Shown here: piece by piece, positions 1 to 64,000 of the stretch
How positions within the stretch are numbered: the stretch's first letter is position 1
Layout of the letters: each line of letters opens with the position of its first letter
From: an uncultured Lachnospiraceae bacterium
Lineage (GTDB): Bacteria; Bacillota; Clostridia; Christensenellales; UBA1242
Length of the DNA: 64,000 nucleotides
Reading direction: 5' to 3'
NCBI GenBank assembly: GCA_964646345.1
Contig: CAZYDU010000004.1
Location: 1,256 to 65,255, forward strand
The notes under the pieces: generated by a model
Database searches by the model: none
Told to the model about the DNA's origin: nothing
The model's input: only the letters and a program-made list of their open reading frames with translations
Position numbers and translations under genes: made by a program

Positions 1-38
1 TAGAGAAACGGAAGTTATCGATTTCGCTCGAAATGACA
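1..38 (+). repeat. Partial copy, cut by the window edge, of the GC-rich intergenic repeat family (ends ...TTTCGCTCGAAATGACA)
   Basis: The string cgatttcgctcgaaatgaca matches the 3' half of the units at 3348-3565 and 60802-60988. It lies just downstream of the stop of the minus-strand gene 106-357. Confidence 0.5.
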
Positions 39-105
39 CTAAATAAAACCACGAGATTATCCTGTCGTTTTCTGAAACAAAAAAAATAACCCTGTTCATC
101 TCTTT

Positions 106-357
106 TTATTTTCTATATTTTAAATAATCAACTGAAACCGGCGAGTCAAACTGACTTGCTGTCCAGTAGTCGCAAACCATATTTGGTTCAACTTTTAAAT
201 ATTCATCGTCATCTATACAAATTCCTTCATATTTGTTTTTTGAACGATACCACATACATGTATAGCAACAATGAGGACGTTCGTATTGATTCCTTTTATA
301 ATTTTTTTCTTGCCTTTTATCATGTTTTTGATAAGACTCCCATGATTTTAAAAACAT
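106..357 (-). CDS. Small Cys-rich hypothetical protein (83 aa)
   Basis: ORF track. A strong SD (AAGGGAG) lies about 6 nt before the ATG at 357. The Cys pattern is HCCxxC...GxC...VC. No family recognised. Confidence 0.55.
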   Translation of the reverse strand: MFLKSWESYQKHDKRQEKNYKRNQYERPHCCYTCMWYRSKNKYEGICIDDDEYLKVEPNMVCDYWTASQFDSPVSVDYLKYRK

Positions 358-378
358 ATTTTTCTCCCTTATATAATA

Positions 379-981
379 CTATGCCTCAAACGGCGATCCG
401 ACTGTAAATCTAACAATAAACATGCCGGCAATCATTACAAGCCCAATTATTAATGACGTGACAAGCCATGCCATTAACGAAATTTGGAATAATCTTGTTA
501 AAATCCAGCCAACTATAAGTGTTGGTATAAATCCAGTTGGAATGCAGTATGCCACCATAAACCCAGAATATCCGACACCTTTTGCCATAAAGTTTGAAAA
601 CCCGCCCACACAAGCTGCAGGAAATAAGCAAGAGATGAATAAAAATCCAGAATAAAAGCTTCCATAATAGTACTTTGGGTCTGTTGCTTCACCTAGCATA
701 AGCCATCCACCTTTATCTGCAAGTATTGTGATATGCAAGATTAATGTTGGAATTATTGTTAAAGCTAAACCAATCCAACCGATCCATTCATTGTAAGTTT
801 CATCTAATCCAAAACTTACCGACATTATTAAAAGTCCAATTGGAAACAAAACAGTTAAAATTATGGTTGGAAATCCGTTGTATTGAAAGTCTTCAGCTAC
901 CCAAGTTGTTACCAGAAATAAAACGAATGAAAATGCAATTGAAACCACAGTTCTCCAAAAGGGTTTTTCAGTTAAATCCAT
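379..981 (-). CDS. Polytopic membrane protein, unknown function (about 200 aa from the internal start)
   Basis: The ORF track gives 379-1014. The internal ATG at 981 (MDLTEKPF...) is preceded by GTGAGGT at proper spacing, whereas the ATG at 1014 has no SD. The protein has about 6 hydrophobic helices. Confidence 0.6.
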   Translation of the reverse strand: MDLTEKPFWRTVVSIAFSFVLFLVTTWVAEDFQYNGFPTIILTVLFPIGLLIMSVSFGLDETYNEWIGWIGLALTIIPTLILHITILADKGGWLMLGEATDPKYYYGSFYSGFLFISCLFPAACVGGFSNFMAKGVGYSGFMVAYCIPTGFIPTLIVGWILTRLFQISLMAWLVTSLIIGLVMIAGMFIVRFTVGSPFEA

Positions 982-1126
982 AAATACCTCACTTATATAA
1001 ATTTTGTGTATCATTAATAATGTTTTTTGTAAAGAAATTTAATATTATTATTGTATTTAATCGTATAAAAATTTTATTTAAAAAGGGTAAATCCTAATTA
1101 GATTAACCTTTAATATTTCACTAGTT

Positions 1127-1153
1127 TCAAAAGAGATAACCCTTTAGGGTTAT
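1127..1153 (-). terminator. Putative rho-independent terminator overlapping the stop codon of the 696-aa gene
   Basis: On the minus strand: 7-bp stem ATAACCC/GGGTTAT (1136-1142 / 1147-1153), 4-nt loop, then CUCUUUUG. Confidence 0.4.
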
Positions 1154-3240
1154 TTTGTAATTACTTCATCTTCGGAAACTTTTTGCCCGTGGCTTCCTAA
1201 ATGATTTTTCTTAAAAATTAAAATTAAAATTAACAAACCGATGTTTATCGCAATCAAAATGCAACCCAAAATTTGCAAAGTAGACCAAGCATCTGCCTTG
1301 ATATAATCAGTTTCGATAAAGCCCGTAAATTCATTACCGTACTCGTCATTGAATGTGATTGATGTAAATCCTGTTTTTGTGTTACGTTTGCCGTTAATTC
1401 GCACGGTTTTGCCCGAATTTAAGGTAAATGGTAGGGTAGTTGCATCTGAACTATCCGATAAATAAACTTTTGTGCCATCATTTTTGATGATTGCATTGGT
1501 TATAACAAAATCAACAGTATCCACAGGATTTCGAACACATCTAGCTTCGATGTATCCAACTTGATTATCATTGATTTTAACCTTTAACATTTTAACATTA
1601 TTTGCTGTATATCCACCAAGCACATCAAGAATTTCAACAAGAGAATTTTCTTCAATTTGCATAATAGTTTCAGTTACAAGATTACTTTTGCCAATTTTGC
1701 CTTTACAGAAAGTTGTAGGCAGTGAATACAGAGAAGAATTTGCCCAAATGGAAGCTTTTGCTCTTTCAATACCATTTTCGTCTTTGATAACTTTATAACC
1801 GGCTTCACGAACTGAAATTTGTGGCAATAAATCTAAGTAGTCATTTTTGATATAGCCAAAATTGTTACCATTAGAATTAGTGTACATACAGTAATCATAA
1901 TCAGAGATTTGAGTACCATTTAATAAATGAGCTGTTCCAATTTTAACAACATTTGTATCAATTCCTATGGCGATATCCGAGCTTGCGCCCCATGGATTTT
2001 CAAAAAGTTCGGTAACTCTATTGGCTTTTTTATAAACAAACTCATCAACTGATAAGTAGTTAATTTCACACTCAGGATTTTGAATAGGTAAAGCCTTATT
2101 AACACCATTAGAACTTGTGAAAGTGATGTAATTTAACGATTGATTATCTTTGTCAGGATAGGCGAAATAATTTCCATTGATTATTCCAAAATTTGAGTTT
2201 ATGCATTCCACTTCCAAAACAAACGAACGTTTTTCGTCAGCAGTACCACCATCTAAATTGAAAGAATAAAGTCTTAAACATTCGTTGTTATCATCTAAAT
2301 CTTTAAATGTAATTGCAAGATAGTCTTTTCCATTAAAAGATGTTATCATTGCTTCGGTAATATTTTCCCTTTGAGACGATCTAGATGATGATTCTTCGGT
2401 TGTGTTTGAAGGAATTTCAAAAGCATTTTCAGGAATTGTCTGATTGTCCTGAGCTAAAATCGTTAAGGATTTTAAATAGTTAACAGGGTAATAAATAATT
2501 TTTGTTTTATAAACAAATAGCAAATAGACTTTATCATTTACATCAACACATGAAAGTGTTTTTATTAGATTTGTCGTGTTATCATTATTATCAAAATTTA
2601 TATCTATTGACCTTTTTGTAACAAGGGACAAACTATCGTTTAATAAAATAATCTTTGATTTTTCGCCGATTGTTGAACTAGAAAAAGTGAATAACAAATA
2701 ATCTTTTGCTGGTTGTTCATCACTTAAATCGTTAAGTAATGAAATATTTGTTACGTTAAAAATATCGTATTTGGGGTCTAATGAAATTTGTGCGTCAAAT
2801 TCAGTTATTTTAAAAGTACTAGATTCAAGATTAATTTTGATAACAGTGTTAATAGTCTTTGTTGATGATGTTTCAGTGATTTCTTTCTGAATTAGCAGAT
2901 ATAATTCATTTTCATTTAAGCAAGCATCTTTTATATCGTATGCTGATAAATCCATGTAATTGCTATCAAAAACTTTGCCATCTATATCATAAACTTTGAG
3001 CAAATTGTCGCCATTATCTATAAAATAAATTTTATTATTATAGATAAAAGAGTAGGCGGGTTCACGAATAAATATTGAAACATTTGTTGATGCATATAGG
3101 TCTATATTTGTCGCCTGTGTTTCTTGTGAAACGATTGGTTTGAAAATTTTGAATGTGGAAAAAAGCCCCGAAATAGAACCAATCAAAACACAAATAAGCG
3201 AAAAAAATGCTGTAATATTTTTCTTTAGAGAATTTTTCAT
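1150..3240 (-). CDS. Surface protein: N-terminal signal anchor, large beta-rich ectodomain, three SH3b-like domains, C-terminal TM helix and short cytoplasmic tail (696 aa)
   Basis: N-terminal hydrophobic segment FFSLICVLIGSISGLF. C-terminal TM ILGCILIAINIGLLILILIF followed by KKNH. SH3b-type strand endings GYIKNDYL, VGYIEARCV and TGFIETDYI occur in the last 230 aa. Confidence 0.75.
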   Translation of the reverse strand: MKNSLKKNITAFFSLICVLIGSISGLFSTFKIFKPIVSQETQATNIDLYASTNVSIFIREPAYSFIYNNKIYFIDNGDNLLKVYDIDGKVFDSNYMDLSAYDIKDACLNENELYLLIQKEITETSSTKTINTVIKINLESSTFKITEFDAQISLDPKYDIFNVTNISLLNDLSDEQPAKDYLLFTFSSSTIGEKSKIILLNDSLSLVTKRSIDINFDNNDNTTNLIKTLSCVDVNDKVYLLFVYKTKIIYYPVNYLKSLTILAQDNQTIPENAFEIPSNTTEESSSRSSQRENITEAMITSFNGKDYLAITFKDLDDNNECLRLYSFNLDGGTADEKRSFVLEVECINSNFGIINGNYFAYPDKDNQSLNYITFTSSNGVNKALPIQNPECEINYLSVDEFVYKKANRVTELFENPWGASSDIAIGIDTNVVKIGTAHLLNGTQISDYDYCMYTNSNGNNFGYIKNDYLDLLPQISVREAGYKVIKDENGIERAKASIWANSSLYSLPTTFCKGKIGKSNLVTETIMQIEENSLVEILDVLGGYTANNVKMLKVKINDNQVGYIEARCVRNPVDTVDFVITNAIIKNDGTKVYLSDSSDATTLPFTLNSGKTVRINGKRNTKTGFTSITFNDEYGNEFTGFIETDYIKADAWSTLQILGCILIAINIGLLILILIFKKNHLGSHGQKVSEDEVITK

Positions 3241-3347
3241 AATTTTATTATATTATTATTTTGTGAAATTTACAAATAAAAAATAGGAATATTGAAATTT
3301 TGCTTTCTTTATTCCTATTTTTATGTTTGATGTAGTGTAAGTTTCAA

Positions 3348-3565
3348 GCTAGGGGATTTCTCGACTATGCTCGAAATGACAATGGGGAGAAAGTCGAAAT
3401 GACAATGGGAAAAGAATAATTTATTCTTTAGGTGTCATCTCGACCAAACGCAGTGCGTGGAGAGATCTCTTTGAGAATATATCCACTTTCTAGCTAGGGG
3501 ATTTCTCCATGCGTTCGCTTCGCTCACTTAGTCGAAATGACAATGGGGAGAAAGTCGAAATAACA
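3348..3565 (+). repeat. Composite cluster of three units of the GC-rich repeat family (forward unit, reverse subtype-2 unit, forward unit)
   Basis: Unit 3348-3404 is GCTAGGGGATTTCTC..CTCGAAATGACA..GTCGAAATGACA. Unit 3430-3472 is 43/43 nt identical to 60867-60909. Unit 3493-3565 is GCTAGGGGATTTCTCC..GTCGAAATGACA..GTCGAAATAACA. The cluster is visibly GC-richer than its surroundings. Confidence 0.85.
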
Positions 3566-3586
3566 CTTAAGCAATAGAAATTATCA

Positions 3587-6500
3587 TTAAAACATTTCAA
3601 GACAAGCCCACATTATTAAAAGAACACTTTCTAATGGAGCTCTATTTACATACACATATTTAACATCAGGATTGTCATCGTTTAGAGATTTTAACTGGAA
3701 CGTATCTTTATATAAATCCGCTCTTTCTTGCAACCTTTTCGTTTTATTTGCTTCTTTGTTAAAGAACTTAGTAACGTCTGATGATATCCATTCAATAGTT
3801 GAAGCAGCTGAAATAGCGGTTGCACTTGCAGCAACACCGATTGCAATATCAGCAACCCAACCAATAGGGGTTACCTGTGAAACAATAAGTGCTGCAGCAC
3901 CAAGAGCAATACCAATCCAAGCAACAATTTCCATAACTGCATCGTGTTTTGTTTTGTAGTCTACTGGATTTAACTCAAAAATATAAGTTGTTAATCTATT
4001 CAAACTTTCATACTCATCACTTTCACTTATTGTAACTTTAACATTGATATTTTTTAGTTTAGTTGAATTTGTTGAACCATAAAATTCTGCTTCAGTCAAA
4101 CAATGAGATGAAATACAGGTTGCGAAATAGTTTTCATTTCCACGCTGATCTGACAATAAGAAGAATGTTGAAAGCAAAGCAGCCATTTCGCCTTTTTCAA
4201 GTTCATCTGAAAAATCCTGTATTTTTTTCTTAAGATCATCGGACCAACCATCACTCTGGAATGACAGAGCGTTTCCAACAGAACCGCTTTTTCCACGTAT
4301 GGTTGAACCATCACTTACAGATGAAAAATCAATTTTTGCAATGTTATAGTAAGTGTAAGCATTAAGGCCATAAGCATCTTGTTTTATACCAACATCACTT
4401 TTAAAGTTTTCTCGTTTAAATCCTTTAAACCAATCACCATTACAGAAACCTTTAATACCTTCCTTAAACCAATTTCCAGCGCTTGCAACAGCATTTGAAG
4501 CTGCTGCTATTACACCGACTTTACCAGCAACAAATTTTTGTGCTTGATATTTTTCTTTTTGTTCATAAACAGCGAGAACAAGGTCGGTTTGAGCGAAATG
4601 GTTTTGAGTGAAGTTAGACGAAACTTGATTTTGAGCAATGGTTGCAACATCAATTCTTCTAACTTTCATGAATTTATCAGTAGTATTTGTTGAAACAGGC
4701 AAACGTGCAAGATACATTTCCTTTTTTTCGTTATCAATCTTAGACCTTTTTATTGCTCCGGTTAAGAATGAATAGAATGTTTCATAAGTGCAATATTTTT
4801 TTAAGAATGAATTTGTACATTCACCATATTCATCACTGAACAAATATTCAATTTCTATATTATTCTCATAAGCCACAGGGTTAAATTCCATGATATAAGA
4901 ATAGTAAAGCGTTGCAGTAACTCTATCAGAATTTTTACCAGTACCTTTTTGACCCAAGTTAACAATATCATTTAAAATAGTGAGAATCAGGTAAGCATCA
5001 CTTATTACATAAATATCGTAATACTTGTAAATAAATGAGTAATAGGTATGTGGAACTTCATACATTTTGTCAGCATCACTATTCTTCGCATTTTTTTGCA
5101 AAACTCTAGTGTAAAGTTTATTTAAATTAGTCGTTGAATAAATACCATCTTCACTATTACCAATAGCAGTACCAGTTTTACTAAACAAGCTAATGGTTGA
5201 ATCATTATTATCAGCATCTTTTCCACCATCTTCACTTGTCAATGTTTCAGTTATAACATTGATTGAAGCATCTATAGATTTATAAACCGCACCATAAATA
5301 AGTGTAACATTAACGTTCATGTTTGGTAATTTGAAGTTATTTCCATTATTAATGTTATATGCATACGATAGAGCATTTGTAAAGTATCCACCAACTTGTC
5401 CGTTTTCGGCAATATAGTATGAATCCATTTGTGATCCAATATTATAATCATACTTAGTACCTAAAAGTTCTTCCGGGGTTGAAGGCTTGTAGATAACATC
5501 GCCTGATTTTTTGTTGTATTCATAATCAGCGTATATACCAACAGCAACTAGCCCTTGCACATTAAATTCAGAACCACTTGTCGTCACAACGCCTTTGTTA
5601 ATCGAAACACCAGGAAGTGAACCGTCTTCATAGTATATTTTCAGTGTAAGTTTTATGCTTGTCACCGTACCCCTGGTTGTTTGTTTTGATTCAACAGCCA
5701 TTGAGCTTACAAATGTTTTCTTTTGATCAGTTGAATTTTGCAACACAGCTGAGATAACATTGCTTGATGTTGAGAAATCACCACTATCAATAACATAGCC
5801 ATCAATGGTTATTGTGAATAGATTTTGAGCAAGTTTATAATGCTCGCCAGTTATGCCTTCGGCAACTAAATAGTTACTTGCTTGAAGAACATTTTTAGCA
5901 ACATTTCTTGATGTGATGTTGTAAGTTCCATGATCCTTTGCAGTTTGGTCAATGTCACTTTCAAACACAACAACACTCATATAGTCAGTATAAATATCAA
6001 CAGCTTCAGGATTTTCATAAGTTCCATTAATAATTGATTGAACCGTGCTAAGTTCATAAGCATCAAGACTTGTATCGAATCCCGTTGAACCTTCTATATG
6101 CTTACCTTCTTTATTATAGTATCTAACAAGTCCAGAGCAAACTGCATATTGTTTTTGGTTATATTCAACATAAGCAAATCCATTTGCAAACTTAATTTCA
6201 CTTGCTTCAAGCTTTTTAAGAATGCATGTATGGTCATCACTATTTTTTGTAATCAGTGCACCAGATCTGATATTTTCATAATTCAAACAATAAACATACT
6301 TATCGTTTCCGCTAATTTGATTTTTTGTTGAATAATAGTTTGCATAATAGTTTTCTCCATCAAATGAATAAACAGCCTTGTTCATTCCATTATCAAGATA
6401 AGAGCCTGTATATTCAACATAATTTTTAGAATCATTATCATTATATGGAATAACAAGATAAGCGTAAGATCTAGATTCTTGATTTGCTTCAGAATTTTTC

Positions 6501-9500
6501 TTATTAGATACGTTCAATTCTGATAAAGAATCTTTTTTTACACCTTCATTATCCTTTGATTCTATAACATAGTAATAAAAATCTTGAACAACCCAAATTC
6601 CATAGTCGTCTTCATAATATGTAAATTTAACATTACCTTGAGTTTCTTCCGTTGTTTGACCACTAAATGATTGAATACTTCTTCTTGCTAGCGATGGAAC
6701 ATAGTAAGCTCCATTAGCATTCTTGTTGTATACCAAGAAACCAGCTTCTTCAGAAAGATTGAAGTCGATAGTGCTTTTCATGATAGGTGTTGGAGTTGCA
6801 TAAGTTACAGGTGTGGTATATTCTCCTATTTCATATTTATTGGTTATAATAGTTCCATAATTATCAAACAATGTATAAACCAATTTATCAGTTGAATCTA
6901 CGTATTTAAATTTATAATAATCAGCACCATTGCCTTGAACATGATATTCTATGGCAGATGTGCTTTGAGAATTGTCAGTATCATATCTAAAGAAACTATC
7001 TTTTGAGACACTTGTGAAATCTTGAGTATACATTTTATGAGCAACGGTTCCAATAATATTACTTGCAGGGTTACTTGTAATGTTTGTGTATGCAAGGTAA
7101 CTATCGTTGTTACCACCATTATCATCCTGATAATAGCCCATTTCTGTTTCGGCAATTTCAAGGGTAAGCTCATAGGATAGGGCATTGAAGAATACATACA
7201 AACCAAGGTTGTTTGTGATTTTAGTGAAAATCATATTGTTGGTTGATGTATTGTTGTCTTCTGGGAATGAAACTTTCATTGAACTTCCATTACCCGTAAC
7301 TCTAATTGAATTTTTGCTAGAAGTGCTATTTGATTGTTTCATGAAGTGTGTGAGGTTTTTATTAAACTTAGCATAAGTCTCACTCTTTCCAATAACATTA
7401 AGGTCGCCTGAAAAATATTTGCTAGCATCAGCACTATTAGTTTGACCTTTCAATGCTTTTTCAATTTCTTGATAATTTGCACTTAGCTTGTCTTCAATAA
7501 TCTCAGTTGTAACAGCTGTTTTGATTGCTGTCATTTGGTTTTCTTTTTCAATACCAAGTGAATAACCAAGATATGATGTTCCAAGTTGAGCTCTAGCTTT
7601 GATGAGTGCTGAGCTATTGTGTTCAACCAGCATTGGACCTTTAACAGAACCCGAAGAAGATGAATCTTTAGCTTGTTCTGTTTCGAAAATTTGTGAGTGC
7701 AAACCTTGTTTACCACCTGATTGATCCCATAAATTAATAGTTACATCGTTCATATTATCAAGATTTGAAATATCAACTCTTGTAATTTCGATTGTATAAA
7801 CAACTGGGGCATAAATTGCATAAATATTGAAGTTTCCAGTAATTGGAATTTCGATGTCATAATACATGTAGTTGTATACTCTACCAACAGTAGTAAATCT
7901 AATTTTGTCTCCAAGATTGCAATAATCAACAGGTATAAATTTTGCCATATTGTATTTTGAGTAATATTCAACACCTTGCAAGCCATTGTAAACCTTTGCA
8001 CCATTTACCATAATGTAATCAAGATATGTTGAGCAATATGAATCAAAGTCAGATACAATCATAAATCCTTTGATATAATATCCTGAATACATCTTTGCAC
8101 CCAAACCTGTAATTTTCGCACTGGTTGACAAAGTTGTTAATTCTGAATAAGTTTGATAGTTTGTATTTGATTTATTTTCATAAACTTCGCCTTTCATACT
8201 TGTGACAGTTTTTGTCATTTGGTTTGTTGAATTTGAAAGCGATGAAGTATCTCTAATAACATAGCTTACATTTTCCATTAAGCATGACGAACTCTTAATT
8301 TCTCCACTAAACACAGGTGTTCCTGTGGTAATATTAACGTTTTCATAGAGTGTTGTTACATTATTTTCATAGTCAATATGTAGATAAATCTTTTTATCAC
8401 TATCGGCAACTTGTTTGTATGATGCATAACAAGAACCTGAACTAATATTAATAGATTCATAAACATATTTTTGCTTCTTATAGGTAATAGAACTGTAAAC
8501 TTTAATTACTGAATTACTACCATTATCACTTGTTCTAAAGTAGTTAGCTTTAACCCTATATTTAGTTGCAAGTTCATAATTTGTTGTAATTTTCGTATCT
8601 TGAGCACCTGAACTATTACTATTATAAACTTCAAATACGGTTTGCCTTGTGCCACCAGATTTACTAATTGAAATATTAAGTCTAATGTATGACGAATTGT
8701 TTCTGTAAATAACATAATTGTCACTTGTCAAGTTATTGTCTGAGTAGAAACTATATCTATTGCCACTATATGTAATGTAGGTTGGGTATACATAGTAACT
8801 ATAGAATTTCTTAGTTTTAAACTCATTTTCAGTGAATATGGTTTTTGAACCAAACATATCGGCATCGTCCGACAATGTTTGAACTCTTGATGATGAAGTG
8901 AATGGGAATGTTGAATATAAGTTATAGTCACTACCAATCATATATTGAGTGCCATCAATCTCAACATAGTCAAATTCATCTATTGACTCAGAACCATTTG
9001 TATACTTACTAGAATTATAAACATAATAAGTTGAGCCAGATTTTATAGCGAGAGCTAAGTTAGAAAGTGTGTACTCTGATGAATTATATTTTATAGTTCC
9101 AGCTAAATTTGTATACAAGTTTCCATAAACAGAGTAAACCTTTGTATGTGTTGGCAATGATTTTTCTTGAGTTGGAGTTATATCATATGTCAAACCTGTT
9201 GAAGCATTAAAACTTGAATCTGTGTTTGTTAATGTTTCCGTTTGATATTCTCCGTTAAATTTAAACTTATTAACTATTTTTTGGTAAACTATATATCCAC
9301 ATTCAGTGCTTGCATCATTATAATCTGTATACAAACGACCATTGTTAACATAATATTTAACACCTGAGCTATTAAGTTTGTAATAACTTAATGATGTGCT
9401 AAGTGTAACGGTTTCTTCATAGGTTATTGAAATATTATCAGCTTCGCCAGTTGCACCTTCGACAAATGAAGTGTTGAACATATAGCTTGAGTCTGATTCA

Positions 9501-12500
9501 TCTCTTTCTAAGATTGCATCTTCATTGCCATAAATCATGATTTGTCGCTTAATTTTCTTTTCAACATATGAATTTGTTAAATCGGATAGTCTCAATTCAT
9601 ACAATGCTTTTGATACTAAATCTGAATTCTTTAAACTTGCATTTTTTAATGAGACCAAATTATTATATTCTTCTTCATATTCCAAACTATCTTTGAGATA
9701 GAATGTTTGATATTTTGTCACAGAATCAAGAGTGAAGTTTTCAAGAACTTTTCCGTTTGACAAAATTATGTAAGGTCCATTTTCTGTGAACATTGTGCTA
9801 CTAATGTTATCATCAACTGAATTGCCAGTTGAATCATAAAGTACACCATTTTTAGTGTAATAAGAACTATTCTTATAGTTTAGATAATAAATTGTGACTG
9901 AATTGTTAGAATAATTTACATCAAAGTACATGCCAATACTTCTTGGGTCAAATACTTTTTCAAGATTTTTATAGTTTTCATCTAAAAATTCGCCTTTTTT
10001 ATCTTCTGTTTGAGAACCATCAGAATTAACTTTTACTTTTGTATTTTCAAGATAGATTTTTCCATCAACAAAGTAATACATTTTTGTATTATAAACAAAA
10101 GTTAAAGCATGAACAGTTTTGTTTGTTGTTTTCTTAAACTTTGGTGACGATTCAACTTTTTTACCTTCATCATTGGTAAAATTACCAAGCTTATCAAGGT
10201 AATAGTAGGTTACACCAGCTTCATCAGCATCATCGTCAACAACTGTGTAGATATCTGACTTGTAGATATAATCGATATCTTTTATGCCAATTTCAGAAAC
10301 AGTTGTTTGTTTCTTATTCTCAAATTCAATAGTTTTCTCACGTTCTTGAGATTTAACCATAAGAACATATTGAACTGGGTGTTTACCATTAATTTCATAA
10401 GCATAAAAATTAAATTTCGTATTATTCGTCAAATCGCTTACTTTGAACACATCACTAGGGTAGTTTTGTGTGCCTTCTTCAGTAAACAAATATCCATTTT
10501 GTTCATAAAATTCATAACCTGAATAATACTCGTTTGTAGATTGATTGAATTGTTCAATGGTTACATAATCATCAATATTTAATACTTTAATATAAACTTT
10601 ATAATATGAACCGCTATATGAATTTATGGTAAAGTAATTATTATCTTCATCAAATGCTGTTGAATTGCTTGGAGCAATAAGAACAAATAAGACTCTATCT
10701 GTTTCAGTATCTTCGCCAGCAAAGTTAGCAAGGTACGCTGAGTTTGCTTTTGGAATAAATGTATAGCTTATTTTGTTTCTATCGCCATCATTTTTTGTAA
10801 TAAACAATGATTCAGAAAGTTTTGACATTTGAACTGTACTAGTTAATGTAGCACTTCTTGGAGCAACGTTTAAACATGTTCTAAGTGTCAAATATTTATA
10901 CAATGAAGATTGATAACCATTAGCTGACGTATTCATTTGGACATTTGTAACATTTGATTTTTCATATAGCACTGGGGAAGCAATGCCTGAAATAATTGAG
11001 TATTTAATTGTTACAACTTCACCATCACGAACATACATATATGCATATCTTTCAGCACCAAATGATAGTGTTTTGCTGTCAGTGCTTAGTGTAAATGCTG
11101 TTTTATATGCTTCAGCATCTCCGGTTGTATACATTCTGTTTGTTGAATATATAATTTTGTAATATTTTTCGGTTGCAAGTTTTACAATGTTTCCATTTGC
11201 AAAGTCGCCACCAAGTATCCATGAAACAATAGCACCAGAAGCTTGTTTTTCATAGTTTACTATTTGTGTTACATTTTCACAATAAACCCCAATAAAGTTT
11301 AGTGAATAGTTATTGCTTGAATTTTCATATAAATACAATTTGTCAGCTTCTTCTGAAATACTATATTTATTTTTAACACTAAAGTCATTGAGTTTTATAT
11401 TGAATCTCGCTTGTTGTGAAATTAAATCTTGACCATAAATAAATTCAAGATAATATTTGTCATTTTCTTTATAAGATGTAACTGAAATTATTATGCTATC
11501 AGCATCTCTTTCTGAAGAACCAGATTCTGTTAGAGTATAGGTCTTGGTTTTTGTTAACCCACCAGGTGCGTTCCAAACAATATTTGTTTCACCTTCGCCT
11601 GAAGGAATTCTATAGATTGTTGAACCTATTGAAACATCAAGTTCAACTGAAGCATCAACATATTCAAATTCCATTGTTGTTTGCTTGATATTTTCTTTTG
11701 CTACACAATGAATTTCAACAATTTGTCTATTTGCACCATCAATGTTAACAGCAAGTCCAGCTTCATTAGCATCAACAAGTTTGAGATATTCCCAATATGA
11801 AATTGATAATGAAGAATCATTTGTTCCAAGAGTAACACCAGGAACTTCTGTGTTTCTACCGTCCACATCAATGGTATATTTATTATTTTCAAAACGTGTT
11901 ACAGTTCCATTGCCATTATAGTAACAATAATAATCAAGTGAAAGATAACCAGAATTGAATACAAGTGAAAGTGGGAGAGCAAATTGATATTCAATATCGA
12001 AATAATAAACTCCATAGCTTGAACCGCCTGCACCTATAGTTCGATATTCTGAGTTATCTAGAGTTGGGTTGGAAATTGAAACACCATTTGAAACTGATGT
12101 GAATGCATTTTTAACAAAATCAATATCAGTTAAACCACTTGACATGATACTGCCAGTTAATTCTGCATCATAATTACCAGTTGCTGGGTTATAGTATTCT
12201 GGGTGAACGTAAATCCTGATATAACCATTTGTTTTGTAGTTATATGTCAAATTGTTTTGAACAGTGTCATTTAAGTTAGATTGATATACATATGCAATAT
12301 TTTCTCCATTCCAACCGGTTGTGCTACTAAACTCACCATCAATCTTGGTATCTTTAGCATTCACACCTGACTCACTATAAATAGTGTTAGATCTAAATCC
12401 ATCAACAAAGTCAAATGTTGATCCTTTAACAACAAGTGTTTGACTAAAGTTATAGTCATTGATTTTTGGGTCAATAGCTTTTGATCTGAATTTAACAACA

Positions 12501-15500
12501 GAATTATCTATGTAAACGATTTGTGCGTAGCTTAGCATATATGCAATAATTCTGCTATTTGTTACATAGTATTTAGAATCATTTTTCGAAAATGTCGTTC
12601 CAGCTGATTCAAACAAATGCTGAGCAGGGTAGAACATTGTTAAAGATGAACCATCTTTTCCTGCTATTGATTGGTCGTTTTCAGTTACTTCAATATGCAA
12701 AATTGTTATATCATTTTCAGTTAAAGTAAAGTTAGATTTATTCTTCAAATTCTCATCACTTGTGTTAAATTTAATAGTAAGTTTTGTGTAATACCTTTGT
12801 CCAAAACTATCCGTTTCATATTTAGAATTAGAAAAATCAATCGTGAATGATGTAATATCAAGAGTTGAACCTGAAAGAGATTTCGTAAATCTAGATGAGT
12901 CGTCTAAATTTTGATTCAAATTGTATTGAAGATCAATAACTGAACCTTGTTGAATACGTCTGATATATTTGTTTTCACTTGCTTCAAATGTGAGAGAAAC
13001 ACTGTATGGGTATGTAGCAGAATAGTCATCTCCAGATGACATGTCTTGCGAACCATCACCATTAAGTTTGTTTGTTTCGCCAAACATTGCGTAAATATAA
13101 ACATCAGACATCACAGTGAATGTGAATGAATAACCAACATCTTCAACATAGTAAATTTCATTACTTATTTCATTTTCATTATAAGAAACCATAAAACCTT
13201 TGAAGCTATCAGTCTGATATTCTGCAGAAAGTGAAACCGTAAGTTGTGTGTATTTTGAGAAATATTTGCCAATTACACCATACATCATTGGTTTATTTTT
13301 TAGTTCATTCAAAATACTAGCAGTTGTACATTTGTCTGAGAATTTATAACATGTTAATCCGTCAGCACTTAGTACTTTTGCTTGATCTGGTGACACTGAC
13401 ACACTAGATTCCAAGTTCCCAGCATATGTTGTTAAAGTTTTGTAATAATAACCATTATAGTAATAATACTCAACTGCATTCAATGTTTTGTATTGAATTT
13501 CAGATACATATTTTTGGTTGCTCATTGAGTTTGTTAACATTAAGTCACTTGAAATAACCGTGATAATTGAGCTTACATCTTTTGAGTTGAATTTTTCAAC
13601 ATTGAATGGTTTAACAGTAACTTGCAAAGCATTTTCTTGGTCTCTAACTGTGATATTGACAGAATCATCGGGAGATGGGTTTTCCTGATTAATATTGTCA
13701 TAATAGTTACCGCTATTAACATTTGCCTGACCAAATTTTAGATAGTAGGTATAAACTTGGTTAAGGTTTGTTGAAAGTGTAATAGATTGCGAGCTATTAA
13801 CTGAATATGTTGTATCTTTAACAACAGGGTCTGACGATTCGACATTACTTACTCTATCTAAAAATTTGAAGTCATTTCTTGCACCAAGTTCGTTAATTGT
13901 AAACTTCGAACTAGCCAAGGTAGTAACTCTAATTGTATTGTTAGCGAGACTAGCAAACTTAGCACCCAAAATTGAGTTATTTACTTGTTGTTGAACATAA
14001 TAATTTGACATCGTCACTTTGCCATTCACATAAATTGAAGACATTTCAGTGTATGATATATCAAATGTGCAATATTCAACATAAAGAGCATAGTATGTGC
14101 CTTTATCTGTTGGAATACCGCTAGCTCCAGGTTCATTGCTAACTAGATAATAAACATCACCTAGATATCTAAACCAGCCAAGGAATAGGTAATTTTTATT
14201 ATTATATTCTTTCGATAATGGAGTACCATCAAATGGACTTTCAACGTAAGATGTATTGATGCCATTGTATCTAACCTTTAAGACGTTAGATGTTCCATCA
14301 TTATATGATGAAGCATCTTTGAAGTTTGCAACCAATGTTAGGTTTTTGGTTGCATATAAAGAAACTTCTTTTTCATCTGACATTAAGTTAACCGACTTAA
14401 TGTCACTCATATACCAACGAGTGTTAACTAGATTTGCGTTGAAATCAAGTTTAGTTCCATAAGGAACTGTAATTGTGAAATTACCATTAGAAGTTTTTGC
14501 ATCAACACCTTCAATGTTTGTTGTTGCTGAATAGCTATTTGGATTTGTTGTGAATGTTGTTGTTGCATAATTATTGCTTACTTCAACATTAAAAGACAAG
14601 CTTTCATTAGTTGTTGTAGAACCATTATCTTTCATGTTGACAGTAACAGTTACATTTTGAACAAATCTAGCTTCAATAACAACATCAGTATTATAATTAA
14701 GGTTAATTTTAAATGTTTTTCCAGTTGTTGTTGATGGATTTGCACAGCCATAAGAACCTTCTTGATAAATTCCGTTCACATAGTAACCAACAAATGTATA
14801 GCCAGAATAATAGTTAGCTTTGCATTCAAATACTGAATAGGTTGAGTTAAAGAGATAAGTTTGACCTGAATAAGCTGAACCGCCAGTATTTGTAACACGT
14901 CCATATGTTATCGTACCGCCATTAGTTGTATTGCTTGTGAGAGAACCAAGCCCAGTTCCATCAGCAAGAACCGTTGTTGTGATTAAGCTGAATATGTGAT
15001 AATTATCAACAGCTGCCAAGATGTTAAATCTTGAATTGAAATCATATTGCTTTCCAGCTTTTTTGATTGATTCAATATAAACATCTTTTGTTTTTGTGTA
15101 AGAAATTGTTGTTGACAATCTATCATTGGTTTCCGAGTTTGTTGCTTGGAATGAGTTACTGCTGTTGAATGTAAAGTTATTAGCAGTTTCTTCGTCCATG
15201 TAAGGGTAATGTTTGCCATTGGTTGCAACATTACTCTTAATTGTGTAGTAGAAACCATCTTGTGGAGTGAGAACCATTGCCTTGCTAGATGATGTTAAGA
15301 AATATGTTCCAACCAAAACGTCCATTTTGATTTGAACTTTGTCAGTAGAAATAACAGAAATAAATGTTTTTCTATCATGTGTATTGTCTGCTTTATCTTT
15401 CACATAGTCAAAACCTGAGAAAGTGTAGCCAAACACACTACCTGAACTAATAGCTTCGTTTCTATTTGTTTCATCGGTTGTGTTAGGAAGTTCAATCGTG

Positions 15501-18500
15501 ATTGTTTTAATCATTACAAAACGAGCTACCAAAGTATTTGTATTTAGTTTTTTAAGTTTGTTGTAAGCATCAACAGAATCATAATCAGAATACTCATTTG
15601 AAACTAACAAATATCTTGGTGTTGTTTTGTTATCATTAACTCTTAACCACCAACCTGTAAATGCATATCTATTGCCATCATAACTGAGAATATTATTAGT
15701 TACATTGAGTGTTGAAACTGTTAAGGAATCTGTTGTGCCATTGCCAACAAGTTCAGCTTTATATTCAGTTGTGACTGTTGGGTTTGATTTATAACTGCTA
15801 TATTTAGCAACAAGGTCAATAACTGATGTATATCCTGAATAATTACCATCACGAGCTGCAAGCAAGGTAAATTCTGAAGCATATGAAACAACTGAAGTAT
15901 TGGTTGCATAATTCGCAGAATCATAAATATACCAACCACTGAAATAAATGTTTTCATTGCCACTTATTGTGGTTTTTTCATTTGTAACTTTTAATGTAAC
16001 TTCAGTTCCATACGGAACGGTGAAATACGTGTAAAGTTGTCCTGATGATCTATTCCAAATTGACTCAGTCATTGTGTTTGATTTTGATGAGTTAACTGTT
16101 TCACTTTCATAATATAAAGTTTTTGTTGACTTTAAGAAATAGTGTTTAGTTCCATCTCCATAAACGACTGCTTCCCAATCATCTTCCTTGAAAGTGTACT
16201 GGGTTGTTGAATATAAATTTGTATAATACTTCATATTCTCATTATATTTTGAACCAGCTTCAAGTTTAATACGACTAGATGATGAGTAAGTTAAATTTGT
16301 ATAGATATTTTTCAAAGTAAATTGAATGTCAATTTTTTTGTTTGTTTTAGTAATTCCATATTTATCATGGAGAATATCCACATCTGAAATATCATTTACA
16401 GCAGCACGAACATATATTTTTACTTTTTTAGAGAATTTAACTTCTATAGTAATATTATTTTCAAATGCTTCGTATTTCTTTCCAGATTCCGTAAAATCAA
16501 AAGCATTGGTTTCTTCTAACAAATATCTTAAGTTTATATTTAAAGTACCACTAAAGCCATAGGTATCATAACCGCAATTAGCAACTGACAGGTAAACACC
16601 ATTGATGAATACACCTGTGGTTGTATAATTACTATTTGGACTGATGGTAAGTTTTAAACAATCATAAGTATTTGAGAAGAATGTGCCATCATTAAGAGTT
16701 GATGGGGAAGTTGACCTGAAAGCTTTGATTGTAACATCGCCACCGTTTGTTGAACTTGCTCCAGATGAATTATATTTGTAATCATCATAGGTTGTAACAA
16801 CTGTGTTGATGTCATAAATTCTTTCAAAGTTTGCAATAACAACTATATTTGTTACAATAACATCTGAAGGAATTTCAAGGAATGAAATATCAGCATTGTC
16901 TGTTAATTGAACTGTTGACCTTTCAACGTCAATAACTTTCTTAACCATAGTCAATGAATTACCTTCAATTTCCATTGACAATGTTGTTAGTTTATACGTA
17001 AAGCTAACAAAATTGAAACCTAATGTGTGACCAGCTGTTAGGTATAGGTTTGTTCCAGACCTAGCATAAAGAGCAATTTCTGGATTTGAAAAATCATTGT
17101 CTTCGATTGTATATGAATTTAGGGTATTAGAAATCTTATATCCATTTGCTAGTGAATTTAAATTGATAACACCATTGCCATCTACAGCGTAACCGAGCAA
17201 TGCTTTTAAGTCTTCTTTTGAATAAAGTTGACTCAAATCAGAATATGCACCATTCTTCATCAATGAATATTGCAACAAGTTACCTGAAATGATTGATGAT
17301 ACGAGTGGGGTACTCTTATCTTGAACTGCATCATAATAATAGGTTGATTGTGGGGTTGTATCATAAGTAACTTCAGTATAGAAACCATAAGAAGCTGAGA
17401 ATTTCATGTTATCTGATGGAATATAAACATAATTTGCACCACTTATTGTTCCGTTAAGTTCACCAGTGATGTTTTCAAGCACGGCATTTCTACTGATTGA
17501 TTTTGTTTCTCCACCATAGCTGAATGTATAGTAAGCACTATCTCCACTCGTTGTGCTTCTGTGAAGTGATTGAATGCCAATCACTGTATTGGTGTCTGAA
17601 TTATATATCAAAACAAATCCGTTCACACCGTCAGAAGAACCTGTAGCAATGTCTTCAACATTCACTTTAATTGTTTGGTCAGTTGAATACAAATAACCAT
17701 TCAAATACCAACCATAGAATACAATACCAAGATTATAATCCTTTGCTTTTTCTGAAACACAGGTTGATAAAACTTGAGATGTATATTGCTCTATTCTGTG
17801 AAGTGGTTGTGTTGTTGTTAATCTATCTGTTGAATGATAGAAAGTTCTGTTTTTTAAAGTACTTGATATGTTATTTTCTGTAGATAAATCGTAATATGAT
17901 AAATAATGTGTATCAGTATAATTAACTTTACTGTTATCTTCACCGATTGTATTGTAATTCAATGTTGATTTAACTTCAACAAGTTTTAACAAATCAGTAG
18001 GGGTTGTTACGCCACCAATATTGATTACATCATTACCAATTTCGCCTTCCAAAGTTCTTTCAATGGTTGTTGTATAAGAACTATGGTAGTTAAGTTGCAA
18101 ACTAATATTTCCAGTGTTATCAAGTTGGTTTGCAATGAAGCTCGATGAAATAACAAACCTGCCTTCGTTATCAATTTCAAGATATCTTGCTTGTAATGAA
18201 AGGTTTTGTGTTGCATAAACAAGTACACTTTCAGTGCTCATATATCTATTGCTTACAGATGGGTCAATATAAGGAATAATGTAAACATTAGTTCCTTTAG
18301 CTATTGTGACATCAGTGTAATACAAGTTGTTTGTTGTATCAATATGCTCAGCATAGATGTATGCAGTTTGATAAGACACATCAGATAATGATGATTTATA
18401 TTGTATTTTTGCATCAAATAAGGAAATAAATTTAGCTTTTGTTTCATCACTTTGTAAATAATACGAATAGTCATCAGCATGAATGTCTTGTTCACTAAGT

Positions 18501-21500
18501 GATTTGTAAACACGAACAGTGATAACTTCTGAGAAGAATGCGTAAATCTTAACGACTGTTGATCCATTTAAATCAATATCAGCATTTGCAACCATATCTG
18601 AACTGATAGAAATTGTTGCATCTGATGATGATGAAATAACTTGTTGAACATAAATACAATTTGTATCGTCTTGAATATTTGTTTGTTTAGTATGCCAAGA
18701 AACTCTCCTTGAAAATTCAGTTGAATAAACATTTTTCTCGGTAAATGCAATATTATCTATTGATGTCATTGAAGAACCATGCAAGTAATAATATGTGATA
18801 CCTTCATATTCAAATGAATACCAAGTTCCACCTTTACCTTCAGGTCCAGCACCAGCTTCTGTAACTTTACATTTTTTGTTGTAGTAGTAGTAAACAAATG
18901 AATATTTACTGCCTGACTTTTTAACTTGAATGTTATAGTCAATAATAGAACCTGAGTTGATGTCTACTTCATTTGTTGAAAGAGAGTTTTCAGCAAGTCT
19001 CAAAGCACCACCTGTTGAAGTTTCAGTTCCAAGAGTGTAATACCATGTTGAGTCAATTTTCTCATGTTTAGTATATTTTGACTTTTCTTCATCAACTTCA
19101 AATACTGATTTTTCGTTAGCATTAGTTCCACCATTGCTTCCGCTATATTCAGATGCAGTCATGCCGTCAATAATGGTAACGAGTTTACCAGATGTAGTAA
19201 ATCTAATTTCAAGTGATACATCACCAGGAAGAAGTGGTTGCACATCTTCATAATAAAGTTTATAAACTGTGTATGTTTCGCCACTAATTGTGATTGTTGA
19301 TGTTTCAAAATCACTACTTTCAGCAACTTGTTCGCCGTTTTGGAAAATGCCAACAAGTGATTGATTGCCTTTAGAGAAATAGTAAATATAGAATGATTTT
19401 TGCTGAGAAACCTTTGCTGTCATTAACGCAATATTTTCTGCATTGTATTCAAAGTCTTCTGATGTTAACGCATTAAGCTGATCAATAGTAAGTTCTTCTT
19501 CAGTGATTCTTGAATAAGCAAAGTCTGTGTAATATGAAGCAACGGCTGATTCAGAAAGTGAAGATAATGAATATTGTTTTAATGTTACATTATAAGCTAC
19601 TTCAAATTCATAGCTAAAGCACATAGCATCATTATATTTTGTTATAAGAACATCATTACTTTGTCCAAAATCAAGTTTAATAGAAGGAGTTCCTATAGTT
19701 GCACTTGTGTCAGCTTCTCCAAATTCAGTGTAATCTGGAGCAGGGTAGTAATAAAGCTGACCTGTTGAACCTTTATATTTTCCATTATCATCAAAGTAGG
19801 TGCTATAGTCATTAGCATAAACAAACTTTTGACCACCAGACTTATAGTAGGTTTTGTTTGCATCATAAGCACTACCATAAGCAACATTAACCGAAGCAAT
19901 CTCTCTATCCAGTCTATAGCCTGCGAAACTTAGTTTATATCCAACACCTTCATACACAACAATCTTAACTAGTGAATTATACATTACATAGTTCATGTTG
20001 GTTGATGTGTCAGTTGGAACTTCGAATGTGCCACCTGGGGTAAATGTTGAAACAATATTTGTGTGCTTGATAGTTTTAAATTGGTCATAAGCTTCGCCAA
20101 AATCATCATCACTGCCAAACATTAAATCGTCATCAAGGTAAGATGTATCGACTGCTGATGATAATGAGAATGAACCACCGGAATTGATTGAAATAGTAAT
20201 AGGAAGAACTTTAACATATCTGGCAATAACCGTTCCACCTGGCACAGCACCTTTAAACTCATGATACATATTTGATGTTAATAATGTTTCTTCTTCATCG
20301 AATAATAAATAGAATCCAACAAACTGATAGTAGCTTGAATTTTCTCTATTATAAACGACTTTGTATTGGTCTTGAATTTGGATTGCTAATTGAACGTAAG
20401 AACCTGAACGTGCATCACTACTCTTAAATTTATAAGAAATGGTTTTGCTATATTCTGTATCGCCATAATGGTTATTATATTCACGTACTCCAGGATTTCC
20501 AGCAGAAGCATTCATTAAATTGTCATAATTATAATAAATAATGCCGTTTTTTGCAATAACTGTATCACTATCATATTGATAATAGTTAGTGTAATATACC
20601 AAATCAATAGGAACAACCATGCTATTATCATCATCAGATTCAACAGTTAATTTTTTGTCATCACCCAATTCAACAAACTCATTTTTAATTGATACCATTG
20701 AGTAAGAATCTCTGCCAACAGTATGATAAATTGCTTTATTATCTTCAGAAAGCAAACAGTTGTTGTTGATATCTGAAGCACCAGTTATTGAATTTGGAAC
20801 AGTGTAGTAGTTAATACCAATAAATGCTTCCAAATTTTCTTCATCATATGCCAAATTATCGTCATCGAGTTTTGTTTCATAGTTAAGAAGCGATTTGATA
20901 ACATTCATGTACATATTATTTTCAGTTGCAGTTGAAGGAGATATCATTGATGTACATGCAGTGTTTGTAACAGCGAGATTGGTTTTCCAGTTTGCAAACT
21001 TTTTATCATCAACGCCATTATTTGTTTTGTAAATAATCGCACCAACGAGTCTTCCATTATAACTTTCATCAAAGTATCCATAAACTGTACAGTTACTATT
21101 AACACTATAATAAATTTCGTTGTGTGCAATATCACGATTTAAGCTGAAATAATCTTTTAGATAGAATCCGTCATCATCAACGTCAGATTTTACATAATCT
21201 TCCTTTAATGACGAAGTAATCACACCATCTTCTTCCTTATAGTCTGAAATAAAGAATACTTTATCGAGCGTACCATCTGTTTTGACAGAGAACAATACAA
21301 AGACGCTATCATCTACAGTAGTTCCACCATCGGTACGTTTTAAATTACTAATAACAAATTCAGTAAAGATAACTTCTTTGGCTGTTAAATTTACAGAACA
21401 TGATATACATGCTTTTGCATTAGTACCATCTTTTTCAGCATCATCAAGAGATAATCTTAAAAGTGGGAACTTGATATATGACGCACTTGTCATTGACCAA

Positions 21501-24500
21501 TCTTTGAAGCTTACTTCTTCAGCTGGATTATTAGTTTGTGTTTGATAATATTGAAGTGAACTATTAAATGTGAAGTTTTTAGCTAGATTATCATTAATTT
21601 TTACACTAAACGTATCATTAAATCTATAGCCACCGACAGGACTGATAAACAAAACTGGGGCACTTGAATAATAGAACCAACCAGAAATGGTTATAATGTT
21701 TTCGTTGTATTTGTAAAGTTCTTTAGCTTCATTGTTCCACTTGCCACTATCCCAATCGCTAGCAAGGTAAGAGTATTTAGTGTATTTTCCATCTGCTCCA
21801 AGCAAATAGTATAATGAGCTATCTTCTGAAACCCAAACATTGCCAAGGTTTACTTTTTCGTAAGAATTTTCTGATTCTTTTTCAACAAATTTTTCATTTC
21901 TTGAATCAAGTGGGTCTCTGAATGATGCTTCAAATTTTGTCTTGTCATAAGAGAATGAAAACTCTGTTAAAGCAACGAACATAGCAACAATGTTCATATC
22001 TGCTTCAGTAGCTGTTACAAATGGTCTGTATAACTCAGTTGTTAAACATTCCATTTCTGACCAAACACCATTTTCTTCATTATAGGTTTGACAATACCAA
22101 CCAGCAAAGGTGTAAGCTCCTGTGATGTTAAACTCATCAATGTATTGCAAACTTGCATCAGCTGTTTTTGGAGAACCAATATAAACAGTTCTATAGTCTT
22201 CAGTGTAAATATAATAAACACTCTTGGTTTCATCTGATGAATCTTTCGAATGGCAAATAACAACATAGTCGCCATTATTAATCTTGAAATAGCTTTCAGA
22301 AGGGGTGTATTTGCTTAATTGACCATCTTCTTCGCCTTCTTTATCTCTATTAGTTTTTGTTGTTCTCTTTAACATCACATTATCATAAGATGATATATAG
22401 TCAAAGTTTTCAGTTGAACCAGTATAGTATGTCTTCAATCCACCCCAAAGAACTAGGGTATTTTCAGCAAATAACATGTCGCCATATGAAGCATAGTTAA
22501 GTTCGCCAGCAACATCTAGTGATTCAGCATACAAGCGTTTTGTATCAAAGTTACCATTATAGCCTTGAGAATATTGAAGCTCGAATTGTTGTTTCTTTTC
22601 ATATCCGTCAATATAAATCATTGGGTCAGATGCAATATTCTTACTTTCAGCTGAGCCAATGTAATTGTAATCAGCAAAAGAAGTTTTAACACCACCACTA
22701 ACATGGATTGTATCATCTAGGATATAGTAAGGGTTATAAGCAAAGTTTTCTGTTGTTGAACCATCAGTGATGAATATGTCGCTTGACTTATCGTTTACTA
22801 GGTTGCTAGTAGAGAATGTGTCAAGTATTGATGTTGAAACACTAACAGTATAAATCTTGATAGATGAAAGGTTGATATAGTTTCTTGTGCCGGAATTTTT
22901 TGGCATGTTGTAATTGAATACTTTTGAAGCAATTACAATTTCATCTTTAGATGCACCATAATTTTCAAAGAATGATGTTGAAACATTTATGGCACTTGCA
23001 GAAGGCAACTTATCCTTATCAATATCATACATTGTAAGTCTCTTGATAGACAAAATGTATAATTCACTAATAGATTTCATTCTATTACTTGTAGATTTAA
23101 TATAATCATTATAAGAAATAGTTGATTTCAAAGATTTTTTATAAACTTCGTAGTAACTCTTAGAATATAAAACATATCTTAGTGTGAATACAGAACTGTT
23201 ACCAGTGGTTGCAAAGATAATCTGATTCATTTGAGAAATGAAATCACCAAGTGATACAAATGCATTATTTTCCAATGTATACAAAATTGACACATCAGAT
23301 TCTGTTAAACCTAAGTAATCTTTGAGTTTTTTTCTATTGTATGTCAAATTTAGTAAACCATCAATTAGCTTATCGTTAACATAAACTGAACCATCGATTG
23401 TCATGTAATAATTCAAGTCATATAAACCTGGGGTTTTCTCTAATTTATATGCAGAATTATTGTTGAAGAAATTCTTCAAACGACTTGCTAAATTACTAAA
23501 CATTGTAACAAGGTTCTTTTGTTTATTACTTGACGTGCAGTTAGTATAAAGATTATTAAACATGAAGATAAAATATCGTCTAATTTCATCTAATGCTTCG
23601 TCTGTTGTAACGTCATCTTTGCTACTAAACTTGAATGTTTTACCATTATAAGTATATGTTTTACCATACACTGTTGACCCACTTGATAAAATATCATCAA
23701 TGTCTCCATTCAGATAATAGTTATAGAACACAATTTCAGCCATTGTTTTAGACAAAGCGAAAGCATTTTTATAAGTAACAGATGTATTTTTTTCAAATGA
23801 AAGTTTTACATCAAAACTACCATGTTTGCCCATGAATTTTACATAGTTATTTTTAGCGATGTCTAATGTTACAGTTTCCGAACCAGTATAAGCAGCTGAA
23901 ATATCAAAGATAGAATCATAGAATGAAAGGTTGCTACCGCTTATGATTTGGCTAGAAACAAGTCTAGCTTTGTCAGGGTGGAGAACATATTCAGAGTTCT
24001 CATTACCCATGGTTGTTGTAACACCTTCAGTTTGTTCAAGGTCATTGTCGAATGTAACTTTCAAAACATAATATAGATATTTAACATCTTCATTTGTACA
24101 TTCATTAACCAATTCATTGTTTGGTTGAACAACAAAGTTTAGTTCATATCTTGTATCAAGCCCCAAAGAGTGAACAGTGAGCTCATTGCCTTTTTTGAGT
24201 TTTACAAGAACAAAAATTGTTGTGCCAATATCAAAGTAATAGTTCTTTAATGAAAGTTTATTTTTATCAGTAGCATACATTGCATAGGTATTTCTTTCAA
24301 ATGAACCAGAACCACTAGTATTCAAATTATAATTCTTGTTATTATTTACTGTTCCAGTCTTTTTTGTGTACGAAATTTTAGATAGTGCTTCAAAATTAGC
24401 GATTGATTCTTCATCATAGAAATAATGGAAGTAATCTAAACCATTTGTTGAATAGCCATTAGCGTCAAAACCGGTTTCGCCTTTTTTAGATTCATCATGA

Positions 24501-27500
24501 TAAGTATTAAACAAGCTAATTTCATCTTTTTCTTCCTTTGTATCATTAATAACAAAGCAATATGTGTTTTTACCAGTAGAATCATTACGTCCGCCAAGGT
24601 AGTTGTTGTTTACTTTGTTGTTATATAACGCATCATCAGTCTTAACTTTTCCAGCTAAATCAGTTCTAATTTCAGTTTTGTCTGGATCGTCATTATAATA
24701 GTAAATAGCTTCAACCGAAATACCTGAATCTTGTTCGTCTTCAGCCAAAACATAAGCTTGGAAAATTTCAATGAATTTAGCAACGACTCTCATGTTTGTA
24801 TGCAAATTCTGAACGGTTAGAATGTTAGGTTGGTTATAGTCAATTTGGAAATTGCTTAACTTGGTGCTTCTGTAGTATGTTACATCATATTTTAATGTTG
24901 AATTATTGTAAACAAACACTGCATAAACTTGTTCGCCATTATAAGTGTAGGTGGTTTTTGTTGAGATACGTTTACCTGTACCAACAATAGTCCATTCTTC
25001 ACTTACTTTATTTTGGTCGAATGTGTAAGAAACATTAATAGCATCATAGTTGTTCATATAACCAATATAATATGAATCCCAAAGAGACTCGATTGATGCA
25101 TTTTTAGAAGCCGAAGCAAAATTGCTTACCTTTACAGGAGACCTGAAGTCTTCATCAAAATACAAGTCTGTTTTGTCTCCACCTTTCATATAAACTCTAA
25201 CAAATTTTGGGGAAGTTCTACTTAACCCGATGTTTGCATAGAGTGAAACATAAGATGATTTGAGTGATGAAGCAACAATCTTACCATTATTTGAGAAACG
25301 AACTTTAAACTCATCAAAGTATTGGTTTGTGATTGAGTAAGACCTTACATATTCATCGCCGTTAGGGTAGTAACCAACAGTATCAAAAGTAAAGGTTTTA
25401 ACAATAGTATTTGAAGGTTCAAATTCAGTTTTGATAATTTCATCACTATAGTTGGTTTCATATTCTTCATTAACTTTTTTATCCGAAACAACCCAGCCAT
25501 AGTTTTCATCATATTTTGCAAGATACCAACCTTCAAGTCTGTAACCAGAGCTTGGAACAGCAGTGAACACAAGTGTGTCATCTCTGTCATAATAGGTTGT
25601 TTTGTATTCGATTGATGGGTTAACTTCGCCATTTTCATTTATATATAATTCGCCACTTGTTAAGTTATTATCTGGATTATAATAACGGTCGCTATTGCCA
25701 CTGACAATATCATCATTGGTAACAGTGAAGTTAAATTTAGTTCTAATAACTTTAGCAAAACGATTAACATCTGTTAACATGCTTGATAATTTGCTTGTCA
25801 AATTGCTAATGAAATAACAATCATCATTTAAAACATAGTATGTTTTTGTAGAAGTTACCGTTTTGTTTTTCTTTGTTTTTGAAACATATTTTGCAGTTCC
25901 AACATGATAGAGAAGGTCAACAATTCTTGCATCTTCAGAATCAGTAATACCTGGAACATAGTAGTAACCATTAACAGGGAAGGTTACAGACGAACCAGTA
26001 GTAACTGATTTCCCTGTGATATATGAACTAACTTGTTTAAAGTTATAAGAATTATAAACAATTTGTTTGCCGGCAACATCAGTGTTAGCAATTAAAAGTG
26101 TATATTCTGGAGCTGTACCAGTTTTTGACATCGAAGTTGCATCGACAACCATTGGAACGCCTGACTCAAGCTCAACTGAGAAACTGATAGGAATTGTGGC
26201 TGTAAGCACATCGCCTTTATAAACACCAACTTCAAATGAATAAGCTGATTTTCTTAGAAGCACAAATGAAATTGCACTGCTATTTGTTTGATAGTCACTT
26301 GCTAAACCAAACTTAGCAAAAACAGGACTATCGCCAATCATTTGACCAGTGAACAATAGGTAAGCATCGCTATCGCTAACAGTGTATCCTTCTTTTGTAT
26401 ATTGAAGGGTAAATAAATCTTCTTGGTAAGCGTTTTCATAAATTGAAGATGATTGATTTGATGAAGTAATATTAACACTACCGCCAATATTAGGTGTACC
26501 AGAATCGGTAATCATACCAATAGAAATAGAGTAGAGTTTTTCATATACAGGCAAAATGATGTAATAACCTGAAACTTCTGACTTAAATCTCAAGATAGCA
26601 TTCTGTCTATCAAGTAAGTTTTCGGTTACACCAGGATTATAAACAACATAATCCGCATTTTCTCTTGTATAAACACGCCATTCTTTAAATCTATAGAATA
26701 ATTCGCCTTCAAAATCAATGAGTGGGTTAGCAAATAATACAACAGCATCAACTCCAGCTTCCAAATAAACATCTTTTCCTTGGTCGAAATCTGGATTATA
26801 GATTTCAATAGCACTTTCAAGAGTGTAACCTTGATAGTTGTTTGATGAAGAAGTATCAATTTTATCATAAGGAACTTTGTATGCGGTTGTTAAACCAGAA
26901 ACAACAACATTCGAGAAATCAACATTTGATGAATTTGACATAACTGTTGTGTCTAAGTTAGTCAAACCTTCACAAATTGTATTGTCATATTCGCCAATAT
27001 TATCACTAGTTAAAATGATTTGACCTGTTGTTTCATCTTGAACATAGGTGTGAATATCATAATAAGGTGCATCTTTAATTTCTAGAACTGAAGATTCCCA
27101 AATTGCAGCATTAGAAGTTGTTAATGCAACAAAATTGTTATTTTCAATCGTATAAATATTATCGCTATAAATTTTGTGTTCAACACCATTAACCATTGAT
27201 ATTGAATAAGAATCACTGCAATAAATATTTTCATCGCCATCATTCAAAGCACATTCACTGATTTTTAAAATGCTAGAGTATGCTTTATAGAATCCAGAAC
27301 CTGACTTAATATAACCCTGATAATAACTCTTTTGAGTTTCAGAAAGACCAAGATATTCTTCAATAAGCATGTAGCAGTCTGAATCTTTGTTAGTATCTGT
27401 GCTATAATAATATTTTGAGAAAGTTGTGTGAGTTGATGGATTAGCATTTAGATATTTTTTATAGCCTGAAACAGTTTTGTAGGTATGTCTATTAACAACA

Positions 27501-30500
27501 TAGAACATATTATCAAACTCGCAATCATCAAGGTTTGCAAGCATTGCTTTGAATGTTACAGCTGAAAAATCAGTGTAAGATTGAGCAGATGTTGTGCCAT
27601 TTGAATCATGACTAACAAAACCGTTCATGATTTCAACATAATATCCGTTATTAAACCCTAAAACAAGTTCAACTTTTGCAGGTGTACCTTGAGTATGGTA
27701 AACTTCAAAAGCAAATATAGGGTTAACATAAGGCAAGCCATCAATCAAAGTTACGCCAGGGAAGCCTTTGATGACAGAACTGCCACTTGTGTAATCAATA
27801 TCATAATAAGTATTTGAATCTTCAAGATATTTATAGCTAGTATATGAGCTTGATGTTGAGTCAGACTGAGTCAAACCAGTTATCTTCATTTTATTGATTG
27901 AAATGAAAGACGAAAATGTGTTTGAACTTACAACTTCTCCTGAAATATCATCATGAGAAAATTCGCCTAGAACAGAAATAAATTCGAAAGTTGCCGGGTC
28001 ATTAAGTTTAACATAACGACTGGTGTTTCCAGCATAAACAACATTTGATGAATTTTTAACTTCAACTTCAATGAATTTTTCACGAATTGAACCGCTTGCA
28101 CCAGAAAGAGTATCCTTAGTAATAGTGCTTGGTGAAGTTATATAACCTTTATCATCAAGTGTAACATAAGCAAAGCTATAATATTCTTTATATTTTCCAG
28201 TAGCATAATCTCTATCATAAACCAAAAGTTCCCAATTAGTGCTAGAAGATGTTTTCTTATAAGCTACGTATTTGCCATCTGAATAATTATATGTTGCTTT
28301 AACGTAATATTTTGTATTTTTCTTTCTTTCAATTTTTCCTGAAATAATAGACCTATACAAACCATTAACATCTAGTGTGAAATATGGGTAACAGTTAATA
28401 GATAAACCTTTCTGTTCATTCTTTTTATCATCTACACCTTCTATTTCATAAGTTTCAGTCATCATATAACTGCTGAAAACATAATATGATACAGCTGGTC
28501 TAAATTCAAATTTATTAGTTGAGCTATAATATGTGTATGTAAATTCTGAAACTGCATTACCATAAGAAAATGCAGTTCCGCTGTGGCTGATAGTTTTGTG
28601 AAGTGAATAGTTCAATTTATCATAGAAGAATATACAAGCTGTGAGTTTATCTTCTGCATAAGGAATAACTTGAAGATCACTAGCTATTATACTTAAATTA
28701 TCGTTATAAATTGTTGCTTTTTCTATTGTTTCACTAGAAATTGTTGCAAATAAATAACCTTTTTTGGTTGAATCGCTTTCATCTCTTGTGAAAACTTTGC
28801 GAGTTGAAGCATCATAGAAATATGTGCTTGAACCACTTGTAACTTTACTATATGGAACAAACTTATATGAACCAGAATTATAGGCGTCTGGAAGACTACC
28901 TTTAATATAACACAAACCAGTATTAGCATCACAGAAATAGTAGTTACCATTATAGCGGAAAACATAATCCATATCTATTGAGTTATCATCAATTAGATAT
29001 TTTTCATCAATTGTTCCAGAAGAATAGCCTGAATAGCTAAGTGAACTTGATTCTTCATGTGCATAAAAATAAAATTTATCATTGCCACTTTCATCAATTT
29101 GCTTGATATAATATTTTCCATTATAGAAATAAATTGGGGTTTTATCTTGATAGTAACCATAAGCATAAGGAATGTTGATAAATGATGATGAATTAACATC
29201 TCCAAACAATTCTTTATAGGTTATGTTTTCCCCCAAAGTATTAAGCAATGGAACAAGGTTATGAATTTCCTGTCCATCATTTGTTTCACTTGATTCTTCA
29301 ATATAACAAATACCATCAGCTTCGTCACCTGTTTTACCATTAGGCAATACATACAAACTCACTGCAGATGGCTCAGGCGAATTTGTTGTCGTTGAAGCAT
29401 AGCAAGTATAAAGACTATATTTTGTTAAGATTTTATATTCTGTTTTTGATGCAGCAGCTGTGCCACTTGTTGCTTTGTAGGTAATTGGATAGTTATAAAA
29501 AGTTTTTCCATCACTAGTTTTATATACAATATTATCAGAAGCTCTTTTACTTTCAGAATCAGTAATATTAGTAACAAGTGTAAATTTCCTTTCACCAGAT
29601 GCAGTTGATTCTGCATTTGTAATTTGCAAATCAAATGATTCGTTAATATCAGTTCTATAAAGACTTTGACTGCCTGAAAAACCTTGACTGAATGATGTGT
29701 AGTTCAAAACAATTTTCTTTGGGTTTGAACCAACATATTCAATTATTGTAATATACAATGGCATGCTTGGAAGCGTTGTTAAATCTGGATTTGTAAATAA
29801 TTGACATCTATCACTATCAGCATAACTGAAGTAATAAGTTTTAGAATTAAATTCAAATTTTGCAATTTTATTCCTTGAGTCAACTATTGATAAAGTGCGA
29901 TTTGTGTTAGGAACTGAAGTATCTCCAGATGAACCAAAGATATATTTATTGATAAGTTTGGTAGAGTTATCAATTCCGTCAGTTCCATCTCCAAGATTTG
30001 AAATATCGTCAATTACTTTGTTTGAGTCTGACAAATATTTTGTAACATAAGAATAGCTTGACCTTGTTTGAACATAATTTGCTTCAAATTCTTGCTCTGT
30101 TGAACTAGAAATATTGTGAACATAACTTGTTTTCAAAGTTACCATTTGTCCATTGGTGTTTGATTCATATTCTTGAACAACCAACATATTTTTGGCTTCG
30201 CCAAGTTCTTCAACATAATAATAACTGCTAACATCAAGCGATGCACCGAAGTTTTCATAGAATGTTTGAAGTTTTGTTTTCACAGAAGAATCAGCTGTAG
30301 CATAATCTTGAATTTGTTTACCAGAAAAGATACTATTGCCAACGAGCGAAGAAAAGTTAGAAATAGGGTAGTACATTATAATTTTTGTTTTTGAATTTTC
30401 TTCGTCATATTTAACAGTTTCTTTTCTAGCAACTGGTTTTGTTGAGAAGAAGTGTTTTACACCTGAATTAGTGTATGAACCAATACCATAATAAACATAG

Positions 30501-33500
30501 CATTTAGATTCTGTATTGGTTGTTGCACATTCATCAAGTCCTTTAATAACTTCAATTTGGTTGATTTTTACACCTTCTGTGAAAGTTGTTTTGAAATGTT
30601 TATGTGAATTTTTATTTCCACAAGTGCAAGAAGAATCTGCTGGAATGGTATCAGTACTACACTTATAAACATTTTTGATATTGTCTAAATCATTTTTATA
30701 TTTATAAACCACTGAATCATAACAATAATATTTATAATCAGAATAAGACGTTGTGCATTCAGCATCTTGATAAGCGTCAAGCATACCGTTTGCAATTTCT
30801 TTAACATAAACACCGCTTTCAATCATGAAATAGCCGTTTGTTTGTTGACTGATACTACTCAAACCATAACCAGCAAAATATTCATTTTCAACTTTCAAAA
30901 TAGTTGTGTTAGCAACAAGTCCATCTTCAGATGTTTTGTATTTAGCATTGGTTATAGCATCAACATAAGCATAATGAATTGATGCTGTTTTATTATCAGG
31001 AGTTGTGAAGATTATTGCTGGATTTGTTGATGAGAAATAAATATGATATGATGACTCAGCTGGGGAAATGAGATTAGAATTATTGCTTTCAAAATATTTA
31101 TCAGCAACTTGATAATCTGCACCATAAGCATAATCAAAAAATAATTCATAGGAATTGCTGTCAGTGCTAAATGTAAGTCCGCCGTCATTTGTAACACCTG
31201 AAACAATTTTCTTAGCATAGAAGAAATTATCATTAAACATCATTGCATCAAGTCTCATATCACTTGAATAAGCCTCAAATGCAACTGATGTGACTGATGT
31301 CGTGAAGTATTTTAAATAAATTTCATAAGCCTTTACGCTGTCATGAATGATTAATTTTTGAACACTTGAATCCTTAGTTGCATACATGAAGTTTTCTTTC
31401 ATTATTGATTTTTCATAACGGTTTTCAATGTACGGATAAATTATATATTCAGAAACTGAAGTGCTTTCCATATCTGCAACACTTGTCATATCTGCAACAC
31501 TTGTTACTTTAGTCCCATCAAGTGAGTTTCCAAATGAAATGGTTATTTTTCCACTTGCGTCAGTAGAAATTTCGTAGTGAGCACCTTTATATTGTGAACC
31601 ATCTTCATTATAAAGGGTTAAAGTTTTGTCTGTGATGTAGAAACTAATAGTTTGGCTAGCGAGTTTAGTTTTTGCTTCGTTTTTAGATGCTGGACCGTAT
31701 GTTTTCAAATCAGATATAGAAGCATCAGAAGCATATCTTTCTAATGAATAATATATTTGGTCAAATGTATTGCTTTCCTGATAATATCTTCCAATTAAAG
31801 TTTGATACATATCAATTCTAATTCTTGTTGTGAATTTGTTTGAAAGTTTTAATGAACCTGTCAAATCATCATTAATAGAAATTAAGAATGTATCATCATA
31901 ACTCCAAGCCTTTGTGCATTTAACATTTGTGTAAATATTATTTTTAACTGGATTTACATATAAGTTAACGTCTTCAAGTTTATATCTAACCATTTTAACT
32001 TTTCCAGTAGAAAAGTCACAGCTAGACATTTTCTTGAAACCAATTTTTAAATAATCAACTTCATCATCAGATGAAAATTTAGATGTGATTGATAATTTGT
32101 TGTAAACTGCTTCGTCTTTATTGGTATCATAAGAACCAGTAATGTAATATGAAATACCATTGATAGTTGTGCGGTAGCGGGTGATTATAACATTTGAATA
32201 ATCTGCTGAAATACCAACATCAACACTAAAGAACAATGAACTATTGTTTTTATCTCCACGTTCGCCATTCCAAACAACATTCCAGCCAGATTTGTCTGTA
32301 TTTTCGTTTACGGTTGAATAAACTTTGCCCTTGTAATAGTAATAATAATCATCGTGATAAGAGAATTTGTAAATTCCATCATCATATTTTGAAATATCGT
32401 TACCAAAATCTTCGTCATAGTTTGTAATTTGAAATCTAGTTGCAGTTTTGTTAAGAACGTCATTTGATATGGTATATTCATCTATTGCTTCTTCAAGTTT
32501 GAAACTTTTATCTATGGTTAAACCGAAGGTGTAATCATTGATTTTTTCAACAGAAGAAATTGACATACCCGCACTACCAGTTTTTCCAAATAGAGTGTTA
32601 GTTGTAGGATTAAAGTATGGTGTGTCTTGCACAAATGTTTGCAAATAAGAAGATTTTTTATCCAAAATAACTTCATGGAAATACTTACTTATTGTTGTGC
32701 CACTTGACTCAGTATGGTCTTCATAACTTTCTGCTAATTCTAACTTATAATTACCAGTTGTTGTGTAATCATCATTGCTGAAATAATAGAAATCCATGAA
32801 AGATGTATTAATACCATGAGGCGACATGAAATATGCAAAACCGTTATAAACCAAACATGATTCTGAGTTTTTGATAGCTTCAATTTCAGAATCGGTTAAA
32901 TCTTTTACATATTTTTCAAGCAATTCAGGCTTTGTTGAATCACCAATTCTTGTGCCTGCAGCTTGAATTTCGATATTGTGTTGGTCTTTAATTCTTTCAA
33001 GCTTGAGAAGGGTGTAGGTAGACCCATCATAACAAATCATGTTATTTGAACTTGTGCTTTGATACATGTAATAAACTTTATTTTCTGATGATGTATCTAG
33101 TTTTTGATAGTAATAAATATATTCTTCGCCATCATACTTAAAGTAGCTTTTATCGTTACTTGAAGAAATACCACTCTCTATTTTTGATTCATTTAAGAAA
33201 TAATATTCTGAAACGATTTTGCCATCTACTGTTTGAACATATTTCAAAATTGTGTTATTTGGGCTATTACTATTAGAGTAAACAGCTGGTGCAAAGGTTT
33301 CGTTATCGGTAATAACATTGTATTTATCTAGCAATGTGTCGCTAGGCATTACAACCGAAACATAAACAGTTGTTTTAACACAACCCAACGCATCAACAGT
33401 TGATGTAACTGATTTTATAACTTCATAAGAAATACCATTTGAACCATATTCACTTGGGTCGATAACATTGCTTCCGTCAAAAACTTTAACAGAAATATTT

Positions 33501-35353
33501 AGGGAAGTTTCTTCGTCATATTTTGAAGCAAGAATATTTGCACCAGTTAAATCCATGCAGTTATAAGTAAAGTATACTTTTGCTGCAGTCACACGGTTAC
33601 CAGCAGAGTCATAAACAACATCTTCATTGATATACATTGACTCACGTGAAACTTCGTCTTTTAAAAATTGCACTTGATTTGATGACAAATAATAAGTTTT
33701 GCCATACATAACAACAATCTTTGCAATCAAATTCTTTTGATTTACAACACGGTTTTGCAATACTTTTATGCTTGATTGTGTGTTAAAATGATTGCTTGTT
33801 AATGGGGTCATGTAGTCGCCATAAAAACGATAAACATCATTAAATGAACCAGCAACATTATCAACAGTTTTTGAGAATTTTACATAATAACCAAATTTGA
33901 GATTTTCAAAGTTAAAACTTTTGCTAACTTCGCCTGAACTGCCTGAAACTGGGTCATTATTTGCATCATATAATTGCCATTTTACTCCAGACAATTCTGA
34001 GTTTCCATTAGATAAAATTAGGTCAGCATCAAACAAAGAACCTGCAAGAGAAAAGTTGTTAACCTTTACAAAGTTAGCATAAAATTTTGTGTTATTGTAA
34101 CTTCTTGAAGATGCAACATAAAGTGTGCCGGTTCTGCCATTTACATATTCAAAGAAATTGTTTGATTTGCTTAATTTTTCAATAACTTCAGCATTATTGT
34201 TATTTAAGTTTGTGTAAGTGTTGCTTACAGTTCCAGTCTTGCTACCAAAAATACAAGTATAGCCAGCTGAATAATCTTCAAACATATAAGGAATGTTATT
34301 ATAGTTGTTGTAAAGGTCAGTCGAACTAAAACAGCCACTAACATTCAAAGCAAGCGAGTTTTGTGATTTTACAGCATTTGACCAAGATTGGAAAGCATAA
34401 TTAGATGCAATAGCTGAACTTGTAAATATTCTTTCAACAGACACAACTTTGCCAGTAGGGAAATAGCCTGTGCATTGAGTTACATTTGTTGCACCTGTGC
34501 TAACTGATGTTGTTGATGTAACGTTATAAAAATAATCATTGCCAGAGCTTAGTCTATATCCATCATTGTTTTTATCAGCATTAACATTTAGGTAACCAAA
34601 ACCATCATCAACGCCATTTTGCGTGCTAACTTCAAATGTCATTTTGTTTGCACCAAAATAAACTGTTGATGAAGTTAAAGATTCGCCACGACCAACTGTT
34701 GTTGTTTCTTGTTTTTGGTATGAGTAATCAACTTGTGAACCCACTGTTATACTAGGATTTGTTGGCACTGCTTTAACAGTCATGCTTCTTGTGGTTGCAC
34801 CATTGTTAAGTCTTGGATTGAAACGAAGATACTTATCGACACCAACACCTGTTTGGTAATCGCCATTAGTATCTTTATAACAAATCGAAACAAAAGAACT
34901 AGCATCTTTCCAAGTTCCACCATTTTTTGTGCGGTATAGGAAGGTTAATGAGCTAGTAGTATGAATTTGATAAGATGTTCCATCATAGGTAAAGATATAG
35001 TCAGGATAAATTCCTGAGCCAGGGTCTTTTGAACCATCTTTATCTTCAGCCCTATGGAGTGCATCATATAATTCCGTATCATCGCTGATATCATAGGAAG
35101 TCTTATAATACTTCATTTCAACATAAAACGAGCCAGTTGTTTTACTGACTTTGCCGTCTGATGTTGTTTCATAAAAATCGAGCACTGGAGTTTCTAGTCT
35201 TACATTTCCATAAGAGTCAAATCCCGTGTTTGCATTTTCTTCGTCAGCACATGCAACCAAAAAGATTGATGCAACTGAAATAAAAATTGCAAAAAAGCTC
35301 ATTAAAATTTTTGAAAAAATACTTCTTTTTCCGTTCTTTTGTGATGTTTTCAT
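3587..35353 (-). CDS. Giant surface lipoprotein of about 10,588 aa; Y/N/S/T-rich beta-type ectodomain with Flg_new-like motifs; C-terminal TM hairpin
   Basis: One open frame of 31.8 kb, while no other frame in this interval exceeds 97 codons. The SD AAGGTGG lies 5-6 nt before the ATG at 35353. The signal peptide ends in the lipobox L-V-A-C. No family-level identification was possible beyond the motifs. Confidence 0.9.
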   Translation of the reverse strand: MKTSQKNGKRSIFSKILMSFFAIFISVASIFLVACADEENANTGFDSYGNVRLETPVLDFYETTSDGKVSKTTGSFYVEMKYYKTSYDISDDTELYDALHRAEDKDGSKDPGSGIYPDYIFTYDGTSYQIHTTSSLTFLYRTKNGGTWKDASSFVSICYKDTNGDYQTGVGVDKYLRFNPRLNNGATTRSMTVKAVPTNPSITVGSQVDYSYQKQETTTVGRGESLTSSTVYFGANKMTFEVSTQNGVDDGFGYLNVNADKNNDGYRLSSGNDYFYNVTSTTSVSTGATNVTQCTGYFPTGKVVSVERIFTSSAIASNYAFQSWSNAVKSQNSLALNVSGCFSSTDLYNNYNNIPYMFEDYSAGYTCIFGSKTGTVSNTYTNLNNNNAEVIEKLSKSNNFFEYVNGRTGTLYVASSRSYNNTKFYANFVKVNNFSLAGSLFDADLILSNGNSELSGVKWQLYDANNDPVSGSSGEVSKSFNFENLKFGYYVKFSKTVDNVAGSFNDVYRFYGDYMTPLTSNHFNTQSSIKVLQNRVVNQKNLIAKIVVMYGKTYYLSSNQVQFLKDEVSRESMYINEDVVYDSAGNRVTAAKVYFTYNCMDLTGANILASKYDEETSLNISVKVFDGSNVIDPSEYGSNGISYEVIKSVTSTVDALGCVKTTVYVSVVMPSDTLLDKYNVITDNETFAPAVYSNSNSPNNTILKYVQTVDGKIVSEYYFLNESKIESGISSSNDKSYFKYDGEEYIYYYQKLDTSSENKVYYMYQSTSSNNMICYDGSTYTLLKLERIKDQHNIEIQAAGTRIGDSTKPELLEKYVKDLTDSEIEAIKNSESCLVYNGFAYFMSPHGINTSFMDFYYFSNDDYTTTGNYKLELAESYEDHTESSGTTISKYFHEVILDKKSSYLQTFVQDTPYFNPTTNTLFGKTGSAGMSISSVEKINDYTFGLTIDKSFKLEEAIDEYTISNDVLNKTATRFQITNYDEDFGNDISKYDDGIYKFSYHDDYYYYYKGKVYSTVNENTDKSGWNVVWNGERGDKNNSSLFFSVDVGISADYSNVIITRYRTTINGISYYITGSYDTNKDEAVYNKLSITSKFSSDDEVDYLKIGFKKMSSCDFSTGKVKMVRYKLEDVNLYVNPVKNNIYTNVKCTKAWSYDDTFLISINDDLTGSLKLSNKFTTRIRIDMYQTLIGRYYQESNTFDQIYYSLERYASDASISDLKTYGPASKNEAKTKLASQTISFYITDKTLTLYNEDGSQYKGAHYEISTDASGKITISFGNSLDGTKVTSVADMTSVADMESTSVSEYIIYPYIENRYEKSIMKENFMYATKDSSVQKLIIHDSVKAYEIYLKYFTTSVTSVAFEAYSSDMRLDAMMFNDNFFYAKKIVSGVTNDGGLTFSTDSNSYELFFDYAYGADYQVADKYFESNNSNLISPAESSYHIYFSSTNPAIIFTTPDNKTASIHYAYVDAITNAKYKTSEDGLVANTTILKVENEYFAGYGLSSISQQTNGYFMIESGVYVKEIANGMLDAYQDAECTTSYSDYKYYCYDSVVYKYKNDLDNIKNVYKCSTDTIPADSSCTCGNKNSHKHFKTTFTEGVKINQIEVIKGLDECATTNTESKCYVYYGIGSYTNSGVKHFFSTKPVARKETVKYDEENSKTKIIMYYPISNFSSLVGNSIFSGKQIQDYATADSSVKTKLQTFYENFGASLDVSSYYYVEELGEAKNMLVVQEYESNTNGQMVTLKTSYVHNISSSTEQEFEANYVQTRSSYSYVTKYLSDSNKVIDDISNLGDGTDGIDNSTKLINKYIFGSSGDTSVPNTNRTLSIVDSRNKIAKFEFNSKTYYFSYADSDRCQLFTNPDLTTLPSMPLYITIIEYVGSNPKKIVLNYTSFSQGFSGSQSLYRTDINESFDLQITNAESTASGERKFTLVTNITDSESKRASDNIVYKTSDGKTFYNYPITYKATSGTAAASKTEYKILTKYSLYTCYASTTTNSPEPSAVSLYVLPNGKTGDEADGICYIEESSETNDGQEIHNLVPLLNTLGENITYKELFGDVNSSSFINIPYAYGYYQDKTPIYFYNGKYYIKQIDESGNDKFYFYAHEESSSLSYSGYSSGTIDEKYLIDDNSIDMDYVFRYNGNYYFCDANTGLCYIKGSLPDAYNSGSYKFVPYSKVTSGSSTYFYDASTRKVFTRDESDSTKKGYLFATISSETIEKATIYNDNLSIIASDLQVIPYAEDKLTACIFFYDKLNYSLHKTISHSGTAFSYGNAVSEFTYTYYSSTNKFEFRPAVSYYVFSSYMMTETYEIEGVDDKKNEQKGLSINCYPYFTLDVNGLYRSIISGKIERKKNTKYYVKATYNYSDGKYVAYKKTSSSTNWELLVYDRDYATGKYKEYYSFAYVTLDDKGYITSPSTITKDTLSGASGSIREKFIEVEVKNSSNVVYAGNTSRYVKLNDPATFEFISVLGEFSHDDISGEVVSSNTFSSFISINKMKITGLTQSDSTSSSYTSYKYLEDSNTYYDIDYTSGSSVIKGFPGVTLIDGLPYVNPIFAFEVYHTQGTPAKVELVLGFNNGYYVEIMNGFVSHDSNGTTSAQSYTDFSAVTFKAMLANLDDCEFDNMFYVVNRHTYKTVSGYKKYLNANPSTHTTFSKYYYSTDTNKDSDCYMLIEEYLGLSETQKSYYQGYIKSGSGFYKAYSSILKISECALNDGDENIYCSDSYSISMVNGVEHKIYSDNIYTIENNNFVALTTSNAAIWESSVLEIKDAPYYDIHTYVQDETTGQIILTSDNIGEYDNTICEGLTNLDTTVMSNSSNVDFSNVVVSGLTTAYKVPYDKIDTSSSNNYQGYTLESAIEIYNPDFDQGKDVYLEAGVDAVVLFANPLIDFEGELFYRFKEWRVYTRENADYVVYNPGVTENLLDRQNAILRFKSEVSGYYIILPVYEKLYSISIGMITDSGTPNIGGSVNITSSNQSSSIYENAYQEDLFTLQYTKEGYTVSDSDAYLLFTGQMIGDSPVFAKFGLASDYQTNSSAISFVLLRKSAYSFEVGVYKGDVLTATIPISFSVELESGVPMVVDATSMSKTGTAPEYTLLIANTDVAGKQIVYNSYNFKQVSSYITGKSVTTGSSVTFPVNGYYYVPGITDSEDARIVDLLYHVGTAKYVSKTKKNKTVTSTKTYYVLNDDCYFISNLTSKLSSMLTDVNRFAKVIRTKFNFTVTNDDIVSGNSDRYYNPDNNLTSGELYINENGEVNPSIEYKTTYYDRDDTLVFTAVPSSGYRLEGWYLAKYDENYGWVVSDKKVNEEYETNYSDEIIKTEFEPSNTIVKTFTFDTVGYYPNGDEYVRSYSITNQYFDEFKVRFSNNGKIVASSLKSSYVSLYANIGLSRTSPKFVRVYMKGGDKTDLYFDEDFRSPVKVSNFASASKNASIESLWDSYYIGYMNNYDAINVSYTFDQNKVSEEWTIVGTGKRISTKTTYTYNGEQVYAVFVYNNSTLKYDVTYYRSTKLSNFQIDYNQPNILTVQNLHTNMRVVAKFIEIFQAYVLAEDEQDSGISVEAIYYYNDDPDKTEIRTDLAGKVKTDDALYNNKVNNNYLGGRNDSTGKNTYCFVINDTKEEKDEISLFNTYHDESKKGETGFDANGYSTNGLDYFHYFYDEESIANFEALSKISYTKKTGTVNNNKNYNLNTSGSGSFERNTYAMYATDKNKLSLKNYYFDIGTTIFVLVKLKKGNELTVHSLGLDTRYELNFVVQPNNELVNECTNEDVKYLYYVLKVTFDNDLEQTEGVTTTMGNENSEYVLHPDKARLVSSQIISGSNLSFYDSIFDISAAYTGSETVTLDIAKNNYVKFMGKHGSFDVKLSFEKNTSVTYKNAFALSKTMAEIVFYNYYLNGDIDDILSSGSTVYGKTYTYNGKTFKFSSKDDVTTDEALDEIRRYFIFMFNNLYTNCTSSNKQKNLVTMFSNLASRLKNFFNNNSAYKLEKTPGLYDLNYYMTIDGSVYVNDKLIDGLLNLTYNRKKLKDYLGLTESDVSILYTLENNAFVSLGDFISQMNQIIFATTGNSSVFTLRYVLYSKSYYEVYKKSLKSTISYNDYIKSTSNRMKSISELYILSIKRLTMYDIDKDKLPSASAINVSTSFFENYGASKDEIVIASKVFNYNMPKNSGTRNYINLSSIKIYTVSVSTSILDTFSTSNLVNDKSSDIFITDGSTTENFAYNPYYILDDTIHVSGGVKTSFADYNYIGSAESKNIASDPMIYIDGYEKKQQFELQYSQGYNGNFDTKRLYAESLDVAGELNYASYGDMLFAENTLVLWGGLKTYYTGSTENFDYISSYDNVMLKRTTKTNRDKEGEEDGQLSKYTPSESYFKINNGDYVVICHSKDSSDETKSVYYIYTEDYRTVYIGSPKTADASLQYIDEFNITGAYTFAGWYCQTYNEENGVWSEMECLTTELYRPFVTATEADMNIVAMFVALTEFSFSYDKTKFEASFRDPLDSRNEKFVEKESENSYEKVNLGNVWVSEDSSLYYLLGADGKYTKYSYLASDWDSGKWNNEAKELYKYNENIITISGWFYYSSAPVLFISPVGGYRFNDTFSVKINDNLAKNFTFNSSLQYYQTQTNNPAEEVSFKDWSMTSASYIKFPLLRLSLDDAEKDGTNAKACISCSVNLTAKEVIFTEFVISNLKRTDGGTTVDDSVFVLFSVKTDGTLDKVFFISDYKEEDGVITSSLKEDYVKSDVDDDGFYLKDYFSLNRDIAHNEIYYSVNSNCTVYGYFDESYNGRLVGAIIYKTNNGVDDKKFANWKTNLAVTNTACTSMISPSTATENNMYMNVIKSLLNYETKLDDDNLAYDEENLEAFIGINYYTVPNSITGASDINNNCLLSEDNKAIYHTVGRDSYSMVSIKNEFVELGDDKKLTVESDDDNSMVVPIDLVYYTNYYQYDSDTVIAKNGIIYYNYDNLMNASAGNPGVREYNNHYGDTEYSKTISYKFKSSDARSGSYVQLAIQIQDQYKVVYNRENSSYYQFVGFYLLFDEEETLLTSNMYHEFKGAVPGGTVIARYVKVLPITISINSGGSFSLSSAVDTSYLDDDLMFGSDDDFGEAYDQFKTIKHTNIVSTFTPGGTFEVPTDTSTNMNYVMYNSLVKIVVYEGVGYKLSFAGYRLDREIASVNVAYGSAYDANKTYYKSGGQKFVYANDYSTYFDDNGKYKGSTGQLYYYPAPDYTEFGEADTSATIGTPSIKLDFGQSNDVLITKYNDAMCFSYEFEVAYNVTLKQYSLSSLSESAVASYYTDFAYSRITEEELTIDQLNALTSEDFEYNAENIALMTAKVSQQKSFYIYYFSKGNQSLVGIFQNGEQVAESSDFETSTITISGETYTVYKLYYEDVQPLLPGDVSLEIRFTTSGKLVTIIDGMTASEYSGSNGGTNANEKSVFEVDEEKSKYTKHEKIDSTWYYTLGTETSTGGALRLAENSLSTNEVDINSGSIIDYNIQVKKSGSKYSFVYYYYNKKCKVTEAGAGPEGKGGTWYSFEYEGITYYYLHGSSMTSIDNIAFTEKNVYSTEFSRRVSWHTKQTNIQDDTNCIYVQQVISSSSDATISISSDMVANADIDLNGSTVVKIYAFFSEVITVRVYKSLSEQDIHADDYSYYLQSDETKAKFISLFDAKIQYKSSLSDVSYQTAYIYAEHIDTTNNLYYTDVTIAKGTNVYIIPYIDPSVSNRYMSTESVLVYATQNLSLQARYLEIDNEGRFVISSSFIANQLDNTGNISLQLNYHSSYTTTIERTLEGEIGNDVINIGGVTTPTDLLKLVEVKSTLNYNTIGEDNSKVNYTDTHYLSYYDLSTENNISSTLKNRTFYHSTDRLTTTQPLHRIEQYTSQVLSTCVSEKAKDYNLGIVFYGWYLNGYLYSTDQTIKVNVEDIATGSSDGVNGFVLIYNSDTNTVIGIQSLHRSTTSGDSAYYTFSYGGETKSISRNAVLENITGELNGTISGANYVYIPSDNMKFSASYGFYTEVTYDTTPQSTYYYDAVQDKSTPLVSSIISGNLLQYSLMKNGAYSDLSQLYSKEDLKALLGYAVDGNGVINLNSLANGYKISNTLNSYTIEDNDFSNPEIALYARSGTNLYLTAGHTLGFNFVSFTYKLTTLSMEIEGNSLTMVKKVIDVERSTVQLTDNADISFLEIPSDVIVTNIVVIANFERIYDINTVVTTYDDYKYNSSGASSTNGGDVTIKAFRSTSPSTLNDGTFFSNTYDCLKLTISPNSNYTTTGVFINGVYLSVANCGYDTYGFSGTLNINLRYLLEETNAFDFTESGKKYEAFENNITIEVKFSKKVKIYVRAAVNDISDVDILHDKYGITKTNKKIDIQFTLKNIYTNLTYSSSSRIKLEAGSKYNENMKYYTNLYSTTQYTFKEDDWEAVVYGDGTKHYFLKSTKTLYYESETVNSSKSNTMTESIWNRSSGQLYTYFTVPYGTEVTLKVTNEKTTISGNENIYFSGWYIYDSANYATNTSVVSYASEFTLLAARDGNYSGYTSVIDLVAKYSSYKSNPTVTTEYKAELVGNGTTDSLTVSTLNVTNNILSYDGNRYAFTGWWLRVNDNKTTPRYLLVSNEYSDYDSVDAYNKLKKLNTNTLVARFVMIKTITIELPNTTDETNRNEAISSGSVFGYTFSGFDYVKDKADNTHDRKTFISVISTDKVQIKMDVLVGTYFLTSSSKAMVLTPQDGFYYTIKSNVATNGKHYPYMDEETANNFTFNSSNSFQATNSETNDRLSTTISYTKTKDVYIESIKKAGKQYDFNSRFNILAAVDNYHIFSLITTTVLADGTGLGSLTSNTTNGGTITYGRVTNTGGSAYSGQTYLFNSTYSVFECKANYYSGYTFVGYYVNGIYQEGSYGCANPSTTTGKTFKINLNYNTDVVIEARFVQNVTVTVNMKDNGSTTTNESLSFNVEVSNNYATTTFTTNPNSYSATTNIEGVDAKTSNGNFTITVPYGTKLDFNANLVNTRWYMSDIKSVNLMSDEKEVSLYATKNLTLVANFKDASSYNDGTSNVLKVRYNGINTSYVESPFDGTPLSKEYNNKNYLFLGWFRYLGDVYYLVSNEPGASGIPTDKGTYYALYVEYCTFDISYTEMSSIYVNGKVTMSNYYVQQQVNNSILGAKFASLANNTIRVTTLASSKFTINELGARNDFKFLDRVSNVESSDPVVKDTTYSVNSSQSITLSTNLNQVYTYYLKFGQANVNSGNYYDNINQENPSPDDSVNITVRDQENALQVTVKPFNVEKFNSKDVSSIITVISSDLMLTNSMSNQKYVSEIQYKTLNAVEYYYYNGYYYKTLTTYAGNLESSVSVSPDQAKVLSADGLTCYKFSDKCTTASILNELKNKPMMYGVIGKYFSKYTQLTVSLSAEYQTDSFKGFMVSYNENEISNEIYYVEDVGYSFTFTVMSDVYIYAMFGETNKLNGDGSQDMSSGDDYSATYPYSVSLTFEASENKYIRRIQQGSVIDLQYNLNQNLDDSSRFTKSLSGSTLDITSFTIDFSNSKYETDSFGQRYYTKLTIKFNTSDENLKNKSNFTLTENDITILHIEVTENDQSIAGKDGSSLTMFYPAQHLFESAGTTFSKNDSKYYVTNSRIIAYMLSYAQIVYIDNSVVKFRSKAIDPKINDYNFSQTLVVKGSTFDFVDGFRSNTIYSESGVNAKDTKIDGEFSSTTGWNGENIAYVYQSNLNDTVQNNLTYNYKTNGYIRIYVHPEYYNPATGNYDAELTGSIMSSGLTDIDFVKNAFTSVSNGVSISNPTLDNSEYRTIGAGGSSYGVYYFDIEYQFALPLSLVFNSGYLSLDYYCYYNGNGTVTRFENNKYTIDVDGRNTEVPGVTLGTNDSSLSISYWEYLKLVDANEAGLAVNIDGANRQIVEIHCVAKENIKQTTMEFEYVDASVELDVSIGSTIYRIPSGEGETNIVWNAPGGLTKTKTYTLTESGSSERDADSIIISVTSYKENDKYYLEFIYGQDLISQQARFNIKLNDFSVKNKYSISEEADKLYLYENSSNNYSLNFIGVYCENVTQIVNYEKQASGAIVSWILGGDFANGNIVKLATEKYYKIIYSTNRMYTTGDAEAYKTAFTLSTDSKTLSFGAERYAYMYVRDGEVVTIKYSIISGIASPVLYEKSNVTNVQMNTSANGYQSSLYKYLTLRTCLNVAPRSATLTSTVQMSKLSESLFITKNDGDRNKISYTFIPKANSAYLANFAGEDTETDRVLFVLIAPSNSTAFDEDNNYFTINSYSGSYYKVYIKVLNIDDYVTIEQFNQSTNEYYSGYEFYEQNGYLFTEEGTQNYPSDVFKVSDLTNNTKFNFYAYEINGKHPVQYVLMVKSQEREKTIEFENKKQTTVSEIGIKDIDYIYKSDIYTVVDDDADEAGVTYYYLDKLGNFTNDEGKKVESSPKFKKTTNKTVHALTFVYNTKMYYFVDGKIYLENTKVKVNSDGSQTEDKKGEFLDENYKNLEKVFDPRSIGMYFDVNYSNNSVTIYYLNYKNSSYYTKNGVLYDSTGNSVDDNISSTMFTENGPYIILSNGKVLENFTLDSVTKYQTFYLKDSLEYEEEYNNLVSLKNASLKNSDLVSKALYELRLSDLTNSYVEKKIKRQIMIYGNEDAILERDESDSSYMFNTSFVEGATGEADNISITYEETVTLSTSLSYYKLNSSGVKYYVNNGRLYTDYNDASTECGYIVYQKIVNKFKFNGEYQTETLTNTDSSFNASTGLTYDITPTQEKSLPTHTKVYSVYGNLYTNLAGTIKYNSSEYTLSNLALAIKSGSTYYVYNSSKYTNGSESIDEFDYVEIDGTQYMIGSDYNLYSTFPFTSSSRVQTLSDDADMFGSKTIFTENEFKTKKFYSYYVYPTYITYSGNRYSFYSDNNLTSDNYVIYRNNSSYIRLNISISKSGGTRQTVFEVYNSNSSGAQDTKITTNYELATKYRVKANYFRTSDNGSNSVIKVYSSITYKKQKYVYESINISSGSCYASYKQVADSDKKIYLHIDYENNVTTLYENVNITTGTPVFSGEIKSSSCLMENVSYVIRDTSSLSNSTNQMTKTVTSMKGEVYENKSNTNYQTYSELTTLSTSAKITGLGAKMYSGYYIKGFMIVSDFDSYCSTYLDYIMVNGAKVYNGLQGVEYYSKYNMAKFIPVDYCNLGDKIRFTTVGRVYNYMYYDIEIPITGNFNIYAIYAPVVYTIEITRVDISNLDNMNDVTINLWDQSGGKQGLHSQIFETEQAKDSSSSGSVKGPMLVEHNSSALIKARAQLGTSYLGYSLGIEKENQMTAIKTAVTTEIIEDKLSANYQEIEKALKGQTNSADASKYFSGDLNVIGKSETYAKFNKNLTHFMKQSNSTSSKNSIRVTGNGSSMKVSFPEDNNTSTNNMIFTKITNNLGLYVFFNALSYELTLEIAETEMGYYQDDNGGNNDSYLAYTNITSNPASNIIGTVAHKMYTQDFTSVSKDSFFRYDTDNSQSTSAIEYHVQGNGADYYKFKYVDSTDKLVYTLFDNYGTIITNKYEIGEYTTPVTYATPTPIMKSTIDFNLSEEAGFLVYNKNANGAYYVPSLARRSIQSFSGQTTEETQGNVKFTYYEDDYGIWVVQDFYYYVIESKDNEGVKKDSLSELNVSNKKNSEANQESRSYAYLVIPYNDNDSKNYVEYTGSYLDNGMNKAVYSFDGENYYANYYSTKNQISGNDKYVYCLNYENIRSGALITKNSDDHTCILKKLEASEIKFANGFAYVEYNQKQYAVCSGLVRYYNKEGKHIEGSTGFDTSLDAYELSTVQSIINGTYENPEAVDIYTDYMSVVVFESDIDQTAKDHGTYNITSRNVAKNVLQASNYLVAEGITGEHYKLAQNLFTITIDGYVIDSGDFSTSSNVISAVLQNSTDQKKTFVSSMAVESKQTTRGTVTSIKLTLKIYYEDGSLPGVSINKGVVTTSGSEFNVQGLVAVGIYADYEYNKKSGDVIYKPSTPEELLGTKYDYNIGSQMDSYYIAENGQVGGYFTNALSYAYNINNGNNFKLPNMNVNVTLIYGAVYKSIDASINVITETLTSEDGGKDADNNDSTISLFSKTGTAIGNSEDGIYSTTNLNKLYTRVLQKNAKNSDADKMYEVPHTYYSFIYKYYDIYVISDAYLILTILNDIVNLGQKGTGKNSDRVTATLYYSYIMEFNPVAYENNIEIEYLFSDEYGECTNSFLKKYCTYETFYSFLTGAIKRSKIDNEKKEMYLARLPVSTNTTDKFMKVRRIDVATIAQNQVSSNFTQNHFAQTDLVLAVYEQKEKYQAQKFVAGKVGVIAAASNAVASAGNWFKEGIKGFCNGDWFKGFKRENFKSDVGIKQDAYGLNAYTYYNIAKIDFSSVSDGSTIRGKSGSVGNALSFQSDGWSDDLKKKIQDFSDELEKGEMAALLSTFFLLSDQRGNENYFATCISSHCLTEAEFYGSTNSTKLKNINVKVTISESDEYESLNRLTTYIFELNPVDYKTKHDAVMEIVAWIGIALGAAALIVSQVTPIGWVADIAIGVAASATAISAASTIEWISSDVTKFFNKEANKTKRLQERADLYKDTFQLKSLNDDNPDVKYVYVNRAPLESVLLIMWACLEMF
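3800..3928 (-). other. Two adjacent predicted TM helices near the C-terminus of the giant protein
   Basis: Translation gives IVAWIGIALGAAALIVSQV - TP - IGWVADIAIGVAASATAISAAS, followed by a 70-aa charged tail ending in a hydrophobic LLIMWACLEMF. Confidence 0.65.
14159..26689 (-). other. Part of the giant gene carrying dispersed Listeria-Bacteroides repeat (Flg_new)-like motifs
   Basis: Motif hits: YLFLGWFRYLG 14159-14191, GYTFVGYYVNG 14771-14803, YAFTGWWLR 15641-15667, YFSGWYIYD 15920-15946, FYGWYLN 17699-17719, QFVGFYLLF 20288-20326, YTFAGWYCQ 22088-22114, GYRLEGWY 25523-25546, FKEWRVY 26669-26689. Several are followed by a terminal strand of the form x-V/I-A-K/R/N-F/Y, for example NIVAMFVAL and VVIEARFVQ. 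Confidence 0.55.
31469..31504 (-). repeat. Perfect in-frame 18-bp tandem duplication inside the giant gene
   Basis: catatctgcaacacttgt occurs twice in tandem (31469-31486 and 31487-31504) and encodes TSVADM-TSVADM. Confidence 0.95.
35249..35353 (-). other. Lipoprotein signal peptide of the giant protein
   Basis: MKTSQKNGKRSIFSKILMSFFAIFISVASIFLVAC has a basic n-region, a hydrophobic h-region and the lipobox LVA-C, followed by an acidic ADEEN. Confidence 0.75.
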
Positions 35354-35412
35354 TTTTCCACCTTTTCTTAGTTTGTTTTTTTTCGCTAATATTATTAATA
35401 TTATACATAAGT

Positions 35413-35440
35413 ATTCTAACAAAATATTGAATTTTTTCAA
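35413..35440 (-). promoter_or_regulatory. Candidate sigma-A-type promoter for the giant gene
   Basis: On the minus strand: TTGAAA (35440-35435), 16-nt spacer ending in TGt, then TAGAAT (35418-35413), about 55 nt upstream of the ATG at 35353. A+T-rich DNA produces such matches by chance. Confidence 0.3.
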
Positions 35441-35641
35441 AGCAAAAATGTACCAAAAAACGGCAAAAAAATTTATTGGTTATTAAATAAAAATAAACAC
35501 TTGTAACATTTTTTTTGTTATAAAATAGAAACTATCCGCATATTTTGTTGAATTATGTGGATTTTAGTTCTTCAAAAGCTTCAAATGTTGTAATTTATAC
35601 ATAACAAATTGAAAAATATTTAAAAAATTTTTTTGGTTAAT

Positions 35642-35670
35642 TTGACCATATTTTATAAATTTTATAAAAT
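35642..35670 (+). promoter_or_regulatory. Candidate sigma-A-type promoter for the sigma-like regulator gene
   Basis: TTGACC (35642-35647), 17-nt spacer, TAAAAT (35665-35670). The spacer contains a tandem ttttataaa duplication. Confidence 0.4.
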
Positions 35671-35720
35671 TATGTCATAGACGGAATCTAAAACTATATT
35701 AGTGTGATTAAAATGAAATT

Positions 35721-35750
35721 GCAAGTTAAAATTACAGCTATGCAACTTGC
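35721..35750 (+). promoter_or_regulatory. Inverted repeat in the 5' leader of the regulator gene (possible operator or RNA hairpin)
   Basis: GCAAGTT (35721-35727) and AACTTGC (35744-35750) are perfect 7-bp arms separated by 16 nt, about 20 nt before the SD AAAGGAGAA. Confidence 0.3.
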
Positions 35751-35771
35751 ATATTTTCAAAGGAGAATATT

Positions 35772-36401
35772 ATGTTAGACAAAGTAACGCAAGTAAAACA
35801 AAACAATAAGGATTTACAAAATTATTTAAGGCTTTTGAATGATGAACAAAAAATCAAACTATGGATAAAAACCTTAATCTCCATACAATCAAATTTGCCA
35901 GAGATTATAAAAAGTGTTGATAAAATCATTGAAGTAAATGCATCATCTCTTTCATTTATCTCTGATATTTACAACACTCAAAAGGGAACTTATGCACAGG
36001 TTGAAAAAGTTATTGATTTAACCGAAAGAAAAAATAAGCTATTAAACCTATATCTCATTTCAAAAAATCTTTTAACAGGTCTTGCTGAAGACGAGCGTAC
36101 GTTTCTAAAAAGAAAATTTGTATATAACTGGACATCCGAAGAATTAGCCATAGATTACCAAATTAGCACAAGAACTGTTTTTAGACGAATCGAAAAATTA
36201 CTTGAAAAAATTTACGAATTCACAAAAAGAAAAAACTGGTCTTTAAGTTTCATAATTTCTCAAGTAAAAAACGAATCATGGATTTTTGAAAAATTCAATA
36301 AGTTTGCAAAAGACAGCATGAATATGTCTTGCGATAAACAACCACAAGACCGTTCTTTAATCAAATCAAATGAAGGAAGCGAACTTGAATTTATTGCTTG
36401 A
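35772..36401 (+). CDS. Sigma-70 region-4-like HTH transcription regulator (phage late-activator RinA/ArpU/DUF1492-like), 209 aa
   Basis: Strong SD AAAGGAGAA. The segment ERTFLKRKFVYNWTSEELAIDYQISTRTVFRRIEKLLEKI has the region-4 pattern (accessory helix, then HTH with S-x-R-T-V-x-R). I saw no region 2. It is divergent from the giant gene. Confidence 0.55.
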   Translation: MLDKVTQVKQNNKDLQNYLRLLNDEQKIKLWIKTLISIQSNLPEIIKSVDKIIEVNASSLSFISDIYNTQKGTYAQVEKVIDLTERKNKLLNLYLISKNLLTGLAEDERTFLKRKFVYNWTSEELAIDYQISTRTVFRRIEKLLEKIYEFTKRKNWSLSFIISQVKNESWIFEKFNKFAKDSMNMSCDKQPQDRSLIKSNEGSELEFIA

Positions 36402-36439
36402 TATTCACTATGAAAAATAAAAATATAAAAACCTTTTTT

Positions 36440-36579
36440 TGTCATTTGGTTTTTATTTGTGTCATTTCGAGCGGAGTGAAAAGAAGTCGAGAAATCCCCT
36501 GAATAGAACCACATGTGTCATTTCGTTTTTCCTTTTCGTGTCATTTCGAGCGGAGCGTTAGCGGAATGGAGAAATCCCC
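36440..36579 (-). repeat. Two units of the GC-rich repeat family in reverse orientation
   Basis: Unit 36440-36499 is TGTCATTTGG..TGTCATTTCGAGCGG..GTCGAGAAATCCCC. Unit 36516-36579 is TGTCATTTCG..TGTCATTTCGAGCGGAGCG..GGAGAAATCCCC. These are reverse complements of the units at 3348-3565. The cluster sits between convergent gene ends. Confidence 0.85.
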
Positions 36580-36601
36580 AAGCAAAAGACTCAAACAATT
36601 C

Positions 36602-37492
36602 CTAAAGCAATTCATCGTCATTAAAATCAATAAAGTGAGCACTAGGATTTTTATTTTTAACCAACTTCAAATTTTTATATTTTTCAATGGTTGGATTATT
36701 ATTTAAATTTTCATCATTAACAGAATTTAATTGTTGATTTTTGATATATTTTGTATTTTTCTTAAACTTTTGCACAAATTTATACAAAATAATAGCAAAA
36801 AATAAAATAATAGGAATTGCAATAATTGCGATAATAATCGTCTTGATTGTCGAAGAAATAAAAATTAATTTATCATCTAATTTATTTTCATTGGCAATAA
36901 CTTCCGGATTGGTTTCAGTGTTCGCAACAATTTCTGTTAAGTTTGTTGTATTTTCACTATAAACATAACCTTCATACACGTTTGTTGAATTTGAATCAGG
37001 GGTATAGTAAACATAATACCAAATATTACTTTCTCCACCTGAAGGCACAGAACCATAAGTATAAGCAATATAACTTATGTTTTTTGCTCCAGCACTAATA
37101 GTTGTGCATATATTTGATTTTGTTGTTGGATATTGCCATATTTGTGTTCCTGATGTTGATTTTATATCAAATGTAATGTTATCCAAAGTCTTCAAAACTG
37201 GAATAAATGTTGCAATCATCACAGTTTCTGAATCAACATAACCAATATATTTATCATACTGAACCTTAAAACAATCGTCATTTACAGTATCCAAAATTAC
37301 CATAAAATAAGTTTCAGGGATTTGAAAATAAACGTCTTCAAATCTGTCAGACATTTCTTGAGTTTTATATAAATTGCAACCAACCAATGCTTTTGCATAA
37401 GTAGACGTCTCAGACCCTTGAGCACAAGCATTTTTTGAATCAACACCATAAAAAATAATACAAATCGATAATAAAAATTTTATTAAATTCAT
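36602..37492 (-). CDS. Secreted/membrane protein: signal peptide, two SH3b-like domains, C-terminal TM helix, cytoplasmic tail (296 aa)
   Basis: Signal peptide MNLIKFLLSICIIFYGVDSKNACA. SH3b-type endings KYIGYVDSETV and YEGYVYSENT. TM helix IIIAIIAIPIILFFAIILY followed by KFVQKFKK. Confidence 0.75.
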   Translation of the reverse strand: MNLIKFLLSICIIFYGVDSKNACAQGSETSTYAKALVGCNLYKTQEMSDRFEDVYFQIPETYFMVILDTVNDDCFKVQYDKYIGYVDSETVMIATFIPVLKTLDNITFDIKSTSGTQIWQYPTTKSNICTTISAGAKNISYIAYTYGSVPSGGESNIWYYVYYTPDSNSTNVYEGYVYSENTTNLTEIVANTETNPEVIANENKLDDKLIFISSTIKTIIIAIIAIPIILFFAIILYKFVQKFKKNTKYIKNQQLNSVNDENLNNNPTIEKYKNLKLVKNKNPSAHFIDFNDDELL

Positions 37493-37578
37493 AATAAATT
37501 AATTATATTTCAAATATTTTTAAATAAAAATGCGTTTTTTGTCTAAATATATACAATTATAAAATATTAAAAATTTTT

Positions 37579-39000
37579 ATGAAAAAACAAAATATAATCA
37601 AACTCAATTCTATTTATAAAGAAATAAAACGTAGAAATATTTTACCACTAAAAAATTATAATTCCGGCAAAATTATCCATAAAAAACAATTAGAATTTCA
37701 CAAATCTTTAAAAAGAAATCGTTGGGTTTTTGGTGGAAACAGAACTGGCAAAACAGAATGTGGAGCAATAGAAACAATTTGGCTTACACTTGGAATACAC
37801 CCCTTTAGACCAAATAAACAAACAAGCGAATGTTGGGTTGTAAGCTTATCTCAAAGAGTGCAAAAAGAAGTCGCCCAATCAAAAATATTAAAATACTTAC
37901 CAAAAAATTCAATAAAAGAAATCATCATGACATCCGGTAAAAAATCAGATGCCGAAAATGGAATTATTGAGTGTATTATAACTAATAACATTTTTGGTAA
38001 CACAAGCAAAATTTGGTTTAAATCTTGCGAAGAAGGCAGGGAAAAATTTCAAGGAGCAAGTCTTGATTTTGTTTGGTTTGACGAAGAACCACCTGAAGAC
38101 ATATACAACGAATGCAAAATGAGAGTACTTGATAAGTCAGGCGAAATTTTTGGAACAATGACACCACTAAAAGGCTTAACTTTTATCTATAATCAAATAT
38201 ATCTAAACGAATCTCAAGACCCTGAAGTATTTTATTTATTTATGAGTTGGGAAGATAATCCCTTTTTAAATAAAAAAGAAATAGAAAGACTTACCCTTAC
38301 AATGTCCGAAGATGAAATCGAAAGCAGGAAATATGGTAGATTTTCTGCAAAAGACCTTGGTTTAATTTACACAGAATTTGACACAAACATTCATGTAATC
38401 GAACCATTTGAAATTGACAAAGATTGGCAAGACACTTTATCAATCGACCCAGGCTTAAATAACCCACTTTCTTGCCATTGGTATGCACGAGACTATGACG
38501 GAAATGTTTATGTTATAGCAGAACATTTTGCTGAAAACAAAACTATTGAATATCATGCTCAAAAAATAAAAGAAATATCCAAAAAACTAAATTGGAAAAG
38601 AGCAAGCAATGGCATGATTGAATCATTGATTGATAGTGCTTCAAATCAAAGAACATTGGCTTCGCAAAAAAGCGTAACAGATTTATTTTACGATAATGAA
38701 ATACTTGTAAACCCAAATGTAAACAAAGATGTTTTATCAGGAATTTCAAAAGTAAAAACATATCTTAAAAATATTGAAGGTAAAACACGGATTTATATTT
38801 TTTCTTGCTGTGTAAATTTAATTCAAGAATTAAAAACATATCGTTGGAACGGTCAAGGTATGCCCGTAAAAAAAGACGACCATTGCTTAGATGAACTTAG
38901 ATACTACATCATGAGTTTACATGAAAATCAAAAAATTGAACACAAAACAGAAATCCAAAAACACAAGGAAAGGTTATTTAAACAATTAATGAGAAAGTAA
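37579..39000 (+). CDS. terL: Phage terminase large subunit
   Basis: Walker A FGGNRTGKTE, Walker B LDFVWFDEEP, a C-terminal nuclease-like half containing DDHCLDELRY, and a size of 473 aa. It sits upstream of the portal gene. Confidence 0.85.
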   Translation: MKKQNIIKLNSIYKEIKRRNILPLKNYNSGKIIHKKQLEFHKSLKRNRWVFGGNRTGKTECGAIETIWLTLGIHPFRPNKQTSECWVVSLSQRVQKEVAQSKILKYLPKNSIKEIIMTSGKKSDAENGIIECIITNNIFGNTSKIWFKSCEEGREKFQGASLDFVWFDEEPPEDIYNECKMRVLDKSGEIFGTMTPLKGLTFIYNQIYLNESQDPEVFYLFMSWEDNPFLNKKEIERLTLTMSEDEIESRKYGRFSAKDLGLIYTEFDTNIHVIEPFEIDKDWQDTLSIDPGLNNPLSCHWYARDYDGNVYVIAEHFAENKTIEYHAQKIKEISKKLNWKRASNGMIESLIDSASNQRTLASQKSVTDLFYDNEILVNPNVNKDVLSGISKVKTYLKNIEGKTRIYIFSCCVNLIQELKTYRWNGQGMPVKKDDHCLDELRYYIMSLHENQKIEHKTEIQKHKERLFKQLMRK

Positions 39001-39416
39001 TGAACGATAAAAAAATATATGATGAATTAATTTCAATTCTTCTTAAAAAAGCTAACGGGTTTTATTATACTGAAGAACAAGAAGAATACGAAAAAACGCA
39101 AAACAAATCCAAATTTTCCGAAATATGCAATAACAATATTTCTTTTTTTGACAAAAGTGACACACTTGAAACCAATAATATAACACATAGTGATACAATT
39201 AAATCAGATAATGAAAATAAAAAAGAAAACCAATCTCTTGTTTTGGTTAAGAGAAAAATTACCACGCACTATATTCCGCCTGATATGCTCGCTGTTAAAA
39301 TTTTGTTTGAAACTATTAAGGAAAAGGTGAATGAAGATGACTTAAATAAATTATCAGATGAAGATTTAATAAAATTAAAAGACAAATTACTTGGAGAATT
39401 AAACAATGAAAATTAA
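39000..39416 (+). CDS. Hypothetical phage protein resembling the C-terminal half of small-terminase proteins, without an N-terminal HTH
   Basis: KANGFYYTEEQEEYE...KRKITTHYIPPDMLAVKILFE resembles the TerS segment aLGyeYeEv...KttKyvPpDvtAqifwLkN as I recall it. The start overlaps the terL stop (TAATG). Confidence 0.4.
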   Translation: MNDKKIYDELISILLKKANGFYYTEEQEEYEKTQNKSKFSEICNNNISFFDKSDTLETNNITHSDTIKSDNENKKENQSLVLVKRKITTHYIPPDMLAVKILFETIKEKVNEDDLNKLSDEDLIKLKDKLLGELNNEN

Positions 39417-39582
39417 TAAGATTAATAAATACTTAAAGTGTGATTCGATTTTATGCTTTAATAATGCTAGTTTTGAGATTTTAGCAGACAGCTATAAAGG
39501 CAATCAATATTTATGCAATGATTGTTTCAAAAAATATCAAAAATTATTCAAGGATACAAAGAAGGAAAATGAAGACAAATAA
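39406..39582 (+). CDS. Candidate 58-aa zinc-ribbon protein (below the ORF-track size cutoff)
   Basis: Translation: MKINKINKYLKCDSILCFNNASFEILADSYKGNQYLCNDCFKKYQKLFKDTKKENEDK, with the pattern C-x4-C...C-x2-C. It overlaps the upstream stop by 11 nt and the portal start by 14 nt. Confidence 0.35.
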   Translation: MKINKINKYLKCDSILCFNNASFEILADSYKGNQYLCNDCFKKYQKLFKDTKKENEDK

Positions 39583-41416
39583 TGAAAAATATTTCTATAG
39601 TAAAGATGAAGATAAAGTCATTGTAGATTTTGTTACAAACGACTTCAAAGAAAAACAATTAGCTAGACGAAATTTTGAATTAATATGGGAACTAAATATG
39701 AATTTCTATATTGGAAATCAGTATAGCTACATAACACCATCTGGTTTTATCTCAGATATAGAAAAAAATTACACTTGGGAAAATAGAGAAGTTTACAACC
39801 ACATCGCACCAATAATTGAAAGCAGATTATCAAAACTAAACAAAATTAAACCAAGCTTAGAAATCAAACCATGCAACAATACCGACACAGACAATTATAA
39901 AGCAAAACTTGCAAAAGCTATTCTCTTATCAAATTTTACTGAAAATAATTTAGAAAACTTAATTAATACCGCAACCGCATGGAGTGAAATTACTGGTACA
40001 AGTTTTTATAAAATTTCTTGGGATAATATTGAAAATAATGAAAGTAATAGTTCTCAATCTGGAGATGCTAAAATTTCAGTATGCACGCCTTTCGAAATTT
40101 ATCCTGACTCAAACTTTATTGAAGATATTGAAGAATGTAATTCAGTTATAGAAACAAGAGCTTTTCCCGCAAGTCAAATTAATCAAGAATGGGGAGTTAA
40201 TCTTGCTGGCGAAGATATAAATTTATTTAATCTCAATAATTCTGCATCAATTTCAAATCTCTCAGGTCGAAGCAATTTCACAAAGGTAACACACGATACA
40301 AATCATGATTATTTATTGTTAATTGAACGCTATGAAAAACCTACAACTAAACACCCAAATGGAAAGCTTACAATAATTTGCAAAGATAAGCTTCTTTATG
40401 ATGGAGACATGCCATACGTTAATGGCAACAAAAATACAAGAACATATCCATTTATAAAACAAGTTTCTTCTAAACAACTTTCTTGTTTTTGGGGAACAAG
40501 TATTATCGAAAGATGCATTCCAATTCAAAAAAGTTACAATGCTTTAAAAAATAGAAAACATGAATTTTTAACAAGACTCACAACTGGAGTGTTAACAGTT
40601 GAAGATGGCTCAGTCGATATAGATAATTTAGAAAACAACGGAATTGAACCTGGAAAAATTATTATTTATCGAAATGGTTCAACTCCACCAAAATTTCTTG
40701 ACCCCGGAAAAGTTCCTGAAGATTTCGAAAAAGAAGAAATCCGACTTTTATCTGAATTAAACAGTTTAGCAAGTGTTAGTGAAGTTACAACAAATGCAAG
40801 TGTACCAACAGGAGTTAACAGTGCAACAGCACTTTCGCTTTTAATGGAACAAGATGAAACAAGACTATCAACCATCGCCGAAGAAATTAGAACATCAATC
40901 AAAAAAATCAGTTATCAAGTTTTAAGACTTTACAAACAATTCTCAAACAATATTAGACTCAATAAAATAACTGACGGAAATGGTGCACTAGAAATTTTCT
41001 ACTGGACAAAAAACGACATAAGTTCTGACGATATTATTATTGACACAACAAACACATTAGATGAAACCAATACTAGCAAAAAAGAAATTATATTATCATT
41101 ACTTGACAAGGGATTATTTTCAAACCAAGACGGAAATATTACAAACCAAACAAAAGAAAAAATACTTTCATATCTCGGATTTGAAAACTGGTGTTCATTT
41201 GATGAACTAGGGGAATTACACAAAAAACGTGCCGAAAAAGAAAATATAAAATTAATCAAACTCGAAGACCCGCTAGATGTTGACGATGACAAAATTCACA
41301 TTGAACAACACACAAAATATTTAATTAGCGATAATAAATCAAATGATTCAAAATTTATCACTTCACTAGTTAAACATATTCAAAAACACAAAGAAAGATT
41401 AAACAAGGATAGGTAA
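39569..41416 (+). CDS. Phage portal protein (615 aa from the internal start)
   Basis: Called from its position after the terminase and before scaffold/capsid, and from its size. The ATG at 39569 is preceded by AAGAAGGAAA, whereas the track start at 39518 has no SD. Confidence 0.7.
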   Translation: MKTNNEKYFYSKDEDKVIVDFVTNDFKEKQLARRNFELIWELNMNFYIGNQYSYITPSGFISDIEKNYTWENREVYNHIAPIIESRLSKLNKIKPSLEIKPCNNTDTDNYKAKLAKAILLSNFTENNLENLINTATAWSEITGTSFYKISWDNIENNESNSSQSGDAKISVCTPFEIYPDSNFIEDIEECNSVIETRAFPASQINQEWGVNLAGEDINLFNLNNSASISNLSGRSNFTKVTHDTNHDYLLLIERYEKPTTKHPNGKLTIICKDKLLYDGDMPYVNGNKNTRTYPFIKQVSSKQLSCFWGTSIIERCIPIQKSYNALKNRKHEFLTRLTTGVLTVEDGSVDIDNLENNGIEPGKIIIYRNGSTPPKFLDPGKVPEDFEKEEIRLLSELNSLASVSEVTTNASVPTGVNSATALSLLMEQDETRLSTIAEEIRTSIKKISYQVLRLYKQFSNNIRLNKITDGNGALEIFYWTKNDISSDDIIIDTTNTLDETNTSKKEIILSLLDKGLFSNQDGNITNQTKEKILSYLGFENWCSFDELGELHKKRAEKENIKLIKLEDPLDVDDDKIHIEQHTKYLISDNKSNDSKFITSLVKHIQKHKERLNKDR

Positions 41417-41421
41417 TAAAA

Positions 41422-42000
41422 ATGGAAAATGAAATTATAGAACAACTAGAAGCTGAACCTGAAAACAATTCAGTAAACAGTGAAAGCTCTATGTATGGGA
41501 AGTTTAAAGATGCACAAACTTTACTGGAAGCATACAATTCTTTACAAGCAGAATTTACTAGAAAAAGTCAAAAATTGGCAGAATTTCAGAAAAAAGAAGA
41601 AGAAAATGCGATTTTTTCTAACAATGATTCACTTGAAAACATCTTAAATGATACAGTTGATAAAGAAAAATATAAAAAGGAAGTCACGGAGATTTTAGAA
41701 AATAACAATGATTTATCTAATCTGCCAAATAAAAATCAAATTGCATTTAAGATTATTAAAGAAGCCGAACGTAAAACTGCTGAAAACTTAAACAACCAAG
41801 ATTATGTTGATAAATATATTGAATCAAACGAAAAAATCAAAGAAAAAATCATATCAAATTATTTATCATCATTAAATAATGTTTCAACTGCACCCAAAGT
41901 TATTTCGGGCAATTCGTCAAATATTTATTTTTCACCTAGTTTAGAATTACCAAAAACTTTAAAAGATGCGGGAGAAATTTTAACAAAAATGCTTAAATAG
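41422..42000 (+). CDS. Head scaffolding protein
   Basis: 192 aa, acidic and helical/coiled-coil. It has the motif GKFKDAQTLLEAYNSLQAEFTRKSQKLAE, which is typical of phage scaffold N-termini, and it sits between portal and capsid. Confidence 0.6.
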   Translation: MENEIIEQLEAEPENNSVNSESSMYGKFKDAQTLLEAYNSLQAEFTRKSQKLAEFQKKEEENAIFSNNDSLENILNDTVDKEKYKKEVTEILENNNDLSNLPNKNQIAFKIIKEAERKTAENLNNQDYVDKYIESNEKIKEKIISNYLSSLNNVSTAPKVISGNSSNIYFSPSLELPKTLKDAGEILTKMLK

Positions 42001-42008
42001 GAGAATAA

Positions 42009-43190
42009 ATGGTTACATTAACTACAGCAAATAACGCACTAAAAGAAGTATATCTTGGAGTACTATCAAACCAACTAAACACTTCAATCAATCCATTATT
42101 AACAAGAATTAACCAAACAACATCCGATGTTTGGGGTAAACAAATTAGAAAAGTTGCACCTTATGGAATTAATGGTGGAATTGGTGCTGGCACTGAAGAT
42201 GGAGACCTTCCACATTCAGCACAAAACAATTACGAACAATTTGTACTTGATTTAAAGAATCTTTATGGCAAACTTGAAATTTCAGATAAAGCCATAAGAG
42301 CATCAGAAAATTCAGCCGGAGCATTCGTTAACTTGCTCACAGCAGAAATGGAAGGTCTAATCAAAGCAAGTTCCTTTAATTTCGGAAGAATGCTTTATGG
42401 TGACGGAAGCGGAACATTAGCAAATATCACAGAAAACGGAACAAACAACGTCACAGTTGATTCAACAAAAAATTTAATTGAAGGCTTGGTTGTAGATATC
42501 GTTTCAACAGGCGGTTCAGTTGCAAAGAGTGGATTAAGAATCACATCAATCGACCAAACCAATAAAATCGTAACTTTATCCGGTGCAAATTTTACAGCTA
42601 GCGATTATAAAACAGGATACATTCTTTGTGTGCAAGGTTCTTACGGCCTTGAAATAACAGGCTTAGGTGCAATCTTTAATTCAACATCAGATATTTACGG
42701 GCTAAGCAGAGACTCACATAAATGGTTAGTTCCATACATGAAAGATATTACAGGTACATCAACAAAAACAAATATAACAGATATTATAATTCAAAATGCA
42801 ATCGATGATTTGGAAGAATCAGCCGATAGTAAAGTTGATTTCATTGTTTGTTCATCGGGAGTTAAAAGAAATTATCAAAGCTACCTAGCTTCCTACAGGT
42901 CAAATGTTAATGTATTAGAACTTGAAGGTGGTTTTAAGGCAATTTCATATAACGGTATACCTTTAATTTCTGATAAATTTGCACCATCAAATACAATGTA
43001 TTTGTTAAATACAAATGAATTTAACTTACATCAATTATGCGACTGGAAATGGCTTGAAGGTGAAGATGGCAGGGTTATTCGTCAAACACTTGGCAAACCA
43101 ACTTATCAAGCAACACTTGTTAAATATGCAGATATTATTTGCAATAAACCACGTGGTCAAGCAATGATTACAGGTATTGCAGAATCATAA
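42009..43190 (+). CDS. Phage major capsid protein
   Basis: 393 aa, immediately after the scaffold gene with SD TAGGAGAA. Gly/Ala/Thr-rich, unlike its neighbours. Followed by a strong hairpin. The fold class was not determined. Confidence 0.7.
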   Translation: MVTLTTANNALKEVYLGVLSNQLNTSINPLLTRINQTTSDVWGKQIRKVAPYGINGGIGAGTEDGDLPHSAQNNYEQFVLDLKNLYGKLEISDKAIRASENSAGAFVNLLTAEMEGLIKASSFNFGRMLYGDGSGTLANITENGTNNVTVDSTKNLIEGLVVDIVSTGGSVAKSGLRITSIDQTNKIVTLSGANFTASDYKTGYILCVQGSYGLEITGLGAIFNSTSDIYGLSRDSHKWLVPYMKDITGTSTKTNITDIIIQNAIDDLEESADSKVDFIVCSSGVKRNYQSYLASYRSNVNVLELEGGFKAISYNGIPLISDKFAPSNTMYLLNTNEFNLHQLCDWKWLEGEDGRVIRQTLGKPTYQATLVKYADIICNKPRGQAMITGIAES

Positions 43191-43193
43191 CAT

Positions 43194-43220
43194 AAATCCA
43201 CACTAATTTAGTGTGGATTT
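43194..43220 (+). terminator. Perfect 10-bp hairpin directly after the capsid gene (partial terminator or RNA stabiliser)
   Basis: AAATCCACAC (43194-43203), loop TAATTTA, GTGTGGATTT (43211-43220), followed by only a weak U tract (ATTC). Confidence 0.5.
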
Positions 43221-43237
43221 ATTCAAAAGGAAAGAAT

Positions 43238-43630
43238 ATGATATTTAATAATCTATACTTTAAAAAATGTAAAGATATGTTTAATCTATATAATGTAATT
43301 CAAAAAATTAATCCAGGATTTAGGTTATATTTTAATACAAAAAATAAAAAATATGTCATCGTCAATATTTACAAAAATAACGAAATTTGTAAGACTTTTG
43401 ATACATTTTTAGAAAATATTGAAAACAATTTGCGTTTTTCTAATATTACAAATTACAATTACATTATTAAATACATTGAAGATTTTAATCAAAAAATCAA
43501 TTCAAAAAATAAAATAAATTCAATCAGCAAATCTAATTTTTTAGCTAAAGAATTATTAAAATTTTCTAATCATTCCAAAACAATAAATAATAGTGATATA
43601 AATAAAATAATCGGAGCAACGCAATGTTAA
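43238..43630 (+). CDS. Hypothetical protein (130 aa from the internal start)
   Basis: SD AAAGGAAAG lies before the ATG at 43238. The track start at 43211 lies inside the hairpin arm. N/K/I-rich; no family recognised. Confidence 0.5.
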   Translation: MIFNNLYFKKCKDMFNLYNVIQKINPGFRLYFNTKNKKYVIVNIYKNNEICKTFDTFLENIENNLRFSNITNYNYIIKYIEDFNQKINSKNKINSISKSNFLAKELLKFSNHSKTINNSDINKIIGATQC

Positions 43631-44181
43631 AAGATATTTTATTACAAACATCAGAACTTATAAACAGAGATGATTTGATTGATGCATTAAATGATAGCAA
43701 TCAAACACAATCAACTCAAAATGATATACTAAGACTTATAAGTTATTACAATTACACAATAGAAACTTTGTGTGAAAATTATTTCAATATACAAAACACA
43801 CAATCAATCATTTCAGACAAAAACCGTAAAATCCATTATCTAAATTTCAATTTTGAACCAAATAAAATTTTAACAGTAACAAAAAATCATAAACCAATTT
43901 TCTTTTCAGATTATTCAAAATATATTTTAGTTCCTGAAGCAAACACATGCTATGAGATTACTTATAAATATACACCAAATAAGATAACAAACTTGACAGA
44001 TAACACACATCTACCTAAAGGTGTTTCACAAAAACTTGTTTGTTATGGAATTGCAAGTCAGTTTATGGCATGCAAAAATCAAATATCACAAGCAGAATAT
44101 TGGAACAATAAATTCATGTTAGAAATATTCAAATCAAAAACAACAAAAGATAGAAAACTAAAACAAACCATACGTATATGA
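43624..44181 (+). CDS. Hypothetical protein; by position a possible head completion/adaptor protein (185 aa)
   Basis: Overlaps the upstream stop (ATGTTAA) and the downstream start (ATGA). The function is assigned from position only. Confidence 0.45.
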   Translation: MLKDILLQTSELINRDDLIDALNDSNQTQSTQNDILRLISYYNYTIETLCENYFNIQNTQSIISDKNRKIHYLNFNFEPNKILTVTKNHKPIFFSDYSKYILVPEANTCYEITYKYTPNKITNLTDNTHLPKGVSQKLVCYGIASQFMACKNQISQAEYWNNKFMLEIFKSKTTKDRKLKQTIRI

Positions 44182-45512
44182 AAACACTAGTCAAATATAT
44201 TTCTAATTTTAAATTTAACAATAATGCAAGTGATGATAATTTACAAATAGAATATTTTGAAAATATTAATTTAGATAATGGCGAAATTACTTCCGAACTA
44301 AAGCAAGGCGATTTATTTTATGATTTATTTGGAGAAGTTATTTCAAATCAAATCAAAAATATTAATAACGAATTATTAAATAAAACAATAGAAATAATTC
44401 CGTATGAATATTTTGACGAGATAATAAACAATAAAATATTAAGATTATTTATTCTAACAAATAATTATGAATTATATGAATTAGATAATGAATCATATCT
44501 TTTCAAAGTTATACATCAATTCACAAATAAGCCAAACATTATTTTCAATAAAAGCAATTTATATTATTTTGACAAAAACGAGTGTATGATTGTTGATTTA
44601 AGCAATTTAGTTCTAATTGAAAACTTACCACAAATCAATTCATACGTAGAATATAACAACCAATTATTTTTTACTACAGACGCACCTTTCAATATCTTCC
44701 AGTGTGAAGAAATTGAGTTTAAAAATTTATCAAACAATTTAAACATTTATAATAACTACAAAACCAATTTAGAAAATGGCGAAATATTAAAGGTAATCCT
44801 ATTAAAAAATAAATTATATGCTATAACTGAATACACCATTTTAAAGTATGATTCTGATTACGACAAATTTATTAAGCAAAATGATTTAAAACTTTGCATC
44901 TACAAAAACACCATTGAAATAATAGATAATAAGGTTTTATTTTACACAACAAATGGACTATATTCTTTTGATGGAAACAATATTGAACTAACATCAAATA
45001 GTCTGTTAGATATTAATAAAAACGCAAAATCAGTTTGTTTTAATCAAAATTATTACATATTTTCGCCAAATCATGTGAATTTTTTGTATAAATTTAATCT
45101 CCAAAATAATTATTTAATTCCTTTAAAATTAAATAATATTAAAAATTTTTATGTAATAAGTTCAAATAGTATTTACAACCTTTGCATTTGTCAACTCATA
45201 GAAAATACTTATAAAAATATAACTCTATATAATTTAAATTCAAATTCATTTATCAAACAACAATTAGCATTTAAATCTTCTTTTTTTGGTTCAGCTAAAA
45301 CAAAACAAATCAAGAATATTATTTTAAAATCTGAAGGCGAATTTTTATTTACTATCAAATCAGATATTAGCGAAACTTGTTTCTACGTTTCCAGTCCAAC
45401 AAGTTTTAGAAATTTATCTTTAAATGGAAATATTTTTACTATAGAAATTTCAACTCAAAATTATTTTAAACTTAAATCAATTTTGATTGAGTATAGTGAA
45501 GTGGGGGAATAA
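44178..45512 (+). CDS. Hypothetical structural-module protein (444 aa), beta-rich, N/I/K/Y-rich
   Basis: Translationally coupled on both sides. No motif recognised. Confidence 0.55.
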   Translation: MKTLVKYISNFKFNNNASDDNLQIEYFENINLDNGEITSELKQGDLFYDLFGEVISNQIKNINNELLNKTIEIIPYEYFDEIINNKILRLFILTNNYELYELDNESYLFKVIHQFTNKPNIIFNKSNLYYFDKNECMIVDLSNLVLIENLPQINSYVEYNNQLFFTTDAPFNIFQCEEIEFKNLSNNLNIYNNYKTNLENGEILKVILLKNKLYAITEYTILKYDSDYDKFIKQNDLKLCIYKNTIEIIDNKVLFYTTNGLYSFDGNNIELTSNSLLDINKNAKSVCFNQNYYIFSPNHVNFLYKFNLQNNYLIPLKLNNIKNFYVISSNSIYNLCICQLIENTYKNITLYNLNSNSFIKQQLAFKSSFFGSAKTKQIKNIILKSEGEFLFTIKSDISETCFYVSSPTSFRNLSLNGNIFTIEISTQNYFKLKSILIEYSEVGE

Positions 45513-46528
45513 TGTCAATCTCAAAATCTATTGTAAAACTTGAAAATAAGGTTGAACAATTAGAAGAAAATCTTAATAAATTGCAATCTAAAACCAAAGA
45601 TATGATAAGCGATATTGGGTTCACAGTTTATACAAAAAATCTTTTAAATTTAAATATTATTAATAATTACAAATTTCGATTAAGAACGCTTGATAATACA
45701 AATAAAAATTCTCAATTTTTTCAAGTTAAAATTCGATTTTTAAATTATTCAGAACAAGATGTCACTTTTAATTTATTTGCCGATAACTTACAAATTGTAA
45801 GCGATACCCAAACCTACAATAAGGGTATAAATGAAGCTGTTATCTATGGGACATATTCTAATTTAATTAGCGATAAAATAATAATTGAACTTCAAGTTAA
45901 ACCACGTGCAAATAAACAACTAACAATACTAAACACAACAATGACTATTTGGGGAAGCTTTCAAAAAAATGACTCAGAATATTCCGCTTCAGAAACCGAT
46001 TCAAAATATTTCATTTCTTATATATCAAACAATAGACTTTATTATAAATATTTTAACAAAAGTCAAAATGCTAATAACCTTGATTTTACATTTTATGAAG
46101 AAGCTATTTCACATTCAACTTGCACCTTAAATGGAAACATCTACTTATTTAGAGTTAACTTAGATGGGAATTTATTTTTTAGCAATATAAACTCATTCGA
46201 TGAAAATTTTATATGCAATGATGTGAGCAATGTTTCATGTTGTGCAAATGCAGACACAATAATTTTTTGCTACATTAAACAAAACAAATGCTATTATGGA
46301 GAAATCAAAAACAATGTCGTTATTTCTAACAATACACTAACAACACCTTTTGGTTTGTATAAGGCTTGCTATATATATTTTAATTTTAGCAATAGTAAAT
46401 TTTATATAGTTGCAACAAATAGCAAAAATAACAATTATTTACTTGAAAGCATTTCAGAAACAAATAGCTCAAGCGAAAACATCTCAGCAAATGCAACTTT
46501 AACCATCGATGAAATAGGAGACACTTAA
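45512..46528 (+). CDS. Hypothetical structural-module protein (338 aa) with an N-terminal coiled coil
   Basis: The N-terminus KLENKVEQLEENLNKLQSKTKDM has a heptad pattern and is followed by a beta-rich region. It has a TAATG junction with the upstream gene. Confidence 0.55.
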   Translation: MSISKSIVKLENKVEQLEENLNKLQSKTKDMISDIGFTVYTKNLLNLNIINNYKFRLRTLDNTNKNSQFFQVKIRFLNYSEQDVTFNLFADNLQIVSDTQTYNKGINEAVIYGTYSNLISDKIIIELQVKPRANKQLTILNTTMTIWGSFQKNDSEYSASETDSKYFISYISNNRLYYKYFNKSQNANNLDFTFYEEAISHSTCTLNGNIYLFRVNLDGNLFFSNINSFDENFICNDVSNVSCCANADTIIFCYIKQNKCYYGEIKNNVVISNNTLTTPFGLYKACYIYFNFSNSKFYIVATNSKNNNYLLESISETNSSSENISANATLTIDEIGDT

Positions 46529-46529
46529 A

Positions 46530-48521
46530 ATGAAATTTTCATTTCACAATAAAATCAACATCAAAGTCAGCAATAGAGAGTATGTATTTTATAACTCAAT
46601 TCTTGAGAATCTTTTGGAAAAATTATCTAGTTTCGATAGCTTTAATAATTACTTAGCACTTGGAAACGGAGAAGAAAACCCAAACGCCCAAAATCAATAT
46701 CACTTAACAAACTTTATCGCAAGAACAAAATATTCTTCAAAACAAATTCAGAGCAACATTAGCAAAGGTACACTATTTACAACATTAGAATATAAATTAA
46801 ATAAAAGTCAGCTTAACTGCAACCACTTAACTGAAGCAGGTTTATGTGATAATAGCGACAACCCTAAAATTTATAACTATTTTTCTTTTATATCAAGTGA
46901 TACACCAAACGGTATTAATATAACAAATAGCGAAGAAATTGCAATAGCTGTAACAATTTATCTAACAATATCAGAGAATGACGATATTTTGCTTACATCA
47001 GGCAACAACAAATTCATCGAATATTTACTAGGAAACGGACTGGGTGAAGTTAGGGTATGCAGTGGTTCAAATTATGCAGATAACACAAGAATCTCAAGAA
47101 AAATCACAAACACTCAAGAAACATATACATGTGAAAAAAGTGCAACAATAACAAATAATTCTCTTGCCATTTCGTTTGTTGCTGAACTAAAAATTGGTGA
47201 AATCAATGAAATTGTATTCTTAATAGATAATGAAGTTTTTGCAAGGAAAAATGTAAAAGAATTTAAGCCAGTTATTAGTAGTGAAACAATACTAGAACCA
47301 AAAGCGAACTATGTTGTTAAAATTGATGAAGATATAAAATCCATTTTAGAAGTAAGCAAAACATCAGATAATATGGTAGAGACAAACTATTTCGTTTCCA
47401 AATTCGCAAACTCGTTTGGCGATGAAGTTTACCTTCCATTCAATAATTTATTCGATTCTACTACCAGTAGATTTATTTCAAAAGATGGTAAATTAATATT
47501 TTTCATACTAAACAATAAAGTTTATTGTTATAAAAATGAAAATTATATCTTAACAGAAATCAACACGAGAGAAATAACCGAAGATAATATTACAAAAATA
47601 ATCGCATTCGATAATTTCATTTTTATAATTTCGTCAATTAGTCCATACATTTCAACATATATTATTGAAAATGACAGAATAAAAAATGTAAACAACGACT
47701 TTAGTTCATTCGAAAAAAATTCAGAATTACAAACTATTCAACAAATTGACATTTCAAGAGCAATAAATGGAAATTTTTTGATTGGCATGCTAACAAACGC
47801 AAGCACTGCACTAACAATTTATGCAACATGTAATGAAGAAACCGGATTTTCTGTTAACAGTTATTTAGAAAACAGCAAGAAATTTAATTATGTTCTTGCT
47901 ATGCATAAAAATAATTTTTGTGACGCACAAATGATTTATCTTAGAGAAGGCGAGTCATCAGCATCTTGCAGAATTGTTACACATTCTTCGTCTGCAACAG
48001 AAACCGATGTATATTCAATTCTTGCATACGAGCTAACAAATAATTCAACCAAAATTTATACAAAAGACAGAGCAATTATTTCCGAGAAAAACACATCTCC
48101 AAATATTGTGATTTACTACTATCCACAAGTATATAAATATGAGTTACCAATAATATCAAATGAACTTAAAGATTATGTATCAAATAATTTAAACTATATT
48201 ATTCAAAAAAACGAAAATAATCAGTACTCCGTTTATAATTTGATAGGCTATGATTCTCCAGAAGAATTTACCAATAATATTTCTTCATTGGTTAACACAT
48301 CAAAGATTGTTGATTTTGAATTTTTACAAGACACTTTACTAATCTTCTTAAATAATGACAAACAAAATATTGTCGCATATAATCTAAATTTAAATAAAAC
48401 TCAAATTGAAAATGTCTCAGAAAAAGAAGCATCATATCTAATTAAATATAACAAGTATAATAAGCTCGGTTGGAACAACGAAACTGTTAAATTTAAATTT
48501 ATTTCACAGGTGAATCTATGA
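46530..48521 (+). CDS. Hypothetical structural-module protein (663 aa), possible fibre or receptor-binding protein
   Basis: The N-terminal segment YLALGNGEENPNAQNQYHLTNFIARTKY resembles the conserved aiGdGnG...L.nE..R motif of phage tail-fibre N-terminal domains. This is a weak match. Confidence 0.5.
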   Translation: MKFSFHNKINIKVSNREYVFYNSILENLLEKLSSFDSFNNYLALGNGEENPNAQNQYHLTNFIARTKYSSKQIQSNISKGTLFTTLEYKLNKSQLNCNHLTEAGLCDNSDNPKIYNYFSFISSDTPNGINITNSEEIAIAVTIYLTISENDDILLTSGNNKFIEYLLGNGLGEVRVCSGSNYADNTRISRKITNTQETYTCEKSATITNNSLAISFVAELKIGEINEIVFLIDNEVFARKNVKEFKPVISSETILEPKANYVVKIDEDIKSILEVSKTSDNMVETNYFVSKFANSFGDEVYLPFNNLFDSTTSRFISKDGKLIFFILNNKVYCYKNENYILTEINTREITEDNITKIIAFDNFIFIISSISPYISTYIIENDRIKNVNNDFSSFEKNSELQTIQQIDISRAINGNFLIGMLTNASTALTIYATCNEETGFSVNSYLENSKKFNYVLAMHKNNFCDAQMIYLREGESSASCRIVTHSSSATETDVYSILAYELTNNSTKIYTKDRAIISEKNTSPNIVIYYYPQVYKYELPIISNELKDYVSNNLNYIIQKNENNQYSVYNLIGYDSPEEFTNNISSLVNTSKIVDFEFLQDTLLIFLNNDKQNIVAYNLNLNKTQIENVSEKEASYLIKYNKYNKLGWNNETVKFKFISQVNL

Positions 48522-48769
48522 TTTTTTCTGATAAAATTTATAAAATAATTGATGGCGAAAATGTATCATTATTTTCAACTGATAACAATAAATTAAACTT
48601 ATATATTTTAAATAAATCAATAAAAAAATATATAATTTCAACAAATTTAAATGCAAATTGCGTTTTTTGTGATAATTTTAATGGTCAAAAAATAATTGAA
48701 TTAAATGATAATTTTATAGCTATAGGCAGTAATGATTTTATTACAATTATAAACAAAAATGATTTATGA
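48518..48769 (+). CDS. Small hypothetical protein (83 aa)
   Basis: ATGA overlap with the upstream gene. No motif recognised. Confidence 0.45.
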   Translation: MIFSDKIYKIIDGENVSLFSTDNNKLNLYILNKSIKKYIISTNLNANCVFCDNFNGQKIIELNDNFIAIGSNDFITIINKNDL

Positions 48770-48835
48770 GAAAATTATATCAAATAAATCAAATCAAACT
48801 CATTTTTTCTTTAATAAATAAAATAAGGGGGACAA

Positions 48836-49531
48836 ATGAAATTAAAAGATAAGATTAAATCGTATAGTTTTTGGGTGAGCATAGCAAGTGCTGTAATTCT
48901 TATATTGAAAGTTCTTGGTAACCGCTTTGGCTTTACCGTAGACGAAAGCATGATTAGTGATATTTTCACGGCACTATGCAGTGTACTAGTTTTACTTGGA
49001 ATAATTGTTATACCACAATCTCCAAATCAAACCACTTCAACTAAACAGGATATAAATCAACAACTCGAAGAAACGATGAACGAAAATAACGATACAACAA
49101 ACACAAACAATAATGACGTTAGCAGTATAATCAATATAGAAGAACCAGTCTTAAAATGTAAGGAAGACAATGATACAATCATTGAAGATAACACTAAGTA
49201 TTCAACCAATGATAATACAGACTCAGAAATCAAAATAATTGATAACTTACAAGAAATCGTCATTGCCAAACAAAATGAAAATAGTGAAAACATTGAAAAT
49301 TTAACAACAGAAAGCATAGATAATTTTAATTTAACAGGCACAAATGATATAAATTTAATCCAAGAGTGCAATCAAGATAATTTTGAAGAACAGTTAAATA
49401 ACGAAAATAATTCAAACAATGATAATTTAAAATCAACTCTAAATTATTTAAGAGAAAACTTTTCTTCAGATATTGACAAGTATATTTTTGAATTAGAAGA
49501 AGAACTTAGAAAAATTAAAGAAAGTAGATAA
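48836..49531 (+). CDS. Holin-like protein (phi LC3/Phage_holin_1-type N-terminal domain) with a long acidic Asn-rich C-terminal extension
   Basis: SD AAGGGGGA. The N-terminus KDKIKSYSFWVSIASAVILILKVLGNRFGFTVDES..IFTALCSVLVLLGIIVIP matches the two-TM pattern K.K.K...FW.....l.li..v...FGf.......i......L.lLGii.dP of Gram-positive phage holins. It is followed by about 165 aa of D/E/N-rich sequence. Confidence 0.6.
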   Translation: MKLKDKIKSYSFWVSIASAVILILKVLGNRFGFTVDESMISDIFTALCSVLVLLGIIVIPQSPNQTTSTKQDINQQLEETMNENNDTTNTNNNDVSSIINIEEPVLKCKEDNDTIIEDNTKYSTNDNTDSEIKIIDNLQEIVIAKQNENSENIENLTTESIDNFNLTGTNDINLIQECNQDNFEEQLNNENNSNNDNLKSTLNYLRENFSSDIDKYIFELEEELRKIKESR

Positions 49532-49546
49532 AAACAAATAAAACGG

Positions 49547-49575
49547 GGAAGCATTAAATTGCTTCTCTTTTTTTA
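49547..49575 (+). terminator. Rho-independent terminator closing the phage-like operon
   Basis: Stem GGAAGCA/TGCTTCT (one G-U pair), loop TTAAAT, then T7. Confidence 0.7.
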
Positions 49576-49679
49576 TTGCATTAAAATACTTGATTTTCTT
49601 TGGCTTGTATAATATAATAACCTTAACAATTAAAGTTTTTTTTAATATTTTAATTCGTAATGAATGTTAGTGAGGTTTT

Positions 49680-50705
49680 ATGTCTTACAAGAATACTATG
49701 AAACTATTTGTTTCTAATTTTGCACTTGCATGGAAACAGCTTGTGTATTTATTGATTTGTGCATTTTTATTTGCACTCTGCTCATACACTTTAGTGTCTC
49801 CTGTTATAACTATTTTAAGGGAAGCAGGACTTTTTGGAGAGATTAAAAACTTAATGAATTTGTTTTACAATAATCCAAAAGACATCGCTATGACTTTGAG
49901 TGAAGTTGTAAAATTAGTGTTAAATTCAATCTGGCACAATTTTTCAAAAATTTATCTAAATTTAATTTTTACACTAATCCTATGCATAATTTTACCATAT
50001 ATATTGAGTCAAGCATCAGTATATAATTTATCATCAATCCTTTATCAAAAATTCACAATGAATATGGAAGTTGGATACTGCCAAAACTTTTTAAGCAATT
50101 TTTGGAAAGCTATTAGATTTGGTTTAGTTTCATTTGTATTCTCATTGCCATTTTTTGCAATCAATATTTTGCTAATCATAACATATATTTTAATTGCAAA
50201 CAGCATGTTGAAAGCTATCATTGGGCTTATAATTTTATCATTACTATCTTTAATTGTTAGCTCATGCAAACTCACTTTGTTTACGCATTTCACAGGAAGT
50301 GTTGTTGCCAATGAATCAAATCCTTTCTCTACATTTTTAAAAAGTTTTTCGATATCTTTGAAGAATTTTTGGAAAATCACAGGCTATAGCGTCGCTGTTA
50401 TTTTAACATCTATTTTAATTAATGGGGTAATTGGATTATTCACTTTCTTTGCAGGACTCGTATTCACAATTCCAGCAACATTTGTTCTTATGTGTATCTT
50501 TAAACTTGTCATTTACTTAAATATAAATGGAAATAGATATTATTTAAGCAACTCAATAATTTACAATCCACAAAAATATGTTGTTAAAAAGGACGACTAT
50601 GTATCAACATTTATTCCACCTGAAGAAACAAAGGAAATCACAACAACGAAAATGAAGAAAAAATTTAAAACAAAAACTTTAACAAAAAAATCAAATAAAA
50701 AATAA
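49680..50705 (+). CDS. Polytopic membrane protein with a Lys-rich C-terminal tail, unknown function (341 aa)
   Basis: SD GTGAGG before the ATG. It has about 6-7 hydrophobic helices. No family recognised with confidence. Confidence 0.6.
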   Translation: MSYKNTMKLFVSNFALAWKQLVYLLICAFLFALCSYTLVSPVITILREAGLFGEIKNLMNLFYNNPKDIAMTLSEVVKLVLNSIWHNFSKIYLNLIFTLILCIILPYILSQASVYNLSSILYQKFTMNMEVGYCQNFLSNFWKAIRFGLVSFVFSLPFFAINILLIITYILIANSMLKAIIGLIILSLLSLIVSSCKLTLFTHFTGSVVANESNPFSTFLKSFSISLKNFWKITGYSVAVILTSILINGVIGLFTFFAGLVFTIPATFVLMCIFKLVIYLNINGNRYYLSNSIIYNPQKYVVKKDDYVSTFIPPEETKEITTTKMKKKFKTKTLTKKSNKK

Positions 50706-50721
50706 AATTAAAAAGGAAAAT

Positions 50722-52614
50722 ATGGAAGAAATTAATCAAAATAATCAATCAATCAAAAAAAGAACATTTACCGAAACTGAACAAAGTGCGGGTTCATATA
50801 ATGTCGGACTAAAGAAAAATACAAAAAATATTTCACAAAGACAAAAACAACAAGTTTTAAATCATTTAAAAGAAGTTAATCCTGACATAAACTTAGAAAA
50901 TATGGCTCAAGAACAACTTTTAACAGCAAAAACAACAAACAATAATAGAAGATATCCAAAAAATGCTGGCAACAAAGTAAAAATAATTTTCCTTGGCGGT
51001 GTTGGAGAAATTGGAAAAAATATCACTGCGATTGAGTACGGCAATGATATAATTGTTATTGACTGCGGACTTGCTTTTCCTAGCGAAGATATGCCTGGAG
51101 TTGACTTGGTAATCCCTGATTTTACTTATTTAAAAGAAAATGCCAGCAAGGTTAAAGGAATTTTAATTACTCACGGACACGAAGACCATATCGGAAGTTT
51201 GCCATATCTTTTAAGAGATGTTAAAGCTCCAATTTATGGAAGCCAAATGTCATTAACTTTAATTGATAACAAATTACGTGAACACAAATTAACAGGCATT
51301 AAAGGAATTTGCGTAAAACCTGGTTATGTTGTAAAGGTAGGGTGTTTTACTGTTGAGTTTGTAAAAGTTAACCACTCAATTCCTGGAGCATTTGCTCTTT
51401 CAATCGATACTCCAGCTGGAACAATTTTCCATACTGGCGATTTTAAAATTGACTTTGAACCTATTGACGGCGAAGTTATTGATCTTGCAAGAATTGCAGA
51501 AATCGGAAGAAAAGGCGTTACACTTATGATGGGCGAAAGCACAAACGTTGAACGTCCTGGTTACACAATTTCTGAAAAACGTGTTGGCGAAAATCTTGAA
51601 AAAGTCTTCCTTGAAAATAGTGATAGACGTATTTTTGTGGCAACATTCTCAAGTAATATCTATAGAGTTGAACAAATCATTGAGCTTGCAATAAAATATA
51701 ACAGACGAGTTGCCGTTGTTGGAAGAAGTATGATTAACAACATTGATGCAGGCATGAAAATTGGTGCTTTTAAATTTGACAAAAGTGTATTTATAGATAT
51801 TGAAAAAATCGGTATGCTTGAAGATAAAAATGTTTTGGTGCTTTCAACTGGCAGTCAAGGCGAACCAACCAGTGCTTTATCTAGACTTGCAAATGGCGAA
51901 TTTACAAAGGTTGAAATAGGCGATAATGATACAGTAATTTTCTCAAGCTCACCAATTCCTGGCAATGAAAACATGATCAATGCTGTTATTAATAATCTTT
52001 ACAGAAAAGGTGCTATTGTTGTAACTGAAAACGTACACTCATCAGGTCACGCTTGCCAAGAAGAAATCAAAACTATTCACAATTTGCTTAACCCAAAATT
52101 CTTTATACCTATTCACGGCGAATACAGACATTTAAAAGAACACATCTTATTGTCAGAAAAAATAGGATTACCAAAAACCAATTCAATTATTCCAGAAATT
52201 GGAAACGTTGTTGAACTTACAAAAAACACAATGGTATTAAAAGGAAACATTCAAGCTGGAGAGCAACTTGTTGACGGTCTTGGTATTGGCGATGTTGGAA
52301 GCGTAGTTCTTCGTGACAGAAAGCTTTTATCAGAGGACGGACTTGTTATTGTTGTTTTGGGAGTATCAGATTCAACAGGAGAGCTTGTTAGTGAACCTTA
52401 TCTTATTACTCGTGGTTTCGTGTATACTGGTGAAGCTGAAAAATTAAGTGAAGAAGCAAAACTTGTTTTGCATGACACTATTGCAACAATGAATTTTAGA
52501 GAAAATCACGATTGGAATGAAATTAGAAACCAAATCAGAAAACCACTCAGAAACTTCTTCTACAAAAAAACAATGAGAACCCCTATGATTTTACCAATCG
52601 TATTCAGGGTATAG
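50722..52614 (+). CDS. rnj: Ribonuclease J with an N-terminal basic extension of about 85 aa
   Basis: Metallo-beta-lactamase motif ITHGHEDHIG. Conserved blocks GGVGEIGKN, HTGDFKID, FSSSPIPGNE, HSSGHACQEE, PIHGEYRHL and RGFVY are collinear with Bacillus RNase J1. SD AAAGGAAAA precedes the first ATG. Confidence 0.9.
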   Translation: MEEINQNNQSIKKRTFTETEQSAGSYNVGLKKNTKNISQRQKQQVLNHLKEVNPDINLENMAQEQLLTAKTTNNNRRYPKNAGNKVKIIFLGGVGEIGKNITAIEYGNDIIVIDCGLAFPSEDMPGVDLVIPDFTYLKENASKVKGILITHGHEDHIGSLPYLLRDVKAPIYGSQMSLTLIDNKLREHKLTGIKGICVKPGYVVKVGCFTVEFVKVNHSIPGAFALSIDTPAGTIFHTGDFKIDFEPIDGEVIDLARIAEIGRKGVTLMMGESTNVERPGYTISEKRVGENLEKVFLENSDRRIFVATFSSNIYRVEQIIELAIKYNRRVAVVGRSMINNIDAGMKIGAFKFDKSVFIDIEKIGMLEDKNVLVLSTGSQGEPTSALSRLANGEFTKVEIGDNDTVIFSSSPIPGNENMINAVINNLYRKGAIVVTENVHSSGHACQEEIKTIHNLLNPKFFIPIHGEYRHLKEHILLSEKIGLPKTNSIIPEIGNVVELTKNTMVLKGNIQAGEQLVDGLGIGDVGSVVLRDRKLLSEDGLVIVVLGVSDSTGELVSEPYLITRGFVYTGEAEKLSEEAKLVLHDTIATMNFRENHDWNEIRNQIRKPLRNFFYKKTMRTPMILPIVFRV

Positions 52615-52618
52615 AACT

Positions 52619-53212
52619 ATGTATGAAGATATAAAAAATTATGCTGAAAAATACGCTGTACCAATAATGCGAAATGAAACAAGCAAAATTATTTCAGAGT
52701 TTGTTAAAAAACAACAACCTAAAAATATTTTGGAAATTGGAACAGCTATTGGATACAGCGGAATAGTTATGCTCAATAGTTCACAAGCAAACTTAATCAC
52801 TATTGAACACAATAAACAATACATAAAACAAGCTAAGCAAAATTTTAAGCAATACAAAATAACAAAACGCGTTAAACTCTTAGATGGCGATTGTTTAGTA
52901 ATTCTCGCTAACATGGCTGTCAATGAAAAATATTTAAATTATTTTGATTTAATATTTTTAGATGGTCCAAAGGCACAATACATAAACATGCTGGAGCTAA
53001 TTTTATTATTGTTAAAACCAAATGGAACACTTATTGTTGACGATGTGTTGTTTCATAAAAATTTAAACAGCGAAGGAAAGGTATCAAAAAGATTTAAAAC
53101 AATAGAAAACCGCTTGTCAATGTTTATTGATAGCTTGAAAAATCATAGCAAAATTTCCAAATTTGAATTAAAAGAAATCGAAGACGGCTTAATTTTTGCA
53201 CAAAAAGGATAA
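52619..53212 (+). CDS. trmR: SAM-dependent O-methyltransferase, YrrM/TrmR-like (tRNA mo5U34 methyltransferase family)
   Basis: ILEIGTAIGYSG (SAM motif I), IFLDGPKAQY and LIVDDVLF are collinear with B. subtilis YrrM. It is adjacent to a U32 peptidase-family gene, as in Bacillus. Confidence 0.7.
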   Translation: MYEDIKNYAEKYAVPIMRNETSKIISEFVKKQQPKNILEIGTAIGYSGIVMLNSSQANLITIEHNKQYIKQAKQNFKQYKITKRVKLLDGDCLVILANMAVNEKYLNYFDLIFLDGPKAQYINMLELILLLLKPNGTLIVDDVLFHKNLNSEGKVSKRFKTIENRLSMFIDSLKNHSKISKFELKEIEDGLIFAQKG

Positions 53213-53214
53213 AA

Positions 53215-54438
53215 ATGAAAGAAAGAAAAATAGAATTACTTGCACCAGCTGGTGACCTTGAAAGACTTAAAACAGCAATCTACTTTGGAGCAGATGCTGT
53301 TTATTTTGCTGGAAAAAATTACGGGCTAAGAGCTTATGGCACAAATTTTGACACAATGTCAATTAAAGAAACTATGGAATATATCCATTCGCATGGCAAA
53401 CGTGGATATGTGACGCTTAATGTCTACGCAAGACACGATGATTTTGCTGGACTAAAAGACTATGTTCAATCGCTTGTTGATGCCAAAGTTGATGCTGTTA
53501 TCATATCCGACCTTGGAATTTTCTCGTTTATACATTCAAATTTTCCAGACCTTGAAATTCATATTTCAACTCAAGCAAACACAACAAATATGTATGCCGC
53601 TAAAATGTGGAAAAATCTCGGAGCAACAAGAGTTGTTCTTGCAAGGGAACTCGATATTGACGAGATAACAAATATTTCTAAAAACAATCCTGAACTTGAA
53701 ATTGAAGCATTTGTACATGGAGCAATGTGCATAAGTTATAGCGGAAGATGTTTGCTTTCAAACTACTTAACAAATCGTGATTCAAATCATGGGGAGTGCG
53801 TGCAAGCTTGCAGGTGGAAATATTCTGTCATTGAAGAAAATCGTCCAGATGAAAAACTTGATTTGGAAGAAGATGAACGTGGAACTTATATTTTCAATAG
53901 CAAAGATTTATGCTTGATTAATTATTTGGATAAAATTATTGATGCTGGTGTAGATAGTTTAAAAATCGAAGGCAGAATGAAATCTTCTTATTACGTTGCA
54001 ACAGTTATCAATGCCTACAGGAGAGCTTTAGACTATTTGGAAGAATGTAAAAAATGCAATAAAAAGTATTCCGTTCCACAAGAACTTAAAGATGAACTCG
54101 AAAAAGCAAGCCATCGCAAATATACAACCGGTTTTATGTTTAACGATGGCGATGTTCGTCAAAATTATGAATCATCTATTCAAGAACAAAGTAGTAAATT
54201 TATGGCGATTGTTCTTGAAAAACAAGATGGTAAAATCTTAGTTGAACAAAGAAACAAATTCGTTGTTGGCGATGAACTTGAGATATTATCTCCAAGTGAA
54301 GAATTCAACAAAAAACTAAAAATCACAAAAATGACCGATGAGAATGATATTGAATTAACAGAAGCTAAAAATGTTCAACAAAAAATTTGGATTTATACCA
54401 ATAAAAATATACAAGTTGGCGATATATTAAGAAAATAA
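53215..54438 (+). CDS. trhP: Peptidase U32 family protein (YrrN/YrrO, TrhP-like; tRNA ho5U34 hydroxylation factor)
   Basis: ELLAPAG start, ISTQAN, VLARELD, and the U32 signature E.FVHGAMC.SYSGRC.LS......R..N.G.C.Q.CRW.Y. Confidence 0.75.
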   Translation: MKERKIELLAPAGDLERLKTAIYFGADAVYFAGKNYGLRAYGTNFDTMSIKETMEYIHSHGKRGYVTLNVYARHDDFAGLKDYVQSLVDAKVDAVIISDLGIFSFIHSNFPDLEIHISTQANTTNMYAAKMWKNLGATRVVLARELDIDEITNISKNNPELEIEAFVHGAMCISYSGRCLLSNYLTNRDSNHGECVQACRWKYSVIEENRPDEKLDLEEDERGTYIFNSKDLCLINYLDKIIDAGVDSLKIEGRMKSSYYVATVINAYRRALDYLEECKKCNKKYSVPQELKDELEKASHRKYTTGFMFNDGDVRQNYESSIQEQSSKFMAIVLEKQDGKILVEQRNKFVVGDELEILSPSEEFNKKLKITKMTDENDIELTEAKNVQQKIWIYTNKNIQVGDILRK

Positions 54439-54451
54439 AGGAGAAAAATTT

Positions 54452-54790
54452 ATGAATTTTGATATAAAAAATGTAAAAATTATTGTGTTTATCCCTGAAG
54501 AAAAAGTTAGTGAACTTCGTGATGCAGTTTGCGATGCAGGAGCAGGAAAAATTGGAAAATATTCATACTGCACATCATCAATCAAAGCATCAGGCACTTA
54601 TATTCCAAATGATAAAGCTGAACCTTATATTGGGACTCAAAACACTCTTGAATTTGTTGAAGAAATCAGACTTGAATTTATTTGCGATATAAAAAAAGTA
54701 AAACAAATTGTAAAAATTATTAGACAAATTCACCCTTATGAAGAACCTGAAATCGATATCATACCACTTCTTGATGAAAAGTCATTTTAA
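54452..54790 (+). CDS. Stand-alone NIF3/YqfO cap-domain-like (PII-like fold) protein, 112 aa
   Basis: The VFIPEE...LRDAVCDAGAGKIG.Y..C start and the HPYEEPEIDIIPL end resemble the inserted domain and C-terminal motif of NIF3-family (YqfO/YbgI) proteins. Confidence 0.5.
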   Translation: MNFDIKNVKIIVFIPEEKVSELRDAVCDAGAGKIGKYSYCTSSIKASGTYIPNDKAEPYIGTQNTLEFVEEIRLEFICDIKKVKQIVKIIRQIHPYEEPEIDIIPLLDEKSF

Positions 54791-54792
54791 AA

Positions 54793-54818
54793 ATACGGAT
54801 TTAATATCCGTTTTTTTA
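54793..54818 (+). terminator. Rho-independent terminator after the rnj-trmR-trhP-NIF3-like gene string
   Basis: Stem ACGGAT/ATCCGT, loop TTAAT, then T7. Confidence 0.7.
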
Positions 54819-54885
54819 TTGCAAAAAATTCCAAATTAAAACATAATTTTACCATTTTCTTCATAAAACTGATTATGGGGGAATT

Positions 54886-55584
54886 ATGTTTAACGGATTT
54901 ATAAAATTATTGTCAAGACTTTTAAGCAAAATATTGTTTTTGACTGGCAGGGTTGATAACAGTGCGACGTTCGAAAAACCATTAACTGAAAAAGAGGAAA
55001 AAGAAACTTTTTTATTAATGAAACAAGGCAACAAACTAGCTGAAGAAAAACTAATAAAACACAACTTAAGACTTGTTGCTCATATTTCCAAAAAATATAA
55101 AAATTCAAATATAGACAATGAAGATTTAATTTCTATCGGAACTATAGGTCTCATGAAAGCAATAAAGACTTTCGACTATTCAAAAGGAAATAGTTTTTCA
55201 ACTTATGCATCACGATGTATTGAAAATGAAATACTAATGAATTTTAGGTCAAATAAAAAGAATGCTCAAGCGGTGTTTTTAGATGATATTATTTCAACCG
55301 ATAAAGACGGCAACAAATTGTCACTTTATGAAGTTTTATGTGATGATAACCCAAGTGTTGATACTCAAATTGAAAATAAGATTCTATATAAAAAAATTGA
55401 AAATATTGTTCTAACAAAACTAGACCCTAGAGAAAAGGAGATTATAATCAAACGTTTTGGTCTACTGGGAGAACAGCCAAAGACTCAATTTGAACTTGCT
55501 GATGAATTGAATATATCTCGTTCATATATCTCAAGACTAGAGAAAAAAGCAATTAAAACAATACAAAATAGTATTATTTCATAA
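54886..55584 (+). CDS. sigK: Sporulation sigma factor, pro-sigma-K-like (sigma-70 family, group 3)
   Basis: ILFLTGRVDNSATFEKPLTEKEE...KHNLRLVAHISKKY...EDLISIGTIGLMKAIKTF...TYASRCIENEILMNFR aligns closely with B. subtilis pro-sigma-K (FLVSYVKNNAFPQPLS...HNLRLVAHIVKKF...CIENEILMHLR). SigE-like remains the alternative. Confidence 0.7.
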   Translation: MFNGFIKLLSRLLSKILFLTGRVDNSATFEKPLTEKEEKETFLLMKQGNKLAEEKLIKHNLRLVAHISKKYKNSNIDNEDLISIGTIGLMKAIKTFDYSKGNSFSTYASRCIENEILMNFRSNKKNAQAVFLDDIISTDKDGNKLSLYEVLCDDNPSVDTQIENKILYKKIENIVLTKLDPREKEIIIKRFGLLGEQPKTQFELADELNISRSYISRLEKKAIKTIQNSIIS

Positions 55585-55669
55585 TTTTCTAATAAGTTTT
55601 GCGTTTTTATATTTTTTGATAAATTATTTAATATATCATTAATTACACATCAAGCATGGCAAAATCATA

Positions 55670-55698
55670 TTGACAAAAACAATACAAAATAGTATAAT
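55670..55698 (+). promoter_or_regulatory. Consensus sigma-A promoter of rnpB
   Basis: TTGACA (55670-55675), 17 nt, TATAAT (55693-55698). The predicted start near 55705 coincides with the 5' end of the P1 helix. Confidence 0.75.
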
Positions 55699-55704
55699 AT
55701 TATT

Positions 55705-56022
55705 GTTAGTTGGACAGGCACGCAAAGCAATTTGTGAGGAAAGTCCGAGCATCATAGAGCAATCACGCTTGATAACGTCAAGCCGAGGCGACTCGAGGAA
55801 AAGTGCAACAGAAAGATACCGCCGAAAGGTAAGGGTGAAAAAGTGGGGTAAGAGCCCACTCAACTGGTTGGTGACAATCGGTTGCTGTAAACTCCGTGAG
55901 ATGCAAGGTGTGGAACATTTAGGACTGCTCGTCCGTTCCCGTGACCGCTTGAGTATGGTGGCAACATCATATCTAGATTGATGCCTGTCTTAAATGACAG
56001 AACTCGGCTTACAGACTAACTA
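55705..56022 (+). ncRNA. rnpB: RNase P RNA (bacterial; compact, presumably type B as in Bacillota)
   Basis: Universal P4 strands GAGGAAAGTCCGAGC (5') and ACAGAACTCGGCTTACAG (3'). The block GGTAAGGGTGAAAAAGTGGGGTAAGAGCCCAC is present. P1 pairs GTTAGT (55705-55710) with ACTAAC (56015-56020). Confidence 0.9.
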
Positions 56023-56054
56023 AAAGGGTGGTTTTACCACCTTTTTATTTTTTG
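56022..56054 (+). terminator. Rho-independent terminator of rnpB
   Basis: Stem AAAGGGTGG/CCACCTTTT (GGTGG 56027-56031 pairs with CCACC 56037-56041), loop TTTTA, then a T-rich tract. Confidence 0.7.
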
Positions 56055-56237
56055 AAAATTTTTATAAAAATTGTATAATTTAGCAATATTTAATTATATT
56101 TTAACATTTTTAGAGTTGTTTTGCGTTTTTAATAATACTGTATTAATTTGCAAAAATGTAACTTTATTTTTCAACAAAAATTTATTTGTCTATTTTAATC
56201 TAGAAAAACTAATACAATTTGTTTAGATTTTAATCTC

Positions 56238-56266
56238 TTTACAATTATTTTTTTATATGTTATAAT
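56238..56266 (+). promoter_or_regulatory. Candidate extended -10 promoter for rarA
   Basis: TTTACA, a 17-nt spacer ending in TGT, then TATAAT (56261-56266), 25 nt before the ATG. A second candidate (TTGAAA-16-TATAAT) lies at 56052-56079. Confidence 0.45.
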
Positions 56267-56290
56267 CTTAAGGATTATAAGGGGGCAGAA

Positions 56291-57583
56291 ATGGAAAATC
56301 TTTTTGAAACCGAATCAAAAAAACTTGCACCACTTGCTGAACGCATGCGTCCAAAATCTTTAGATGATTTTTTGGGGCAAGAACACATTGTTAGCAAAAA
56401 CTCATTTCTTCGCAGAGCTATAACTTTTGATAAACTCGGAAGCTGTATTTTCTATGGCCCACCGGGAACTGGAAAAACAACACTTGCTGGAATTATTGCT
56501 AAGCAAACAAATAGTTTTTTCGTTTCACTTAATGCAGTTTCATCAGGTGTAGCTGATGTTAAAAAAGTTATTGCAGATGCTAAAAGCAATATTGAATTAT
56601 TTGGCAAAAAAACATACTTACTTTTAGACGAATGTCATCGTTGGAACAAAGCACAGTCTGACAGTATGCTTGAAGCTATCGAAAAGGGCTATATAATTTT
56701 TATTGGCTCAACCACTGAAAATCCATTCATCGCTATGACAAGAGCTATTGTTTCAAGATGTAGAGTTTTTGAATTTAAACCATTAACCAAGCAAAACATT
56801 ATCTTTGCAATCAATAGAGCCATTGAAGATAAAGAAAATGGCTACGGAAATTTAAAATTAAATATATCTAGTGAAGCAATCGAACACTTTGCCGTCACAA
56901 GTGGTGGAGATGCTAGAATTGCTTTAGGTAACTTAGAGTTAGCAGTTCTATCAGCTGAAAAAAAAGATGGCATTAGCATTGTTACAGCAGAAGATGCAAA
57001 ACAAGTTTGCATGAACAATACAAATAGCATTGACGAGGATATTTACTATGATATGTTATCGGCTTTTTGTAAAAGTCTTCGTGGAAGCGATGCAGATGCA
57101 GGCCTTTACTGGGCTCATAGATTAATTTCTGCCGGTTGTGACCCATTATTGATTTTTAGACGAATGCTAGCTCATGCGTCAGAAGACATAGGTCTTGCTA
57201 ATTCAAACGCATTAGTTGTTGCAAATTCTGCAATGCAAGCGTATTTGCAAATGGGCAAACCTGAAGGGTTAATCCCAATGTCTCATGCGATAATTTATAT
57301 TTGTATGAGTCCGAAATCAAATTCAGTTATAAATGCAATGCACTCAGCTCAAGAAGACGTTGAAAAAACATTTATTGGCAGTGTTCCTGATCACTTAAAA
57401 AATTATAACTATCTAAATGAAAAGCGTGAAAAATACAAATATCCACATGATTTTGGCGGTTGGGTTGAACAACAATATTTACCAGACGAAATCAAAGACC
57501 ACGTTTATTATATTCCATCAAAAAACGGAAGCGAAGCATCAATAAAGCTTCCTGAAAACAAACAAAAAAATATTAAGGGCTAA
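56291..57583 (+). CDS. rarA: Replication-associated recombination protein A (AAA+ ATPase RarA/MgsA)
   Basis: LAERMRP.SLDDF.GQEH start, Walker A GPPGTGKTT, Walker B LLLDECHRWNK, and the C-terminal blocks YYD..SAF.KS.RGSD.DA.LYW and PKSNS. Confidence 0.9.
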   Translation: MENLFETESKKLAPLAERMRPKSLDDFLGQEHIVSKNSFLRRAITFDKLGSCIFYGPPGTGKTTLAGIIAKQTNSFFVSLNAVSSGVADVKKVIADAKSNIELFGKKTYLLLDECHRWNKAQSDSMLEAIEKGYIIFIGSTTENPFIAMTRAIVSRCRVFEFKPLTKQNIIFAINRAIEDKENGYGNLKLNISSEAIEHFAVTSGGDARIALGNLELAVLSAEKKDGISIVTAEDAKQVCMNNTNSIDEDIYYDMLSAFCKSLRGSDADAGLYWAHRLISAGCDPLLIFRRMLAHASEDIGLANSNALVVANSAMQAYLQMGKPEGLIPMSHAIIYICMSPKSNSVINAMHSAQEDVEKTFIGSVPDHLKNYNYLNEKREKYKYPHDFGGWVEQQYLPDEIKDHVYYIPSKNGSEASIKLPENKQKNIKG

Positions 57584-57588
57584 ATGAT

Positions 57589-59775
57589 ATGATTACACCA
57601 GAAGAATTAGAAAAAGAAAAACAGTATTTGAAAAAAGTATGTGAAGTTTTGAACAACGAAATCGAAAATTACAATTCGCAGGTAAAATCTCTTTCTAACA
57701 ATATTCAAGAACAAATGAGCTATGCTTGGGATAAAACCAATCGTCTTTCAGACACTGAATTTATTTATGCTGTCGCAAACATTCAAAAGCGTAGTGTTTA
57801 TGCTGAAAATGCTAACAAAAAATTAACCAGTTATAAAAAAATGCTCAACAATGCTTATTTTGCTCGCATTGATTTTGATGATGGCGAAGAAATTTTACCG
57901 GTTTACATCGGCATTGCTTCACTTCAACAAGGTGATGATTTTTATGTTTATGACTGGCGTGCTCCAATATCAAGTATGTTTTATAATAGTGAAGTGGGAG
58001 ATGCAAGTTACACCATTTCTTCAGGCGAAAAAATAACCGGAAAAATTACTTTAAAACGTCAATACAAAATTTCAAATGGCGAACTAATTGAAGTTTTTGA
58101 TACCGATATGCAAATTATTGATAGTATTTTAAAACGTATCCTTTCTGAAAATGCTTCAAGCAAAATGAAGAATATTGTTAACACTATTCAAAAAGAACAA
58201 AACGAAATTATACGTAAAAACAATGTTGATATTTTAGTTGTTCAAGGTCCAGCAGGCTCTGGTAAAACCAGTATTGCAATGCATAAAATTGCTTATCTTT
58301 TGTATTCTGAAAGAGATAAAATTAACAACTCAAACGTAATGATTTTATCGCCAAATGATATTTTTAATAACTATATCTCCGATGTTCTTCCTGACATTGG
58401 CGAAGATAATGTTGTTCAAGCAACATTTATTGAGTTTGCCAAAGCTTACATCAACGAGTACACAATTAATTCAAAAATTGAAGATATTTATGAAATTGTT
58501 TACAGTGAAAGAACTGAAGAAACTAGGAAAAAATATCAGGAACTCAAGTTTAAACACAGTCAAATGTATATCAATATTTTACTTGACCATATAGAAAAAA
58601 ATAAAATTTCTTTATTTGGTTTTGAGCCTATTGAAATTAACGACCAGGTTATTATGACCGTTGAAGAAATGGAGAAAATTGCAAATTCTATTAGACCTGG
58701 CGGAGAAAGTTTATATAATCGTGGCAAGAAAATTATTGAAAGAATTTTTATGTCTGCTACACAAAAAACGCAAAAGCACTTAACTTTGGAAAAAATTAAA
58801 GTAAATTTCAGCGAAAACTTGACAAAAATTAAATCTAAAATTGCTTCACTTTATGAATCTCTTTATGCATCAGAAGAAGAATTTATTTCATTTGTTAAAT
58901 CTGAATTTGAAAAATATGGCAAGAAGGGAGAAGAAAAAAGATTTGATTTAAGTTTTATTTATAATGAAACCAAAAAATCTATAGACGAAGGGATTTTGGA
59001 ATATCAAGACGTAACTCCATTTATGTTCTTGAAATCAAAAATTATTGGTATTCAAGCAAATAAAAACATTAAGTATGTTATGATTGATGAAGCTCAAGAT
59101 TATTCAATTACACAATTTAAAATTTTGGCAATGCTTTTCAAAAATGCTAACATCTCACTTCTTGGCGATATTAATCAATGTATATCTCCTTTTAATTCCA
59201 TCAAAAATTATGATAAAATCGTGGAAGTTTTAAAAATTCAAAAACAGGGTGCAATAAGCACTTATAAAGAACTTTCAAAAACTTATCGTTCAACCTATGA
59301 AATTAATGATTTTGCAAAAAAGCTATTTCCAGAAACTGCAAAATATTCTCAAGTGGATAGACATGGCGATGATATAAAAATTACAAAACTTAACGAATTT
59401 AATGTTAAAGATATTATAAATAGGGCATTAGAACTTAAAAAATCATATAACACCGTTGCAATCATTTGCAAAAATATTTCTGAAACATTATTATATAGTA
59501 AAGAAGTACAGTTTCAAGAAAATCCAAATCTATTTAGAATGGTTACAAAAAATGACAATATTTTTGTATCTGATAAAATTATGATTATCCCATCTTATCT
59601 ATCTAAGGGTTTGGAGTTTGATGCTGTTATTGTTTCAAATGCTTCTTCAGAAAAATATATTGAAAAAGAAAGAAACCTTTTTTATGTTGTGTTAACCAGA
59701 GCTCTGCACAAGCTAGAACTCTTTTACACCGGAGAACTTACAAAATTAATCACAGGAGATACTAATGAAAAATAA
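57589..59775 (+). CDS. helD: HelD-type UvrD-like helicase (RNA polymerase recycling ATPase)
   Basis: YFARIDFDDGEE..VYIGI N-terminal module, Walker A GPAGSGKTS, DEAQDYS, GD.NQ, and C-terminal GLEFD.V...LYV..TRA. Confidence 0.8.
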   Translation: MITPEELEKEKQYLKKVCEVLNNEIENYNSQVKSLSNNIQEQMSYAWDKTNRLSDTEFIYAVANIQKRSVYAENANKKLTSYKKMLNNAYFARIDFDDGEEILPVYIGIASLQQGDDFYVYDWRAPISSMFYNSEVGDASYTISSGEKITGKITLKRQYKISNGELIEVFDTDMQIIDSILKRILSENASSKMKNIVNTIQKEQNEIIRKNNVDILVVQGPAGSGKTSIAMHKIAYLLYSERDKINNSNVMILSPNDIFNNYISDVLPDIGEDNVVQATFIEFAKAYINEYTINSKIEDIYEIVYSERTEETRKKYQELKFKHSQMYINILLDHIEKNKISLFGFEPIEINDQVIMTVEEMEKIANSIRPGGESLYNRGKKIIERIFMSATQKTQKHLTLEKIKVNFSENLTKIKSKIASLYESLYASEEEFISFVKSEFEKYGKKGEEKRFDLSFIYNETKKSIDEGILEYQDVTPFMFLKSKIIGIQANKNIKYVMIDEAQDYSITQFKILAMLFKNANISLLGDINQCISPFNSIKNYDKIVEVLKIQKQGAISTYKELSKTYRSTYEINDFAKKLFPETAKYSQVDRHGDDIKITKLNEFNVKDIINRALELKKSYNTVAIICKNISETLLYSKEVQFQENPNLFRMVTKNDNIFVSDKIMIIPSYLSKGLEFDAVIVSNASSEKYIEKERNLFYVVLTRALHKLELFYTGELTKLITGDTNEK

Positions 59776-60748
59776 TGGAAGGGCTGACCTTTACCAAAAT
59801 TATCAACGTAACCTTATCAAAGCAACCGTTGCAACAAATGTCGGCATAAACAATCCTGAACGTATTGTTAAAATGTACGGAGCAAGTGCAAACCGTGTTG
59901 AAATTTTAACCAGACTTCGCAAATATTCAAAATTTACAATTTTCTGGTACATTACATTTTTCTTACTTGGTCTTGCATGTCTTGCTATTGATATTTCAAG
60001 CTGGTTCTATGTAGTTGACCTTTATGTTGTTATGGTTAACATCGACTTGGTTGCTCGTGGAAAAATTCTCGGTATGTATGTAGGTGTTTTTGAATGTTTT
60101 TTATATTCATTTAATGCAATACAAACTGGACTCTGGGGCGAAGTTATCAAAATGTTATGTATTTGTGTCCCACTCAACATTGTATCTATCATTAACTGGA
60201 CAAAGTCTTTAAAAAGACAAAAGCTAGAGAAATATTCTTCTGAAAATGAAGATATTATCGTTAAAAGATTATCTAAAAAAGAAATCATAAAATTTTCTTT
60301 TATTGGCTTAGTTATCGCCGGCGGTTGTTATTGTTTGTTAAGATTTATTTTACCTTTAATAGGTGTTCAACAAGATACAGCTTTGGAGCTTGGTGCAATA
60401 TCTCTTGCAATTTCAATCGTAAGCAAAATTTTCACAGCAAGAAAGAATATGGAAAGCTGGATTCTTTGTATTGTAAATGACATAATTTGCCTTATGATGT
60501 GGGCTCAATCAATTATTTTTGGTGGCTTTGACTTATCACAAATATCAATGATTGTTTATTATTTGGCTTGCTTTTCAAATGATATTTATGCTTATTCGCT
60601 ATGGAAAAGCATGTATAGAAAAATTGCTGTCAATGGTGGAAAGATATTGGCTATGCGTAAGGTTAATATCCGAAGAATTATTAAACTTAAAAGACAATTT
60701 AGAGACTTGCACTGGGACAAAAAAATTGACATGGAAAAAAATAGTTAA
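59765..60748 (+). CDS. pnuC: PnuC-like nicotinamide riboside transporter family membrane protein with an N-terminal extension
   Basis: Two-repeat TM pattern with W/N motifs: LYSFNAIQTGLWGEVI...NIVSIINW in one half and ESWILCIVNDIICLMMW...FSNDIYAYSLW in the other. The start overlaps the helD stop by 11 nt; an internal start is possible. Confidence 0.5.
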   Translation: MKNNGRADLYQNYQRNLIKATVATNVGINNPERIVKMYGASANRVEILTRLRKYSKFTIFWYITFFLLGLACLAIDISSWFYVVDLYVVMVNIDLVARGKILGMYVGVFECFLYSFNAIQTGLWGEVIKMLCICVPLNIVSIINWTKSLKRQKLEKYSSENEDIIVKRLSKKEIIKFSFIGLVIAGGCYCLLRFILPLIGVQQDTALELGAISLAISIVSKIFTARKNMESWILCIVNDIICLMMWAQSIIFGGFDLSQISMIVYYLACFSNDIYAYSLWKSMYRKIAVNGGKILAMRKVNIRRIIKLKRQFRDLHWDKKIDMEKNS

Positions 60749-60772
60749 AATCCGAGCAATCGGATTTTTTTA
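60748..60772 (+). terminator. Rho-independent terminator after the pnuC-like gene
   Basis: Stem AAATCCGA/TCGGATTT, loop GCAA, then a T tract. Confidence 0.7.
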
Positions 60773-60801
60773 TTGGACAACTTTAACATAATGGTAAAGT
60801 A

Positions 60802-60988
60802 AGGGGATTTCTCCATTCCGCTTCGCTCCAGTCGAAATGACACGTGAGAAGAAGTATATGTCTGCCAGGTGTCATCTCGACCAAACGCAGTGCGTGGAGA
60901 GATCTCTTTAAAAATAATTTTCGCTTTCTAATTAGGAGATTTCTCGACTTCGCTCGAAATGGCACGAAATAATAGAGTTGAAATGACA
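60802..60988 (+). repeat. Composite cluster of three units of the GC-rich repeat family, with the same forward / reverse-subtype-2 / forward architecture as 3348-3565
   Basis: Unit 60802-60842 is AGGGGATTTCTCCATTCCGCTTCGCTCCAGTCGAAATGACA. Unit 60867-60909 is identical to 3430-3472. Unit 60934-60988 is AGGAGATTTCTCGACTTCGCTCGAAATGGCA..TTGAAATGACA. Confidence 0.85.
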
Positions 60989-61055
60989 AATATATAATTC
61001 AGTCCACCACCTGCTAAATGCATAAAACAATCCGCCACCTAAAAAAATATAACAC

Positions 61056-61084
61056 TAAAAAAGGCGTTTCTTTAATGAAACGTC
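61056..61084 (-). terminator. Rho-independent terminator of the GDPD gene
   Basis: On the minus strand: stem GACGTTTC/GAAACGCC (one mismatch), loop ATTAAA, then T6. Confidence 0.6.
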
Positions 61085-61096
61085 TTCTTGTTTAAA

Positions 61097-61858
61097 TTAT
61101 TCTTCGTCTTTATTTTTGTCTTTTCTAAGAACTAATGGGGTGTAACTATCAAATAAAAAGTTATCACAAAAACCTTTTAATCTAATTTCTTCGCCTTCGC
61201 TTCTAATCGTGTACGCAAGAACAGGTATGACTCCGTAATATTTTTTTAAATATTTATTAGGCATATCAGCTCCGTCATAAACTATAAAGTTTGGTTCGCT
61301 AACTTTTTTGTTTAGCATCATTCTCTTTAAAGCATATCTTTTCACACCAGTTATATCTTTATTTCTAAAGAAGCATGCAAGTTGACCACGTTTAACTTTT
61401 GGTGCATTGTTTTTAAACCATTCAAGGGTGTATGGGTTGAATGATTCAACTGCATATTCGCCATCATACTTGATAAGCTCTTTCCAAACGGCCTTTTCTA
61501 GCGGTCCAACTTTGCCTGTATTTTTTATTTCAATTAGCACTGGAACTCTTCCATCAATAGTTTCTAATGCTTCGGCTAAGGTTGGTATTTTTTCCTTTGT
61601 GCCTTGCAATCTAAAATCTGATATATCAGATAATGACAAGCTTGAGATAAAACCATCACGACCAGTCATTCTTGCCAGCTTTTCATCATGAAAGATAACT
61701 GGCGTTCCGTCAGCAAGGGCAGTAACGTCAAGCTCGATTGGAAGTTTATTTTTAACAGCTTGTTTAAATGCTAAAAGTGAATTTTCTGGTACTTTTTCTC
61801 CAAAAAGACCCCTATGTGCGATTGGGGATTTTACAATCCATGATTCATAAATATTCAT
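61097..61858 (-). CDS. Glycerophosphodiester phosphodiesterase (GDPD family, cytoplasmic type)
   Basis: IAHRG...PENSL.AF..A, ELDV....DG..V.FHD..L.R.T, and a later block EIK. No signal peptide. Confidence 0.8.
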   Translation of the reverse strand: MNIYESWIVKSPIAHRGLFGEKVPENSLLAFKQAVKNKLPIELDVTALADGTPVIFHDEKLARMTGRDGFISSLSLSDISDFRLQGTKEKIPTLAEALETIDGRVPVLIEIKNTGKVGPLEKAVWKELIKYDGEYAVESFNPYTLEWFKNNAPKVKRGQLACFFRNKDITGVKRYALKRMMLNKKVSEPNFIVYDGADMPNKYLKKYYGVIPVLAYTIRSEGEEIRLKGFCDNFLFDSYTPLVLRKDKNKDEE

Positions 61859-61977
61859 ATTTTCATCTCCAAATTCTTATATGTTAATTATACAATCAAA
61901 TTTCCATATTGTCAATATTTTATGCAATCGCAAAATGTGATAAATTTACTGAAATTATATAATATTTGCTTAACTAA

Positions 61978-62006
61978 TTGATTTTGTTTATATTTTCGTT
62001 TAAAAT
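61978..62006 (+). promoter_or_regulatory. Candidate sigma-A promoter for lepA
   Basis: TTGATT, 17 nt, TAAAAT (62001-62006). SD GAGG precedes the ATG at 62022. Confidence 0.4.
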
Positions 62007-62021
62007 AAATATGAGGTTATT

Positions 62022-63818
62022 ATGAAAACTACACTAGATAATATTAGAAATTTCTCAATCATTGCTCACATTGACCATGGAAAAAGCACGCTTGCTGATA
62101 GGCTTATGGAATTAACAGGTACAGTTGCCGAACGTGATAGCAAACAACAGCTCCTAGACTCAATGGATATTGAACGTGAAAGGGGAATAACAATTAAATT
62201 AACACCCGTTACTATGAAATACTCAAAAGACGGTAAAGAATATATCTTGAACCTTATTGACACACCTGGACATGTTGACTTTACTTATGAAGTGTCAAGG
62301 TCTTTGGCAGCTTGTGAAGGTGCTCTTTTGATTGTTGATGCAACGCAAGGTGTACAGGCTCAAACCCTTGCAAATTTCTATCTGGCTTTTGAAAACAACT
62401 TGGAAGTTTTGCCTGTTATTAATAAAATGGATTTACCTTCAGCTAGACCTGAAGAAGCAAAAAGTGATATTGAAAATATTATAGGTATTCCTGCTGACGA
62501 TGCTCCATGTATTTCTGCAAAAACCGGTCTCAATATAAAGCAAGTTCTAGACCAGATTGTGGATAAAATTCCAGCACCAGTTGGAGATAGTGATGCACCG
62601 CTTCAAGCACTTATTTTTGATAGTTATTATGATAACTATAAAGGTGCTGTGTGTTTAGTTCGAATTATGAATGGTCAAGTTAAGACTGGAACAAAAATTA
62701 AAATGCTTCAAACAGGCAAAGAATTTGATGTTGTTGAAGTTGGTGTCTTTAAACCAAAACTAGAAAGGACTGAATCTTTACAAGCAGGCGATGTTGGTTA
62801 TATTTCGGCTAGTATTAAAACTGTATCCGATATTAGCGTTGGCGACACAATAACAGAACTTGACAGACAAGCAGAGCAATTACCTGGTTATAGAAAAATT
62901 CAACCAGTTGTTTACTCTGGAATATTCCCAATAGATGGGGAAAAATACAACGCACTAAAAGACGCACTTGAAAAAATTAAGTTATCAGATGCATCTCTTG
63001 TATTCACACCTGAAACTTCAAATGCTCTTGGCTATGGTTTTAGATGTGGATTTTTGGGATTATTGCATCTTGAAATCATAAGCGAAAGATTGGAAAGAGA
63101 ATTCAATTTGGACGTTATCACAACCATGCCAAGTGTTACTTATAGAGTCTTTAACCGCAAGGGAGAAATGATTGAAATTTCAAACCCTAGTGATATGCCT
63201 GATGCGGATTCCATTGAACATATTGAAGAACCTTTCATAAAGGCTGAAATCTTCTCGCCACCTGAATATGTTGGTGCTATTATGGATTTGGGCATAAACA
63301 AACGTGGCATATATAAAGATATGCAATATTTGGCTGAAAATAGAGTCCGTTTGGATTTTGATTTTCCGCTATGTGAAGTTGTTTACGATTTCTTTGACAA
63401 GCTAAAATCCGCAACCCACGGTTATGCTAGCTTTGACTATGAAATGTCAGGATATCAAAAAAGCGATATGGTTAAGGTTGACATGCTCTTGAATGGCGAA
63501 CCATGTGATGCTTTATCTTTAATCGCTCACAAAACCCGTGCTTATGATAGGTCTAGAGCAATTACTGAAAAATTAAAAGAAGTTGTTCCAAGACAACTTT
63601 TTGAAATTCCTATTCAGGCAGCGATTGGCGGTAAAATCATAGCAAGAGAAACCGTTAAAGCTCTTAGAAAGGACGTTATTGCAAAATGTTATGGCGGTGA
63701 CGTTACAAGAAAACGCAAACTTCTCGAAAAACAAAAAGAAGGTAAGAAAAAAATGAAACGTTTGGGTTCTGTTGAACTTCCAAGCGAAGCATTTTTAAGT
63801 ATTTTAAAAATTGATTAA
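62022..63818 (+). CDS. lepA: Elongation factor 4 (LepA)
   Basis: [32 protein letters not shown], and the LepA-specific C-terminal block [47 protein letters not shown]. Confidence 0.95.
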
Positions 63819-63829
63819 AGGAAAAAATT

Positions 63830-64000
63830 ATGGCAGTTAATGATTTAGGTGTTAGTATTTATGATACAGGTAGAAAAACTTTGAGTCTTTATATTCACAT
63901 TCCTTTTTGTAACTCAAAATGTAAATATTGCGCCTTTGTTTCAACAGTTGCAACAGAAGACGATAAAAAACGCTATTTTGTTGACTTATTGAACGAAATA
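63830..64000 (+). CDS. hemW: Radical SAM heme chaperone HemW / oxygen-independent coproporphyrinogen oxidase-like protein (5' part only; runs off the window)
   Basis: LSLYIHIPFCNSKCKYCAF carries the CxxxCxxC radical SAM motif. Its position immediately downstream of lepA is typical of Bacillota. Confidence 0.7.
   Translation, partial: MAVNDLGVSIYDTGRKTLSLYIHIPFCNSKCKYCAFVSTVATEDDKKRYFVDLLNEI

Follow-up and report, generated by a model that had tools for sequence, protein, structure and literature searches.

A podovirus-derived, probably domesticated GTA-type particle cassette conserved across a large clade of Clostridia

Background

The locus described here raises the question of what kind of element is represented by a phage-derived operon of approximately 12 kb, located on the plus strand (37579-49575) of a 64-kb stretch of chromosomal DNA from an uncultured member of the Clostridia (the whole stretch is termed the window below). 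A preliminary description had offered four options, namely a domesticated particle resembling a gene transfer agent (GTA), a capsid-forming satellite that borrows its tails, a derivative of a short-tailed phage in which the orphans of the operon serve as tail genes, or a capsid recruited to some other function. Detailed characterisation of GTAs has been almost confined to the Alphaproteobacteria. FpGTA, the first example that is podovirus-like and from the gut, has been reported only in Faecalibacterium, where particles of ~40 nm contain 8.4-8.9 kb of random host DNA (Nat Commun 2026; PMC12946183). In the same study GTA-type packaging of 4-7 kb fragments was observed in Christensenellaceae MAGs, with no locus assigned (PMC12946183). 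The evidence presented below suggests that the operon is probably a domesticated, vertically inherited cassette for a podovirus-derived GTA-type particle, fixed in a large clade of Clostridia.

Architecture of the operon and its surroundings

The operon comprises 12 genes and terminates at its 3' end (Table 1), with products including TerL, a truncated TerS-like protein, a P22-type portal, a scaffold, a podovirus-type capsid protein, a tail hub and a holin-like protein. The TerL, portal, capsid and holin-like assignments made in the preliminary description were confirmed by Pfam, PHROG and NCBIfam matches, and its overlapping gene junctions, clean terminator (hairpin at 49545-49568 with a T run behind it) and right-hand housekeeping neighbours (rnj, methyltransferase, U32 peptidase, RNase P RNA, mgsA and lepA) were all recovered. 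For two genes the longest open reading frame begins before the start listed, at 39518 for the portal and at a GTG codon at 43211 for the 130-aa protein, while the 58-aa gene is annotated in public assemblies. The palindromic hairpin behind the capsid gene may serve as a transcript stabiliser or attenuator.

Table 1 Features of the operon and its flanks (loci, number of loci with the family; dN/dS against a close relative)
Feature	Size (aa)	Position	Strand	Basis or remark	Loci	dN/dS
Sigma-like regulator	209	35772..36401	+	Sigma70_r4 1e-3; TIGR02937 5e-6; phrog_36 'transcriptional regulator' 2e-5	59 (homologue at same position); also Maliibacterium L090	0.06
SH3b single-pass membrane protein	296	36602..37492	-	Divergent from terL	61 (same position and orientation)	0.08
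Motif AATGCG-N5-TGTC		37529..37543	+	Upstream of terL; conserved in clade		
TerL, large terminase	473	37579..39000	+	Terminase_6N 9e-12; Terminase_6C 1e-5; phrog_2 1e-31		0.027
Truncated TerS-like protein	138	39000..39416	+	Orthologues match phrog_309 (terminase small subunit)	73	0.076
Small conserved protein	58	39406..39582	+		68	0.06
Portal, P22/SU10 type	615	39569..41416	+	P22_portal 1e-10; SU10_portal 1e-4; phrog_156 1e-25		0.022
Putative scaffolding protein	192	41422..42000	+	Position between portal and capsid gene; size	81	0.067
Major capsid protein, podovirus type	393	42009..43190	+	phrog_14242 1e-61; NF033394 capsid_maj_Podo 4e-83		0.041
Palindromic hairpin, 14-bp stem		43192..43222	.	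Directly 3' of capsid gene		
Small structural-module protein	130	43238..43630	+		58, and both Maliibacterium modules	0.29
Putative head-to-tail adaptor	185	43624..44181	+	Position and weak matches	78 (directly before hub gene)	
Tail hub/nozzle, P22 gp10 / T7 gp12 fold	444	44178..45512	+	AF2 model and Foldseek	75	
Putative tail needle or fibre	338	45512..46528	+	N-terminal coiled coil, then beta-rich region	33	0.14
Putative tail fibre or receptor-binding protein	663	46530..48521	+	Relative matches phrog_4176	20 (closer loci only)	0.125
Small protein	83	48518..48769	+	Co-occurs with 663-aa gene		0.20
Holin-like protein	231	48836..49531	+	Phage_holin_1 7.5e-5; phrog_297 holin 3.5e-10		0.29
Intrinsic terminator		49545..49575	+	9-bp stem, 4 GC pairs, then TTTTTTT		
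Polytopic membrane protein	341	49680..50705	+	Adjoins module downstream	54	0.056

Three further genes accompany the operon. The 209-aa regulator, in which sigma-70 region 4 is the sole recognisable part, as in phage late-gene activators, is proposed to be the operon activator. The motif AATGCG-N5-TGTC, a close variant of which lies 5' of the terL start codon in ten further species of the same clade, occurs once in the window where 0.09 occurrences would be expected by chance, and represents a candidate promoter or operator element. The SH3b gene of the preliminary description is supported at family level, with matches to SH3_3 in six scanned sequences, presumably orthologues of the 296-aa protein (best 4e-7), while reading of the protein sequence points to a signal peptide, two SH3-like repeats and a C-terminal transmembrane segment. 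The 341-aa polytopic membrane protein has no domain match; its place behind the module is kept even in the clade without rnj downstream (L037, L050, L054 and L058). A giant gene (10,617 aa, minus strand) located upstream was also considered as part of the cassette. Other clades carry genes of 600-850 aa in this position, to which the giant gene shows no similarity by phmmer, and it was therefore left out.

A podovirus-type virion module

Over 66 loci, the Walker A, Walker B, coupling and nuclease motifs of TerL are conserved to at least 95 %. The 'TerS-like fragment' of the preliminary description holds for the family, in that orthologues from other species match phrog_309 (3e-6 to 5e-4) over a short internal stretch (positions ~190-250 of 319), but not for the window copy itself, which gave no PHROG match; the 138-aa protein also has no recognisable DNA-binding domain. 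Similarly, the position and size of the 192-aa protein fit the scaffold proposed earlier, with a gene order as in Microbacterium phage Shocker, but no domain match was obtained for it in Pfam or PHROG. More than 6000 homologues of the capsid protein were found, the best 120 sharing 73-100 % identity with it, while the nearest deposited phage capsid protein shares only 24-29 %. The only named organisms among the 30 capsid-family representatives examined are uncultured Clostridia and Maliibacterium massiliense. Neither the portal nor the capsid profile matched any PDB sequence.

The preliminary description had recognised no tail genes, and in this respect it was mistaken. The AlphaFold2 (AF2) model of the 444-aa orphan (pLDDT 85.6, pTM 0.72) has P22 gp10 as its best Foldseek match in the PDB (8eap_D; E 6e-13, TM 0.56/0.54), followed by the tails of Pan3, VP1, GP4, PhiM1, T7 (gp12) and SU10, and matches 'P22 Gp10' proteins in BFVD at approximately E 1e-17. 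The 444-aa protein is thus, on its predicted structure, a podovirus tail hub or nozzle. The homologue search on which the model is based gave only 12 sequences, sufficient for a good model, which shows that the word-based index underestimates the size of this family. No signal was obtained by hhalign between this family and Shocker gp33. The preceding 185-aa protein may be the adaptor, an assignment made by position and from weak matches to phrog_10775 ('tail protein'; 2e-4) and, by hhalign, to the Shocker gp32 'tail tube protein' (E 0.026). When 42 orthologues were scanned against PHROG, a weak match was seen for the window copy only, the 42-sequence profile matched no PDB sequence, and the single-sequence AF2 model was unusable (pLDDT 38). 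Behind the hub gene, relatives of two further orphans match tail and tail-fibre families: members of the 338-aa family of ~800 aa match phrog_5302 ('tail protein'; 4e-35), and the 663-aa protein has a relative (locus L021) whose N-terminus matches phrog_4176 ('tail fiber protein'; 7e-6). The 663-aa protein evolves rapidly, with 42-66 % amino acid identity between species. The holin-like protein consists of two N-terminal transmembrane segments and a long acidic, Asn-rich tail.

The operon thus combines a P22-type portal, an HK97-type podovirus capsid and a gp10/gp12-type hub, with neither tail tube nor tape measure. Podoviruses of the P22/T7 type are not expected to encode a prohead protease, tail tube or tape measure, so that the absence of these genes is unremarkable. 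No ejection or internal-core proteins were recognised, and domain scans of the operon and the 64-kb window revealed no endolysin. DUF7934, which is found in relatives and absent from the window's clade, was considered as the missing endolysin and dropped, as comparison of its profile against the PDB yielded coiled-coil noise; no mention of this domain was found in the literature.

Lack of mobility and replication functions

Domain scans of the operon and the rest of the window identified no integrase, repressor, primase, helicase or protease domains, in keeping with the lack of lysogeny, replication and lysin genes described previously. Of the tail, lysin and integrase genes that profile searches might have uncovered among the orphans, the tail genes were found and the lysin and integrase were not. 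Att-like direct repeats were not detected, with only low-identity AT-rich chance matches observed. All IMG/VR matches are fragments of the same chromosomal cassette, with no free phage among them. The hallmarks of a temperate prophage, including an integrase, att sites, repressor, replication module, patchy distribution and pseudogenes, are lacking, whereas a structural and packaging cluster that is free of replication, integration and lysogeny genes is as expected for a GTA.

Vertical inheritance and purifying selection

The tests of locus conservation and dN/dS suggested in the preliminary description showed synteny at the same site in 80 species and purifying selection. The cassette is syntenic in the 80 species-level GTDB genomes that were fetched, while 331 species were flagged by a pattern scan. 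The carriers are uncultured, mostly gut-associated Clostridia, with many records labelled Christensenellaceae. The common order is regulator, SH3b (minus strand), terL, TerS-like, 58 aa, portal, scaffold, capsid, (139 aa), 185 aa and 444 aa, followed by the tail genes, the membrane protein and usually rnj, methyltransferase and U32 peptidase. The whole locus remains syntenic even where capsid identity is only 75 %, on contigs of 578 kb and 894 kb. Apart from truncation at contig ends and two exceptions, open reading frames are intact, and dN/dS against a close relative (dS 0.10-0.39) lies between 0.02 and 0.29 for every gene.

Distances among the module proteins follow those of RNase J (TerL r 0.94, portal r 0.88, capsid r 0.86; Mantel p 0.001), a correlation which partly reflects a few deep clades and for which RNase J, given that rnj adjoins the module, is an imperfect independent proxy of host phylogeny. 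In 92 % of genome pairs the conservation of the capsid protein exceeds that of RNase J, and near-identical capsid proteins were never found in two distant hosts. Between the window and locus L085, identity amounts to 52 % for the hub, 91 % for the capsid protein and 96 % for RNase J. Synteny, dN/dS and the RNase J correlation are together consistent with vertical inheritance within the clade under purifying selection, as seen in GTAs. Maliibacterium has two related modules, and some members of the family may hence be ordinary prophages.

Relationship to characterised particles

The closest analogue is FpGTA, which shares the architecture of the cassette and has a different capsid family (PMC12946183). 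This comparison draws on the published annotations of FpGTA (PMC12946183, Supplementary Data 2). Both are chromosomal operons of ~10-12 kb in gut Clostridia with a podovirus-like layout and without integrase or replication genes, both encode a TerS-like protein without a DNA-binding domain, and the FpGTA order of terL, portal, capsid, adaptor and P22 gp10-like nozzle recurs in the window, with the adaptor placed by position only. The FpGTA nozzle, like the 444-aa protein, matches PDB entry 8eap. By contrast, the FpGTA capsid belongs to the 'N4-gp56 family', while that of the window matches only NF033394 capsid_maj_Podo (E ≤ 0.01), and where FpGTA has a Prp-like protein between the portal and capsid genes, the window has the 192-aa scaffold, which gave no match. 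The fibre, holin and endolysin genes of FpGTA occur in a second locus 125 kb away, whereas the window operon itself holds fibre-like and holin-like genes, with no endolysin found. While FpGTA has been reported only from Faecalibacterium, the window cassette spans at least 80 species (331 flagged), and no Faecalibacterium protein occurs among the 30 capsid-family representatives examined.

Established knowledge and the introduction of PMC12946183 indicate further parallels with RcGTA of the Alphaproteobacteria, likewise a domesticated head-tail cluster inherited vertically over an order-level clade under purifying selection, with a TerS that does not recognise DNA specifically, regulation linked to the host and some lysis functions outside the main cluster. 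RcGTA differs in being siphovirus-like, with a tail tube and tape measure, in its phylum, in its unrelated gene families and in its demonstrated packaging and transfer. Among complete phages, P22-like, SU10-like and actinobacterial podoviruses share the portal (P22_portal/SU10_portal), the capsid family (phrog_14242; relatives carry SU10_MCP) and the gp10-like hub, and Microbacterium phage Shocker, one of the actinobacterial phages, has the same head order of terL, two small genes, portal, scaffold and capsid gene. All of these are, however, complete phages of 40-80 kb with replication, lysis and ejection genes.

Alternative explanations

PBSX of Bacillus subtilis is, like the module, a Gram-positive defective phage-like element under a sigma-like late regulator, but it is myovirus-like, with ~28 kb, a contractile tail and a killing particle, whereas the module encodes a short tail and measures under half that length. 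A comparable role for the cassette, as a weapon or in altruistic lysis, with DNA perhaps packaged and not productively delivered, is considered unlikely, though deserving of attention. The selected function would then be the killing or binding of competing strains, or the release of DNA and cell contents. The gene set and its conservation would fit such a role as well as they fit a GTA, the sigma-like regulator recalls Xpf, the late regulator of PBSX, and divergence is far more rapid in the genes for the hub and fibres than in those for the head, a pattern to be expected if they conferred strain-discriminating specificity. However, known killing particles (PBSX, tailocins) use contractile or long tails, there is to our knowledge no known killing mechanism for a short podovirus tail, and the conserved nuclease and ATPase motifs of TerL argue for selection on DNA packaging itself. 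PBSX does package random host DNA of 13 kb, and the authors of FpGTA voice the same alternative for their own element (PMC12946183).

It is distinctly improbable that the capsid was co-opted beyond DNA transfer, as a protein or nucleic-acid compartment or as a developmental structure under the control of the sigma-like factor and the two membrane proteins. These three genes are linked to the module across clades and have no obvious role in a GTA, but purifying selection has preserved the terminase, portal, tail hub and holin-like protein alike, and these constitute the toolkit of a DNA-filled particle released from the cell. With terminase and portal intact and conserved, co-option is an unnecessary assumption.

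The tail-borrowing satellite of the preliminary description, a cf-PICI-like or otherwise helper-dependent element for which a co-resident phage would supply replication, tails or lysis, is very improbable. Its small size (~12 kb), own TerL, portal and capsid, and lack of a recognised replication or lysis enzyme would suit such an element, but the operon encodes its own tail hub, no integrase, AlpA-type regulator or primase/replication module lies within ±10 kb at any locus inspected, and the module co-diverges with its host, always in a chromosomal housekeeping context. A decaying prophage, or one integrating repeatedly at the same site near rnj, could account for a phage-derived operon lacking many phage functions, labelled viral in IMG/VR and with a lower GC content in its tail-gene region (23 % vs ~30 %), but is already contradicted and scarcely credible, as the single-strain occurrence, att duplications and pseudogenisation by which the preliminary description would have known it are replaced by the same 12-14-gene order in 80 species, no att repeats and no integrase, and intact genes with low dN/dS, with a capsid more conserved than RNase J and a module co-diverging with it.

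A putative particle and its biological significance

Two of the original options, the domesticated GTA-like particle and the short-tailed phage derivative with orphan tail genes, are therefore jointly supported. In such a GTA-type cassette, the sigma-like regulator would activate a promoter within the 86 bp that precede terL and contain the AATGCG-N5-TGTC motif, and a single transcript would extend to the terminator at 49.55 kb. As in P22 and T7, no protease would be needed to build a procapsid from the portal, scaffold and capsid proteins. TerL, with its invariant ATPase and nuclease motifs, would act with a truncated TerS-like partner that has no recognisable DNA-binding domain, and by analogy with RcGTA and FpGTA the heads would be filled with host DNA at low sequence specificity. 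The presumed adaptor (185 aa), the gp10-like hub (444 aa; from structure) and the fast-evolving proteins of the needle or fibre type (338 and 663 aa; from family-level matches) would close the head and provide attachment. Release may depend on the holin-like protein and a lysin encoded elsewhere.

Conservation in at least 80 species and a capsid evolving more slowly than RNase J argue for a strongly selected cellular function. It is possible, if somewhat short of probable, that the cassette represents an ancient GTA found across several clades of Christensenellales-like gut Clostridia, domesticated independently of or long before FpGTA, with a sigma-like switch of its own and two membrane proteins dedicated to it, and that it could be the source of the 4-7 kb packaging of random host DNA from Christensenellaceae in human faecal VLPs. 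It thus provides a concrete candidate locus for the GTA-type packaging reported in this family, for which none had been named (PMC12946183). A caution for virome work is that pipelines report pieces of this chromosomal cassette as viral contigs. The host lineage comprises abundant, health-associated and largely uncultured gut bacteria, and the ancient cassette would, if this interpretation is true, constitute the most widely distributed GTA family known in the Bacillota.

Organisation of the particle cassette

Twelve open reading frames (ORFs), most of which overlap or are separated by gaps of a few bases, are tightly packed on the forward strand between positions 37579 and 49531 of the window, which has a G+C content of approximately 30 %. 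To the right of this operon lie genes for a membrane protein, RNase J (rnj), a methyltransferase, a U32 peptidase, a sigma factor and the RNase P RNA, as well as mgsA, a UvrD-like helicase gene, pnuC, a GDPD gene and lepA. The left flank comprises a divergently oriented gene for a 296-aa membrane protein with an SH3b domain, a gene for a 209-aa sigma-like protein and a giant ORF. The head and packaging genes named in the preliminary description, and their genomic context, are thus correct on the basis of profile searches and the flanking genes. The 103-aa ORF that overlaps the gene for RNase P RNA almost certainly does not represent a real gene. Domain and profile scans of the whole window revealed no integrase, repressor, replication, protease or endolysin domains, while no tRNA and, by repeat search, no att-like direct repeats occur in it.

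Coordinates and supporting evidence for features of the window and of related loci
Feature	Locus	Position	Strand	Evidence or remark
ORF downstream of giant gene, 211 aa	window	379-1014	-	no Pfam/PHROG match
ORF downstream of giant gene, 696 aa	window	1150-3240	-	no Pfam/PHROG match
Giant ORF, 10,617 aa	window	3587-35440	-	N-terminal lipoprotein-type signal (…FLVAC…), C-terminal transmembrane segments
Large terminase (TerL)	window	37579-39000	+	Terminase_6N 9e-12, Terminase_6C 1e-5, phrog_2 1e-31 (profile search)
Portal, P22/SU10-type	window	39518/39569-41416	+	P22_portal 1e-10, phrog_156 1e-25 (profile search)
Major capsid protein (MCP), podovirus-type	window	42009-43190	+	phrog_14242 1e-61; NCBIfam capsid_maj_Podo 4e-83 (NCBIfam cut-off 80 bits)
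Holin-like protein	window	48836-49531	+	Phage_holin_1 7.5e-5, phrog_297 3.5e-10
Operon end	window	49545-49575	+	stem-loop, then T run, in sequence
103-aa ORF	window	55670-55981	+	overlaps RNase P RNA gene
RNase P RNA gene	window	55702-56027		246 bits
835-aa gene upstream of cassette	L074	1031-3538	-	iterative search seeded with 444-aa hub
DUF7934 gene	L038	13405-14337
DUF7934 gene	L037	14355-15329
DUF7934 gene	L090 (Maliibacterium)	15104-16102

Tail proteins among the orphans

An absence of tail genes is not borne out, as the orphan proteins include a gp10-like hub, recognised by structure, and relatives of tail families. The AlphaFold model of the 444-aa hub protein is confident (pLDDT 85.6; pTM 0.72; 12-sequence alignment) and has the tail hub gp10 of P22 as its best PDB match (8eap_D; E 6e-13; TM 0.56/0.54), followed by the tail complexes of the podophages Pan3, VP1, GP4, PhiM1, T7 (gp12 nozzle) and SU10. 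The top named matches in BFVD are likewise 'P22 Gp10' proteins (approximately E 1e-17; TM approximately 0.63). At the family level, the approximately 800-aa members of the 338-aa protein family match phrog_5302 'tail protein' (4e-35), and one member of the 663-aa family matches phrog_4176 'tail fiber protein' (7e-6). Given the hub fold and these tail-family matches, the encoded particle is short-tailed rather than tail-less. Phages of the P22/T7 type are expected to lack a prohead protease, a tail tube and a tape measure. Directly 5' of the hub in 78 loci is a 185-aa gene, in the position which the adaptor takes in podoviruses and in FpGTA, the gene transfer agent (GTA) of Faecalibacterium; the direct evidence for a 185-aa adaptor is weak. 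Orthologues of the 138-aa protein match, at the family level, a segment inside phrog_309 (terminase small subunit; 3e-6 to 5e-4), and judging by its sequence this protein would fit a TerS remnant lacking the DNA-binding domain. Neither an endolysin nor ejection proteins were recognised. An iterative search seeded with the hub also drew in an 835-aa gene that lies upstream of the cassette in the related locus L074; this gene may share a beta-propeller domain with the hub or represent a spurious match.

Distribution and synteny

More than 6000 homologues of the capsid protein are present in databases, the best 120 of which share 73-100 % identity, with many located on 100-900 kb contigs of 'Clostridia bacterium' MAGs. 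The entire neighbourhood is syntenic in a genome with a 75 %-identical capsid protein; the conserved stretch starts with the giant gene, regulator and SH3b gene, includes the twelve genes of the operon and ends with the membrane protein, rnj and methyltransferase genes. When one genome per GTDB species was scanned, 331 species proved to encode a relative, and the loci of the best 80 of these were fetched, all of them MAGs from the guts of humans, chickens, rabbits and ruminants, many labelled Christensenellaceae. Five of the cassette-bearing gut Clostridia contigs (L029, L031, L032, L034 and L051) are titled 'Corallococcus sp.' or 'Candidatus Fimimonas'; the placement of the latter under Myxococcaceae in the NCBI taxonomy looks like a taxonomy error.

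Using tblastn and iterative HMM searches over the ORFs of the fetched loci, a common cassette could be defined, comprising a variable upstream gene (reverse strand), the sigma-like regulator, the SH3b membrane protein (reverse strand), terL, the TerS-like gene, a 58-aa gene, portal, scaffold, MCP, (139 aa), 185 aa, 444 aa, one to four tail-type genes and a polytopic membrane protein. In most clades rnj, the methyltransferase and the U32 peptidase then follow, and the polytopic membrane protein stays 3' of the module even in a clade without downstream rnj. Close relatives carry 8.7-10.6k-aa versions of the giant gene in the same position, which is occupied by unrelated 600-850-aa genes in other clades. 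The 663-aa, 83-aa and holin-like genes are restricted to about twenty closer loci, with a DUF7934 protein present instead in most remaining loci and missing from the clade of the window. This protein (approximately 310 aa, with a central coiled coil; a cassette member in 58 loci) may function as a needle, a plug or a wall-binding tail protein, and is fused to LysM in Maliibacterium.

One cultured species, Maliibacterium massiliense, has two related modules, one of which, at LR026983.1 978370-999548, is minimal (13 genes), lies between housekeeping genes and includes a regulator homologue. Its TerS-like gene is located 5' of terL (5236-5769 in locus L090), whereas it is 3' throughout the family of the window (39000-39416), which is a gene-order change inside one module family. 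The nearest deposited phages by capsid are actinobacterial podoviruses (24-29 % identity), one of which, Shocker, has the same head-gene order. Twenty-five short 'viral' contigs in IMG/VR (L091-L115) carry this capsid gene, with no complete free phage among them. The longer of them have the host-side flanks of the chromosomal cassette, so that these contigs represent pieces of it, and virome surveys may count the cassette as phage.

Regulation

The 209-aa regulator, homologues of which occur in 59 loci, shows sigma-70 region 4 as its sole signature and also matches a phage transcriptional-regulator family. The 86-bp gap 5' of terL contains the motif AATGCG-N5-TGTC (one occurrence in the window versus 0.09 expected), a close variant of which lies upstream of terL in ten further species of the clade amid divergent AT-rich spacers. 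The regulator would drive the operon from this site.

Selection and inheritance

Comparison with the close relative L087 (NG86; dS 0.10-0.39) gave dN/dS values of 0.027 for TerL, 0.022 for the portal, 0.041 for the MCP and 0.067 for the scaffold, 0.12-0.29 for the tail and lysis genes, and 0.014 and 0.081 for the neighbouring rnj and methyltransferase genes. The value for the N-terminal 400 aa of the giant gene is 0.41. ORFs are full-length at all loci, save for contig-end cuts and two exceptions, and the Walker A, Walker B, coupling and nuclease motifs of TerL are at least 95 % conserved (66 loci). RNase J p-distances correlate with those of TerL, portal and MCP (Pearson 0.94, 0.88 and 0.86, respectively; Mantel p 0.001) across 29 genomes with complete genes, a relationship driven in part by a few deep clades and involving an rnj gene linked to the module. 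No pair in this comparison showed a near-identical capsid protein in distant hosts, and RNase J is less conserved than the capsid protein in 92 % of genome pairs. The tail genes diverge much faster, with identities between the window and the related locus L085 of 52 % for the hub, 91 % for the MCP and 96 % for RNase J. The tail-gene region (43000-47000) has a G+C content of 23 %, versus approximately 30 % in the head genes and flanks. Its low G+C and fast divergence suggest diversifying selection or allele replacement.

Interpretation

The findings support a particle cassette of podovirus origin that has been domesticated and is inherited vertically; its domestication under selection is considered highly probable. 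On balance, the cassette would work as a GTA, with headful packaging of host DNA at low specificity, followed by release and possibly by delivery. This function is proposed on three grounds: an intact and conserved packaging motor, a truncated TerS-like partner and the close architectural precedent of FpGTA. A PBSX-like non-transferring or killing role is a live alternative to GTA function. The evidence excludes a prophage in decay as well as a satellite of the classical type.

FpGTA, whose locus I lies at 2536737-2546346 of CP030777 (RCH50844-RCH50853), encodes TerL, a portal, a capsid protein, an adaptor and a nozzle, the last annotated against 8eap, and its particles of approximately 40 nm package 8.4-8.9 kb of random host DNA (PMC12946183). 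GTA-type packaging of approximately 4-7 kb fragments has also been reported for Christensenellaceae MAGs, with no locus assigned (PMC12946183). The PDB entry used for the FpGTA nozzle is also the top match of the hub in the window. However, the FpGTA capsid protein is named as N4-gp56 family, while that of the window matches only capsid_maj_Podo, and FpGTA has a Prp-like protein, while the scaffold of the window is without a match. Membership of the FpGTA family, as annotated in that paper, is therefore not supported. Lysis genes are located elsewhere in the genome in both RcGTA and FpGTA, and no endolysin was recognised in the window. A literature search found no published description of this cassette. 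The cassette is best regarded as a new member of the podovirus-like kind of GTA, which was recognised only recently; its distinguishing features are a wide phylogenetic range, an extremely conserved capsid protein, and the regulator and membrane proteins linked to the cassette.
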